Assembly: GCF_947507565.1 (NCBI RefSeq)
Contig: NC_089192.1
Coordinates: 1,046,690 to 1,110,689, forward strand
Reading direction: 5' to 3'
Length of the DNA stretch: 64,000 nucleotides
Source of the DNA: Oscarella lobularis
Taxonomy: Eukaryota
The position numbers were made by a program, and so were the translations under genes. Positions 1 to 64,000 of the stretch are shown piece by piece. How positions within the stretch are numbered: the stretch's first letter is position 1; every line of letters starts with the position of its first letter. Below the pieces are notes generated by a model that was given only the letters and a program-made list of their open reading frames with translations, did no database searches and had not been told where the DNA came from.

Positions 1-2941
1 TTGAGCCAAAAGCATATCAACACCTAGAAGACACCGTACCCTCCCTAGTAGTAAATTTTGAATTTTTTTGCGCCACCTTCATCTAGCAACTCCTTCAACA
101 CGTCCGGTTCGCACTGAATAGGTATATCGTTGTATTTGTCGCTCGCCAAATAGGAATCGACAGATCCGAAACGCGATTTCGGAATCACGAATTTATTCTC
201 GCGAAGTGGCTAATAGAATTAGATAGAACAGCCGCCATATCCCCTTCCATACGTTCTAACTACCTTCAGTCCTCTCTCTTCCGGAGTTCGACAATCGCAG
301 CCGCCGGCGATGACGTCCCAACGGCAATCGGTGTCGACCAAGTAGCCACGATAGGCGGGAGTTTCGGCCGAGAGAGCCAACTGAAACGAAATTAAGTAAG
401 CGTTTCCATAGGGGCGACTACGCACCAGTATGGGACAAACGGGTACGAGTTGATCGTAGAGATACTTTGCTTCGTCGATGTCGTACGCTTGAAACGTCAT
501 CTATGGTGGGAAAACGCGAACGTATAAAATAAATAGGGATACGTGGCGTCACTTTACTTGTAGGCAATTGCATCCCATTCCGAAGCCCATGCAATCGAGA
601 TAGACGTGGTCGTCGAGCGAGGCGGCGTTCGCTTCCGAATCGTCAAAGCGTTCGACGAAAGGAGACGGCGTGTTGACGTCTTTGAAAACTAAAGGGGGAA
701 AGGAATCAGAAATGAAAAGATATTATAAATAAAAGGGGGCCCCTATACTTGGTAAATTTATTGCTATTTTGCTGCCCCGTCGCTCTCGAATATTTCGAGT
801 CAACGTCCTAGTATACACATCTCACGAAGACGAACTCATCCTAGTTATTATTATAATGGTTACTTAAATCGAGGATGATCCTGGTGAATCGCTTCGTCGG
901 GATAGAAAAGAGATCGCGACGCGCCGTTCTCTTCTGGATGAGGAGTCGGTTGACAGATTGGCTCGGTGAAGTCAGAACAGCCTAATCTTTTGAAAAAAAA
1001 TTAGCGACTACAGTAGAGAAAAAAAATCATTTAGGTACCTGGGGAAAATGGTCAATGTCAAACAGGATATACGCGTTCCTTCCAGAAGTTGAAAGACCTC
1101 TTCTCTTCTAATAAGTATAAACAACTATGCACACATAGTCGCAAAGCCGCAGTGTTCTCACCTCGATTTCATACTCGTTTCAATTTCATTGAATTGAGAA
1201 AAGTCTCCGACGAAAACCCAGGGTCTCCCAGGCGTCGCTACCAAATCGAAAGAAGAAAACATAGATAGGTCACCCAAAAGAGAAGCATCCAATAAAAAAA
1301 GACGCATCCGGGCCAAATAGAGATGCATCCAATTAATTAAAAAAAAGATGCGCCCGGGTCAAAAAGAGATTCATGTATTCCAGGCCAGAAAGAGATGCAT
1401 GGAACGACACTCGCGCATAAAAAGTAGCGTTGGCGGGAACGCCCACTTTTGACAGGCAAGTGTCTTCAACTCATTGCGCGCGAGCGACGCTTGCGGTTCA
1501 GGCGCATGGAACGCCACTCGCGCATAAAAAGTAAAGAGTAGCGCTGGCGGGAACGCCCACTTTTGACAGGCGTCTTCTCGTTGCGCGCGAGCGACGCTTG
1601 CGGTTCAGGCGCATGGAACGCCACTCGTGCATAATAATGGCGTGGTCAATGGCAGCGTCCGACTGCAAAGGGAAGATAGAATTTTTTCAACCTGCCATTA
1701 CCACGCTATTATTATGCACTAGACACATTCCGTCCGCCTGAACCGCAAGCGCCGCTTGCGCGCAACGAGTTTCAGACACTGGTCGGACAAAAATGGTCGT
1801 TCGCAACATTTACCAATTAATTAAAAAAAGGATGCATCCAGGTCAAAAAGAGATGCATGGAACGCCACTCGCGCATAGTTGATCAACAAGTGTCTTCAAC
1901 TCGTTGCGCGCGAGCGACGCTCGCCGTTCAGGCGCATGGAACGCCACTCGCGCATAGAAAGCAAAGTGTAGCGTTGACGGGAACGCCCACTTTCGACAGG
2001 CAAGTGTCTTCAACTCGTTGCGCGCGAGCGACGCTTGCGGTTCAGGCGCATGGAACGCCACTCGCGCATAAAAAGTAAAGGGTAGCGTTGGCGGGAACGC
2101 CCACTTTCGACAGGCAAGTGTCTTCAACTCGTTGCGCGCGAGCGACGCTTACGGTTCAGGCGCATGGAACGCCACTCGTGCATAATAATGGCGTGGTCAA
2201 TGGCAGCCTCCGACTGCTAATATTTTTTCAACCTGCCATTGCCACGCTATTATTATGCACTAGACACGTTCCGTCCGCCTAAACCGCAAGCGTCGCTTGC
2301 GCGCAACGAGTTACAGACATTGGTCGGACAAAAATGGTCGTTAGTAAATTTACCAATTAAAAAAGGATGCATCCTGGCCAAAAAGAGATGCATCCAATTA
2401 AAATACCGTATTGATCACTCAAACGAAATTCAATTAAGAAAGGACTACGTATTGCCAGTTAACTAATTAAATGTACATGTCAATATTGCGGTCGGATTTT
2501 CTATATGCTAATAATTTTCTACTGTACCTACATTCAATCACGTAGCCTCCGTATTCGGGTTTCCAAGTCGACGGGTGAGAGCTAATAAGAGACGCGTTTC
2601 TGACTGCAACGCTTTTGGAATCGCCTTTCCCACTCAGTATATCGCTTTTCGTCCTCTTGAAGAAGTTTCAAATATTTCGACCCGTCGAGAAAGACGCGCG
2701 CCTTCTTCGTCTCGTGATCGAAGTAGACGAGCGTGTACTCGATCTAAAGTGCGATTTTTTTGCGAAGCTTTCTACTTCTTGTGTTTTTCACCTCGTCGCC
2801 CCATTTTAGACAGTCGCCTTTTCGATCTTTCCGTCGACGATAGATCGACAGGAACTGTCTGATTCCTGATTTCTTCACGTGCTCGACGTGCTTCTTCGTC
2901 TCTGCCCACGATAGCGGCGATCCTTCGCTCAGAAGACCCAT
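1..2941 (-). CDS. GCLC: Glutamate-cysteine ligase catalytic subunit, paralog 1; multi-exon, ATG at 2941, 3' exons run off the window start
   Basis: Minus-strand exon translations match GCLC along its length. Exon 1 (2941..2790) gives [42 protein letters not shown], followed by a gtgaaa..tttag intron. Exon 2 gives [30 protein letters not shown]. Later exons give [17 protein letters not shown] (about 2600-2555), [25 protein letters not shown] (about 1280-1200), [23 protein letters not shown] (about 1110-1040), [32 protein letters not shown] (about 990-880), [35 protein letters not shown] (about 700-600) and [64 protein letters not shown] (500-219). The last translated exon, [30 protein letters not shown], reaches position 1. 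These match the GCLC motifs FYRGY..DCRWGVIS and CMGFGMG. A large intron (about 2555-1290) contains the repeat array. Confidence 0.85.
1255..2410. repeat. Composite foldback/minisatellite array: direct ~118-bp GC-rich units, a ~95-bp palindromic spacer and one inverted unit, present as 2 composite copies flanked by agatgcatcc sub-repeats
   Basis: Direct units of the form ggaacgccactcgcgcataaaaagtaaag.gtagcgttggcgggaacgcccactttygacaggcaagtgtcttcaactcgttgcgcgcgagcgacgcttgcggttcaggcgcat occur at 1400-1620 and 1860-2160. Each block is followed by the palindromic spacer cataataatggcgtggtcaatggcag...ctgccattaccacgctattattatg (1626-1720 and 2170-2262). Then comes an inverted unit, cgcctgaaccgcaagcgccgcttgcgcgcaacgag..., and the motif ccaattaa..aaaggatgcatcc.ggtcaaaaagagatgcat. 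The same family recurs at 26790-27800. Confidence 0.9.
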
Positions 2942-2956
2942 CTAGCGAATATGTAA

Positions 2957-4145
2957 ATGGTTTGTGAACTATTTGCGCCTGCTCACAAGCTACACCCCGC
3001 CTACACCGCCTACACACCCGCACCGGCGATGCTCGACGAACTAAAAGAAAGCGTATTCGGCGGCGTATCGGCGACATGGGACAAAGATGTCTTCTCGGGG
3101 GGACCCAAGTGCCAATCGCACCTGCCTCTTTACATGAAACTGAGCGAAAACGTCGTCGTCGCGCTCTACATGATGTTCCTCTACGCGTGGACGTTTCGAA
3201 CGCTGACTCGCGTCACCGATAGCACTGTGGAGAAGATGAGAAAACGAGACGAGACGAGCGCGTCGAAGAAATTCGTCCTCGCTGCATTTTGTCTCGTTTT
3301 CGGAATGCAATTGGCGTACAAGGTCATAAGCAAGCGATTGATTTTTCTGCTTAATCCTTGTCACGCTCTCAGTATCGCGCAAGTAAGAGCTCTAAATTGA
3401 TCGCCGCGAAAAATCAATATTTATTTCGCGGGAATTAGATTTACTTATTGGCCGCTAGACCGAATAAATATAGTTTGGCGACGTTGAGGTGCAGTCTACG
3501 CAACGTCATATTTTTTCATTTTTGATTTTGTTTTTTTAGAGTTAGTGTTCACACTCTTTTCGCTGCCATGGCAGCGCTGCTATTTCCTGTTACAAAATCA
3601 ATAATCGTTAGCCACTTAATCATACTTTGTCTGCCTATTAATTTTTCAATTTTTTCTCTCTAGCTCAACGGAGAGGTTCCCCTGTACTGGGTGCAGCATC
3701 TTTTTCTCCTGTGCATTCCTGCCTACATCATATACGTATGGGGTAAGTAAGTACACCACCTATTGGTCTCAAATACTAAATGATTACATGCCTAAGGACC
3801 ATCGTCTGTCGAGAATCTTTGGGACTATTCTTGGGTTAGAGTCGGTATAATCGTCTTTGGTCACTATCATCACCACTTCCTCTCTCCCCTATCTGAAGTA
3901 ATGCCACACCCTTTACGTATATAATCTGCTATTGATACCATTAGCTGACGCTCGTTAACTTGAATTTCATGCTGTGTCCCGCTCCGGCTGATCCGGTCGG
4001 AGGGATTTACTACAGAGCGTTCATGATCGTATCGATGACGCTGTGTTTTGTACTGATCGGTAAATTGTACACCGTCCTGGTAAAGTGTTTCCTACGCACG
4101 CCTCTGACAATCGTCGAGAAGGCCAAAACGATAAAGGAAGACTAA
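2957..4145 (+). CDS. TMEM164-like multi-pass membrane protein; exons about 2957-3384, 3664-3742 and 3945-4145, 3' exon junction uncertain
   Basis: Exon 1 ORF: ...LYMKLSENVVVALYMMFLYAWTF...KKFVLAAFCLVFGMQLAYKVISKRLIFLLNPCHALSIAQ, then a gtaaga donor. Exon 2 gives LNGEVPLYWVQHLFLLCIPAYIIYVWG, then a gtaagt donor. Exon 3 gives LNFMLCPAPADPVGGIYYRAFMIVSMTLCFVLIGKLYTVLVKCFLRTP..KED*. The LLNPCH and NxMLCPA motifs and the hydrophobic profile resemble the TMEM164 family from memory. A segment that would be expected between exons 2 and 3 was not found. Confidence 0.55.
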
Positions 4146-4450
4146 GATTAAAAAACGGATTTGCCCAACGTTTCGAAAGCTATTTAAATGTGTCGTTCGC
4201 TACGTATTCTTTGCTTATTTTGACGTGAATAAAATAGCTGACATTGAGAGTATACGCGTGGTATGAGAAGGGCTCACTACATTGACTCACCTACTATGGA
4301 CAAAGCCTTCATGAGTATTCGAACATCAGTGAGTTAATAAGAGGCTTCGTGATCACGCATAGGTCACAGTCTAATTGAGGAACTAGAATGAGTGGTGCCA
4401 ACGACGCTGCAATAATAGATCAAGAGATATGAGTCACCACCCAAAAAGTC

Positions 4451-6454
4451 GTCACTCTTCCTCGTCGTCGTCGTCAGCGTGGGCGTGGATGAAAAGACTC
4501 GCAGACGGATACAGATTAGACTGTTCTAGCGTGGGAATATCGGCGAGGTCGCGCTGGAGACGCAACTCCTTGCGAGGATAGCTGCTAAAGAGCACGAATC
4601 GATCGACGTCGAGCGTCTCGTCTTCGCAAAAGACGAAGTCGTAGAGAGTCTTGGGGAAAAAAGGATGCGCGTAGTACGCGCGCTGCGGACGTTTTTTGCG
4701 CGGTAAAACGGGCTCACCTCGAGAGTGTCCGACTTTTTGAATCTTCTCTCCAGTCGTTTCCCACTGGGAAATCGTATGAGAATTTTCGTCGAATCTTTGT
4801 CGTCCGGCGCCGGTTCCTCGCCCATTTGAAGCCGCTTCGACTTCCGCAGCTCGGCGAGAGTCTTGGGGGGAGAGAAACGAATTAATTAAATTTCTTCAAT
4901 AATTATAATTTAGGTGAAAACGTTCGCACGTCTGCTCTGTTCTTTTCCTCCCGCTCTTTTTCGAGCTTTCGCTCGGCTTCGAGACGAGCAGCATTTTCCT
5001 TTTCCTTCTTTTCTTTTTCCTTAAAGAAAAGACAACGTGTCTCGACTGCACGTAAACTGAAGCACCAGTGGTTAAATTAACCTTCTCTTCGTCCTTTCTT
5101 AGCGATTCCAAATAAGCGTAGTCCTGCTGCTCGCGAAGTGCAACGGACTCGTTTCGACGATGTCTAGAACGAGAAATCGATGCAATCCCAAGGAGAAAAA
5201 AAAACGCGAGACGACTTCTCTTCTCTCGCGACGACGAGCGAAGGCTCGTTGTTCTCCAAAATCTCGACCAAACGAGCAAGCAACTCGTCACAACCGATAT
5301 AGCCTATAAAGATGTATATAAAAAACAATAATCCCACCACTACTATTAGTCTAACGCCCTCCTTACCTTCGATTCGACCCACAATCGCCATTTGCGAATC
5401 GTTGATGCAAATAACGGCTAAATAAGGGTACGCCGACTCCCTCATGACCTGAGACGCTGCGACGACAAGCATTGTAACGTACGTAGAAAAAAATCTCAGT
5501 CTCAATACCTCGAAATCCTTCGTGACTATTCACGTCGCACGCCCACATAATGACATTGTTTCTCTCGACGTACTCGACGAAACCGCTCGAGCAGACGACG
5601 TCGCGACAGAACCGATCCGTTTGCTCGTGCTCCCACGAGTGCAGGTAGACGAGAAGGAAATTGATGTCGCGACGCGCCTTCGCCACCGCGTCGTTGTACG
5701 ATAGCGGGCAGAAGGGCGGATGATTCGCACCGTAGCGCGAATCGAAAGCCGTCGCGAACGCTCGAACTTCATCGACGGCCGACGCTAAAGAAATAAATTA
5801 AAAATCCTAGAATTTATGACGTCATAATTTGGTTTTGTGACGTACCGGCCGCGGGAAAATTCGGAAGGAGGCTAACTGAAAGAGAAACGAACGTCATAAA
5901 AAAAAACATGCTTTTTTCCTCTAGCGTGTCTTTGTTACCTACGAACTGTATGAGTCCCATAATAGTGGCTCGGACGAAGCGAAAGGGAAGATAGAGCCAA
6001 TGGGCGGCCCAATCAGTCCAACTTCGAACTCTACGCGAAATTCTCGTACGACACGCGACTTGCGAATGTCTAATTTTCGTCGTACGGTACTCGGACGACG
6101 GGACCGGGCGTCTGAGCGGCGGCGGAGGCGGCGGGGGGAGGAACGAAGACTCGGCGTCGCATTTCGGGTTGTGGAGGCGATTCGCCGCCTTCGCTTTCGT
6201 TGAGAGCCGATTCGACGGCGATCTAAGATACGAATTATACTGGGAGATGCGCGTTTGATTCTCTCTGTGCCTCCAGATTCCAGCCGAATCTTTCGAGAGT
6301 TCGTCTCGACTCGGCGACGCTCGTGCCTCCCGTCAGTTCCTGCAGGGATTCTACCAGCACACTTAGGTGACCATTCGGTCCGATTTCGTACTTGGAAATG
6401 AGCTAGCTTCTCTGTTTGACTTCCGTCTAGGTCGCCTTCGAGTGACGACGCCAT
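4451..6454 (-). CDS. FAF2: FAS-associated factor 2 / UBXD8-like protein (UBA, UAS, coiled coil, UBX); multi-exon
   Basis: The N-terminus, MASSLEGDLDGSQTEKLAHFQ, then a short intron, then ELTGGTSVAESRRTLERFGWNLEAQRE, is a UBA domain that aligns with FAF2 LTQEQTEKLLQFQDLTG..TLEQHNWNIEA. A hydrophobic hairpin follows, WLYLPFRFVRATIMGLIQFV. The UAS domain gives AKARRDINFLLVYLHSWEHEQTDRFCRDVVCS..VIMWACDVNSHEGFR and IVGRIEGKEGVRL. The coiled coil gives REQQDYAYLESLRKDEEK and KEKRKEENAARLEAERKLEKERE. The UBX domain gives KILIRFPSGKRLERRFKKSDTLE, and the protein ends ..DIPTLEQSNLYPSASLFIHAHADDDDEEE with the stop at 4451-4453. Confidence 0.8.
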
Positions 6455-6624
6455 TTTTAGCGTGCTATAGCTCCCACGAGTGGCGGCACTACAAGTAATA
6501 AGACTACGAGCACTTTCCGACCTTGCCATCTGTCTTATGTACAATGAACCCCAACAAGACAAATGTAATAATATTAATACAACTGCTGCCTACAAAACCC
6601 AATTCCCGTGGACGATGCGCGTGA

Positions 6625-9600
6625 TCATTTTTTCAATGCAGAAGCGCTGAACTTCGACTTCATTCCACTGCCCTTCAACCGGGAAGAGTTAGTGGAAGGA
6701 AGAGAAGTTCGTCTGGGCGGCGTCGGACTATGCTTCGAGGAGGATTTCGGCGGTGGCTTAGGCGACGACGACAAGTCAGGCGCTTTGACTATTTTATCGC
6801 TACGGACGAAAACGCCGTGCTTTGGCCTGCACTTGAAATAGACGACTTCCTTGACAGTTCCATTGTGCTTGCCTAGAAAAAACAATAATTAAATAATTAA
6901 TTTTTTAATTGATCGACTACCGTGCGGTGTGTCTAATGCGACGCCTATCCATTGCCCCGGCTGAAATTGAGTTTCGCCCACGTACTTGACCGTTCCCATT
7001 TTGTATCCCCGAGCCATGTCCACCATGACGATTTCGCCAACTTTGAGAACCACCTGGGGCTTTTCAGGTTCCGAGTCGACCGGTAGAGAGGTGATCTCCT
7101 TTTTTGGATTCGACGACGCTGCGGGGGCGGCGGCGGCGACGGCGGCAGTGGGTCGTTCGATATCGGATTCGTTCGATTCAGTCAGTGCGATCGACCCTTC
7201 CTCCGATTTAGCCGAGGAAGGACGAACCGGTGGCGAGGTGGAGGAGCTTAGTGACGACGGCTGCGGACTCGGCTTTTCTACTTCGATCTTTTCGGTTTCT
7301 AGTTTCGGCGACGGCTGCTCGCGCTCCGTTTCCACCACGCTGGGCGAAGGTGCTTCCGTTTGATTAGCAGACGTTGACGGTTCTTCCGCCTCCTCACTGG
7401 CGACGGCGACGGAAGTCTCTTCCCGCTCCGTTTCTTTCTCAGCCTGCGCTTGTTCCGATGGCGCAACCGCGCTGGGGCTCGGCGTCTCTTCGGCCCTATT
7501 CTCGCGACTATCACCTGTCTCTTTTACCTCTATATCGGCGTTCTTTAAAGCTCCGGGCTCGGCGGACAGTTGCTCTACTTCAGTCGGAGGAGTCTCCTCC
7601 GTGGTCACAGACACTTCGACGCTACTTTCCTCGGGTTCAGATACTTTCGGCACTTCTTCTACTGGAGGTTCACTATTCGCACTTTCCGCCGCTTTGCTTT
7701 CCTCTTCAGTCGCCGCACACGCTCCCTGAACGTCCGTCGTGGAGCTCTCGTCCCTAACTGCAACTGTAGCCGTCTCAGACGTCATATCAGAGATTTTCTC
7801 CTCCTGTTCCTCTACCAAATCCTCCACCTTAAGCAGCGGCGGCGTTGAACTCTGAGCCTCCTGCTCTTCTTCTTCTTTTACCTTTGTCTCTTCTTCCGGC
7901 TCGACTGCCCTTTCCGCATCTTCCTTCGCAATCGACTCTTCGACTTCTTTCTCAGCACTGCAATCCCCACTTCCTTCGTCGTCCTCTTTCGTATCCTCGG
8001 CTAGAGAGCCGAGCGACTGATCCTCTTGATTCGTTTCGACTTCCTTCTCCTTCTCTTTCTCCTCCTCCCGTGCCAAGCTGATTAGTCGTCGAACGGGCTT
8101 GTGCGTCGGATCAGCGGCACTCGGAGTCAACGAATTACTGTCGCTGATTTTCGATATAGCGGAAGCGAGAACTCCCGGTGACGGAACCCTAAGTCCCCTC
8201 AAATTCAACTGAGAAGACTATGGTAAAGAAATTCGTAAAATTGAGAAAATTTCATACAAACAAAAATTCTTACCGGCGTTTCTTCGGTATCTTCATACAA
8301 CGTGCCGGAATCGGCTCGACTCAACGACGACTAAAAACAGAAAATCCACATTTCAAAGAAACAAACATTTTTTCAAATTTCGTACCAAAGGCTTTATAGT
8401 CATCGGCGGAGGGAGTTTCTTCAACGGACGACCCAAATCGGCGAGACGCTCTTTGACAGCGACCTCTTGTCTCAGTCGATCCAAGCTCAATATGCTGATC
8501 ACTGATGACACGCCGTGTGAGACGCGATCCAAGACGTTTTCCTCCTCCTCTTCCTCGGCGGCGAGCATTTGTTCGGGATCCGGCGACGCCGGACGATCCA
8601 TACCGGCTTGCTATAATTAAAATAATTGTTTCGATTAAATTATGCTGCGCGATCGTTTTCATTTTTCACTTTTGGTATTCCAGCGGCGATTTCGTAGACG
8701 GCGCCGCATCGCACGCGCTTGTCGCTTCGCACGAATTTCTGCTTCAAGACGCTCGCGATGCCGAGACCGGATTTTTTGTAAATTTTCACGCAGATGCGCT
8801 TGCGGAGAACGAGGCGGACGGGCAGCGGATGACTCAGTCTCGCCGTCATCTAGAATCACGACAAGAGGCATATCAGCAAAAGGCCTACTACCACAGAAGA
8901 ACGAGCAAACGCTTGGGAGAGACGTAGTCTCCTCTATCTCTATTCTTCTCTCACCTTGAGAACTAAATAGACTCGATCTCTGTCGTTCGTCGCCTTGTTC
9001 AAATGCACGTTGTCGTGCTGCGACGAATCCCACGAGGCGACGGCGGCGATCTAAATAGTCGTCTCCGCGTCGACCGGTTTCTCTATTTCGAAATTGATAC
9101 CTGTTTGTCGCTCGTTTTCACTATGGGAAGATCGATCATGCTCTCGTCGTCTTCGCCGTCTAGGAGGTAATCGTCGGCAATGACGGCCAACTCGCCGAGG
9201 CTAATCGTCTCTTCGGTGAGATCGAGAAAGACGGACGTCACTTTCGTCTCCATCGCGGGACCGAGATGTCTGCGTAAACGTTAAATTTAACGAATAATTT
9301 ATTCGTTTTTTTTTCTACTCTCCGCACTTGTTTCGCACTGACGGCGAGCCGGGAACGCCCGTTCCGGGCATGGGCTGCGTCACCGCCTGTCTTTCCCACT
9401 GAAGCAACGTCCACTCGTCGATCAGCTCCGACTCGCGTTCCATGTCGTCTTTGCTTCGATCTAAGCGCGAGCACCGTTTTAATCGAGCGATTGATTAATT
9501 TATTATTTCACTTTTGATCCCACCTGACTTGTCCACGATCCTATGAATCTGCTCGTCGAGAAAGGCTCTTCGCTTCATCAGAGCCGAAGACCATTTCTCC

Positions 9601-12600
9601 CTTAGTCTAGGGAGAGAATAGAGATATAAGAAGAAGGTCGCGACAGGCCACTTGCTTTTCGAGTCCAATGTCAGTGTAACTATCCAGCGATATGGCCTGC
9701 TTATTCTGATGCACAACAGCGCCAACGGCGATCTTTTCCACCGCTTCGAAAGCGACCGGACCCGATCCCGATCCTTTGACGGCGTTGATGACGACGTGAA
9801 TGCGTCGAGACTGACCCTGAGAAGAGAAAAATACAAATACAGTAGTCTTATGTATATAGAATCTTTTGGCTAACCTGCTTGAGAAGAAATATTCCGCCCG
9901 TTCGGTTGTCCGGTCGTTCGACCAGCTGCACCGGCGCATATTCTCCCGTCTCGTTCAGCTCCATCACTTCGACGATCATTTCAAATCGCTTCAGCACTTC
10001 GCTCCACCTACGCAGAATAATAGAAATAATACGACGTCTCTTTTTTTTCTCGTTCTGCTATATGCCTTTCGGATAGCGATCGATTTTTCAGCGCTCGAGG
10101 CTGAACCAGCGCCTCAGAGAAGCCTATACTACGATTGCCGTAGACTTCGAAGCGAATGCAGTCGTAGGCGATGTAGTCGACGAAATCGTCCGTTGCCACG
10201 ACAGGAAAAATCTAAAGAAACCATTGCTGTTGTTTCGCACACAATCCCCCCGTCTCGTCTACGTGATCGTTTTCGAATATGACTTTTTGCCGGCGCACAA
10301 TCGCGACGCCGTTCGAGTCTCTCAACGGCGACACGATGACCTGCTTGTGATTGAAGAAGTCGTACTGGCAGAAGACGTACTTGCACCATTCCTGAGGCAG
10401 GCCGGACGCTTCAACAACGGAAACCTTGGCAAGGAACACGCGATTTCAATTAAAAAAAAAACGCCATGTCGAATACCTGAATAGTCCAATAACTGTCGTC
10501 GCCGTTCATTCGCGGAGTGTTGCCAAGGAGAACGAAGTCGGTCATATCGTCAGTCAGATCAACTGTAGAGGAAATAAATTTTAATTATTATTATTACATA
10601 CGCGTATCTAGTTTCCTTACAAGACTGATGTCGTTTAATCTTCACGTCAAGTCGACCGCAAATCTACGTTCAGACGACGTGCTACAATTCCCTAACGGGG
10701 GGCCCCCCACACACACGTGCTTACCTCTCCCTTCTGGTCGATAATCGGAGGCGAATACTCGAGCTCGACTTCGTGGTGAAGACATTCGAGAAATAGATTA
10801 GCGACGCCGATGAGCACGTGCGAGTCTTGATCGTAAAACGGATCGTTCATCTCGAGTTCGTCCTTCAAGGCGCCGTCCTGAAGTCGCTGATACATGTCGC
10901 GCATGTCGACCAATTTATCCTCAAGCTTATCGACGGACCAAGCTAAAAGAAAAAAATTCCTCTTATTAGCAGTTATTTTTTAATTAAAAAATTTTTTTAC
11001 TCGTGTTTCGACTTTTATTCTTGGCGTAGTTCAACGCGATTACGACTTCGTTTGGACGCTTTCGCTTGGGGGCGCCCTTTCGACGCGGCGACAAAAATTC
11101 GCGACGAATCTAGAGAGCGCGATCATAACAAATCCACGCACGCGCGCGCGCGGGCGGGCGGGCGCGCCGCCGGAGTCAACCTGAAGCGACACTTTGAATT
11201 TGACGTCTTTATCCATTTCACTACTAAGACAATTCGCCTCCCTATTATAGAGAACAAAACCCTCTCAGAGACATAGTCAAACTTTCCGCAATGTTTCCTC
11301 TTCCTACCTAACCATCTCCATAGCGGATAACATGTTCTCCTTCAATCGTCTCAAGTCCTCTTCGTTGTAGAGCTCCTCTTCTTCGTCACTAGACGCGCCA
11401 ATACTCAATCTCGCAAACGTACTGTATTGGTATTGTATTACCTCAATAGATCGAGTCGACTTCCTCGCGCCGAGCCGGGCGTCGCCGGCGTCGCCGGCGG
11501 CGACGTCGAATCCCGCTTCACCGTACTCTGCATCTGACCTCTCAATTCTTCGAGCTTCTTCTCGTACATCATTCTCTGTTCGTCGAGAGCGCCTGCGAAG
11601 ACGACGATCGTTTCCTTGCCAACGAGGAGGAGGAGTCTCTTGCCTTGTTTGTCGGCTATGTGTTTCTCTTCGAGCGACTTGACAACGTCGTCGACGTTCG
11701 TTCGCAGCATCTCATTCATGGAGACTTCTTTCTTGGCGGACTCGTAGTCCATGGGAACGTTCTCCTCGCCGCCAGTCGATTCTTAATCCCATATATCTAT
11801 ATATCCCCCTCCTCTCGTTCGCTCTCCCCTACCTCGCTTTCGATCGCAGCTGACTCGAAAGAAATGATTGTTTCCCCAGAGTATGCGATCGCCCTGATAG
11901 AGAAGCGTTCTCTCCGTGACGAGACATCCGTTGATGAACGTCTGAGCGTTCTTCTCCGGCGTGACGTAGAGATCGCGATCTTCTGTCTCGAGAACGCAGT
12001 GCTGCGGATGAATTCCTAAACCTTGAAGTCGAATGTCCTAGAAGGAGACAGAGACATCAAAAAAAGCATATACATATATAGTCCCTTATTTACTTACAGG
12101 AGGAGGTACGCCGTCCTTTCGGCCGACTCTCATATAAGGCTAATAATAATAATAATAATAATTAACATTGATTCCCCACGTGTTTTTTATGACTCACTCT
12201 GAGATAGTAGACAAGAAGTTCGTTTAACGACGGATCGGCGTTCAGATTGACGAGATAGAACTTTCCCGATTCGACGCCGATTCCGGATGCTTGAATCGAG
12301 ATGCCCATCTCTTCCAGAGCCTCTTGCCTTTTCTAAATAAATAAGATGAGAAACCAATGAGGTTTCGGTCTTCACGGTCTTGTCCTCCTTTACATGGTGA
12401 ATTCGCTCCGTTTCGGCCAATTTCTCTTCCCAAGTCATCGTTATGCTGTTCATTAGCCTCTCACTAATAGCCAGCTTCTCCTTCAGATTGTCCACCTGCG
12501 AAAACAGTTTCAGACGCGAGTACGTCGTTTTGCAGTTCCCTCATTAGCTTTTAGCTAATCGACCTCTTTCTGATCCACTTCGCTGCCTACTCCACCTGGC

Positions 12601-14493
12601 ATCTGGCCACCCGACAGCATACTCCGCAACCGATCCAACTCTTCTCTCAATTCCCTTATAACCTAAAAAAATAACCGTACATGAAAATCAAGCGCGTGGG
12701 GTCCCTTTGGATTCCTCTCCACCTTTGCATTTGGATCCTCATTGACGATGGCGTTGTTGACGATGCGCTTTGCTCTGTCGGCGTACCGTAGCGTCGACAG
12801 CGTCTCCTCGTAGTTATCCTCGGCCGGACTGACCGTGGCTACCATCACCGTCTTGCTATTGCCTCCGAGATTATCCTATAGTAAAAAATGATTAAAATAA
12901 TAAAACGATGTCACGGGGGGAGAGTCACCTTTAAAAGCCAGGTCAGTACAGAGTCTCTGTAGGGAATAAACGTTCCCTTCTTTGACTTTCCAGCTGACTA
13001 AAGATATCAAATTTCAAGCGAAGCAGACATTTAAATGCTCGTCGTTTTACCTGATCGGCGAGATTCGAGATGACAAGACCGAGCGTCGTCAACGACTTGT
13101 TGATATTGCTTCCCTCTCGAAGGCGATCGCCTTCGGCGCCCGATTTTCCGGCACGCTCGCTGCCCGCCAAATCGACGAGACTAATTCGCGAGACTTTTTC
13201 GTGCCCAGCCTAAGGGGGCCCCCCAATTGGGCGTTTTTTTCACATGATTTTGGAGGGGGGTTACTTGAGTTTCTGGATCGAACATCGTCTGCGTCATGAC
13301 GACGGTAAACACCGCATGAGAACGCGAACTCTCCGAATTCATATTCGTCGAGGCAACGGTGCGAGACTTATTTCCCTCAATCATGAGAGATTCAATGTCC
13401 TGAGACAAAACGCTATTATGTATGCACAAGCTAAACGTTAGGGATATATGTACTGCAAAGGATTTGACGGCGAGTTTTGAGAGTCCGTCGACGTAGGGAC
13501 CGAGACTCTGATGCTCTCGCACTTTCAACGATTGCTTTTGCCTATCGGGAGAAAAAATACGTTTTCTACTTTCGAATTCTAAATTTATTGATACCTTCGC
13601 GGATCGAGTAGGTCTCTCACTTTCTCATTATAGATTTCCATGTAGGAAACCTCGACCTTGAACGTCAGTCTCGTATCGTCGTTCTAGAATGCTCCAACAT
13701 CAGACCCCATGTCCATCAATAGTACGTATATATACGCTAACACTCGAAATCCTTTCGAAAAGAGAATCGCACAGTCGAGGTATGATCCCCTTCTGACCCG
13801 GTGCGCCCATCATGGTATACGACTTCCCGGAACCTAGCACACCGGAAACGAAAACACAAAGAGGTCATTCATTTATTTATCCTATAATCTATTTGTTTTT
13901 TTGAGAACCCGTCTGGCCGTAGGCAAACACGCAGGCGTTGTAGCCTTGGAAGGCGTTCTCCAGAACGTCGCGACCGAGCGCCTCGAACACCGCCTCTTGG
14001 TTCCTGTGCTTGGGATTCTTGTCGTCCATCGACCAGAAACAATGATCATAGGCAAAGTTCTATTGATAAAGGGTTACACTCTAAAGAATGTCTCTTAGAA
14101 ATGAAGAAACCTTTGTGCCCTTCCTACAAAAAAAACACGACGCACGTGTATTTAATTATTATTATTAATTTATTTTTTTTTCTGACGTACTTATTGCTCT
14201 TCAATGTCGTCTGCTGCGGAGTCATGTCAATGACGCAATTGCAGCCGATTTCGATTTCTGAGCGAATGGAACGCCCGTTAATTAGAAATCGTACCCGGAA
14301 GAACGAAAGAGAAGAGAGAGACAAGGGTCCTCCTTTGGGACCACCTCCTTCACCCCCGGCGAGGTGACGATACACCAGCCCCCCTTCTCCTTTCTCCCCT
14401 TCCCCCCCGTCCCCATTGCTCGTCTTTTCGCGTTCGTTTTCTACCTCTTTGGTTCATCGGGCGAACTCGCACGGCGACGATCACTTTCGACAT
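6625..14493 (-). CDS. Kinesin-3 family motor protein with C-terminal CAP-Gly domain (KIF13/Khc-73-like; motor, FHA, KIF1-type stalk, acidic S/E-rich region, CAP-Gly); about 20 or more exons
   Basis: Exon 1 (14493-14446) gives [16 protein letters not shown]. The motor exons give [81 protein letters not shown] and [39 protein letters not shown]. The neck gives [12 protein letters not shown], and the coiled coil gives [30 protein letters not shown]. The FHA domain lies on the minus strand at about 12020-11830. Further exons give [78 protein letters not shown] (KIF1 DPFYDRF..LVGRAFVYLSNL motif), [26 protein letters not shown] and [13 protein letters not shown]. The long S/E/T-rich exon is the 6889..8208 ORF. 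The terminal exons give [41 protein letters not shown], then an intron, then [28 protein letters not shown], which matches the CAP-Gly GKNDG motif. It is an inference that all these exons belong to one gene. Confidence 0.75.
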
Positions 14494-14765
14494 TGTCGCG
14501 AGCGTTTAGGATTCGAGATACGCGATGAAGTCCGTCTTTCGAAGGCGAGGCCGTTCGGCCCTCGAGGCGAGCGCTTCGCGGTTTCGTTGAATGGAGGAGG
14601 AGAAGCAGCCACGCCACGCTGGCCGAAGAGTAGAAGGCGCGTGCGTTAGGCCGTTATAACTCGAATTATCGTAGGCGTTACTGTTGCGCGCCTTTTTTTC
14701 TGGAGTCGAAGCAGCAAGTGATTCGACGTCAGAAAATTAGCACGCACAAAGTTAGTACACTGCCT
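14494..14765. promoter_or_regulatory. Putative bidirectional promoter between the divergent kinesin-3 (ATG 14493, minus) and TRMT11 (ATG 14766, plus) genes
   Basis: The two start codons are 272 bp apart on opposite strands. The region is GC-rich (gaggcgagcgcttcgcggtttcg..gccacgccacgctggccg). No TATA box was seen. Confidence 0.45.
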
Positions 14766-16873
14766 ATGCTGCAGTTTCTAACGGCGGGCATCTCACGCTC
14801 TCGTCACGTGCTCATTCTATTAGCGCACGGTACTAGATCTGAAACAGACAAATTCAATGTTGCGCTGTTTATTCCACTACGCCCAAGAGCACCTGGAATT
14901 CAGACTACCAGTATGCCGTAGCTACTGCAGCAGGAGCACGCCTCTGCAGCGCCTTCGTTGCAGGAATTCGTATCGTCGGCCGCTTTGGCCGGAATTGCCA
15001 ACGCAGAGATCGTAAAGGAATGCTCCCATGCAGCCTGCGACGTAATCGAATCAATTAAATTGAAGTGCTCGGCGCCCTAGGGACGTCTGCATTTATTACA
15101 TGTAGCTCAGTCCTTTTCTGATTGTCGACTTGCCATCAGAGGACGTTGCTCGTCGCATCGCGCAGAGATCGGTTTTAATGAAGCAAGCACAGAATATCAA
15201 ATTCCGATTTTTAATTATTAATTAATTAAAATTCTTGAAGATCTGTCATTGACTTGTGGGGCTTTGGAAGTGACCTGTCAAGTCTGAAGTCCTCTATACT
15301 TGCGCACTTACTAGACGAAAAAGAGGTATATAAATATAAGGAACATGCACACAGCATAGTCTGATGTTATCCGTGTTCAGAAGCAATTTATGTTGGAGAG
15401 CGTAACGTTTCGTATTCGCATTGAGGCCTTCAATAAAAAGTGCACGGACGAATACAGTGCCAGTTTGATAAAGGTACGAGGGGACGTTGATAGAATCCAA
15501 ACCATTATTATTGTTCATATTATAGCAACTCAACTTTTTGCCTTTCAAAGGAAGAGTAAATTTGCGGCGACCCGACCACACGTTCTGTCTGTTCTTAGAC
15601 TACGGCACCGATTCCACGACGCCCGCGCAACCGTACCGATTATTTTTCGGAAGAGAGGTCGGGACGTCGAATTGGTTTCGCCCTCGAAAAACAAAACTAT
15701 CTCGCTTCGTAGATTAGTATGAGCAGTCGTCATCTTCTCGACAGTTATTCGATTAAGAAACGACGCTACATAGGAAATACGTCGATGGATACCACGCTGT
15801 CCTTCTTGATGGCAAATCAAGCCAAAGTTAGTCGCTCTCTAGTCGAAATATTTATAAGTACGTAGGTTGTTTGTACAAGGTCAAGCCAGGTCAACTTGTA
15901 CTCGATCCGTTCGTAGGAACAGGTCAGTACACTAGGTCACATACCGTCTTTCTATAGACCCTATTATTTAGGAAGTGTTCTGATTGCGTGCGCCTGCTAT
16001 GGAGCTCACGTCGTTGGAGCGGACATAGATAGGAAGATCCTTCATGGCTGGGGTACAAAGATAATGAATATTGATTACTATATATATAAAGCCTAATTTT
16101 TATACTCTGTTGTAAGGAAAAACGTCGCGAGCTGCAGGGCCAAAGACAAGAGGTATTGTAGTCCCAGTACTTACACCAGAACGTGGCTCAACTTATGTGC
16201 ACTCTACGCAGGCCCCAACGACAATCTCTACATGTCCATGAAGCAATACGGTTTAGAAGCGCGCTACGTCGACGTATTAACAGCCGACGCCGCTCGTCCG
16301 GCGTGGACTCAGCGCTCGCCGCTCTTCGACGCTATAGTAACGGATCGTAAGACTATGATTGATCTCTATTTAATTAACTAAGCGAATGAGTGTCTTTAGC
16401 ACCGTACGGCGTTCGAGAAGGTTCAAAAAAGATTGGCTCAAAAAAGAGCCAAATCAATACCGTAGCAGACGAATAGTACGACCTCTAATTTCATGTATCT
16501 CTACTTGTTTATGTATTGTCTCTCTTTATTATAGTAAAGCCGATCACATTCCTGCCGTCACTCCCTATCGTCTAAGCGAGGTCCTAAGCGACCTACTCGA
16601 ATTAGCCAACAATACTCTAACCGTGGGCGGTCGCCTAGTCTATTGGCTTCCCGTGTCGAGAGCAGAGTAAATAATTATTTTATATATATTTTTTGATGGA
16701 CACGTTTTTTTAGCTATGAGCCGTCCCTCATTCCCGTTCACCCCGGTTTGAAACTGATCGCAAATAGCGAGCAAGTGATCAGCGGCCACGCGTCGAGACG
16801 TCTTCTCACGATGGAGAAAACGACTGAGAGCAAAGTGCCCATCCCACATAGACCACGTATTTCAATTCCCTAA
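14766..16873 (+). CDS. TRMT11: tRNA (guanine(10)-N2)-methyltransferase Trm11/TRMT11 homolog; about 10 exons
   Basis: The first two exons give MLQFLTAGISRSRHVLILLAH, an intron, then EHLEFRLP, matching TRMT11 LLLMAQEHLEFRLPE. Later exons give FRIRIEAFNKKCTDEYSASLIK and SSRHLLDSYSIKKRRYIGNTSMDTTLSFLMANQAK. SAM-binding motif I reads CLYKVKPGQLVLDPFVGTG. Further exons give EVF.LRAPAMELTSLERT.., RTLTVGGRLVYWLPVSRAE and the C-terminus YEPSLIPVHPGLKLIANSEQVISGHASRRLLTMEKTTESKVPIPHRPRISIP*. The exons are separated by 45-65 nt GT-AG introns. Confidence 0.8.
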
Positions 16874-17004
16874 TAACTGTCTGGTTTAGAACGATGCTAC
16901 GGTATCGGGAGCGGAAATTCACGACGCCTTCAGAGCGGCGTATTTTAAACGAAAAAATTAATCAAGGGGGAAGAAGAACGATTGAATTTCTTTTTAATTA
17001 TATA

Positions 17005-18506
17005 TGTATGTATGCGTGACATCATTTTTTTTCTGGAACGTTATACGGACTGACCTGTGTTCATCTTGAATTCAAACTCGGACACTTCGACTCGTTGCGG
17101 CTGCGGCTTCCGTGTCTCCTTCTCTGTTCCGCTGAGAACGCTCTGCATGACCTTTTCGGCGATGCCACGAAGTTCAGAGTCTTTTTCCTATGTGCACAGC
17201 ACTCGATGAGAATTCATACTCTGATTCATTGACGTCTCGAAAACCGTGTAGGCTTTGAGCAATTTTTCCTGCGCCCACGTGGCCATTGACTTGCTATCCT
17301 TTTTCGATTTCAAAGCAGATGACGCCTGACCAGAGCAAAAGATTATAAATATAAAAATATTACGAGTTGTCTTGGACACCATAAAAAAGCCGCAAAGCGA
17401 TCTAGTGCTGTCGGGATTCAGTTTCAGAGCTTGGGCGAAGTACTTGCGAGCCAATTCCATATTATCAGTACCACCCATAGAGTATAGTATCTATAAATGT
17501 CCAATGGAAAAATATGACAATAGCTCTTCATTCTAGAAACCTCTGCGTATCTTTGATGAAACAATGGCATGTGAGGATTGACGAGAATAAGTTCTTCCAT
17601 GCAAAATGCAGCGTGTTTGAAACTATGGCCAGCATAATTATTCAAAAAAATAAATAATTCACTCTTACTCCAATTGAGATATGTACAGATCGGCTAACTC
17701 GAGCCAAGCCTCGTGATCACTCATAAAGCTACATAGAAGCTCATGCGTGCATTTGCCCTATATATATAGTATCTCTTTCTCTTACTCCTTCAAATATTCT
17801 GTTAGAGCCTCGATGGCTTCAGCTACGTCTTGCTTCGCTTTGAGTACGGCCACTTTTCTCTTACGAGCCAACTGAAAAACCATTTACAGCTCTTTTCAAT
17901 TAAAACTCGTGCGAATTCTCTCACCCCATACGTCGAATCTTCTTTCAATATTTCGTCGTAGACTTCCAAAGCTTCGTCGTAGCTTAGAATATTATGACGT
18001 CATCATCATCATTCGATTCGAAAAATTTCTTCAAAAATTATCTCACTTTTCAATGGATTCTAGATACATTCCACGTAGTCGTCTGACTCTCAGGCTCTTG
18101 GGAAATTGGCGTTTGAGCTCGTCGGAATAAAACTTTCGTTAGGAAGAAGAATGACCCATAGGAATTCTTTCGTAGTGTCCAAAGTTCTCTTGCCTGTGCC
18201 AACTTCTGTTTTCCGCAGTCCAAGGCGGCGAGGAACAATTGCTCGAAAACTATCCACACTGTGAAGGAAATCGTTCGTGGGGACGTTCTCTGACGTTTTG
18301 CTTCTATGCTCACGCTCGTCTCCTAGTCGCGATCGGTTCTTTTCGACGAGAGGCTTGCCTATTTTGAGTACGGTCAAACTGTCGCGGTTCTTCGCCTCGC
18401 GAAACTCTTTTAGGCGCTCTCTCGCCTCCCTCCAGTCCAGTTGAACGTCTTCGGACGAACGGGAGATGTCCTCCACGCGTCCTCCACTAGCTTCAGAGTG
18501 AGACAT
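17005..18506 (-). CDS. EMC2: ER membrane protein complex subunit 2 (TPR protein, EMC2/TTC35); multi-exon
   Basis: The start gives MSHSEASGGRVEDISRSSEDVQLDWREARERLKEFREAKNRDSLTVLKIGKPLVEKNRSRLGDE, similar to EMC2 ..TWEEMRDKMRKWREEN..EYASKLGDD. Later exons give WIVFEQLFLAALDCGKQKLAQ, FCMEELILVNPHMPLFHQRYAEV and [37 protein letters not shown]...SALKSKKDSKSMATWAQEKLLKAYTVFE, the last a near-exact match to EMC2 [27 protein letters not shown]. The last exon ends ..KMNTEKK* at about 17008. Confidence 0.85.
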
Positions 18507-18919
18507 TCGGCAAATTTTGGTTTTGAGTCGAAATCCCGGATAAGGATGTCTACTAGTAGACCCACGTATATATAGAACCAAACTAACAATTCAACGACGA
18601 AAAAAGTGGCTGTCCTAACTCATGTTCAGTCTACCGAATAGGCACAGGATGCTGATCCTTCAAAAGTGACGTCACTAAATGAAAACAAATTTAGAAATAA
18701 GCATGTACACACGAACAGAGTCTTGACGTGCGTCAGCCTCACAAGAAACTCTGCGAGTCGGAGAGCCTCAGGCTGACCTGCAGGTGCCTCTAAGCAGCAA
18801 GAGACCACGTGAGGCAATCTCTGACGTAAATAATTGAAAAAAGACTACAGTTGTAAATAAGAACGAGGTTGTACAAAAATAGAAAAATAGAAAATGTAGC
18901 AGTACTACAGTTACTATTA

Positions 18920-19961
18920 TCATTGGCAAATGATGACGTCATGGCGTCCATTTACAAACCGCCCTTGTACCTTGCGTTGAAGGTTGCTATGTTTTAGCTG
19001 TAAAAACTCCTGAAAGCAGACATCTGCGCTAGAACGATTGTCCTCTTGATCGTCAATCAATCTTTTACAGATGGAAAACTGGTTGAACTTTCCGCGATTG
19101 TTCAGCTCCATAAGTTGATTCTGTCTCAAGCTGGCATCAGGAGGTCGGCAAAGGAAAAGTTCAATCAAGGTGACTCCCAAACTGTAGATATCGCTAGCTA
19201 ACGAACTTGGTTGTAGAAGAGAAACACGTTCCGGAGCCAAATAAGCTTTACTGAGGGGTCCACCGGAGACAGATCCAAGCCGATGAGCTGCTCCAAGATC
19301 GCCCAACTTAGCTTTCATGAAATTAGTCAGTAAAATATTCGTAGGGCGAATGTCGCCATGAATGTAAGGAATTGGCTGGCGAGTATGCAAGTAAGTGACT
19401 GCTGTGACAATGTCTCGTGCGATACTGATCTCCTCGTTGTCCTTGAGAGGCTCTCTGTGTTTTAGCAATTCGGCAAGCGAACCCTCCAGAAGTTCCGTGA
19501 CTATATGAATTTCGGTGATTGTTTGATCTTCCATAACGTTCACAAAGCCGTATGTAGTGACGATGCTAGGATGACACAGACGATGCAGTGTTAAAACTTC
19601 CTGTTCAATTCTTGCAACATCGTAGCTACTATAATTGATTACTTTGACGGCTACAGGTTGGTCAAGAAACAATCCGGTGTAAACGGCTAATACGTAATTA
19701 AATGAAAATCAGTAGTGAACACTACAAAAGCGTACCTCCAAAAGAGCCCGACCCCAACTTTTCCTGTTTGTTGACACGCACTGATCGCTGTTCAAGACGA
19801 AGAGGCTGTATAAACTTTTCAAGCTGCTTTTTCAATTCTTGACAAGACAATGAAGCGCTTTGAAGGCTTTGTGCACTCCAACTTAACTCCACTGCTGAAA
19901 GACGATAGATAATTGTCGACAAAGCACAGAACTTATAAATCATCTTACTGTTGCGTTGCAT
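18920..19961 (-). CDS. Protein kinase; 2 exons (19961-19722 and 19672-18920), N-terminal coiled-coil segment
   Basis: Exon 1 gives MQRNSKMIYKF...QELKKQLEKFIQPLRLEQRSVRVNKQEKLGSGSFGGTLL, containing the Gly loop GSGSFG, then a gtacgc..attag intron. Exon 2 gives AVYTGLFLDQPVAVKVI (VAIK lysine), ..TELLEGSLAELL.., YLHTRQPIPYIHGDIRPTNILL (catalytic loop with HGD in place of HRD), KLGDLGAAH (DLG in place of DFG) and YLAPE. There is no clear family assignment; it is TKL- or Ser/Thr-like. Confidence 0.75.
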
Positions 19962-19979
19962 TAGCTCTTTTAACTCTGT

Positions 19980-20230
19980 TGAGTGTTTCTAAGAATTATG
20001 TACAGATACTAGCAGAACATAGTACAGAAAGGAATCTCCGCACCTTTTGAATTTCTGTTAGCACTGTCTCATATTGTTGCCTAAGTGCTACCGCTTCTGC
20101 ATGCCGTTCCTAGAATTATGCACGAATAACGCAGACATAGCACAAAAAGTGATCTCTGCACCTTTTGAATTCGTTCTGTTTCCCTTGCTAGCACTGTCTC
20201 GTGTTGTTGCCTAAGTGTTGCTACTTCTGC
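19980..20230. repeat. Tandem duplication of a ~125-bp unit
   Basis: The stretch cttttgaatttctgttagcactgtctcatattgttgcctaagtgctaccgcttctgcatgccgttcctagaattatgcacgaataacgcagacatagcacaaaaagtgatctctgcac repeats with few changes at about 20040-20160 and 20160-20285. It lies between the kinase 5' end and the kelch gene 3' end. Confidence 0.7.
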
Positions 20231-21660
20231 AGCAATAAACTTTGCCACTCAGCATCAAACGATTCCTTTGTCTGTCACCTTTCTCGCAGTCACGTTTAAG
20301 CTCAGCAGTGCGCTCTATTGCGACGTCAGGGAACAGACTGGCAGTCAAGGCAGAAACGTCTACAAAAAACAGTAGAGAGTTGTTTATTAGCTAATGAAGA
20401 TAACATTATGGGAATGGAAAGCCACTAGGCAAGACACTAAAACGTGCTTCTTTAAAATCAATTTGAGTTAAAATGGTTCCAAACGGCGCAATGTACAAGT
20501 GCACTTACTTTGTTTTAGATGGTGATAAATGAATGTTCTATCTGGCACCACTCCCGCAACAACGACAACATCAAGCTGATTCCCCCTATTGTAGAGGCAT
20601 GCAACCGAGTGACCAGCAATTGAGCAAATAACTTTTCCTCCTTCATCCTAGTTAGAGCTCAGCATGACCACAATTTTACGTGTATAAATGTAACCCTTTA
20701 ATTACCTCAAAATGAGCAACACTCCATCGAGAATCATCAAAATTGTAGTAATAAGCACACTTGTCAAAGTTCCCATAGAACTGCCCACCGAGTAATAGAA
20801 AGAATGGCCGATTCTCAATGTAAAACCTTGATAAAGTGTGCTGAGCTTTAGGAGGTGGTCGCAAACCAGAAGAGAGAGAAACCAGCCGGAACTCCTAAAA
20901 AACAAATACAGTAGTCGAAACTACCTCTAATCTTTTCAATAGGGTACCCTTTTTACAATGTCAACAACAAAAAGATCATCGAAGTCATCACAGAAACCAT
21001 GACCACCATACAGGAGAGCTCGGTGATGATCGATTGGAGCCATTGCAGAGGCACAGCGCGGCTTGGGACGGAACCCAGCAGTCACAACATTTTCCCACTT
21101 GCCACCTATTTCAATTAATTATTTACCATTAGCATCATAGGAGTATAATTATACTTAACATTGAATAGATACAGCTCGTTGTTAAATCCTAATTGGTAGT
21201 CGGGTTCCTGAAGCCATTGGGCTCCAAACTGCAGCGCAGTGCCCGGATCTGGACCGTACCCACCGAAAAGCAGCAGAGTTTCCGAGTTTAGAGCCACCAA
21301 ACAGCAGCTTGATCGACCACAAGGTCTTTCAGAAGTTGGGTCTATCTCCTGTTTTCTCCAAATTAGATTAGTCGTGTTCAGACGATACATGTCCATCGAA
21401 CGACTCCCGTCTTCTCGTTTTCCGCCGTACGTGAACACCGTATCCTTAATTACTTCACATCGTGCGTAGCAGCACAGCGGGGGAACGTCTCCGGACGCCT
21501 GCCGCTGCTCCCAAGCGCCAGATGCGAGGCTGCAGATGCAGATTAGGTCCCTCGGGAAGAATTCCGATCCGTCCAGAGATGCTCCGCCCCACAGATACGC
21601 TTTGTCGCCCAGCACAGCAACCTCGGCATCGCGTCTCGGTTGCGGCTGCCATCGCGCCAT
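20216..21660 (-). CDS. Kelch-repeat (beta-propeller) protein; multi-exon, 3' end approximate
   Basis: The ATG at 21660 opens MARWQPQPRRDAEVAVLGDKAYLWGGASLDGSEFF...DTVFTYGGKREDG..MYRLNTTNLIWRKQ..PCGRSSCCLVALNSETLLLFGGYGPD. Downstream exons give ..RPPPKAQHTLSRFYIENRPFFLLLGGQFYGNFDKCAYYYNFDDSRWSVAHFE. The repeated hh.GG and W motifs and the GG doublets are typical of kelch blades. The terminal exons at 20216-20360 (..DVSALTASLFPDVAIERTAELKRDCEK..) are tentative. Confidence 0.55.
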
Positions 21661-21754
21661 ACTTACTCTTAGCGGAGTGGCTACGCCGACTGTCAATGTT
21701 TTCTAGAACGTTCTATCGGACGCATGCGTGTTTGGAGAATTCGGCCTGATTCAA

Positions 21755-23290
21755 CCATAGTAGTCAGGTGACCTGACCCTTCACGTGACCGGGGAGAAGG
21801 GTCAGGTCAAACGCCCTATGTCTAACTGTTGCCGCCGCACTGTACAGTGCGGCCCAATCACAGGCCGAGACCTCTGTGACGTCGTTATCAAATTAATTAC
21901 GTAGTACTCGCTGGCACGTGATCTCTGAGCCTCGGAAGAAGGGACCTTTATCGAACGCGGCGATAGAAAAAGCAATCGACTTCTCAGCTGCGAAGCTTCT
22001 CATCGAAAACGTCTATCCCGACGATCGACGATTACCTTCCAAATATCAAGCTCGCTGCGCGTCGACGAAGGTTCAAAAGTCGACGATCTCCACGTACGTG
22101 CATTCGCCGCAGCCTAGATACAACTCCAAAGCCATGTATCGTGTGCTGGTCGACCGTGTGGTCAATTACGTCACAATCAAGCTAAGTGGATAATTGGGGC
22201 TTCCGCATTCCTACGGCAACACTTCGACATAGGGCGTTTGACCTGACCCTTCTCCCCGGGTCACGTGAAGGGTCAGGTCACCTGACTACAACCATAGATG
22301 GAGGAGGGGGAGGGATTGGAAACTCCCCGATATCACGTGACTTTTTGTATAGGTTGCTTTGGCTCTAGGATCGTAGCTTCGGTTCCCGGATATTCCGCGA
22401 AATACGTAGTCCTTTTCTCCTCTTCGTTCAGCATCGACTAGAATTTCAGGTTGGGATGCGTTTTTTGTGATGTGCTTGAACAGTTTGCGTGAAATTATAC
22501 GCTGAAAATGTCTTCGATCGCGCCGAAATGACGCTTTTTCAACCGATCGAGCTTCGGCAGGGTAAACTCTGTCGATTCCGCGTCTACGACAAATTTTTGG
22601 TGATGAAACGCTGCCCTAGTGTTCTGTGCGTGCCATAGACGTAGTAATTTGCGCGTGGATTCGCTTAACTGTGATTTCGGCTCGATTTTGTTCCCGCCTA
22701 CTGTCGTCACTAGTGCAGGGTAAACTTTCTCTACGAAGACAATTCGTACCAACACTTCGTGCACAGCCATACTTGAGAGACATGTCTGTGCCACTAGGAT
22801 ATCATTTCCTCAGCTAAGTGCTTTGTTGATTTTTAACAATTTTTTTTAGATTATATGAACTGTGAGATTTGAAACGGCTCAAGTACGAAAGCCAGAAAGC
22901 AAAGAGAGAAAAACCCCAAAAGAAGACTTTAGAAACCTTTTGGTTTCTAAATTCTACTTATGACGTCATAAATTATAATTTGTTCTATTTTTTAGTCAAT
23001 TTGCATGGTACAAAAGAGTCGCTAGGCTAGCGTTTCAGAAATCTTCACCTAATGCACTGAGCCACCGTGGCTCAGAGTACTAGGTGAAGATTTCTTGACG
23101 GAATTCGACTAATCCTTGGAAATCGACTACAATTGTACGTTCGCTGCTATCACGTCGAAATGTTACAATCGATCGAAGCGATAGTCTCGTCGCGAACGCT
23201 TCGCAGGAAAGGCAGGACGCTTGCGACGATCGTAGAGCCACGGAAAGTCACGTGATATCGGGGAGTTTCCAATCCCTCCCCTCCTCCATC
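21755..23290. mobile_element. TIR element B (about 1.0 kb excluding nested MITE-A), ~55-bp TIRs atagatggaggag...ccgatatcacgtgac, 9-bp TSD gattcaacc; MITE-A is inserted 4 bp inside its left terminus
   Basis: The left terminus (after excising MITE-A and one TSD) reads atagatggaggagggggagggattggaaactccccgatatcacgtgac (22295-22342). The right terminus (23243-23290) is gtcacgtgatatcggggagtttccaatccctcccctcctccatctat. The sequence gattcaacc occurs immediately outside both ends (21746-21754 and 23291-23299). The interior holds an 80-bp hairpin (23040-23100) and a 99-aa minus ORF without recognisable homology, so the element is non-autonomous. Confidence 0.75.
21757..22290. mobile_element. Non-autonomous TIR element (MITE-A), 534 bp, perfect 64-bp terminal inverted repeats, perfect 9-bp TSD caaccatag
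   Basis: The left TIR is tagtcaggtgacctgacccttcacgtgaccggggagaagggtcaggtcaaacgccctatgtc (21757-21820). The right end (22229-22290) is its exact reverse complement. The 9-bp direct duplication caaccatag lies at 21748-21756 and 22291-22299. The TIR contains an internal palindrome and two CACGTG boxes. The internal ORF 21918..22193 has no recognisable homology. Confidence 0.85.
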
Positions 23291-23321
23291 TATGATTCAA
23301 CCGTTCACCTAATTAAGCTTG

Positions 23322-23700
23322 CTATCTTTCTTCGATTTCAAAGCAGATGACGCCTTACCAGAAAAAAAGATGATAAATATAAAAATATTACGAGTTGTCT
23401 TGCACACCATACTTGCGAGCCAATTCCATATTATCAGTACCACCCATAGAGTACAGTATCTATAAATGTCCAATGGAAAAAAAGATGACAATAGCTATTC
23501 GTTCTAGAAACCTCTGCGTATCTTTGACGAAACAATGGCATGTGCGGATTGACGAGAATCATGCAAAATGCAGCACGCTTGAAACTATGGCCACCAAATG
23601 CGCATATTACTCGAAAAACAAATAATTCACTCTTACTCTAATTGAGATATGTACAGATCGGCTAACTCAAGCCAAGCTTCATGATCACTCATAAAGCAAA
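23322..23700 (-). pseudogene. Duplicated fragment of the EMC2 gene (copy of about 17283-17732 with a ~60-bp internal deletion); non-functional
   Basis: The stretch cttgctatctttcttcgatttcaaagcagatgacgcc..ataaatataaaaatattacgagttgtcttgcacacc..cttgcgagccaattccatattatcagtaccacccatagagtacagtatctataaatgtccaatgg.. matches EMC2 exon and intron sequence around 17283-17732 at about 90% identity. It begins about 25 bp after the right TSD of element B. Confidence 0.8.
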
Positions 23701-24499
23701 ATCTACGATCTTTACCCGTGGAGGAAGGAACGGATCCACATGCTGATATTAACTAACTACAAAAATACCTAAAATTGAAACTATTTGTAGTTCAGGAATG
23801 CTAAAATCTTGACCTCGCGGATTTCTAACGAAACGCGCTAGATCTAATGCTAGATGCTAATATAACAACCTCGCGCGGTCAAACGGTTCGTGCAAGTCAA
23901 AATTTCCAAAGAAAATGCGCTAATTGATTCGGGGGGCCCCCAAAGCGTAGATCTATACCTGTTCCACTATTCGCACGGTTTCTTCAAATTTGAGCGTAAA
24001 TTATCAATTGCGAAGCGCTTCGTAGTCATAGATCACTGTAAAAAAAACGAAGCGAAAGTGATCGCGCGGCGACGTCCGGGTGGACGGATAGCCTTTTTCA
24101 TCGCGAAAAACAGGCACCCGATCGCCCATACGCTCACCGACGCCGTAATTTGCGTCGTTATTGGCTCCCGCGTCGTCGTCGTCGCCGAAATCGGCCGTTT
24201 TCTTCGTCTATGATCTACGCCACGTTCGATCTGCTTCGCATGTTCGTTTCCCCGATGTCCGGGCCGTTCGACAAGCCCGCGAAAAAGCCAATCGACGATA
24301 ATTTACAGCGAACGTAAGGCGAAACTGTGAAGGAAAGGAAACGCGACCACGAGGCATCGTACGCCATCTTGACCTTGAGGCGAGAAATCTTGCATCACTA
24401 TTGCCAAGAATAGAATTGCTGACCATGATCGTGATGCAATCGATGGTCAAACGGTATTAAAAAATTCGCACCTATTCGAAGGAACCAACCAGAGCGCTA

Positions 24500-25240
24500 G
24501 ATGAATCCAACGTGACCTCGACGGACCAATGAGCGCGCTGGGCGGAGCTAGCTACACGGTTCAAAAGGGAAGTGCACACCGATTCTCTTTCAGTTGCGGC
24601 CTAGGGTGGGTGCGGCGTGGAGCAATCTGCGTCTCATCCTTGACGGACTGGCTCGGGAGTATCGGCAAAAGGACAGTCTGGATCGTCGGATCAGCGTGGC
24701 CCACGGATTAATCCCGTGCCGGAGCCTCTAAGCAGGGCGATGGGGGGCTTCGGCCTCGGTTCACGCACTGAGCGAAAAGATCGCCTATATGTCTTATTGT
24801 TGCCAAACGAGCACGACCTGCGTTAGGCAGAGTGGGTACGGCTCGGAGGGGGTGTCGCAAGCGGTCTGGTTGCCGGCACTTATCTCACCAACTGGCACGA
24901 TTAGATTGCGGATGATCTGGCTCAGGAGAATTCGATCTGGGCATTGCACGTCCTTTCCTGTCGACTCCTACAAACAGTAGTCAGCCGCTCTCCACCTCAG
25001 AAGCCCTGGTTCTTAGCTTCGGCTTACCAATGTGGTCAGGTATCGTCGCGCCGGGGGACTCGGTATTAGGGGCCGACTACTCGTCCAGGCGGATACTGGT
25101 TGAGGTGGCCTATGAGGTCAAAACTCGCCCGAAACTTTTTGGAACGGGTGGCCATTGCTTTGCGGTGGCTGCCTTGAGCTACGTAGCGTCCGAACCTCCC
25201 CGTGGTGTAGCTCGGGTAATGCTAATACGGACGCATTCAG
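24500..25240 (+). ncRNA. GC-rich conserved non-coding element, copy 1 (candidate structured ncRNA; an inverted paralogous copy lies at 63514 to the window end)
   Basis: About 740 bp of around 60% GC with no ORF longer than 80 aa. It aligns to the reverse complement of 63514-64000 with frame-shifting indels, so it is not protein coding. The 3' 105 nt, ..ggaacgggtggccattgctttgcggtggctgccttgagctacgtagcgtccgaacctccccgtggtgtagctcgggtaatgctaatacggacgca, is about 91% identical between copies. It contains aggtcaaaactcgccc, preceded by ccaggcggatactgg and gccgggggac, which is reminiscent of the SRP RNA S-domain motifs CCAGGUCGGAAACGG and AGGUCAAAACUCC. The 5' boundary is approximate. Confidence 0.4.
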
Positions 25241-25911
25241 AAAAGGTGCGTAGAACGATATTTTGACAGTGACTAATTGGGATTTGATTTTTAGATCGCG
25301 AGCGCTGAAGGACGAAAATCGAAGAGAGAACGATCGACGAAGACGAAGACAGCCGGAGAAAAACGATCGACGAAAGGAAGGATCGAAAAATACAGTGGAC
25401 ACGTTAGACTAGGTTTCTGCATGAGTGCATGTATCCACTGTAAAATTACTGTACGAAATAAAATCATGTGCGCAACTTGATCGTCTACGTGGCCGTCGCG
25501 TATCTCGTCCAGCCTGCGATTTGGAAATAATAACAACGAGCCACGTACTAGTTATTTCCATCGAAACAACGGTACTCAGGTCTCAGGTAGGTTTTATCGG
25601 TGTACGCAGATACAGTGCACGACGACGTTTTAACTAAAAAGAGGAGAAGAATGACTTCAATTTCACTAGAGCCCATTTCGTATTGATACACGTATGAAAA
25701 CAATTCCAGTACCATTTCAGACAAAAGTACTGTGCATTCAGGTCAAAAGGGATTGTGCAGGAAAAGAACATTGCCAAGAGAATCACCAACCAAAATTCTG
25801 TCGGCTTCATCGACGACAGAAACAGCCATGGACGTGACAGGACCCGGTGCACAAAAGAGGCCAATCTTGAGAAGACGCAATTATGAACAGAATTGTGTAG
25901 ACTGATTTTCT

Positions 25912-28900
25912 CTAAACCTGTTGCAACGCCAGGCTACTCCACACTTTGACTGTAGCATCAGTTGACCCGGTGTAGTACGAATATTTGCCTACTCCACCAC
26001 CAGAAATAGCTTTTGAATGCAACTGAAAGGAAAGACCGTTAAACAGTCGAGCGCCAAACTTCGTGCAATATCTATGAAACCTTTTCCGCGACCATTTGTT
26101 TGCCGGTGACGCGATCGAATACAGATACCGTTCCACTCGAACTTCCCACCAAAATAATTTCCTTATTCGCTTCCAAATCGCTGAGCATTTTTGGACCGGT
26201 TTTCGTTCCGTGCGCGAGAAGTGTCCACTGCTTTCCTTCCTCTTCTTTCAAGTTCAATGCACTTCTGGAAGACGTCTAAACACGACAACACAGGTATATA
26301 GTAAAAACTTGCAGTCGGGAAAACACGAAGATCCTCCACGTAATCTACCATCTCACCTTTGAGCTGTTCCATACAAAGACTTTAGAATCCGCCAACGTCG
26401 CCATGAAATAACTTTCATCTTCGCTGAAGGATAGGTTGGTTATCCAATCAGTCGGGCTGCCACAACACAATCTATAGGGCATGTAACTTGTTGCAAGCTA
26501 CGCACTCACCCCTTGAGAACTGTGACTTTTTGTAGAGCATCGCCGGTAAATTTCCATACAATCGCGCTCTTGTCCCACGAGCCCGACAACAGAGTGCAAC
26601 TCTTGCGACTGTACGCGAGGCATGTAACTGGTAAACCGGTGTCTCCATGGGACAAACTATAGAAGAAACAAGGCTCCCTTGAACATAGTGAGGGGATAGG
26701 AATGCTTTTTGAAAAGAGCTACGAGATTTGGCGTCTTACTAAATTTTGAGGTAAAATTGCCTTTACAGTGTTTTTCGCAAATTTCAAGACCAACCAGTGT
26801 CTGCAACTTTTATGCACGAGAGACGTTTCGTCCGCCTGAACCGCAAGCGCCGTTTGCGCGCCATCAAGTTGCAGACACTGGTTGGTCAAAAATAGGCGTT
26901 CCCACCAACGCTATTATTTGTATGCAAGACTGCATGTGACGTTCCGACCGCCTGCATGAGCCGCAAGCGCCGCTTCAAGTTGCGCGGAACAAGTCATGGC
27001 AGCGTCCGACTGCTAATAGAATTTTTTCAACCTGCCACAAGACACGTTCCGTCCGCCTGAACCGCAATTGCGACGCTTGCGGTTCAGGCGCACGGAACGC
27101 CACTCGCGCATAAAAAGTAATGTGTAGCGTTGGCGGGAACGCCCACAATTGAGGGGTAAGTGTCTCTCACTCGTTTGCGCGCGAGCGGCGTTTGCGGTTC
27201 AGGCGCAAGGAACGCCACTCGCGCATAAAAAGTACAGTGTAGCGATGGCGGGAACGCCCACTTTTGAGGGGTAAGTGTCTCTCACTCGTTGCGCGCGAGC
27301 GGCGCTTGCGGTTCAGGCGCAAGGAACGCCACTCGCGCATAAAAAGTACAGTGTAGCGATGGCGGGAACGCCCACTTTTGAGGGGTAAGTGTCTCTCACT
27401 CGTTGCGCGCGAGCGGCGCTTGCGGTTCAGGCGCAAGGAACGCAACTCGCGCATAAAAAGTACAGTGTAGCGATGGCGGGAACGCCCACTTTTGAGGGGT
27501 AAGTGTCTCTAACTCGTTGCGCGCGAGCGGCGCTTGCGGTTCAGGCGCAAGGAACGCCACTCGCGCATAAAAAGTAAAGTGTAGCGATGGCGGGAACGCC
27601 CACTTTTGAGGGGTAAGTGTCTCTAACTCGTTGCGCGCGAGCGACGCTTGCAGTTCAGGCGCAAGGAACGCCACTCGTGCATAATAATGGCGTGGTCAAT
27701 GGCAGCGTCCGACTGCTAAGGGAAGATAGAATTTTTTCAACCTGCCATTACCACGCTATTATTATGCACTAGACATCCAAGCGCCGCTTGCGCGCAACGA
27801 GTTATCTGCAGAAACTGGTTGGTCAAAAATGGGCGTTCCCAACATTTACCAGGCTATACTCAGGCTATACTCAGGCCGGTAAAGTGGTAGCGACAACACA
27901 TTTCAGCCCCATTCAAAGCTATTGTACCTCAATTTCAAGTTATGCCTTTTTGAGTATATCCATAGTTGAATTGCACTGCCTTTTCCCACCACAAACGTAG
28001 CCCGTTCAACTGAAGATTCAAGAAATTTGACGGCATTGACTGGCTCGCTTGACTCCATCACCTGTGCAGGTACAGGTGTTATGCAACAGAGGTGTTCGTA
28101 CGGAAATGATATCAAACCTTGGAATGGAGTCTAGGCGAGAAGGAAGAATGATCGCCTTGAAGGGACCACAAAAGAACACTTCCGTCTCTGGAGAAGATAA
28201 AACTGTACAATTACGCACACAAAGTCATTACACAGTACCTGCTGGACGTAAGAGCCCAATACCCAGACGGACACATGTCGCCACAGGTTACGGAGGCGCT
28301 GTGTCCACGTACAACCGGTCCGACCTTAAAACAAACGCGTTCAAAGACCCTCTATATAAAAAAATTAGTAGCGTAATCAATTTACTGCATGCCTATAGAA
28401 GTAATCACAATTCCGATATATAAGTTACCTACCTGAGGCAGCCAAACCTTCACCGTCTTGTCCAGAGCACTCGTCACAATTCGATCTCCAACTGCTTTCA
28501 CGCTAAGAACGCGACCTGAATGCCCACTCAGCGCTGCTAATTCATTCGCCTGCAGAGCAAAAAATGCTTAGAAGTGATCCGGATCATATACTCAACTTTC
28601 TACCTGTAGAGCCATCCAGGAGCGAATTGATCCATCGTCGCCTCCAGAAATGACAGCTACGTCGCCGAAGCGAGCCTTTTCTCCTTCTTCGTCGAAATCC
28701 GTTTCCGTCCGATCGTCAGCCATGTCAGCCCAAGGAGTCGACGTCGATTCTTCTTTCTTCGTTGCGCCCGAGTCCTTTGCAAAGATACAGCACGCGTTGA
28801 CTCGTCGTTCGTGGCCGTGCAACGTCGTGATTTCGATGCCCTTGCGACTCCAGAGTTTCACCGACCCATCGACACTCGACGAAACAATACAACCAGCCTA

Positions 28901-31900
28901 AAAAGACACGATATCTCCTAAGCAAAAAGATCTCGCGTTTGTTTTCAAACCGTTATGGCTACGTTCGTCACAGAGCCGAGGTGACCTTTCATCTGAACGT
29001 TGGATTGGAAAGTTTCCAGGTTCCACAGTTTGACTGTGAAGTCGTTGGACGCCGTCACAATGAAGTCGTCTTTCTCGGATAGTGCCAGGGAATTGATCCA
29101 ATCTTTGTGCGCGTCAGAGAGCGATTTGATCTGAGAGCCCGTTCGGGTGTCCCAAATGATGATCGTCTAAAGGCAAGTACTTCTCGGTCCAGAGCAACTA
29201 AGTTCGTTTATATATATATATAGTACCTTATCTCGGCTAGCTGATATTACTCGCTTCTCATCTGAAGTCAAGCATACTCCGGTAACGGGAGCGGAATGGC
29301 CAGCCAATGAACGAACTGGACTCAAAAAACTGCCAAAAGAAATTAATTAGATAATAATAAATACGTCATATAAATGAATCCCGCCCAGCTGGGTACACTC
29401 ACGTTCCGGAAGACGGTTGCTTCTTGGCAGGCTTCTTTTTCACGTCGTACAGACAAACGGTGAAATCCTCGGAGCCCGAACTTATGAGCTTGTTACGCCA
29501 ATCCACGCACCACACTCCCTTCTCGTGGCCAACGAGAGTCTTCTCAGCCTTCTTAGACGACGATGAAATGATCTAGAAGAGACTCTCTCGTGACAATGCA
29601 TATGAAAAAATGCTAGAGTCAAAACCTTGAGCGTTCCATCGTCCGAACCAGATACGAACCGCTCTCCAAATCCGCTTTTTTCCCATGCCAGACAGCAAAC
29701 TGCAGCAGTGTGAGCTCCTGGGTACATCGTAGTAAGAGGAAAGCCTGCTCTTTATTAAGCATACCATCAATTTCGTCTAGTTCAACACCGGATAATGCAT
29801 CATAAATTCGAATTAGCTTCTCGTGATATCCGGCTGCCAGTAGACGCGACGAAGGATCGACCGCCAAGCACAAAACGCCGCCCACGTCTTCAACAGCATG
29901 GGCAGTGTACGTTGGCTTGCCAAGATAGCCAGACCAAACCTAGAATACAACAGAAGTTTTATTAGACGTCACACGCACTACACTGAGAAATTAGTGTACC
30001 TTGATAAGCTGATCGTCACTTCCCGTTACGAGATGACCGGACTTGGTGAAACAAATCGCATTGACAGGTAACGCGTGACCGGTCACGCAGCCAACCTAAA
30101 GACACATCCAAGTCCACTATATATAAGCACGAGTCTCTCACCTGAATTCCGGCCATGGAATGCCAGATCTTTATCTGCCCGTCGAGAGAAGCCGAAGCGA
30201 TGTGCACTCCGCTAGGAGAATACGCCACTGCTCGCACCGAACAAGAGTGCCCTCGAAGAGTCTTAATTAAAAAAATACAATATTCAATTTTTTTATTTAA
30301 ATCTCAAACTTAGTGAACCTTGATTCGTTTCCGGTTGAACGTGTCGTATATTCTCATTCTCGAATCCCAGCTTCCCGTGACGATGAACTGGCCTTCGGGA
30401 TGGAAGTCGACGCAGTTGATCGGTTTCTCGCCGCTTTTCAGCTCGGCAACGACGCTTCCGTCTTTGCCGCTCCATATAACGATGCGCGCGTCCCATCCAA
30501 CGGAAACGATGACGCTGCCCGACGGATCCGACGCGCACGCGCCAACTTGGCGCTTGTGACCCATAGCAGTCGAAATTCTATAAAGAAGCAAAAAAAACGT
30601 TTGACAACCGTCTCTACTCTTTGGAGTTAAAAATTATTGAGACTGCCTCTTTTTTAAGTGCGACTTACCTGTGACCCCCTTGAACATCCCAAAGGGAAAA
30701 GGCACCGTCCAGGGATGCGCTGCACAGTCGAGACGCACCCGCAAAGCAACAGCTAACAACTGCGTGAGCGTGTCCGACAAATGATTTCACTTCCTAATAT
30801 ATTTCGAACAATTGAATAGGACAATGCTCTAATAGGAGCTAGTGCTTACTTTTCCTGTAGCTAGCTCGTAAAGTTTCACTGTGCAATCCTGAGAGCCGCA
30901 CGCAATGAAACGACCGTCGGACGAAATTGCCACGCACAGTACAAGCTAGTGATAAACAGACGATTGAATTTATCAAAATGTCTCCTTATATCTCTTACCT
31001 TTGAATTTCCGCTGATAGTCATTTGGCATGGATGACTCTTATCTGGCTTATTCACCCAGAGAAGAAGCGACGAGTCTTCGCCGCGCTGTCGCTGACTCAC
31101 TATTTCATGCGCTGCTTTAGACACAACTGACGTCGCAGGCTCGTTGATTGCCTGCTGCATCACCAGAGTTGAGTAGCTAAGAAATAACAGATGAATTTCA
31201 AAAACGCCAAACAAATAATTGAATTAATTAATCAAAAAATTGCAATTCTCACCTTGACATGATGTGAATCTGCTGAGAGACGAACGAACGATATTCCTGC
31301 AAAGTAGAACTTTGGAGAAATTTCTGCCTTTCTTTTTCCATCAGCGGAGGAAAATCGTGCTTTCCTAAACGACACGTTCTGCTCGCGATCTCGTTCGCCG
31401 TGCGACTACTGTACCCCTACCGCCGGCTTGGAGGTCTTCCACGACCTGGAGTCCCAATCCAAGTTGACATTTGACTTGAATGTATCGCAAGTTGCAGACG
31501 ACTTTTCCCAAGTCTTCCCACGCGCCAGCGCAAGTCTACAGCAGTCGAGACGTCTATTAGAAGGGGATTTCGCGATAAACGCAAGCAGGAGACCAACTAA
31601 ATTTAGGTGGGGGCCCCAAAAGTAAGAAAAGAGGCGCCCATTACCAAATGATAAGCTAGTTCACTACAGGCACGCTTGTTGAGACCGGAAAACGTCCCAT
31701 CACGAGCGGGATCCGCCTCGTTGTAGAAATAAGCTAAAGGAAAGGAAATTACGATTGCACAATGACATTTGAAGAAAATTTATATAAGTATATGGTACCA
31801 GCAATTAGACGATGGAGTTTCGTTTCTTCGTCTTTTGGTGACGATTTCAGATACTGTTTTTTGATAGCGTTGATGACGTCAGAATGACACAAAAGCATCA

Positions 31901-34900
31901 CTCCATCCCTAAAAAATAATCAAATCGTAGCTGCTAAGTTGTCTTTGAAGCCCCGCTGTACCTGGATCCAGCTGTAGACTGCAGGAAACATTGAAGACTT
32001 CGGATGAGTCGAATAAAATTTGCCTGACTGACTGGACTCTTCCGCGATAAATCGCCAAGAACGCTAGAAAAGTGCGGATCAAGAGGACTCAGCTTGGAAT
32101 CGACGTTGCAAGAACGTAGGCTAAGAAGACTAAGCAGCTCCACTTCAGAAAGACCTGAAAACGTACAGAAACGGTTATGTATGTTCGAGGCAGTTTTTTC
32201 AGTTTCACCGTTTCGAGAGCAAAGGAGCAGGTGCAGAGCCATGGAAACCAAATCTCGTCCGTGATCCACTTCCAATCGATTGAGAACGTCTTGCAACAAA
32301 CCGCCCAACGAAGAAGGCATCTGCCTCAACTTTTCAGAAACCTAAGCATATAAACATAGATAAGGATGGACCCTTCCACTTGCCTATACTATGATCACCT
32401 TTTCGTAGACCCCGAAGACGCGCAACTCTTCGCAGGCCAAGGCAAGGTATAGAGGAATATTGGCATCTTTCTTACTCAGCAAGATTTTCAACTGCAACGA
32501 GTCAAAAATTATTTTAATTTAAATTACCGTCGCCAAATTAATTCTCGCCTGATTATTAAATGCCGATTCGTTGAGAGTCTTTCGATGACGACCGAGCGAA
32601 TCGCGGACCATGTCGGCTTTGTCGAACATGTCTAGTCCACTGAGAGAAATCACGTTATTCTCCTGGTGTCGACGTTGCAAAGAGGCGTAGCACGGGTCAC
32701 TATCTAGAACACTCACAACGAAGAGAACACGCTAGGAAAAGATAAACAAGTAGATAAAAATAATTTTTTGAACTATAGCCTTCTTACGTTTGGTAATGGG
32801 TCAGGCAGCCACTCCATAGTTTTGGCCGAGTGTATCTCGTCCAACTGATCCAAACCGTCGACAAAGACAATAATTTTGTTTGACACGCCCACGTTGAGAG
32901 CAGCCTTTGCGAGCATTTCGGGTAGTGCCATCGCAAGTTCGTTATATTCCTCAGCGACGGGATCGTCGACGTCGAAGCGCGTTTTCAATTCGTAGCAGAT
33001 GCGACGAAGAGCTTTGGAAATGTTCGTCGAGCCGGGCGACACGCCGACAAAGTGAGCAAGGAGAAGAGAGAAAGAAGAACACGAGGCAGAAGAGCCATAG
33101 GAATGCATAATAGCAGACTATAAGAAAAAATATATATATATATATATTATTTCTCACTGCGTCTGCCATGTGATAAGCTTACCATTAGCGATGTCTTTCC
33201 CATACCCGGTTTTCCTGCTATCACAATCACGCCGGAGCTCATCTTTTCAATGGCCGCTTCGGCCTGCTTCAGAACGTTTTTCCGGCCCGTGAATATTTCG
33301 TTTGCGTGCTCGGCGAACGCTCTGTGACGTCGAGACTCCTCGTCCATTTCGTCTTCGCCAATTTCCTGCACGGAAACAATGCAGACATCAGACGCTAAAC
33401 GACGTTAATAGAACGTAATACCTCATCAGGAAATTCCTTCAGCAGTGCATTCCAAAGATTGTTCAGCACGCGACCGCCGAACTCTTCGAGCGACCGAACC
33501 ATCGGCTTTCCGTCCAAAACGCCGCCCCATTCACACGGATAGCTGCAATGAATTTTATGACGCGAGCACTTTTCGATAAGACAAACGTCCTCACTTTTCA
33601 AACACTTCGAGTCCACTAGTCTGAATTCTCGCCTTCAAATCCGCCATCCTGGCTGCAGACTCGCTGCTTTCTGCTTCGAACGACTTCCTAGCATCTTCAG
33701 GAACAGCACTAAGATCAACAGTGAGAGACACCTCTCTCTCCCTTGGGTACGAACACACCTTAAAAACGATTGATCTCGAAAGTAGAAAAAAGCTCTCGTC
33801 TGGCAATCGAGTGGATTGGCCAGAGCCGCGTGATGAATCTCCAATTCCGTAATCGATCTCCCCGACGCGTAATCGCGCACCCAATCGAATTCCGGCTCGT
33901 CCGGCACGTCGTAGCGATCCGGAATCCAGCCGTAACGTTCGCCGAGAATTCCGACGAAAAAATCGCAATGGTCCACCTCGCTGAGACAAATTTCGACACC
34001 CCTGGGGAGCGAAAATAATAATAATATTAATTGACAAAAATCAACTATAATTTAAATTTACTTTCTGCTATTCATTTCGTTCTCCGTCACGCCCCATCGA
34101 AGATCGACTTCGTAAACGTTGATGAAGTGCCGTTTCGCGCGCTCGCGCAGCTCGGGAAAGACGTAGCGCGTGAGAAGGTCCCTTTCGCCGTGCATGTCCT
34201 TGAAAGTCGAGCTGATGAACACGCGAGCCGTACGCCACCTGAAAGACCAAAATAAATAAATAAATAATAAGAGATTCTTCTTTTATAGTCGTGCCTTGGT
34301 TTGAGACTTTGATGGGTGTTCTCGTCGCCTTCGAAAGGAGGCTTCACCACTGGAAGTCGTCGACCGAGTGCGGGTTGTTTGACGTCGGTGAGACGGTGAG
34401 CCTTGTCGATGTTTTCGACGTGCGCCAATTGGCCGCCGCCACCTCTTTCAGCAATGAACCTGGGAGAGGTTTCAATAAGTATACGTACACGTTGTGAATG
34501 CATGAGACTTACCTCAGAATTTGGTCACTGTAGCCGGCAATGAAGACGTCGTTTTCGTGACGAGAGGACGTCGTGGAAATACTAGATAAGATAACACACG
34601 TTTGTCTATTGATCGACTGCTGAACTGGCCAGTTTATTGACCTGCATTTGGTTCCACTCAGATCCACGTTTACGAACAGCAAATTCGAATTGACCGTGCG
34701 TCGATACTTTTCCAGAAAATTAGCGACGAAATCGGCAGAACGCCCGGCGGACGTCGCACCGTCCAAAATCATGAGAGTGTCAATCTGCGAAAACAAATTC
34801 TCGTCACACTAGCGAAGACTTCGAATTGAAAAAAAAAACTCACTGAAGTTTGACTCAGAAGATAATCAGTCAAAATTTTACGAGGCAATTCGCCCACGTC

Positions 34901-37900
34901 AGAATTCAAATTCTAAAAAATAAATAAATAAACAAATCGCCTAATAGGACAAAAGAGGGCATAGCCTCTTAATTGAAAAATATTATTCCCTCTACAGGAC
35001 GTGGACAAGACTGTACTCACTTTGGATTTTATTTCTTCGAGAACGGACTCCATATTCTGCAGTATAGTGCCGTCCTTGAGAACGACCGACATGTGCTGGC
35101 CGTCCGCACCGAACGCTCGAAATTCGCATTCTTCGCACGAAAACTTGCACATCAAGCCAAGCAACAGACTCACTTCCAAAACCTAGAAAAAATCAATTAT
35201 TAATTTTAATTAATTAAATCGCGTTCTTCTCGTACCGTTCTTGGCTTTCCCAATCCTCTAGCCGACGTGCACGGACGTTCCATTTTCGATCCAACATTGC
35301 ACAAGAGTAGAGTTCGGCCTGATATTGGCTTCACGTTGTGCAGCGTGGCAATTTTTACAGACGTATCCAAAGCGCGTCGATATCGTTCGATAATCGACAA
35401 ATCGATTCGTTCAGCTCTGAGAAGAAACTAGATACACGAAAGGCCAAAAAAACGAGGACGCCATCATTACTTTTCTGCCAATTTCTTTGCTCTCCTTTTG
35501 GCTGCTATTTCTGCCATTGCATTTTTTTCGTTCGTTTTTCCTCTTGCTCTCGGTTTCGAAGTAGGAACAGCAACTGAGAAACAGTATGGATTTCAAATTC
35601 ATCTGTAAAGGTTATGCCTAGTGTACCGACCTCCTTCGATTGCCAACTTCTCGAGTTGACCCAGTACTTCGAACGCGGAAAAGAAGCGGAAGGGAAACTG
35701 GCGACTATTCACCACAGCACGCTATAAAAATGAAAAGAATCAGAAGAGCAATATAACAAAGACTATCAATTATACTTCATCAGCAAGTTTCTTCAGTATT
35801 ATGCTGTGATGCTTTGATGATATTCCCGCGAGAATGAGATTGCGCAGATTGCGCAGCATGGCCATAAAGGGCAGCTTGCGATGATCGATCAGATCCTGCC
35901 ACGTTGACGCGTGATTTCCCTTCAACGAGACTTGAGTCTCCCACGTTTCAGGCATGGCCAACTTCATGCGTTTACCGGCTAATTCCTATAAACGAGAAAA
36001 AGAAATGAATACATAGTACGAACAGGGTTCTGCCGAGAATTTGTTAAGTGTGGGAAGAGGGTCTGGAGACATAGACGTGTATACTATATACTGTATGCTG
36101 TAAGCAATACCCCAAGAAAAGAGGCGTAGTTGCCTATTAAAAATCAATAGAAAAGGCTTCTTTGCTTATGAAATCTGAAAGGCTTGCGTATAAGACGTCT
36201 ATATTCGTGGATTGGGCGAAGGGGCCCCTTTTGGGGGTAAAAGCGTAGAGACACGTCTTTTGACCGCCACGAGCTCAAAAACGCGACTTTCTGCGTAAGA
36301 AAACTTAAAAAAATTGAAAAAAAAAACATCGACACTTGACACAAACCCCGCGGAAGACGGTGCTATGGAGGTTTATCCGGTGACAGAGGTGACAACGTTT
36401 TACAGTAGTAGTATGGGAGGGAGAGAGGGTCGGGGTCGGGCAGAACCCTGTACAAAAAGCCAAAAAAAATTTCTCACCGAATTCCACGTTCCGGGTAGTT
36501 TGGACAGGTAAAAGGAGTCGAGATTGGCGGGATACTTCTTTCCGATGAGCGACATGACGTGGTCCACCGGCGCGGTAATGTGAAGCTTTCGGATGAGCTG
36601 TTTCAGCGTGAACGTAAGTCGAGCGAGCTCCTCCTCGTCCTCCTTGTCGTCGTCGTCGTCGTCGCTCGTTTCCACGTCAGAAGCAGAGGACTGAACAAAA
36701 AAACAACAACAGTATTAGAGATTGTCTAATAAAAATGACCACGTACTACAGTGCCTCCCAGATTACTATATTTCTGTTCGTCACTTTCTTCGGCATATGT
36801 TTTACCTCTTCCTCTTCTTCCTTGCCTTTCTTCTTCTTTTTCTTCGTCGCGGGGCCCTTCTTTTTCTTCGTCTTGTTGTATTTCGCTACAGTCAAATGAA
36901 GGAAAGAGTCTATGACGTAGTCAGAACGGAGTGTCCTCACCGAGTTGATAGGAATCGAACTGAGGAAACTTGGCGACCATTGCTTTACGCAAAGCAACTG
37001 GAAGCGACCCAGAAATCAAAGATTTGTCCTGAAAAGCCTACAAGTACACAGCCAATGTATTTCTATAAATCAATAAGATATTGGGATATAACCTGATACA
37101 TTTCTGCTACGTCTATCCAATCAGAAGGAAGCCGGATACTTGCAGAGAAATACTTCTTGATGTAAGGCCGACACGTGTGACAGTTGGCGGCTACGGCCAA
37201 AAGAAAATTGGCCACACTTCGAATGTTCAACTCACAGCGAGCATAGAGCGCAACCTCAACAAAAAAATTAAAAAATGAATTATCTCCGAGGATGTTATTT
37301 AATTAAAAGGTACTTTGAGAATGAATTCAGGATCGAGAAGAGATATCTGTCTGCACGTCTCGAGTATCACAGAAAGCGTCGGGTCAGACGGATTGCGAAA
37401 GTTGGGCAACTGCAGCAAGGAGGTAGCAACGCAATTCAGAAGAAGAGTCTAAAGAAAAATACACTAGCTATTCTGATGTGAAGCCTATGTACATATATCT
37501 TCTACGAGTACCTTATTAGCAGCAAGGGCAACAGAACGCTGCTTTCCTCGTCTCTCTTCCTCCGTCGGAAAATTCATAGAGGCGAGTGCGGACTTCACAA
37601 TGTCGAGTGGGCTCTCGTCGACGCTTCCTAAGTCGTATTCGGGCAGACAGAATCCGTCTGTGCTCTCGAGTTCAATTGGTCTCGCTACTGGTGCCGTCTC
37701 GGAGGCCTGCGCGTTGCGCTTCTTCGGTTCGACTAGTTTTCTCCTGATGCTGCTGGTCTCCAAGGAGCTGAAGCCGAGTTTCTGCTTGAGGAGAAGATTC
37801 GTTGCGCGTTTCTGTTCGTGTGACTGAACAGATGAGATGAGCCTCGGGCCCGACGATTTCAGAGGTCGGCTAGATAGTGTCGGTGCTCCCGACGTTAGAG

Positions 37901-38299
37901 GTCGGCTTGACGAGCTGATATTTCCCGACAGTTGCAACGAGGACTGCGTGAGAAGTGGTTTCCCCAAAGGAGGCCCCGTTAGCGAAGTCGAGCTCGGGAG
38001 GCGCGATTTCAAAGTGAACGAAGGCAGAAGTGGTTTAGAATTGCTCTCTCCGGAACGAAGACCCGTTTGAGAGAGAAGGGGTGCAGTTCTTAGAAGAGAG
38101 CTTCCAGCAAGAAGCTTCGGTTTTTCTATTAGTTATTAGATACGTCCATCACAAAACGTTCCCCAGGTTTTCTACTCCTGTTACCCTTTTCCGTAGAGAG
38201 GAGGCGTGCTGGGGGTGGTTTTGCCATCGCCGTCGAAGACTGGCCTGACAAGAGCTTATTTTCGAGACCTATCGAACGCTCTTTGCATTGGGAAGCCAT
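25912..38299 (-). CDS. TEP1: TEP1-like protein (telomerase/vault-associated protein 1 architecture: TEP1 N-terminal repeats, TROVE, vWA-like, DUF4062-like, NACHT P-loop NTPase, about 20 WD40 repeats); at least 35 exons, one ~1.3-kb intron carries a foldback array
   Basis: Exon 1 gives [21 protein letters not shown], joined in frame through a gtaaca..ctaatag intron. TEP1-type N-terminal repeats follow: [82 protein letters not shown]. The TROVE domain gives ..[31 protein letters not shown], matching the TROVE ..MP.TALLRNL.. motif. The vWA-like domain gives [54 protein letters not shown]4062-like domain gives [46 protein letters not shown] and [22 protein letters not shown]. The NACHT domain has Walker [16 protein letters not shown] and Walker [15 protein letters not shown], followed by [25 protein letters not shown]40 repeats run on the minus strand from 31200 to 28000 (..[10 protein letters not shown].., ..[11 protein letters not shown].., ..[10 protein letters not shown].., ..[11 protein letters not shown].., ..[11 protein letters not shown]..). 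A candidate donor aaattgag|gtacaa at about 27935 joins in frame to exons at 26700-25912 ([35 protein letters not shown] ... [11 protein letters not shown], stop 25912). The 3' junction across the repeat-bearing intron is an inference. Confidence 0.7.
26790..27800. repeat. Second array of the foldback/minisatellite family (inverted partial unit, 5 direct ~118-bp units, palindromic spacer, inverted unit)
   Basis: The unit ggaacgccactcgcgcataaaaagta.agtgtagcgatggcgggaacgcccacttttgaggggtaagtgtctc.cactcgttgcgcgcgagcggcgcttgcggttcaggcgcaa repeats from 27090 to 27660. The same spacer, cataataatggcgtggtcaatggcagcgtccgactgctaagggaagatagaattttttcaacctgccattaccacgctattattatg, sits at 27676-27770. Inverted unit fragments lie at 26800-27050 and 27775-27850. 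The array is about 85-90% identical to the array at 1255-2410. Confidence 0.9.
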
Positions 38300-38345
38300 T
38301 GATCAACTTGCAGCGTTAGCTGCAGAAGCAACGAGCTGCTAAAAC
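38205..38345 (+). repeat. Dispersed ~140-bp repeat, copy 1 (its reverse strand provides TEP1 exon 1 including the ATG)
   Basis: The repeat core is ggcctgacaagagcttattttcgagacctatcgaacgctctttgcattgggaagccattgatcaacttgcagcgttagctgcag. The same family in the same orientation occurs at 42040-42185, 45175-45275 and 49160-49290. Confidence 0.7.
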
Positions 38346-39139
38346 AGAGCACAAGAGCACGACAGGAGACAGTGACGCACGCTAGACAAATCGAGCACAG
38401 AACACCAAACGGAAACAGTCAAACAAACAACAAACTGCAGACATGACATCAGCACGTCACCAATGTGGTTCGCTTTTGAGTTTAGCCTGACTTCGATTTA
38501 TCAACGACCGCCACACGCAGTTGCAGAAGATGCAGTCGACTGTAGCTGTAGAATACCTAAGCCAGAGCTATAAATAAATATTTCAATATTCATTTTAGCT
38601 CTGTCCTAAGCTACTAGTAGCTAACGGTCTCCTCCTTTTAGGAGCAATGCCAAATGATGTTTTTATAAAGCTAGCTCCTCCCCCTTGAACTCGATTCTGC
38701 CATTCACGAGATTCTGGAAAAGCTCTTCCTAATCTATCTGTAATTCATTCATAGGCAAACAACACAAAAACAAACAGATCAGAAACATCGACGTCACGCA
38801 AGGACATAGACAAACTCTAAACGAAAAGGTACAGAAAGTCGCCAAGACCGAAAACCGTTCTTCATTACTGGTTATCAATCGTTCCTAAAAGCAAAAGTAA
38901 ATACAAATAAATATACTAAGAAATGACATTACCGCAATGAAATGAAAAAAGATAGTGTTTCTTTGACATGTATTTGATTGAATTGACGCACACCTTGCTT
39001 TTTCCACTAGCAGTGAATTCAATTTGAAACTCGTTGCATTTTCTTTGCTTTCGCAGCTTCAGACAAATTGTACCTCTTTTGGGATCGTTATTCTTAAAGT
39101 TTTTTTTAAAATTCTTCCTTTTGTTCTTGCCAAGTTTAA

Positions 39140-39697
39140 TCACAGAACTCTTTCTGTTCTTATTTCCCCAAAAGCACACGACCTTAACGACCAAGTTGTG
39201 AGCGCCTCCGCCCAAATCGTATCCAAATGACAAATATCGTCTAAATTGTTTTTTGAGCCTCTTGGGTGAATTTGCGATGGCAAAGCGCCTTCCTTCCCTA
39301 AAATGTGCACAAAAACGCTTCCTCGCTGTAAATAATAAACCAGTAACTGAAGAAAAAGATATATTAACGGATTACCCAAGTGGTATTGAACGGATCGCCG
39401 ATTCCTTCCTTTCTGGGCAGAGCTGTCGGCATCAGAAACGGACACTCCCGTGTCGGCAAGACACGGAATGCAGACGTCAACCGAGCACGCGTCGCTTTCT
39501 ACCGACTTTTTCTGCTGCAAGGGCGCTATCGATATTCCTTCGTCGTCGTCGTCATCATCGACAACGAGATCGACTGCAAACGAAGCAACGCCGCACGGAT
39601 TGCTCGTAAAACCGCAATCGCCGCTCGAGATCGAATCGTCGCAATCGACTTCGTCGTCGTCGCTGTAGTCATAGTCGTAGTTGTAATCATCGTCGAG

Positions 39698-39731
<34 letters not shown>

Positions 39732-41429
39732 TCGTCGTCGAAATCGCGCTTGACTCGAACCGATTGCTCGGCGTTGACTCCTGCTAAATATTCAACAAAA
39801 GTAATTGATAAATGAATAAAATCTGATTAATTAATTAATTACCTGAACAATTGGATGCCTCATTGACGGACATGGAACTGATTTCCAGTACGTCATTAGA
39901 GTCGGGTGAAACGAAACGCACTAACGTCCGTAGAACGGCGGCGGAAGGTAACAGCGACTCGTTGAAGCACGATTTGACTTCGAGACAGACGAACTTCAAA
40001 TCGACGCGTCCGTCTCCTATGAGCGTGGCGTTGCCGCGAGCAATGATAGCCGAGTCGTTTCGTATAGTCGAGTCGATGTCTGATTCGAGCATTTCCGTTT
40101 CGATGTCTACAGTTTCTACTGTCGGAGACATTCGATAGTTGAATGAAAGAACGGTCGAGCATATGGGAGCGAAGAAGGTCTGAGATCGAACGTAGCTATC
40201 CTGTCGGAGAACAATCGACGGGTCGCTTCCGAGAAGACCAGCAAAGGCGGGAAAAGGTGGAACCTCGACAGTGTCCTCGACCAAATCTTCGACGTAGATA
40301 CAGCTCAATACATATTATATTACCTGTGTGCGTGTGAGGAGACTTACCGCATTGGGGCTCATCGCCGATCCACTCCCCGTTCTCGCAAAGAAGAGTCTGC
40401 GATCCTTGGAGGACGAATCCGAGGTCGCATTCAAATTGAGCGGTGAGACCGCCGTCGCTCAGTGTCACTGTACCGTTTTGAGGGTTCGTTAATGAGCTGC
40501 AGGCTAAATATTTTAGTTGTTATAAGGAAGTCGACAGAGCAAAGTCCGTTCGTGCTTACTCTGTACACACAATGCGTTCACGTCGGTGCTATTGAGCAAC
40601 TGGCAATCCAAAACAGAATAGGTGGAGTCGGCTAGGATGTAGCCGTCGCCACACGAGACATTGAGAAATCGTTTGTCATCGAGGAGCGTGAGAGTGAGCG
40701 GACCAAAAGCAAGGGTGCCGCTAATGGGGCATTCTGAGAAAACATGCAAGTGGCGTTGCTATCCGACCGACGCCCCTAGCTACCGGTAGTTCCGCACCTG
40801 GTGGACACGAATCCGTATTGCACTCTCGACTTTCCGTGTCGCTTCCATCGCAATACTTGCCGCCACGATCGGGCTTGGGATTGTCGCACTGGCGTTGGCG
40901 CGTCGTTCGGCCGCCGCCGCACGATTTCGTGCACGGACTAAAGTCCCCCCACTTACTCCATTCTCCGTCTAAGGCGATCAAAGCCGCTGTACAACTTAGA
41001 CGTCTTACCCTCTATAGAATACCTTTTCTACATTCCGGGATGGATCCTATCCATTCGCCACAGGCGCACGAACGCTCTTTTCGGCCCACTAGCGTGTAGG
41101 TGGGATTGCACGCGTATTCGACTTTGCTTACGCCGACAATCTTCAAACTGCCGTTCCCAGGTTTTTCGGGTTTCGGGCACGTGGATGCTGCAGGCGATAG
41201 TCAGTGCATGAAACGCGACACCATATCGAAAGAGAAAACATTTACGGTCAGACAGCGAGCCGAAGTGTTTCTTCCACCACTTTGACGATACGTCGAATTG
41301 AGATTGAGATGAGACCGAATTGACGAGTAGGAGTGCAGCAACTTGAAGAAGGAACGCAACAAGCTGGGTCATGATGAGGAATGGAAAACGAGCCAAAGCA
41401 GATATGCCCTTTAACCACAATTCGCCCAT
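39140..41429 (-). CDS. Secreted protein with signal peptide, thrombospondin type-1 repeat, Sushi/CCP domain and a long poly-Asp/acidic tract; multi-exon
   Basis: The start gives MGELWLKGISALARFPFLIMTQLVAFLLQVAALLLVNSVSSQS, a hydrophobic signal; the alternative start is M at 41372. The TSP1 repeat gives WSKWGDFSPCTKSCGGGRTTRQRQCDNP..GGKYCDGSDTESRECNTDSCP. The Sushi domain gives CDLGFVLQGSQTLLCENGEWIGDEPQC, plus LNVSCGDGYILADSTYSVLDC. An acidic exon at about 39560-39760 encodes runs of 15 or more Asp, DYNYDYDYSDDDDE. The final ORF is 39140..39520. Confidence 0.7.
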
Positions 41430-42039
41430 GCAAAAACGACTTCCTTCGCTATGTCAACAATTAGGACCCTGAGGTGCATTTTTTCACACAACACATTACC
41501 TGCACGCGTCCTCGCTATCAACGACTTCTATATACATGTACATACAGCATACAGTATCTACATCGGGGGTTTCTCTCGCCGATTCTTATGTACCTTCTTT
41601 GAAGATGCTAGAAGAGGTCTTTGCTCAAACTGCGTGGCTTCTAATTGTGCCAGTGACGTCAGACACGATCTGTGGGCTTCTGCGAGATCAAACATGGAGT
41701 TGAGTCTCCGCGATGAAGTCATCTAAATGACATTCCGCTTGAGTACTGGACGAAATGCGGGCCAGCGACGCTCTCAACTTCGAATCCGTCTCCCAGAGCG
41801 TGCACGCGGCCATGCAAACGCTTTTCGCGTTATATATGTCTCCTGTCGCTCTTCGAGTTAGCGGATCTCGAGTTAGCGGATCTCGAACGTCCTTTATTGC
41901 TGCTCCGAGTCTTGTACGGCAATCCGTATCCCGGACCTCCTCCAAACTTGCGTTAGAGTGCTTTGGTTTTGGACAGAAGGGGTCCCGAATGGTCATGCAG
42001 GGCCCTGCCGGCCCTGCCATGGTTTGTACGTGCTCGCGT

Positions 42040-42185
42040 TGACCATAAGGCGCGCTGGGGATGGTTTCGTCAACGCCGTCAACTGGCCTGACAAGAGCTT
42101 TTAATTTTCGAGACCTTACCGAACGCTCTTTGCAATGCGAAGCCATTGATCAACGTGCAGCGTTAGCTGCAGAATTAAGCCCAAG
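42040..42185 (+). repeat. Dispersed ~140-bp repeat, copy 2 (about 460 bp upstream of the cathepsin B-like 1 ATG)
   Basis: The copy reads ..gtcaactggcctgacaagagcttttaattttcgagaccttaccgaacgctctttgcaatgcgaagccattgatcaacgtgcagcgttagctgcag. Its reverse strand retains ATGGCTTCGCATTGCAAAGAGCGTTCG, but with a different downstream frame from the TEP1 copy. Confidence 0.7.
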
Positions 42186-42644
42186 TAACGAGCTACTAAA
42201 ACAGAGCGCACGAGAAAGAAAAAAAACTTGGCAGTTTGCCCCTGGCTGGTCCATGATGTAATAGCTATAAGCCCTACTGTGAGATGATACATGCTAAATT
42301 TGCAGCTAAATTAGACCATAAAAGGTCATTTTAGCATCTGATTTTCTGAAAAGGGCGAAGTACCTAGAAATTTGTAATTTGATTAGACAATCAGCAGAGG
42401 GCATCTGTCCATTATAAGCAAGAAGGCAGTCAAAAAATGCGTTTTCATCAAACGGCTTCATAATCGGTCGCTCTATCTGTGTGCTCTTTTGTGCCATCAT
42501 CAAGCTTAGCATTCGCTGGCCGAGATTTAGCGCATGTCCCAAAAGGCACGCCTCCCAGCTCCGCATCCCTGGGAAATGCTAATTGGCTGTGGGGTAAACA
42601 CCGACAGTCATAACAAAACTGGCGCATTTTTGAGACGACGAGTC

Positions 42645-43982
42645 ATGCACGTCGTTCAACATTTGCTCAGCGTCGTCACTCTGTTACTCATAACAATCTG
42701 CACAGGTGCGGCACGAGACAATCCCCACCGAAAGTCGGCTTATCTGCAGTCCATTGCTAAACGAGTCAATAGCGACGCTGAATCGACGTGGCATGCGTCC
42801 AAGACCCTTGCCGGCATCGAATCTCAAAACGCAGATCTTCTACGCCAAGAACGCGACGCCCCAGCTTCCGTAGACTGGAGCACCAGCGGGCTCCTTCGCC
42901 CCGTTGACGACCAAGGCACCTGCGGATCGTGCTGGGCATTCGCTTCAGCGCACGCCTTCGACGACTATCGTTCGCTTCAAGCCAAAGCACAGCAAACTGC
43001 GACGTCCGTTCATCGAATTACCGCCTGTTGCGAGTATTCAGGCTGCAACGGCTGTGACGGCGGTCAACCAGGGAGCGGTTTTGTTTTTCTAAAGGAAGAA
43101 GGAACGGTGCCTCATGCGTGCGAACGGTACGACATACGAACCTTACTTCTAAACCCGACATGCCCTAGATTCTGTGACGACGGATCAACCGAGATCACGC
43201 CTGCGCTCAGGTCACAGTACAAATTGAGTGACTTCAGTTCCGTAAATCCACTCACAGTAGCAAAGATGAAAGAAGCGCTGGCATTGGGCCCACTTGTGGC
43301 TGTCTTAATCGTGTACTCTGACTTCATGACCTACTCGAAAGGCATCTATCGTTACAAGAGAGGTAATTGCGAAGGCGGTCATCTTATTGAGGTAGTTGGC
43401 TATGGCAGCGAAGATGGCGAGGACTATTGGATATGTAAGAACAGCTGGGGAATTCGCTGGGGCGAAAAGGGCTTTTTCAGAATCGCCGCAGGAGTTGAGA
43501 AAGAACACGGAATAGAGCAAATCGCCCTTGCTCCGTTCCCCATTGCAGGTAGCACGACTTCCTTTCAAGAATCCTCTGGCTTTCTTCTTGGCGTTAATGA
43601 GCACAGAGAAACTGACGATGCAATAGTACTTGAAGCAGCCAACTTTGGAGCATATGAACTCAATCCATTTTGCCCAGGAAAAGACATCGATCGTACAGTA
43701 ATTCGTAATCTGACCCTTATCAAGGTGAACAGAGCATCCCGTAAGATCGTAAGCGGAGTGCAGATTACTTTAACCGCTACTTACCAAGAACAAGGATGTC
43801 CTGTGCAGACGAACTATGAGTTGGTCGTTGTTATGAGTACTGAAGGCGAGTACAGTCTTCTTCGGTCACGGTTTGTACCGTCCGAGAATTCAGCAGCTTC
43901 TCGTTGCAATGTGAATTGGTTGATGACTTTGCTTCTTCTGTTTGGAGTTGCAGAAATTCTTTGGAATGGCGGTGGTGACTGA
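42645..43982 (+). CDS. Cathepsin B-like papain-family cysteine protease 1; intronless, with signal peptide, ~150-aa C-terminal cystatin-like extension and a hydrophobic C-terminal tail
   Basis: The ORF starts MHVVQHLLSVVTLLLITICTGAA, a signal peptide. The active-site Cys lies in QGTCGSCWAFASAHAFDD. The occluding-loop region gives CCEYSGCNGCDGG. The His/Asn region gives [40 protein letters not shown], which has cathepsin B character. The C-terminal extension, ..EAANFGAYELNPF..NRASRKIVSGVQITLTATYQEQGCP.., resembles the cystatin pattern F..EYN...QVVAG.NY. The protein ends in a hydrophobic tail NWLMTLLLLFGVAEILWNGGGD*. The upstream in-frame ATG at 42534 is not conserved in paralog 2. Confidence 0.85.
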   Translation: MHVVQHLLSVVTLLLITICTGAARDNPHRKSAYLQSIAKRVNSDAESTWHASKTLAGIESQNADLLRQERDAPASVDWSTSGLLRPVDDQGTCGSCWAFASAHAFDDYRSLQAKAQQTATSVHRITACCEYSGCNGCDGGQPGSGFVFLKEEGTVPHACERYDIRTLLLNPTCPRFCDDGSTEITPALRSQYKLSDFSSVNPLTVAKMKEALALGPLVAVLIVYSDFMTYSKGIYRYKRGNCEGGHLIEVVGYGSEDGEDYWICKNSWGIRWGEKGFFRIAAGVEKEHGIEQIALAPFPIAGSTTSFQESSGFLLGVNEHRETDDAIVLEAANFGAYELNPFCPGKDIDRTVIRNLTLIKVNRASRKIVSGVQITLTATYQEQGCPVQTNYELVVVMSTEGEYSLLRSRFVPSENSAASRCNVNWLMTLLLLFGVAEILWNGGGD

Positions 43983-44369
43983 TGGGTGCACAAGCCTTGA
44001 ACCTGATAGAAATTGCTGCTGTTTTGGTGATGTTTTGCTGCTGTTGTGTTGCTTAGTTTGATCTATGGTTTGAGTGTCACGGTAAATGTGCTGTTTTGTT
44101 TGTCTTTTTCTTCTGAGAATTGGTGGATGGCTCCGGCATTATATTTCAAGCAGCTGTCCCAGATATCTCATCGTGCATTGATTGAATGCTTCTCGAACAG
44201 CCTCACCCTAGAGTAGGCTTCTAATTGTGCCAGTGGCGTCAGACACGATCCGTGTGTTTTTAAGGCTTCTTCCATTTCTGCGAAATCAAACAGGGTCATT
44301 GGAGTTGAGTCTGTCAACAGAGCACGACCCAACTGCATGATTCAACCATGATTCAGAGTACATGTACTG

Positions 44370-44945
44370 AGTCGGCTATGGTAGTCAAAACGGCGAGGAT
44401 TATTGGATATGTAAGATATGTAAGAACAGCTGGGGAAGCCAGTGGGGCGAAAACGGCTTTTCCAGAATCGCCGCAGGAGTCGAGAAAGAACACGGCATAG
44501 AGCGAATCGCTCTTGCTCCGTTCTCCAGGTGGCACGACTCACTCTCAAGAGTCCTCCGGATTTCTTCTCGGGGTTAATGAGCACAGCGACACGGATGATG
44601 ATGCCACAGTACTCGAAGCAGCCAACTTTGGAGCGTACGAACTCAATCCGTTGTCCGGGAAAAGACGGCGACCGAATAATAGGACCCTAATCAAAGCGAA
44701 CAAAGCATCTCGTAAGATTGTCAGTGGAGCGCAGATCAAACTGACGGCTTCGTATCAAGAACAAGGGTGTCTTGAGCAGAAGAGCTACGAGTTCGTCGTC
44801 GTCATGAATACCTATGGCGAGTGTACAGTCTTATTCAGTCAAGGTACGTACCGCCAGAGAATGTGGAAGGCACTTCAGCAGGTTCTCGTCACACTGCGAA
44901 TTGGCTGTTGATTCTGCTACTTCTGCTTGGAGTCGCGATTCTTTA
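44370..44945 (+). pseudogene. Truncated cathepsin B-like pseudogene (3' third only, frameshifted)
   Basis: The fragment gives ..[51 protein letters not shown], a frameshift, then [14 protein letters not shown].., and [73 protein letters not shown]. There is no 5' catalytic Cys region. Confidence 0.75.
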
Positions 44946-45174
44946 TAGCGGCGGTTGCGACTGACGGGTGAAGACTCGAGCATCAGACAGAAAGTGCTGC
45001 TGTTGTTGCATAGGTGTCATAGTAAATGATGCGCTGCTGCTTCTGCTCCTTCTGCTCCTGCTCTAGTCTACTGCTTTTTTTGTCTTGTCTTTCTTCTCTG
45101 CCACTGCAATTACAAAAATAACGTTGGCAGTCTGACAATAGATACGTCTATAACGAAACGCTCACCAAACCTTT

Positions 45175-45275
45175 TTCTGGCGAGAAGAGGGTGCCGGGGT
45201 TTTTTGCCGGTTGGCCCGGAACGTGTTTTTTCCCGAACGCTCTTTGCCATGCAGCTAACGCTGCAGTGACAGCTA
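45175..45275 (+). repeat. Dispersed ~140-bp repeat, copy 3 (partial)
   Basis: The copy reads ..ggttggcccggaacgtgttttttcccgaacgctctttgccatgcagctaacgctgcag. Confidence 0.6.
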
Positions 45276-46467
45276 GCCAGAGGAAGAAAGAGTTACACAA
45301 GAAACGGTAACGCACGCTAACATATAAAAGGTGCGCACAAAACATCGCAAAAAACAGAAGGACAGCACTTCAAATAACTTGTCATCAGCCGGCATGCAAT
45401 TTTCTCAGTTGGTTTGCTTTGAACTGAGCTTGAATTTGATTTATCCGAATTCGGTTCCTGATAATGGTTTCGCGGCTTTTACGGAACTACACAAATTTAT
45501 CTCCGTGACGGTGTGCGTGTGTGTGCGTGAAATTGCTGCATTTGAATTCGCCCTTGCCCAATTCTAACACTGCCACAGTCACAGAAGACGTAGTAGTCGT
45601 ACCTGCACAAGCTTCCCTATGCTAAAACTGTTGCTGTAGGAAAGAGCTGCCACAAGAAGGTGATCTGTCGCATACCGAATCTTTCCCCGCGCTCGCGCAA
45701 TATACTCCCCGGTTAATTCTCTCTCCTATAATCACCTTCAAGTTCTGTCGATTGCGGTTCATCGACAACGGGTTAAAATTCGGTCATTTCCTACTGCAGT
45801 GTTTTCAAGTATCGCAACATTCCAATCTCGGGGATTGGACGGTATACGCTTAATTTGATAAACGCTGATTGGCGAGCCGCTCTTGCTCATTAGCGTAGTG
45901 GGACACCGTTATATACGGGTGTTCTTGAGAGGGTACTTGTTCATCGCGCATCTTTCCTGTCCTTCTTTTGGCCCGGCGCTTTGTCGTCTTGAAGAATTCT
46001 GCTTTTGACGAGAACATTTCAGGTAAGATCGCATCATTGACTAATCTCGACTCGAGATAATCCGACTCAGTGGCGTGTCGTTTCAATTTCTACAAACCGT
46101 AGTGTCGACTAGACCGAGCTTATTATGCACCTCGCTTTCAACACGCTCGGGTTAGCTACCGCGCGTACAGTAGGTACATAGGACGGTTCATTTCGCGATT
46201 CATTGGGCTTCTAGTTAGCGGTTCACAGCTCTCCCACAAAATATAATTAATTAATTAATACACGGAAGAGGCCTTTTGAGGTACATAAGTGGCCAGGGAA
46301 AGTCAGCGAGAAAATAAAAACCGCGAAATTCTAAAATCACGAAATCCGCGAAAATTGTCACCCGCACCTAAATGGTATTGGCCATTGCTCGCGCGGAAAA
46401 ACGAGACTACCAGTATCTGCATCATGATCGGGTTTGGGGCACCCGGACGTTTCCCCATTTACGTCAG

Positions 46468-46476
46468 ATCTATATA
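46468..46476 (+). promoter_or_regulatory. TATA box (ctatatagc) about 100 bp upstream of the small Cys-rich ORF
   Basis: The sequence agatctatatagcgtacag lies in an AT-rich stretch 97 bp 5' of the ATG at 46573. A possible short 5'UTR intron, gtcttttaatttatttag, lies in between. Confidence 0.35.
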
Positions 46477-55474: not shown

Positions 55475-58400
55475 ATGGGTCTCCTGAGCGAAGGTTCTCC
55501 TCTCTCGTGGCAAGAAACGAAGAAGCACGTCGACCACGTGAAAAAATCGGGCATCCGACAATTCCTCTCAATCTATCGTCGACTGAAAGATCGCCAAAAG
55601 GACCATTTGAAGTGGGGCGACGAAGTAAGCGCGACTAGACGAAAAACAAACGACGTTATTTCACCTGCACCACGACCAAAGATCGAATACACGCTCGTGC
55701 ACTTCGACCACGAGCGCAAGACAGCTCGCCTCTATCTCGACGGACCGAAATATTTGGAAACGCTTCAAGAGGAAGAAAAGCGCTCTCCCGAGTAAGCGAA
55801 ACAAGAAAAAATCAGCTAAAAATTCCTAATGCGTTGCCGTGAAGCTCGCATCCGACGACGTGGCGACCCGAATATGGGAGCTACATGCTCGAATGTACGT
55901 AGGTTCATCCACATTTACATGAGTCATCGTGACGCGTCGACGTCGCCTTTGGGTTCGATTTAATTAATTCTAATTGATGACCACGCCTTTTTAGCGACAC
56001 CCGGAAAACCGTGGGTTTTTGTTGGCGATTTGTCCGAGTTCAATGACGTCGAACCGAACATGAAGCTGAGGTAGTAAATAGGCCACGCCCTAGCTATTTA
56101 TTAATTAGCCTGCACGAAGTTGTACTATTGGTAGTCTAGGATCTCGAGAGAATGCAGTGGGCATTGTCTCGTGCATTGATTGACCTTTTGGTCTGTTTTT
56201 ACTTAATTAGAAGTGGAACCCTCATTGTTGGCTTAGGTGCCATGTATGCGTTTTTCTAGACTCCCTTGCGCCTTATACTGTAGTGATAAACGATGTTGAA
56301 GTGCTAAAACGTTTACCGCAATTCATACAGGAGAGAAGAGATTACGAAGCTTCTTGAAGGAACGAACGTTTCTTGTTTGACCGTGACAACGTTTCCCAGG
56401 TGACACTGGCCTTTTCACTCATTTTCCCCCTCATTGAAGCATTTTGTTGTCTCTCGCGCTCACGAAGAATTGGCTGTCCTGATTTCACGCAACCGATTTA
56501 TCGACCGACTCCCCAACCCGAAGCTGATGGAGCATCGCGTTCGGTTTTCTATCCTGACCAGGCCATCTATCCCGGACACCCTCGATTCCGGTGAGACGAC
56601 TACCCTTCTTAATTGATTTATTAATCGACTTTCTTTTAGGACTTTGACGCGAAATATTCGCGATAGACGAGGATCCAAAGTTGCAATGAATTTGCCGAGT
56701 ACGACATTCGTTGACAGGGGTTTATTTCAAAGAAATTTTATATTGCACTAGTTTTTCGAGACGCGAATACGCCGTCTCCTTTCGTGGAAACGTTCGACGA
56801 TCCCGAAGCCAATGCGGCGTCGCTTAAGGATCACGTCTATCTCGATTGCATGGGCTTTGGAATGGGATGCAGTTGTCTCCAGGCGAGAGAACATCATTTG
56901 TCTTTCTTCTCGTACAACTAGCGTCTCTCGCCTTCTAGATGACCTTTCAAGCATGCAGCGTCGACGAGGGAAAGTATCTGTATGACCAACTGGTTCCCAT
57001 ATGTCCTATTGTGGTACGCTTGCACGCATAGTATATATACTACAGTAGCCAACACTTTACATGTGTCTTGTTCTTTAGATGGCTCTCTCAGCTGCGGCTC
57101 CCATCTATCGAGGCTATCTTGTTGACAGTGATTGTCGCTGGAATGTCATATCTGGATCCGTCGATTGCCGGACTCCCGAAGAACGAGGGCTGAAAGTAGG
57201 AGGAAGTGGAGGCATTAGGCTCTGCTCTTATGTATGTTGTGGTACTTATAGCCTCTATCTGAAAACAAATTCGTCATTCCTAAATCGCGTTACGGATCTG
57301 TTGATTGCTATTTGGCCAGCGACAAATACAACGACGTTCCCATTCAGTACGAACCGGAAGTCTTGCAAGAATTAATAGACGAAGGTAAGTAGGACTCTCT
57401 TGCAGCAAAGTCCCACCTCACTTCTTTATTTTCCTCAAGGAGTGGACGAGCTCTTGGCTAAGCACATCGCTCATCTTTTCATACGTGACACCGTGTCGCT
57501 GTTTTCGGAGAAAATTAAGCAGGATTTAGAAAAGGAGTCTGATCATTTTGAGGTACGATATTCCAATACGTATATATCTTTTTCACTGTGCATATATGAA
57601 CACTACTAATAGCATACGTACCTGCATAGAGATGCATAAGTCACACTGCTGCGTTTCTAGAATATCCAATCAACGAATTGGCAATCGATGCGCTTCAAGC
57701 CGCCACCTCCCAATTCAGATATCGGATGGAGAATCGAATTTCGAGTTTGTGAGGTGCAAGGCGTTTTTAATTAATTGGCATAAAAATTCTCCTCGCTTAG
57801 ATTGGGTTCTCTTGTCTTTTCAGGTTCAGGTGACGGACTTCGAGAATGCCGCCTACGCTGTCTTTATTGTTCTTCTCACCAGAGCCATAATGTCATTTGG
57901 ACTCAATTTTTATATGCCAATATCAAAGGTAGTCTGTGAATCTCTTCAGGGCGCCTCTCGCTTTCACCTATTTATCTAGGTTGACGAGAATATGGAAAAG
58001 GCCCAGAGACGGGATGCTGCGCGCGCTGAAAAATTCTATTTTCGTTGTCAACCGTTTCCTGGTACGAAAGAAAAAGATCCACGTGAATGAAACGATTTCA
58101 CAGCATTAATAGGAGATTTTGAAGTTAAAGCGGAAGACCCCGAATTCAGCTTGATGTCCGTAGACACGTTAATTAATGGAAAAGTAATAGTATATGTCTT
58201 CCTTGTAAATAATCACTTCTCTTTTTTGTAGGACGGTGAATTTCCCGGGTTAATTCCTCTTATTTGGCGCTATTTGGATTCCGTTCACGTCGACGCTGAA
58301 ACGCATTGCACGATAAGTCGCTACTTGTGTCTCATTGAGCGTCGAGCCTCAGGTCAGTCAATAATTGCGGCCAAAAATGGCTATTAGTAAACGTATTCCT

Positions 58401-58658
58401 TCAAAATTTCTCACGCCTTTATACTAATGCTGTGGTTTTATACATATATATATAGGAAAGGTGCTGACTGCGGCTCAGTGGATGCGCCAATTCGTTCACA
58501 GTCATCCCAAATACTCTCGAGATTCGGTTGTGTCCGACGAAATCAATTACGATTTGATGTGCGCTTTCGATAAGATCATGAAAGGCCAAATGGGCTGTCC
58601 AGAGTTGTTGGGAAAATGCGACGACCTTCTTGAGAGAAAAGACGCTCAAACGTCGTAG
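55475..58658 (+). CDS. GCLC: Glutamate-cysteine ligase catalytic subunit, paralog 2; complete, about 14 exons
   Basis: Exon translations match GCLC along the whole protein. They read [50 protein letters not shown], an intron, [36 protein letters not shown], an intron, [277 protein letters not shown], ..[48 protein letters not shown].. and ..[67 protein letters not shown]. Confidence 0.9.
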
Positions 58659-59039
58659 TTCGTTCGTTCTCGCTGCACACCGCCTTGGTTTTGCACGTAC
58701 CATTGCTTTATTATTGCCTGGGACTGTGGTGCTGCTGGAACAAAGCGTTTTTATGTAATGTGGACGTCCCTAGCTGAAGCTTCTTTCTTTGACTGCTAGT
58801 CGTTCTTGCATCCATCTCGAGGTATCCATAGTAGTGCGCACTACTATCTATCTTCCAAATAGTAGCGGCCATTGCGCGTCACGTGATTGAAGGCGCCTCT
58901 AACGATAGGCTCCCGCGTTTTTTCCGGAAACTGCTCAAACTGCCCAAACCAGTTTCGCGTGTTAGGCGTGCGTGATCACAATTCCCAACTGTGATTGGTT
59001 CTTACGTCGCCTACGTCATTGGAATCCGGGTTTGAGTGC

Positions 59040-60020
59040 ATGTGCGACTCGCCGGTTTCAGTCATTCTCGGCCGAACTTTCTTCGAAGCAGGCGCACTTC
59101 TGCAGCGGCCGCGTTTTTCGTTCGTCGTCGACACCGGGGCGGCCGAGAAAGGCATTCTGCCTCGCGGCAGAGCCATTAGCACACGATCCGGCGGGGACTA
59201 CGGCGTCTTCCGGTGAGAACGAGCGACGCCCCCAATTTCATTCACGAACCTAATAGCGCCTATTTTCGCAGGAAATCCCCGCAATCCTTCGCGAAGGATT
59301 GCGCCCTGGGTCGACGAAGACAGCGCAACGCGGCCGGCACGTCGGTAAGTCAGCAGCGCGCCCGTTTTCGCCTTCACGCGCGATCGATCGATTTTTTTCT
59401 TTCAGATCGTCGCGCCTCGGCGCGCGATGACGTGCGTTGATGGGATCGCACAGCGCCGGCGTCTCCGCTCGCCTGTAAGAACCGAATCCGCGCGACTTCC
59501 GTTGTCTCGACCGCGCGATTGACGGTCTACGCGTTTTCTTTAGAAAAGCGACGGCGATCCCCCGTCAAAGCCGAGCAAAACGGCTGATTGTCGCGCCTCG
59601 CGACATCGACGATGGTAACCTAAGCCTTCTCTTCACGCATCCTTCATTGTTCTATATAATGTGTCATAGATTGGAGACACGCGGAGAAACATCTGTCGAC
59701 AGCTGCCGGCGGACCGCACCCACTTGGAAGGTAATGACGCCATGTGGATTAATTAATTAGTTTATTAATTTATTATCTTATTTTAGTCTGCCTTGACGAC
59801 GGCGATGATGACGACAACGGCAATGACGACAACGATGGAGGACGGCCATGGCAAAGATGGCCTGACACTACCGACGAGGCAGAAGATCGAGGTTCGTACT
59901 TCCCTTGGGGCCCGTATGGAGTAGGCGCGCTCATAAGGGCGGAGAGCTCTCGCACTGCACCCAAGCTGATTGCACGTTTTGCCACTGCTCCCTCTTCGGG
60001 CCAGACGGAACATGTACACT
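59040..60020 (+). other. CpG-rich putatively transcribed multi-exon region of unknown function (possible gene or UTR with short GT-AG introns)
   Basis: A series of 60-110 nt segments are separated by consensus introns (gtgagaacg..ttttcgcag, gtaagtcag..ttctttcag, gtaagaacc..ttctttag, gtaacctaag..tgtcatag, gtaatgacg..tattttag). The segments contain a repeated IVAPR motif (IVAPRRAMTCVDGIAQRRRLRSP and ..KRLIVAPRDIDD) and an Asp-rich exon DDGDDDDNGNDDNDGG. The reading frame could not be resolved and no homology was recognised. A CCAAT box and a GTCACGTGA box lie upstream at 58860-59010. Confidence 0.25.
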
Positions 60021-60329
60021 GATTGCGACCTAGGGGGTGGGAGGGACGGTTTGAAGTGGGGCAGTGGCATCTCAGCAAAAAGCTTGTATTGTGTGCACGT
60101 GCGAGGGCCTAAATGGGGACAACAAAAAGCATAATGTACTGACCATCCTATGCATCGTGCCGCTTTGCAACTACGATAGACAAAGCATTACGTTCATGCG
60201 GGTCCGTATACCGCCATGCATTAGGGTTAGGGCGGCTGTCAGTAGGTAGGGCGTTTCCCAAAGTAGATATAGGTTGTAGCTCCTTCCCCAACGTGCTTAG
60301 CTGGCAGCCGCCACGTTAGACCATTTCAG

Positions 60330-60770
60330 TGGATTCTGAGGTACTCTAGGTTGATTTAGAATATAGGATAACTATCTAGGTCAATGGATTTGGAGGTAAT
60401 CTAGGTTGATTGTTAGAGTTAGAATATAGGATAATTATTTAGGTCAATGGATTTGGAGGTAATCTAGGTTGTTGGTGGTAGAATGTAGGATAATTATCTA
60501 GGTCAATGGATTTGGAGGTACTCTAGGTTGATTTAGTGTGTAGGTTTTTGATTTTTTAATTAATTAACTAAATTTTAGGTCAATGGAATTAGAGGTACTC
60601 TAGGTTGATGTAGTATATAGGTTTTTAATTAATTAAATTTTAGGTCAATGGATTTAGAGGTACTCTAGGTTGATCTAGTATGTAGGTTTTTAATAAATTA
60701 AATTTTAGATCAATGGATTTGGAGGTACTTTAGGTTGATTGTTATTTATATTCTCTAATCCGTCTTTTAG
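60330..60770. repeat. Tandem repeat, ~65-bp unit x 7 (taggtcaatggatttggaggta[ac]tctaggttgat..), AT-rich variable half
   Basis: The units start at about 60333, 60395, 60461, 60527, 60597, 60662 and 60727. Each carries the conserved core ggtcaatggatttggaggtactctaggttgat. Confidence 0.85.
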
Positions 60771-60849
60771 CGTAATTGTATTATTTGAACAATTTGTGTT
60801 TTAAAGCTAATATTTAAAATTTTTTGTGTAGATAAATATTTCGAGAAAA

Positions 60850-62340
60850 ATGTCAATGTTTCTATTGCAACTCCCACTCACGAAGAGGTATTAGTTTGGA
60901 GCAATGTGATAGTAGTTTCTGTATCAGTTTTCGTAGACAAAGAAAAGAGAGAGGAAGAGCCGTTAAGATGGACTACCTTGGCTATCAGTGATTAAAATAG
61001 CCGGCTATTCAATTTCTGAAGAAGAGAAGGTATGTAATTGGCAGGGCCAATGTGCGTGTGTTCCTATGTATTTGCTGTTTAGAGGGAAAAGCGAGCAAGT
61101 GAGAGCCTGCCTTTTTATTATTCAGAGCATTTTGGCTTAGTGGACTGCGACATCATCAATGAAGTATGCACTTATTCACGTAATGGTAAATTACCAAAAT
61201 TTACTTTTTAGATAAAGACTGGAATGGAACAAAAGCCAATGGGTCTTGAGGTATGAAATCTCTTTTCCGAATCACTGAAAACAAGGTATTTACTTTTACA
61301 CGTTAATGTATATCCTTGTGAGGTTTTTGTTGTAGGAAAGAGAGCGGGAAGAGGAAAGCCGTGGAGGAGGAGCGTAATAGATAGATACACCGCCAGCGAA
61401 TAAGGTACGGCATTCACTTAGCACGTTGATGTACGTCTATATGCCTTTTTGGTCTAGGAAAAGAAGAGGAAGAAACTTCCTTATTTCATTTTTTGATTTT
61501 TTACTTGGTAAACAGTGGATAATGAGGTAGTAAATTTAAAGGCGATGTGATATTTTCTTTCAGTTTTTCTTTTAGAGACAGAGACAGAGAAAGAGAAAGA
61601 GAAGGAGCCGTCTTGAGGCTAGCACTGAACAAAGCCAATTACTGAAGAGGAGAAGGTATATCTATAATTGTCAAGTCAATGCGTATGTCTTTGTATGAAT
61701 TTGTTCTTTAGAGGACGAAGCGAGCGAAATAGAAAGAAGTATTTGAAACATCTTTGGCTCAGTGGACAGCATCATCAATCAGGTATGAATTTCTACTAAT
61801 TCACGTAATGGTCTACTAAAATGCATTTTTAGATGAAAACTGAAGACTGGAGCTAAAGCCAATGGGTGGTGGCATCAAATTTCTTGCGCAGCTCATTGAA
61901 AAAAGAGGTGTGTATATTTTAGCACGTTTTTGTATCTTTGTAAGGTTTTTGTTTTAGAAACACAGAATCGGGAAAAGCAGAAAGCGTAGAGCTTGAATCA
62001 GTAAACAAGTGGACAACAAAGATAAGGTAATCACTTTTGCACAGTAATAGGCATTTGAAAACATTTTTGTTTCAGAAAAACGGAAGAACGGAAGGCAGAA
62101 AGTCTTGGAGAAGAAAAAGCTGCATTAGCAGCTTGGAACAAGTGGACAAAGAAGGAGGAGGTAGTCATTTTGGCTGGCACAGTGATATACAGTTCTAATA
62201 ATTTTTTGTTTTAGAAAAAGAAAGTTCTTGGAGGTGTGTGAAGCTGGGATTATAGGACAACGGAGGAGGAGAGGAGGTGGTAATCATATTGCGGCACACG
62301 TGATACTTATTTCTGAACATTTTTTGGTTTTAGAAACAAG
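60850..62340 (+). other. Tandemly duplicated cassette (2 x ~700 bp) of GA-rich micro-exon-like segments separated by ~50-nt intron-like spacers with consensus splice sites; non-coding (stop codons in all spliced frames)
   Basis: The pattern ..gaagaagagaag|gtatgtaattgg...tgctgtttag|agggaaaagcgagcaag.. recurs 4-6 times per unit. Unit 1 spans about 60900-61560 and unit 2 about 61560-62290, with around 75% identity. The segments read agagacagagacagagaaagagaaagagaaggag, ggaagaggaaagccgtggaggaggagcg and ggaagaacggaaggcagaaag. The spliced product has no open frame. Confidence 0.35.
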
Positions 62341-62399
62341 ACACAGAGAGAAGATAAAAATAAAGATTGCATGCAAATAAAAACTGCTTACTTTTGCAT

Positions 62400-62520
62400 G
62401 CAAAAACTGCTTACTTTTGCATGCAGGGTGGGAAAGTAAAGTAGGGGCAAGAGGATGGGGAAATAAAGGAGAGGGGGAGAGGGTGGGGAAATTAAAGAGA
62501 GGGGAGGGGCTCTGCACACT
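62400..62520 (+). repeat. G-rich purine tract with GGG/GGGG runs (G-quadruplex-forming potential) next to a duplicated gcatgcaaaaactgcttacttttgcatgca motif
   Basis: The tract reads gggtgggaaagtaaagtaggggcaagaggatggggaaataaaggagagggggagagggtggggaaattaaagagaggggaggggctctg. The direct duplication is at 62370-62425. Confidence 0.6.
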
Positions 62521-63513
62521 TCAGACTTTCAGTCACAATTTTGCCATTTTATCATGTGTCAGTCACCCTGCATATTTCATCATCCTTTCATTGTATCCTC
62601 TTCTGTTCCTTTGCGCACGTTATCATTCTTCTATCTAAGATTCTATGCTGAATTGACCAGCTAGCATTTCAAAGTTTCGTTCGTTATTATATTGACAGTA
62701 TTCATTCTCTGATCTCTTTCATTCTCGGGAGTCTTCCCAAGCGGAATTTCTCCATCAACGCAAGCATCACAACTTCATGAAGAACTTTTCTCTAAGTCAA
62801 CGTCATCTAATCTCCTTTCAATTCTCTCCAGTCCTCCATTACAATGAAGGAGGACTATGCGCGCTTGAATTCTCAATAGGAGCGAGCACCTACTAGTAGT
62901 GTCTAATGTAAAGTCATCGTTCTACGCGTGGCAGCTCTTATCATCTAAATCTCTTAGTGGCCGCGCCATCAACGATGAAAATTTGGGGCGATGAAACGTA
63001 CGGAAACGAAGATAAAAGCCTTGGCGGCAGGAACCTTTTTTGTAGCTCTGTTGGTTTTGTTTTGGCTTTTTGTAGCGAGCAAATCATTACTATGACGTTA
63101 CTTAGACAATAAAAATATGTCACGCGAGTCGATTATCACTCATCAACTGAGTATTGAGAAAATGCTTTTGGCAGGCTGGCGCGAAGAAAATAGCTCGACT
63201 CAGTCGAGTTTGTTTATTGCTGAATTTTTCTATCTCTGTGTTTACAGCTTAGATGTTTGCTAACACTCTATACGCTGGCTGGGTACTAGGTCTCCAGAAA
63301 TCAGCGAACTTCGCGTGGGTGAATTTTGTTTTGATTACAGACGCTGACGTCTTTGGACAACATGCGTTTCTATTGGAAGAGGAAGCGACGAGAAGGACAA
63401 TAGACTCGCCAAACATTTTCAGAATCGTTTTAGGAATATTTTATTGACAATAAAAGTTCATGTTAAATTCATGCACTACAAAATCTCTAGCCTTCATTAA
63501 ATTGTTGTTGATT

Positions 63514-64000
63514 TCTTCGTGCGTCCGTATTAGCATAACCCAGGCTACACCACGCGGAGGTTCGGACGCTAGTAGCCCAAGGCAGCCACCGCAAAGCGAT
63601 GGCCACCCGGTTCCAAAATTTGAGGGAAGTATATTGGCTTCACTGGCCTCTTCAAGCAGTACCCGCCTGGACGCATGAGTTCGGCCCCTTGTACCGACCC
63701 CCCCGGCGCGGTGGTACCACTCTGACATCTAACCCATGAGGTGGTGGTCGTGGCAGCGCGACTGCCCCACCTTAGGGCTTGTGAAGTAGGAGAGCGAGCT
63801 GGCCACTGTTTGTAGGAGTCAGCAATGAAGACGGTGCAATGCAATGGATCGAAGCCTCCTGGGCCAGATCATCTTTGGTCTAATCGTGCCAATTGGGTGA
63901 GAAAAGTGCCGGCAACCAGGCCATGTTGAACACCCCCTTCAAGTCGTACCCACTCGTGCCTAACGTGGATCGTACTTGTTGGCACAATAAGACCGCAGCG
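63514..64000 (-). ncRNA. GC-rich conserved non-coding element, copy 2 (inverted relative to copy 1; 5' part runs off the window end)
   Basis: The reverse complement of 63514-63620 is attttggaaccgggtggccatcgctttgcggtggctgccttgggctactagcgtccgaacctccgcgtggtgtagcctgggttatgctaatacggacgca, about 91% identical to 25135-25239. The remainder aligns to 24740-25135 at about 75-80% with indels. The longest ORFs shift frame relative to copy 1. Confidence 0.4.

Follow-up and report, generated by a model that had tools for sequence, protein, structure and literature searches.

The DNA analysed here is a 64-kb stretch (the window) of the genome of Oscarella lobularis, a homoscleromorph sponge. On its minus strand lies a Kelch-kinase gene (XP_065844184.1, 721 aa; 18923-21660, start codon at 21658-21660), the terminal exons of which were recovered at 100% identity by tblastn. 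Two transposons with terminal inverted repeats (TIRs) and target-site duplications (TSDs), termed A and B, are found beyond the 5' end of this gene, and the insertion point of B is situated 96 bp upstream of its start codon. A degenerate exon-intron pseudo-copy of EMC2 (23318-23697, minus strand; source at 17290-17729) follows, as a neighbour and not a part of the transposons.

Element A, a non-coding TIR transposon on the plus strand, measures 528 bp (21761-22288) and is bounded by two copies of CAACCATAG (21752-21760 and 22289-22297). The left copy consists of 5 bp of B flank and the first 4 bp of B (ATAG), and the last 4 bp of the right copy restore the B terminus ATAG. The left TIR (21761-21834, plus strand) pairs with the right (22214-22288, minus strand): their outer 62/63 nt are identical save for one 1-nt indel (GACC-GGGG versus GACCCGGGG), and the likeness extends inward to 74/75 nt at 96%. 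A first-pass annotation had described a 534-bp MITE with perfect 64-bp TIRs, TIRs and TSD being 100% identical. The TSD is indeed perfect (9/9), whereas the size is revised to 528 bp and the TIRs to 62/63 bp with one indel. The left TIR contains a 14-bp hairpin (21769-21782/21796-21809), the terminus is near-palindromic (GTCAGGT-G-ACCTGAC), and the 8-mer CACGTGAC is present in both TIRs (21782-21789 on the left; 22260-22267, minus strand, on the right). A has no Pfam match, a homology search with a concatenate of its six frames returned no protein homologue, and exact protein look-up of its longest ORF (91 aa) retrieved no record. In size (<~800 bp), TIRs, TSD and non-coding character A resembles a MITE, a label that implies a multi-copy homogeneous family; A was found at one locus only in the ~324 kb of sequence examined.

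Element B, a non-autonomous TIR transposon on the plus strand, is 1000 bp long (22294-23293) with TIRs of 51 nt (22294-22344) and 50 nt (23244-23293) that show one 1-nt indel in a G run. Its flanks carry matching copies of GATTCAACC (21748-21756 and 23294-23302). A sits 4 bp inside B, whose interrupted sequence comprises 21757-21760 and 22298-23293; an intact-ended B can nevertheless be read at 22294-23293 because the duplication of A restores the ATAG of B. The 8-mer CACGTGAC recurs in the TIRs of B (22334-22341 on the left; 23247-23254, minus strand, on the right). The longest ORFs of A and B (91-99 aa) gave no Pfam match above threshold. Exact protein look-up of the 99-aa longest ORF of B retrieved no record, a 91-aa ORF called in B matched exactly on allelic contigs only, and the only protein relatives of the ORF of B are the same ORF in its two copies. 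A and B are unrelated to each other at the level of sequence, and both must be mobilised in trans, since neither encodes a protein. The second copy (B2, that in the window being B1) occupies an unlinked locus (L011:9476-10477 on ptg000224l) and is 98.1% identical; it lies 96 bp upstream of a called KLHL20-like ORF and ~84 bp from the RefSeq start. B was thus seen at two loci (ptg000061l and ptg000224l) among the ~324 kb of sequence examined.

The structures lie far outside what chance would give: each perfect 9-mer TSD match has p = 4^-9. A was the sole structure returned when the whole 64-kb window was scanned for direct repeats of 7 bp or more enclosing inverted repeats of 16 bp or more. The terminal motifs of A and B occur nowhere else in the window, with about 0.04 or fewer occurrences expected from shuffles. 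An Rfam scan of the window produced no match, and the TIRs of A and B found no match among JGI metagenome contigs, a set outside which the O. lobularis assembly lies.

Comparison of haplotypes, proposed with the first-pass annotation as a check on empty sites, revealed an allelic series across contigs of one O. lobularis assembly: an empty site, B with a remnant of A, and B with A (two contigs). The empty site for B on ptg000207l is precise (GCCTGATTCAACC|GTTCACC) and contains one GATTCAACC; that for B2 on ptg000244l reads CGTGGAAGAATTCATG and contains one GGAAGAATT. For B1 and B2 alike, the TIRs are therefore flanked by a TSD that is single in the empty allele. On atg001655l, A is replaced by a 19-bp palindromic remnant, TAGTCAGGTGACCTGACTA, between both copies of CAACCATAG, and this contig differs from ptg000061l by 1 SNP in 9.4 kb. 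A is 100% identical in two haplotypes that themselves differ by 0.3-0.5%, and its target could be reconstructed from the intact end of B2. Because other haplotypes show the empty site and the 19-bp leftover, the insertions are real and recent, and we conclude that A and B are two nested non-autonomous class II TIR transposons. The nesting and order first proposed, B and then A, are shown by the precise B empty site, the second B copy and the A-deleted haplotype, and the recent insertion of A was likewise borne out. By this scheme, B (1 kb) integrated 96 bp upstream of the Kelch-kinase start codon, with GATTCAACC as its target, and A (528 bp) later integrated into CAACC|ATAG, across the left junction of B, the left end of which stayed intact because the duplication of A copies ATAG. 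A complete allelic series (empty, filled, nested and remnant) constitutes clean evidence of recent activity, and an insertion polymorphism 96 bp upstream of the Kelch-kinase gene could affect its expression.

An intact 4.3-kb MULE-OTU, element C, is located 5 kb from B2, outside the window. This copy (C1, L011:15317-19644) has 53-bp TIRs and a 707-aa protein containing PF10551 and PF21056, and a second copy (C2, L012:5610-9940) is 99.6% identical; RefSeq XP_065842614.1 is a fusion of the MULE DDE transposase of C with an OTU cysteine-protease. Relatives of its MULE clade include proteins of Amphimedon queenslandica and O. lobularis. The nearest relatives of C, the MuDR-6_HM-type MULEs of Hydra, likewise hold a MULE DDE transposase and an OTU domain between TIRs, and a Hydra MULE with OTU is on record (PMC5499845, PMC6446971); the words 'sponge', 'Porifera' and 'Amphimedon' have 0 occurrences in a 2019 survey of MULEs (PMC6446971). 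In contrast to the MuDR-6_HM-type system, the MULE-OTU member here lies outside the window and shares only CACGTGAC with A and B, BLAST detecting no similarity between C and either element. A, B and C all carry this 8-mer in the inner TIR and in one common orientation; an 8-mer common to all three sets of TIRs arose in 0/20000 shuffles, and only 2 copies lie outside the TIRs in the 64 kb. We propose CACGTGAC as a candidate transposase-binding site.

C was considered and rejected as the autonomous partner of A and B, its TIRs being unlike theirs beyond the 8-mer. As the sole autonomous MULE recovered, C leaves the TIRs of A and B without a counterpart in a PF10551-encoding element, and the ~324 kb of sequence examined contained no autonomous element with TIRs of the A or B type. 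C2 has no recognisable target duplication, and its empty site was not obtained from L014, L015 or L016: L014 and L012 share only a 1.16-kb THAP-containing repeat, while the 1.15-kb repeat shared by L015 and L016 stops exactly at the C2 boundary, beyond which the sequence differs.

A and B are probably members of the Mutator/MULE superfamily, given duplications of 9 bp, TIRs of 50-75 bp, a terminal motif close to a palindrome, insertion a short way upstream of start codons and a subterminal CACGTGAC shared with C. The TSDs match at 9/9 positions for A and B1, 8/9 for B2 and 9/9 for C1 (read as CAGCTAGAG), although a 7-bp duplication with one additional terminal bp would suit all four as well. 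The first-pass annotation had read both TSDs as 9 bp and hence Mutator/MULE-like; the copies do match at 9/9 positions each and the superfamily is plausible, yet no autonomous partner was found. Insertion preference among MULEs is directed especially to the 5' regions of genes, and the insertions described here lie 84-96 bp upstream of start codons (n = 2-3 only). MULE target duplications are 8-11 bp, with 9 the commonest length, TIRs are long and insertion in or near genes is favoured; a palindromic terminal motif is known from Muta1 (PMC6446971, PMC5499845). The TIRs of MULEs commonly exceed 100 bp within a published range of 14-500 bp, so that those of A (62-75 bp) and B (50-51 bp) fall inside that range and below the classical >100 bp. 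With non-autonomous MULEs such as maize Mu1 and the Aedes Muta1 derivatives, A and B have in common 9-bp duplications, TIRs of tens of bp, the lack of a transposase gene, insertion near gene 5' ends and remnant or internal-deletion derivatives joined at microhomology, and both Muta1 and A possess a near-palindromic terminal motif. They differ from maize Mu1 and the Aedes Muta1 derivatives in that their TIRs fall below the classical >100 bp, no autonomous counterpart was found, the host is a homoscleromorph sponge and the outer duplication bases behave as partly element-specific.

Taken as a whole, the explanation of a nested class II pair, most likely Mutator/MULE, with A lost after excision and the EMC2 duplication independent, is given a probability of roughly 0.6. 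The findings document DNA transposons that have moved recently in a homoscleromorph sponge, namely two new non-autonomous families and, nearby in the genome, an intact MULE-OTU, of use in transposon annotation of sponge genomes and as a marker. The families are new and of a kind already known; as transposon biology they are ordinary and leave the understanding of transposon function unchanged.

In a third step, A was lost in one very close haplotype save for its outermost 10 + 9 nt. These were joined at ACCTGAC, a microhomology of 7 bp, with neither copy of the duplication lost. Most likely, a transposase began the excision of A and the gap was then closed by abortive or microhomology-mediated repair. 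Excision is documented to give rise to deletions at microhomologies of 6-8 bp, and deletions in which both termini survive classically result when gap repair following excision is interrupted (PMC3814204). The MITEs Gnome, Elf and Goblin, formed from Ozma by abortive gap repair/MMEJ, likewise retain both termini at a 6-8-bp microhomology join (PMC3814204); the product of A, at only 19 bp, is in contrast too short for a functional MITE and represents a remnant rather than a new family. As MULE excision in yeast is mostly precise (PMC5499845), a TIR-retaining remnant is not a typical product of MULE excision.

Alternatively, the remnant could have formed independently of transposase, by replication slippage or a hairpin-promoted deletion between the two directly repeated copies of ACCTGAC at the foot of the TIR stem, a possibility whose odds we place a little short of even. 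The breakpoints fall in a 7-bp direct repeat supplied by the near-palindromic terminus, both duplications are retained, the 62-75-bp TIRs of A would be able to form a long hairpin, and replication-based mechanisms yield identical junctions (PMC3814204). Against this, intact MULE transposase genes are present in the genome, and retention of both termini is classical for interrupted gap repair (PMC3814204). Such a deletion would account for the remnant equally well as transposase excision, and sequence alone cannot tell the two apart.

A further reading retains the same anatomy and assigns the outermost base of each 9-bp duplication to the element. The true duplication may then be 7 bp, with each element gaining one bp at both ends (A, GTAGTC...GACTAC; B, CATAG...CTATG; C, GACGAGG...CCTCGTC). 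On this view the elements would form an unusual MULE clade with short duplications, or else A and B would belong to a P-like group. P elements generate 7-8-bp duplications and TIR-retaining footprints, and their staggered cleavage leaves 17-nt 3' overhangs. A and B resemble the P superfamily in the 7-bp reading, and A also in its remnant; the 19-bp leftover is what might be expected if the near-palindromic terminus left two 17-nt 3' overhangs that then annealed. The filled site of B2 (ggaagaatC|B2|Ggaagaatt), set against the empty allele GGAAGAATT, shows that the element-adjacent C, where the target and the other copy of the duplication have T, does not come from the target, and this non-target C is the base that flanks B1. 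The junction bases of C1 and C2 are both G...C despite unrelated flanks, and a paralogue of the left flank of C2 has C, not G, at the junction position. Moreover, TIR complementarity runs through the junction bases in all three families (A, B1 and C1), one base into the '9-bp duplication'. However, a 7-bp duplication would demand that 7/8 core-adjacent target bases match the element termini by chance (p about 4e-4), matches that are automatic under a 9-bp duplication, and the B2 mismatch is explicable by one substitution or a carried-over donor flanking nucleotide. Seven bp would also lie outside the 8-11 bp published for MULE duplications (PMC6446971, PMC5499845), and the transposase encoded by C is a bona fide MULE one. 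We regard a 7-bp duplication as unlikely.

A bolder and improbable proposal is that excision in a currently active O. lobularis MULE system has been caught as contig-level variants in one sample, possibly through somatic mosaicism, and that the element-adjacent duplication base is inherited from the donor site via a hAT-like 1-nt 5' flap carry-over. If true, donor carry-over would explain why copies of one family keep their junction bases (B1/B2, C...G; C1/C2, G...C), in B2 despite a different target base. PMC5499845, consulted on this idea, does not say where MULE transposase nicks.

It is quite improbable that A and/or B belong to another superfamily with 8-9-bp duplications, such as Merlin, with an unsampled transposase, and that CACGTGAC is a host E-box-like motif or a coincidence. 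Merlin elements occur in animals, with 8-9-bp duplications that are compatible with A and B, and their autonomous copies carry an IS1016-like transposase. The missing autonomous partner of A and B, and the dissimilarity of A, B and C beyond the 8-mer, would suit this assignment. Conversely, the genome holds intact, near-identical MULE copies with clade relatives in Amphimedon queenslandica and O. lobularis, CACGTGAC is shared in a like position class and orientation, and the insertions are 5'-proximal to genes; no Merlin-type transposase was encountered in the sequence examined, where neither a Merlin nor a P transposase accompanies the A or B TIRs. The hAT superfamily, with its 8-bp TSD, was rejected for A and B, as their duplications are 9 bp (or 7 bp) and an 8-bp reading needs asymmetric termini.

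Finally, B had been suspected of capturing or transducing the adjacent EMC2 fragment. The ~380-bp pseudo-copy beside B is real: 17290-17383 aligns with 23318-23411 at 92.6% and 17441-17729 with 23410-23697 at 87.6%, and relative to the source the copy is missing 59 bp and 9 bp. Pack-MULEs similarly place a MULE-like non-autonomous element with a host gene fragment, but in them it is enclosed by the TIRs. The EMC2 fragment here begins 15 bp past the right duplication of B, outside both B TIRs, and is present in the identical place in the B-empty haplotype ptg000207l, so that it predates the insertion and capture or transduction is rejected. Proximity is all that spoke for such an event, which is scarcely credible given also that B2, examined for a host gene fragment as had been suggested, carries no EMC2 fragment, and that identity between the fragment and its source (88-93%) is lower than between B1 and B2 (98%). 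The interiors of A and B yielded no protein homologues. The fallback offered by the first-pass annotation, in which the insertion took place beside a segmental duplication that was already there, is the one that fits: the EMC2 fragment is an older, independent local duplication.

The architecture of element B, the older non-autonomous transposon, and of element A, the non-coding transposon nested in its left tip, was checked by reading positions 21500-23900 of the window, by a repeat search and by script. The target-site duplication of B, GATTCAACC, lies at 21748-21756 and 23294-23302; that of A, CAACCATAG, lies at 21752-21760 and 22289-22297. Element A occupies 21761-22288 and measures 528 bp, not the 534 bp of the first-pass annotation, and its arms, described there as perfect 64-bp terminal inverted repeats (TIRs), are identical over 62/63 nt bar one 1-nt indel, with 96% identity up to 74/75 nt. 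The target of A, CAACC/ATAG (slashes mark junctions), comprises 5 bp of the left flank of B and the first 4 bp of B; because ATAG was duplicated, B can be read with intact ends at 22294-23293. Once A and one copy of its duplication are taken out, B is exactly 1000 bp long, with arms of 51/50 nt whose sole difference is one G within a G run. When the whole window was scanned for inverted repeats (16 bp or longer) bordered by direct repeats (7 bp or longer), A alone was returned, and the terminal motifs had no further occurrence within the 64-kb window. The nested anatomy is not due to chance. Within each A TIR, at 21769-21809 and 22239-22280, a separate hairpin with a 14-bp stem (TGACCTGACCCTTC / GAAGGGTCAGGTCA) surrounds CACGTGAC, and GTCAGGTCA occurs three times per arm; these are candidate transposase-binding repeats.

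The terminal exons of RefSeq XP_065844184.1 (721 aa, Kelch and kinase) map at 100% identity to 21660..18923 on the minus strand, which puts 96 bp between the annotated start codon and the B insertion point upstream of it. ORFs of the window have exact matches in ENA assembly ERZ18545485 and share clusters, at 90% identity or higher, with RefSeq proteins from the homoscleromorph sponge Oscarella lobularis. Comparison contigs were taken from this ENA assembly, relative to which the window is a haplotype mosaic, with 100% identity to alternate contig atg001152l over 11884-31660 and to primary contig ptg000061l over 32534-53982; the window thus probably derives from a different assembly version. 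Four contigs cover the A/B locus, with at least four distinct sequences in one sample, which implies somatic variation, a paralogous region, or tissue that was pooled or chimeric. Contig ptg000207l, 2-9% diverged from the others, has a precise B empty site (...GCCTGATTCAACC/GTTCACC...) and contains the nearby pseudo-copy of EMC2. Both atg001152l (the window haplotype) and ptg000061l carry B and A, with A identical at 528/528 positions and 0.3-0.5% divergence between the two contigs. In atg001655l, B is present and the A site reads CAACCATAG-TAGTCAGGTGACCTGACTA-CAACCATAG, whereby both copies of the A duplication are retained together with a 19-bp palindromic remnant, TAGTCAGGTGACCTGACTA. This contig is set apart from ptg000061l by a single SNP across 9.4 kb and by a 38-bp tandem duplication (L008:10781-10856, compared with L006) that falls just within the Kelch-kinase first intron/exon region. 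By parsimony, B inserted first, followed by A, which was then lost in one lineage. The haplotype comparison proposed in the first-pass annotation thus yielded both a precise B empty site and an A reduced to 19 bp, and the presence of empty, filled and remnant haplotypes at one locus bears out the recent mobility suggested there.

A homology search with the B ORF returned one additional cluster member, revealing a second copy, B2, at an unlinked locus (L011:9476-10477, ptg000224l). B2 shares 98.1% identity with the window copy, B1, has perfect 51-bp TIRs, and is situated upstream of a KLHL20-like gene, at a distance of 96 bp from the called ORF and ~84 bp from the RefSeq start. Its empty site on ptg000244l is CGTGGAAGAATTCATG and its filled site ggaagaatC/B2/Ggaagaatt. 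A second copy and its empty site thus establish B as a genuine mobile family. No second copy of A was returned by a six-frame translation protein search or by scans of JGI metagenome contigs. Taken with the duplications, TIRs and allelic series, B2 upholds the earlier description of A and B: they are genuine nested non-autonomous TIR transposons, recently active in Oscarella lobularis, and constitute new families of an already known kind.

An autonomous MULE-OTU element, C, lies 5 kb from B2. This copy, C1 (L011:15317-19644), is 4328 bp long with 53-bp TIRs, and encodes a 707-aa ORF (707/708 aa across copies) with MULE (PF10551) and ZSWIM1-3 RNaseH-like domains, and a 309-aa OTU protease; the two ORFs are fused in RefSeq as XP_065842614.1, with a PHD-like finger. 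A second copy, C2 (L012:5610-9940, ptg000025l), is 99.6% identical to C1; C1 is flanked by a perfect duplication of 7 or 9 bp, C2 by none. Given this near-identical pair, MULEs that are apparently intact reside in the genome. Among the named relatives of the transposase are proteins from O. lobularis and Amphimedon queenslandica, and a Hydra MULE carrying OTU is on record (PMC6446971). No further termini or remnants of A, B or C were found in the 324 kb of sequence examined. The C2 neighbourhood is transposon-rich, with Ty3/gypsy-like LTR retroelement ORFs on L014 (ptg000257l; 3174-8276 and 12129-15943) and a 1.16-kb THAP-domain repeat (L012:2412-3569) common to the unlinked contigs L012 and L014.

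A, B and C display no mutual BLAST similarity. The motif CACGTGAC, which has only two additional copies in the 64-kb window, is common to the inner TIR part of all three in the same orientation; among shuffled TIR triples, a common 8-mer occurred in 0/20000 trials and a common 7-mer at a frequency of 0.001. MULE duplications range from 8 to 11 bp, 9 being commonest (PMC6446971, PMC5499845), and Muta1 possesses a palindromic terminal motif (PMC5499845), that of A being likewise near-palindromic. On the strength of the shared 8-mer, 9-bp duplications, 50-75-bp TIRs, near-palindromic terminal motif and start-codon-adjacent insertion, MULE is probably the best superfamily fit for A and B. As to the defining test of the original Mutator/MULE-like assignment, neither element has TIRs in common with C, the one autonomous MULE-encoding element recovered.

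The 19-bp remnant consists of the first 10 and last 9 nt of A, joined within a 7-bp direct repeat, ACCTGAC, that arises from the near-palindromic A terminus. Given that the genome contains intact transposase genes, we slightly favour excision initiated by transposase, with subsequent gap repair that was abortive or microhomology-mediated, the classical origin of terminus-retaining deletions (PMC3814204). In yeast, Muta1 mostly excises precisely (PMC5499845), making the remnant an atypical MULE footprint, and the sequence alone fits equally well a slippage event, independent of transposase, at the foot of the long hairpin formed by the TIRs.

We put the probability that the target duplication is 9 bp at about 70%. 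As its first and last bases are complementary in A, B1 and C1, each TIR can be extended by one bp, which allows a 7-bp reading of the duplication: AACCATA within G...C for A, ATTCAAC or GAAGAAT within C...G for B, and AGCTAGA within G...C for C. The shorter length would account for the element-adjacent C of B2, where T is found both in the target and in the other copy of the duplication, and for the junction bases of C2, which are those of C1 though C2 lacks a duplication. A true 9-bp duplication, conversely, accords with the superfamily norm of 8-11 bp, and 7/8 neighbouring target bases would otherwise need to match element termini by chance (about 4e-4). Speculatively, the two lengths could be reconciled by carry-over of one donor-flank nucleotide per 5' end. 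Such carry-over has been described for the hAT element Hermes. The nick position of the MULE transposase is not stated in PMC5499845.

The EMC2 exon-intron copy is real (380 bp, 23318-23697; source 17290-17729, whose ORF matches PF22890) and degenerate, with 59-bp and 9-bp deletions. Its proposed capture or transduction by B was rejected: the fragment lies outside the B TIRs, is already present in the B-empty haplotype ptg000207l and has diverged further from its source than B1 has from B2, which indicates that it is older than B.

Elsewhere in the window, a ~114-bp tandem satellite occurs at 1397-2393 and 27070-27687, the copy number of the latter varying between haplotype contigs, by one unit in the comparison with ptg000061l. 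Cathepsin B-like genes (RefSeq XP_065843706.1 and XP_065843512.1) are tandemly duplicated at 82% DNA identity (42217-44023 and 47200-48976; also 44370-45125). The window ends are linked by three diverged (67-75%) inverted match pairs (75-989 and 56465-57386; 2525-2941 and 55475-55901; 24791-25243 and 63512-63993), which could reflect either shared repeats or inverted segmental duplications of some age. Finally, 60326-60740 and 61010-61985 are low in GC (38%) and strongly positive in GC skew, with internal repeats in tandem or dispersed arrangement.

Follow-up and report, generated by a model that had tools for sequence, protein, structure and literature searches.

Sm-class snRNAs carry a single-stranded RAU4-6GR site that is followed by a 3′-terminal stem–loop. 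An Sm site is also present near the mature 3′ end of fission-yeast TER1, the polymerase II precursor of which continues into an intron, a second exon and poly(A), with the first step of splicing freeing the mature RNA through cleavage immediately 3′ of the Sm site. MALAT1 and NEAT1 possess a non-polyadenylated polymerase II 3′ end as well, which is generated when RNase P cleaves, in trans, a tRNA-like module upstream of the poly(A) site.

Self-cleaving RNAs of the HDV type are found in non-LTR retrotransposons (R2, L1Tc, RTE and baggins), where cleavage occurs co-transcriptionally at the 5′ edge of the ribozyme (PMC6765202). HDV-like ribozymes that lack the P4 helix are also known, and a theta subgroup of these has been proposed to cut tRNA 3′ trailers, whilst almost all reports of the minimal drz forms concern bacteriophages and metagenomes, with nearly 99% of these ribozymes confined to phages and their function largely unknown outside of them (PMC10879173). 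In eukaryotes, HDV-like ribozymes are known chiefly as agents of 5′ processing in retrotransposons, or else as oddities within introns; in the locus described herein, such a ribozyme would instead close a conserved host RNA gene.

This locus lies within a stretch of 64,000 nt from the sponge Oscarella lobularis, hereafter termed the window. The element it contains probably belongs to a dispersed multigene family, each member of which specifies a structured non-coding RNA of ~600 nt followed by a P4-less HDV-like ribozyme, with the RNA being snRNA-like, transcribed by polymerase II and given its 3′ end by self-cleavage. We found no earlier account of this arrangement for a cellular animal gene.

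Copies of the element and their conservation

Two copies of the element are present in the window, at 24485–25236 on the plus strand (copy 1) and from the window end to 63521 on the minus strand (copy 2), and these are ~70–75% identical and non-coding. Their inverted arrangement, already recognized in the initial annotation, is borne out by a blast comparison of the window with itself, in which 24791–25243 matches 63993–63512 on the opposite strand with 75.2% identity over 488 nt. The further claim that the copies align over their whole length is only partly upheld, as ~450 nt of copy 1 can be compared inside the window; once the 5′ part of copy 2 had been read from the source assembly (locus L003), homology was found to extend from the CCAAT boxes (24485/24524 in the window; 9438 in L003) to ~7 nt past the ribozyme. 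No homology between the two copies is seen elsewhere in their flanks.

At the 3′ side, MAFFT alignment of both copies stops at ...GCTAATACGGACGCA (GGACGCA). This sharp shared end had been noted previously, but not that an HDV-like ribozyme terminates at this boundary. The 3′ end is also more conserved than the remainder, with 88% identity between copy 1 and copy 2 for the last 60 nt versus 69% for the body (P=0.0004). Substitutions between the copies have no 3-nt periodicity, on which grounds a coding sequence or pseudogene was rejected, and frame-shifting indels are present. The upper limit of 80 aa originally given for open reading frames was slightly off, with ORFs of 78, 91, 94 and 95 aa overlapping the copies. 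Similarly, the GCLC paralogues said to flank both regions are genuine (matching XP_065843701 and XP_065844045 identically), but are at distances of ~22 kb and ~5 kb, with no paralogy amongst the intervening genes.

With regard to copy number, the element is not confined to the pair in the window: sequence was read for at least 8 distinct loci, and the evidence points to dozens. Searches with the spurious ORFs of the family point to at least 11 loci, and probably 20–35, with 57 contig occurrences in all, amongst which the copy 1-type subfamily accounts for 13 variants on 28 contigs. These further loci came from an exhaustive profile search, as a word search using the copy 2 ORF matched only itself. 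Beyond this genome, no homologue was found around GCLC in Corticium candelabrum, and a metagenome scan with a 20-nt block from the hairpin returned only two chance matches, both in bacterial genes. High copy number had been named at the outset as a finding that would speak against a selected non-coding function; dozens of copies do exist, yet the case for selection stands, as they behave as a multigene family and not as decaying repeats. A large, unannotated and structurally conserved RNA family is hereby exposed in an early-branching animal, the members of which are currently called in genome annotation as dozens of spurious short proteins.

Structure of the RNA and selection upon it

The predicted mature RNA of copy 1 spans 24592..25175 on the plus strand (584 nt), adopts a multi-domain fold according to RNAalifold with 8 paralogues, and matches no Rfam family. 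For copy 2, the 3′ 422 nt of a predicted 618-nt RNA lie at 63579..64000 on the minus strand, with the remainder beyond the window at 9533–9728 of L003; across the family, the RNA occupies the first exon and has predicted lengths of 577–622 nt. The consensus fold of the 8 paralogues comprises 161 pairs in 24 helices, for which 95.9% of cells pair. Compensated pairs number 35, compared with 16.6±2.4 in shuffled alignments (0/500 reaching the observed value) and 0–9 in slid controls. Alignment of copy 1 and copy 2 alone gives an alifold energy of z = -4.3, and the structure predicted from one copy, when tested on the other, retains 0.39–0.42 of pairs versus 0.34–0.35 expected. In this two-copy comparison the count of compensatory pairs was not above a column-shuffle null, the signal emerging only with more paralogues, and the fold energy of a single sequence is unremarkable (z = -0.46).

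Paralogues diverge by up to 30%, and the transcribed part is conserved far above its surroundings in three close pairs. RNA identity is 87.4% for copy 1 and L007, 84.4% for copy 2 and L013, and 99.8% for L009 and L010, whereas the flanks in these three pairs are 55–85% identical and fade to random. Together with the covariation, this substantiates the original suggestion of a structured ncRNA under selection.

Towards the 3′ end of the RNA, flanked by the closing helix and the 3′ hairpin, copy 1 harbours the single-stranded, Sm-site-like stretch ACUUUUUGGAAC (25134..25145, plus strand), within which UUUUGGAA is invariant and unpaired in 8/8 copies. The family form of this short motif is A(A/C/U)U4-6GGAA, unpaired and with an invariant core, the second position being occupied by C in three copies. 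Sm proteins may bind at UUUUGGAA. A 12-bp 3′-terminal hairpin follows at 25146..25173, ending 2 nt before the predicted cleavage site. This hairpin (helix 24) has 3 of its 12 pairs supported by compensatory changes and 95.8% of cells paired, with its strands alternating between copies as GGGUGGCCAUYGC/GCGGUGGCUGCC and GGGAGUCAUCGC/GCGAAGACUUCC. The corresponding region of copy 2 (63581..63620, minus strand) contains the Sm-site-like AAUUUUGGAAC (63620–63610) and the 3′ hairpin (63608–63581).

The initial annotation favoured an SRP-like RNA, and noted a possible tie to an adjacent TEP1-like gene; that the element is a divergent SRP, telomerase, 7SK or vault-type RNA linked to this neighbour now appears scarcely credible. 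Copy 1 does have a GGGGGAC motif and a 12-nt match, AGGTCAAAACTC, to helix 8/5 of 7SL, but the latter occurs in copy 1 only and is absent from its paralogues. The 'AGGUCAAAACUC' stretch is the 3′ strand of a covarying helix that pairs with the RNA 5′ end, and it varies amongst paralogues. An Rfam scan gave no SRP, telomerase, RNase P/MRP, vault or 7SK match at E<=10, and local similarity to human 7SL was not above shuffles (z = 1.7, -0.4 and -0.8), with human 7SK likewise at chance level. Dozens of copies also argue against an SRP or telomerase RNA. The absence of a telomerase template-like run, already reported, is upheld by the lack of a conserved CCCUAA. There is furthermore no H/ACA box, the 3′ end consists of a hairpin plus UU, and at least 11 loci exist for what is normally a single-copy gene, such that telomerase RNA was rejected. 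A 409-nt H/ACA telomerase RNA has in any case been predicted in Oscarella carmela, and differs from the element (PMC8480181). As for TEP1, the gene 700 bp from copy 1 is a WD40/NWD1-like gene with a sub-threshold match to the TEP1 propeller, and no similar neighbour is present at the other seven loci. A Fanzor/TnpB-type guide RNA was also considered and rejected, given that the large ORFs nearby belong to host genes in tandem and do not encode nucleases.

A predicted P4-less HDV-like ribozyme at the 3′ end

The final 59 nt of each copy (58–60 nt across the family) are predicted to fold as a P4-less HDV-like ribozyme, a reading drawn from Rfam models, a structural descriptor and pair counts. 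In copy 1, the candidate occupies 25176..25234 on the plus strand, with P1 formed by 25176-82/25207-13 (7 bp), P2 by 25186-92/25228-34 and P3 by 25194-96/25204-06 (3 bp). Its L3 loop (25197–25203) would supply C25198-99 for the 2 bp of P1.1 with G25214-15, and cleavage is predicted between U25175 and G25176. The putative catalytic cytosine, C25222, lies in the junction before the 3′ strand of P2 and is equivalent to C75 by alignment to RF00094. Copy 2 has its counterpart at 63521..63578 on the minus strand, where P1 (GGGCUAC/GUAGCCU) begins with a G1.U wobble.

At gathering thresholds, Rfam returned no match anywhere in the window. In permissive scans of both copies and six further loci only HDV models were found, with scores of 16–32 bits that all fall below gathering thresholds of 37–50. 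HDV-family models are the top matches, at the same position, for copy 1 (RF02682, 24.6 bits; RF00094, 24.5 bits), copy 2 (RF00094, 25.6 bits; RF01787, 17.7 bits; RF02682, 16 bits) and L013. Such scores are consistent with the missing P4: just 12 nt separate P1.1 from P2, and Rfam alignments delete 30–32 model positions. Lack of P4 places the ribozyme in the minimal drz subgroup (PMC10879173). A descriptor comprising P1, P2, P3, P1.1, G1 and the L3 motif, which was composed after its author had seen the sequence, found no sites other than those of copy 1 and copy 2 when 128 kb of strand was searched, and was reached in 0/300 shuffles.

Amongst the 7 distinct ribozyme sequences, all 19 base pairs are formed in every case (133/133 cells, compared with 20–39% in slid controls), in a sample biased to intact ribozymes because copies were located via ORFs that mostly translate this very region. 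Variation affects 3/38 paired columns versus 11/22 unpaired columns (Fisher p=0.0004). The sole paired change is compensated, from A-U to G-C, and sits beside a change from G-C to G.U; the helices are otherwise nearly invariant, so that they display little covariation of their own, the observed value being reached by 69/500 shuffles. G1 is found in all copies. The base of P1 is a G.U pair in 6/7 distinct sequences, and in copy 1 it is G-C alongside the compensated neighbouring pair, a G1-C variant in place of the usual wobble that is kept across the copy 1 subfamily. L3 reads UCCNCG(U/C/UU) in all copies, varying at N and the last position only, and its two C residues pair with the GG of P1.1, whilst the context of C25222 and its equivalents, GC(U/G)AAUA, does not vary. 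In every copy, the four helices, nested or pseudoknotted, occur at canonical spacing along with G1, the UCCNCG loop, the GC(U/G)AA junction and the GG of P1.1, and family homology terminates at the last P2 pair.

Promoter and downstream region

Upstream of the RNA, copy 1 has a promoter region at 24485..24545 (plus strand) with a distal CCAAC box (24485–24497), a proximal CCAAT box (24526–24538; CCAATGAGCGCGC) and GGGCGG (24540–24545), and the CCAATSAGNGCGC pair is kept in 8/8 loci. A TATA-like box, TTCAAAAGG (24560–24568), and an initiator-like TCAGTTGCGGC (24590–24600) follow on the same strand, and on these motifs transcription is predicted to start at ~A24592. At the equivalent distance other copies have TATATAA, TATAAG or TCAAAA, and TCAGT(T/C)G(C/A)GGC is near-invariant as the initiator. 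The combination of two CCAAT boxes, a TATA-like box and an initiator suggests an mRNA-type polymerase II promoter. Polymerase III was considered and rejected in favour of polymerase II, given the poly(A) signal and the intron downstream, together with internal runs of T4-T6.

Beginning 11 nt past the ribozyme, copy 1 contains a 49-nt intron (25246..25294, plus strand; GTGCGT...ACTAAT...TTTTTAG) that is likely to be spliced. The form AAAAG/GTACGT..ACTAAY..TTTTCTAG/G recurs in 6/8 loci and resembles the GCLC introns of the window. A purine-rich terminal exon follows at 25295..25480 on the plus strand, with AATAAA at 25457–25462; an equivalent exon with AATAAA is present at +175 to +230 in L007, L009, L010 and L014, and no conserved ATG-initiated ORF was seen in this exon. 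In subfamily B, to which copy 2 and L013 belong, AATAAA occurs without an intron, lying 75 nt past the ribozyme in copy 2 (63440..63445, minus strand). Promoter motifs, intron and AATAAA are features conserved between loci.

A model for 3′ end formation

From this layout, polymerase II would transcribe through the whole unit, from promoter to poly(A) cassette. The ribozyme would fold behind the stable terminal hairpin and cut at its own 5′ edge (between U25175 and G25176 in copy 1), probably trimming the tail of its own RNA. Such a cut would release a capped, non-polyadenylated RNA ending in ...GGCUGCCUU with a 2′,3′-cyclic phosphate, whilst the intron and poly(A) cassette would handle the downstream remnant and termination. 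Because the paired RNA ends, the invariant single-stranded UUUUGGAA and the 3′-terminal hairpin together reproduce the layout of an Sm-class snRNA, our guess is that the released RNA is the scaffold of a nuclear ribonucleoprotein.

A broader proposal is offered more tentatively, as a possibility that we would not yet favour: that homoscleromorph sponges possess a new class of abundant Sm-type RNP RNAs of ~0.6 kb, expressed from dozens of mRNA-like genes in which a built-in P4-less HDV-like ribozyme replaces the usual snRNA 3′ end machinery. If true, this would be the first cellular animal case of ribozyme-made ncRNA 3′ ends, and the first eukaryotic home of the minimal delta ribozymes. The placement of the ribozyme at the close of a conserved host RNA gene suggests that a cell may routinely rely on self-cleavage to give the product of an mRNA-type transcription unit a precise 3′ end without poly(A), the same trick that synthetic biologists employ, found in nature. 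The arrangement also offers an experimental handle, in that a single point mutation should abolish processing.

Alternative explanations

It is conceivable, although unlikely, that the family is a mobile, selfish and non-autonomous repeat with its own promoter, in which the ribozyme sets the RNA end for copying and the selection signal reflects competition of active subfamilies. The contig occurrences and copy 1-type variants counted above would suit such a repeat, as would an identical 132-aa ORF at two or more distinct loci, a 114-nt repeat near 3/8 loci and the sharply bounded homology of distant copies within unrelated flanks, and retrotransposons are where the HDV-like ribozymes of eukaryotes otherwise typically occur (PMC6765202). 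Many dispersed copies, some of them nearly identical, are however also expected of multi-copy RNA genes, and here it is the upstream side of the ribozyme that is conserved and the downstream side that varies, the reverse of the retrotransposon pattern. Retention of the intron, and of a promoter upstream of the predicted start, indicates that the copies are not retrocopies. Nor are the limits of duplication fixed, lying at -660, -470 and -165 nt from the start and at +90, +130 and +400 nt past the ribozyme in different pairs. Transposon hallmarks (fixed termini, inverted or long terminal repeats, poly(A) tails) were not seen at the 8 loci examined, and no reverse transcriptase or transposase lies near the loci read. 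All 8 copies are full length, and those diverged by 25–30% keep every ribozyme pair.

The conserved intron, terminal exon and AATAAA beyond the ribozyme in 6/8 loci describe a unit built for a processed polymerase II transcript, and might be taken to mean that the functional product is the uncleaved, spliced and polyadenylated RNA or the downstream fragment, with the ribozyme acting as a switch or destabilizer that sets its level. This is improbable, given that conservation peaks upstream of the cut and that exon 2 is the least conserved part (42–88% in L009 and L010, versus 99.8% for the RNA there), is purine-rich and of low complexity without a conserved ORF, and is missing from subfamily B. 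A slightly more remote prospect still is that the HDV-like fold is coincidental, the 3′ block being another structured domain and the 3′ end being made elsewhere, for example at a poly(A) site. Scores below Rfam gathering thresholds, the absent P4 and almost invariant helices with minimal covariation leave room for this reading; against it stand the canonical spacing of all helices and key motifs in every copy, the failure of any shuffle to reach the descriptor match, the convergence of three independent HDV models on the same place, and the end of family homology at the last P2 pair.

Comparison with known systems

Taking the element as a polymerase II gene for a structured RNA with a ribozyme at its end, the theta and minimal ribozymes share with it a nested double pseudoknot without P4. 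Theta ribozymes also lie directly 3′ of a structured ncRNA, in their case a tRNA, and follow the same trimming logic as proposed here; the comparison is one of architecture, and the sponge ribozyme differs in sitting behind an RNA of ~600 nt in a nuclear, intron-containing animal gene family transcribed by polymerase II. Retrotransposon HDV-like ribozymes are of the same class and likewise reside in eukaryotic genomes, but form the 5′ end of their element, with conserved sequence downstream and variable sequence upstream, whereas the sponge family has the opposite arrangement, lacks a reverse transcriptase and retains both its intron and its external promoter.

The S domain of SRP (7SL) RNA has AGGUCAAAACUC and G-rich runs in common with copy 1, but the latter matches no SRP covariance model, is of the wrong size and copy number, and has this motif unconserved and paired with the 5′ end. 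Sm-class snRNA genes resemble the family in being dispersed and multi-copy, with a coding part far more conserved than the flanks, and their RNAs also present a single-stranded U-rich site and then a 3′-terminal hairpin. The sponge RNA is nonetheless three to five times longer, matches no U-snRNA model, and derives from genes with an mRNA-type promoter, the paralogues of which differ by up to 30%. TER1 displays the same order of Sm or Sm-like site, downstream cut, intron, second exon and poly(A), but in the sponge the cut would be made by a ribozyme before the intron, and the RNA is multi-copy with no telomeric template. As in MALAT1 and NEAT1, the end would be made by cleavage at a structured RNA module before the poly(A) site, with the difference that the sponge module would cut itself.

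Two inverted copies with a sharp 3′ end

The two inverted copies proposed in the initial annotation are real, as blast comparison of the window with itself aligns 24791–25243 to 63993–63512 on the opposite strand (75.2 % identity over 488 nt). Copy 2 (window end to 63521, minus strand) extends past the window edge, and its 5′ part was taken from the source assembly (loci L003 and L002; ENA ERZ18545485, contigs ptg000061l and atg000076l), reached via a spurious 95-aa ORF within this copy that is called as a gene. Homology between the full copies begins at a pair of CCAAT boxes and ends approximately 7 nt past GGACGC, with no further match to the window in the rest of the 9.7 kb flank. The sharp 3′ end likewise holds, with the MAFFT alignment terminating at ...GCTAATACGGACGCA in both copy 1 (24485–25236, plus strand) and copy 2. 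Identity across the last 60 nt is 88 %, against 69 % for the remainder (P=0.0004), and no three-base periodicity of substitutions was seen between the copies.

An HDV-like ribozyme at the 3′ edge

Read from its sequence, this 3′ end is an HDV-like ribozyme lacking P4, with predicted self-cleavage. No Rfam family matched the window at gathering thresholds; in permissive scans, the top matches were three HDV-type ribozyme models, which coincide at the 3′ edge in copy 1, in copy 2 and in a further family locus, L013. Scores were 24.5–32.4 bits for RF00094 (gathering threshold 50), 16–24.6 bits for RF02682 (44) and 17.7 bits for RF01787 (37), falling below threshold because the absent P4 helix deletes approximately 30 model positions. 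By hand, the copy 1 ribozyme (25176–25234) reads G25176-AGCUAC (P1) GUA GCGUCCG (P2) A ACC (P3) UCCCCGU (L3), followed by GGU (P3′) GUAGCUC (P1′) GG (P1.1) GUAAUGCUAAUA CGGACGC (P2′). A descriptor of this architecture, composed after inspection of the sequence and thus not an independent test, matches only the copy 1 and copy 2 sites on both window strands, and 0/300 dinucleotide shuffles. All 19 pairs form in seven distinct family members (133/133 cells, versus 20–39 % in slid controls), and variable columns are concentrated in unpaired positions (11/22, versus 3/38 paired; p=0.0004). The three variable paired columns come from two neighbouring pairs of P1, both of which remain intact (A-U to G-C beside G-C to G.U). 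Minimal delta ribozymes without P4 are a recognized subgroup found almost only in phages and metagenomes, of which theta members lie just 3′ of tRNAs with a proposed role in trailer trimming (PMC10879173). The literature searched contained no report of such a ribozyme from a sponge, or from the 3′ end of a telomerase RNA or snRNA.

A family of loci in Oscarella lobularis

Whilst the copy 2 ORF, used as query in a word-based protein search, returned only itself, a profile built from two spurious ORFs, searched exhaustively against 1.84 billion representatives, recovered eight further short 'proteins', all translations of the same ribozyme (ASEPPRGVAW..., or frame-shifted ASEPPRWCSLGNANTDA). Five of the eight were looked up and traced, all to other contigs of the same assembly, yielding six more distinct loci (L007, L009, L010, L013, L014 and L015). 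In cluster tables, family ORFs have 57 contig occurrences, with 13 variants of the copy 1 type alone spread over 28 contigs. Correcting for the presence of both primary and alternate haplotigs, we put the number of loci at an estimated 20–35. A small number of copies are dead, one being P0267, in which a 36-nt deletion removes half of the ribozyme. Clusters of P0001 and P0243–P0271 in the public collection contain dozens of short 'proteins' that are annotation artefacts, being translations of this RNA family.

Genomic surroundings of the copies

The window harbours two inverted GCLC paralogues on the same contig (75–2941, minus strand; 55475–58613, plus strand), with proteins 76 % identical to each other and exons identical to two RefSeq proteins of O. 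lobularis, which identifies this homoscleromorph sponge as the source; their introns of 50–95 nt indicate a compact genome. A 114-nt tandem repeat, partly inverted, occurs near the first paralogue (1397–2355) and 1.6 kb downstream of copy 1 (26800–27851), and adjoins two other family loci (L013 3508–3873; L014 574–779); the repeat could be tied to the RNA family or represent a common satellite or MITE. Upstream of copy 1 is a direct repeat of approximately 400 nt (17290–17729 and 23318–23697, 6 kb apart; 88–92 % identity). Intronless cathepsin-like cysteine protease genes (Peptidase_C1) with a C-terminal extension form tandem duplicates, 82 % identical in DNA, plus a partial third copy (42534–43982, 44370–45125 and 47454–48929). 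Between the second GCLC paralogue and copy 2 lies a 63–65-nt tandem repeat (60306–60754, within 60–62 kb), whose surroundings are AT-rich (GC 0.38) and strongly skewed towards G over C (+0.29). Just past the right end of the window, L003 464–8495 carries BTB/BACK-NHL genes in tandem pairs and intronless ORFs of approximately 800 aa, without Pfam match and some 90 % similar to one another; one starts approximately 1 kb upstream of copy 2 in divergent orientation.

A structured RNA under selection

RNAalifold analysis of eight paralogues (66–99.8 % identical) predicts 24 helices comprising 161 pairs, with 95.9 % of cells paired compared with approximately 40 % when partners are slid. Pairs changed on both sides number 35, whereas shuffles give 16.6±2.4 (0/500) and slid controls 0–9. 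In the predicted fold, a helix closes the 5′ end onto the sequence immediately preceding a U-rich site; the other three main parts are a three-way junction that is near-invariant (alignment columns 136–208), a hairpin whose loop, GUUAGGCNCGAG, is conserved and whose stem has seven compensated pairs, and a covarying 3′ hairpin. The predicted transcribed part outlasts its flanks in three close pairs, being 87.4 % (copy 1/L007), 84.4 % (copy 2/L013) and 99.8 % (L009/L010) identical, against flanks of 55–85 % that fade to random. Flank homology reaches 660 nt before the start and 90 nt after the ribozyme for copy 1/L007, 470 and 130 nt for copy 2/L013, and 165 and 400 nt for L009/L010. These varying limits, together with an RNA more conserved than its flanks, are the hallmark of genes duplicated at the DNA level, the RNA being subject to selection or gene conversion, and not that of a transposon with fixed ends. 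Of the original reading, a selected structured non-coding RNA stands, whilst its identity does not.

Gene layout

All copies share two upstream CCAAT(C/G)AGNGCGC boxes, a TATA or TCAAAA box and, approximately 30 nt downstream of the latter, a near-invariant TCAGTTGCGGC; a GGGCGG box is present in only part of them. From these motifs we infer transcription of copy 1 to start at A24592, and predicted RNAs measure 577–622 nt from start to cleavage site. Near the 3′ end is an unpaired, invariant UUUUGGAA, of the form A(A/C)U4-6GG and resembling an Sm site, followed by a 12-bp hairpin ending 2 nt before the predicted cut. Downstream of the ribozyme, six of eight loci possess approximately 9 nt of exon, a canonical intron of approximately 48 nt predicted to be spliced (AAAAG/GTACGT...ACTAAY...TTTTCTAG/G; 25246–25294, plus strand, in copy 1) and a purine-rich exon. 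The same intron form is seen in the window's GCLC introns. Five of these six loci then have AATAAA, between +175 and +230, and L015 has ATTAAA near +380; in copy 2 and L013 the intron is missing and AATAAA lies at +75. Transcription by polymerase II is favoured by internal T runs, together with the intron and poly(A) signal.

Alternative identities

The SRP-RNA assignment fails, as the 12-nt 7SL match is confined to copy 1, does not exceed chance expectation and lies within the covarying closing helix; the permissive scans matched no SRP, telomerase, RNase P/MRP, vault or 7SK model. Telomerase RNA is rejected, given many copies with neither template nor H/ACA box, and O. carmela has a different 409-nt candidate (PMC8480181). 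The suggested link to TEP1 also dissolves: the neighbour (25900–36000, minus strand) is WD40/NWD1-like, combining WD40 repeats with an NWD1-like winged-helix domain, its TEP1 second-propeller match is sub-threshold, no TROVE domain was seen in its tested ORFs, and neighbours of other loci are unrelated.

The main rival, that the family is a selfish amplifying element, appears unlikely. No terminal repeats were found, nor any reverse transcriptase or transposase near the loci; all copies examined are full length, and flank limits differ between close pairs. In the usual HDV-ribozyme retrotransposons the downstream side of the ribozyme is conserved and the upstream side variable (PMC6765202), whereas here this is reversed, ruling out that arrangement.

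Proposed mechanism and known parallels

For duplicated genes of a structured RNA, polymerase II would transcribe promoter, RNA, ribozyme, intron, exon 2 and poly(A) site as one unit, with the emerging ribozyme cutting at its own 5′ edge. The RNA so freed would carry a cap and, right after a stable hairpin, a terminal cyclic phosphate; the hairpin may also shield the ribozyme from misfolding with upstream sequence, an insulation known for HDV. The downstream remnant would be either degraded or spliced and polyadenylated. An snRNP-like particle is suggested by the putative Sm site and the terminal hairpin after it, with Sm binding hypothetical. Comparable 3′ ends arise by spliceosomal cleavage in fission-yeast TER1 and by RNase P cleavage in MALAT1, whilst here a ribozyme would make the cut.
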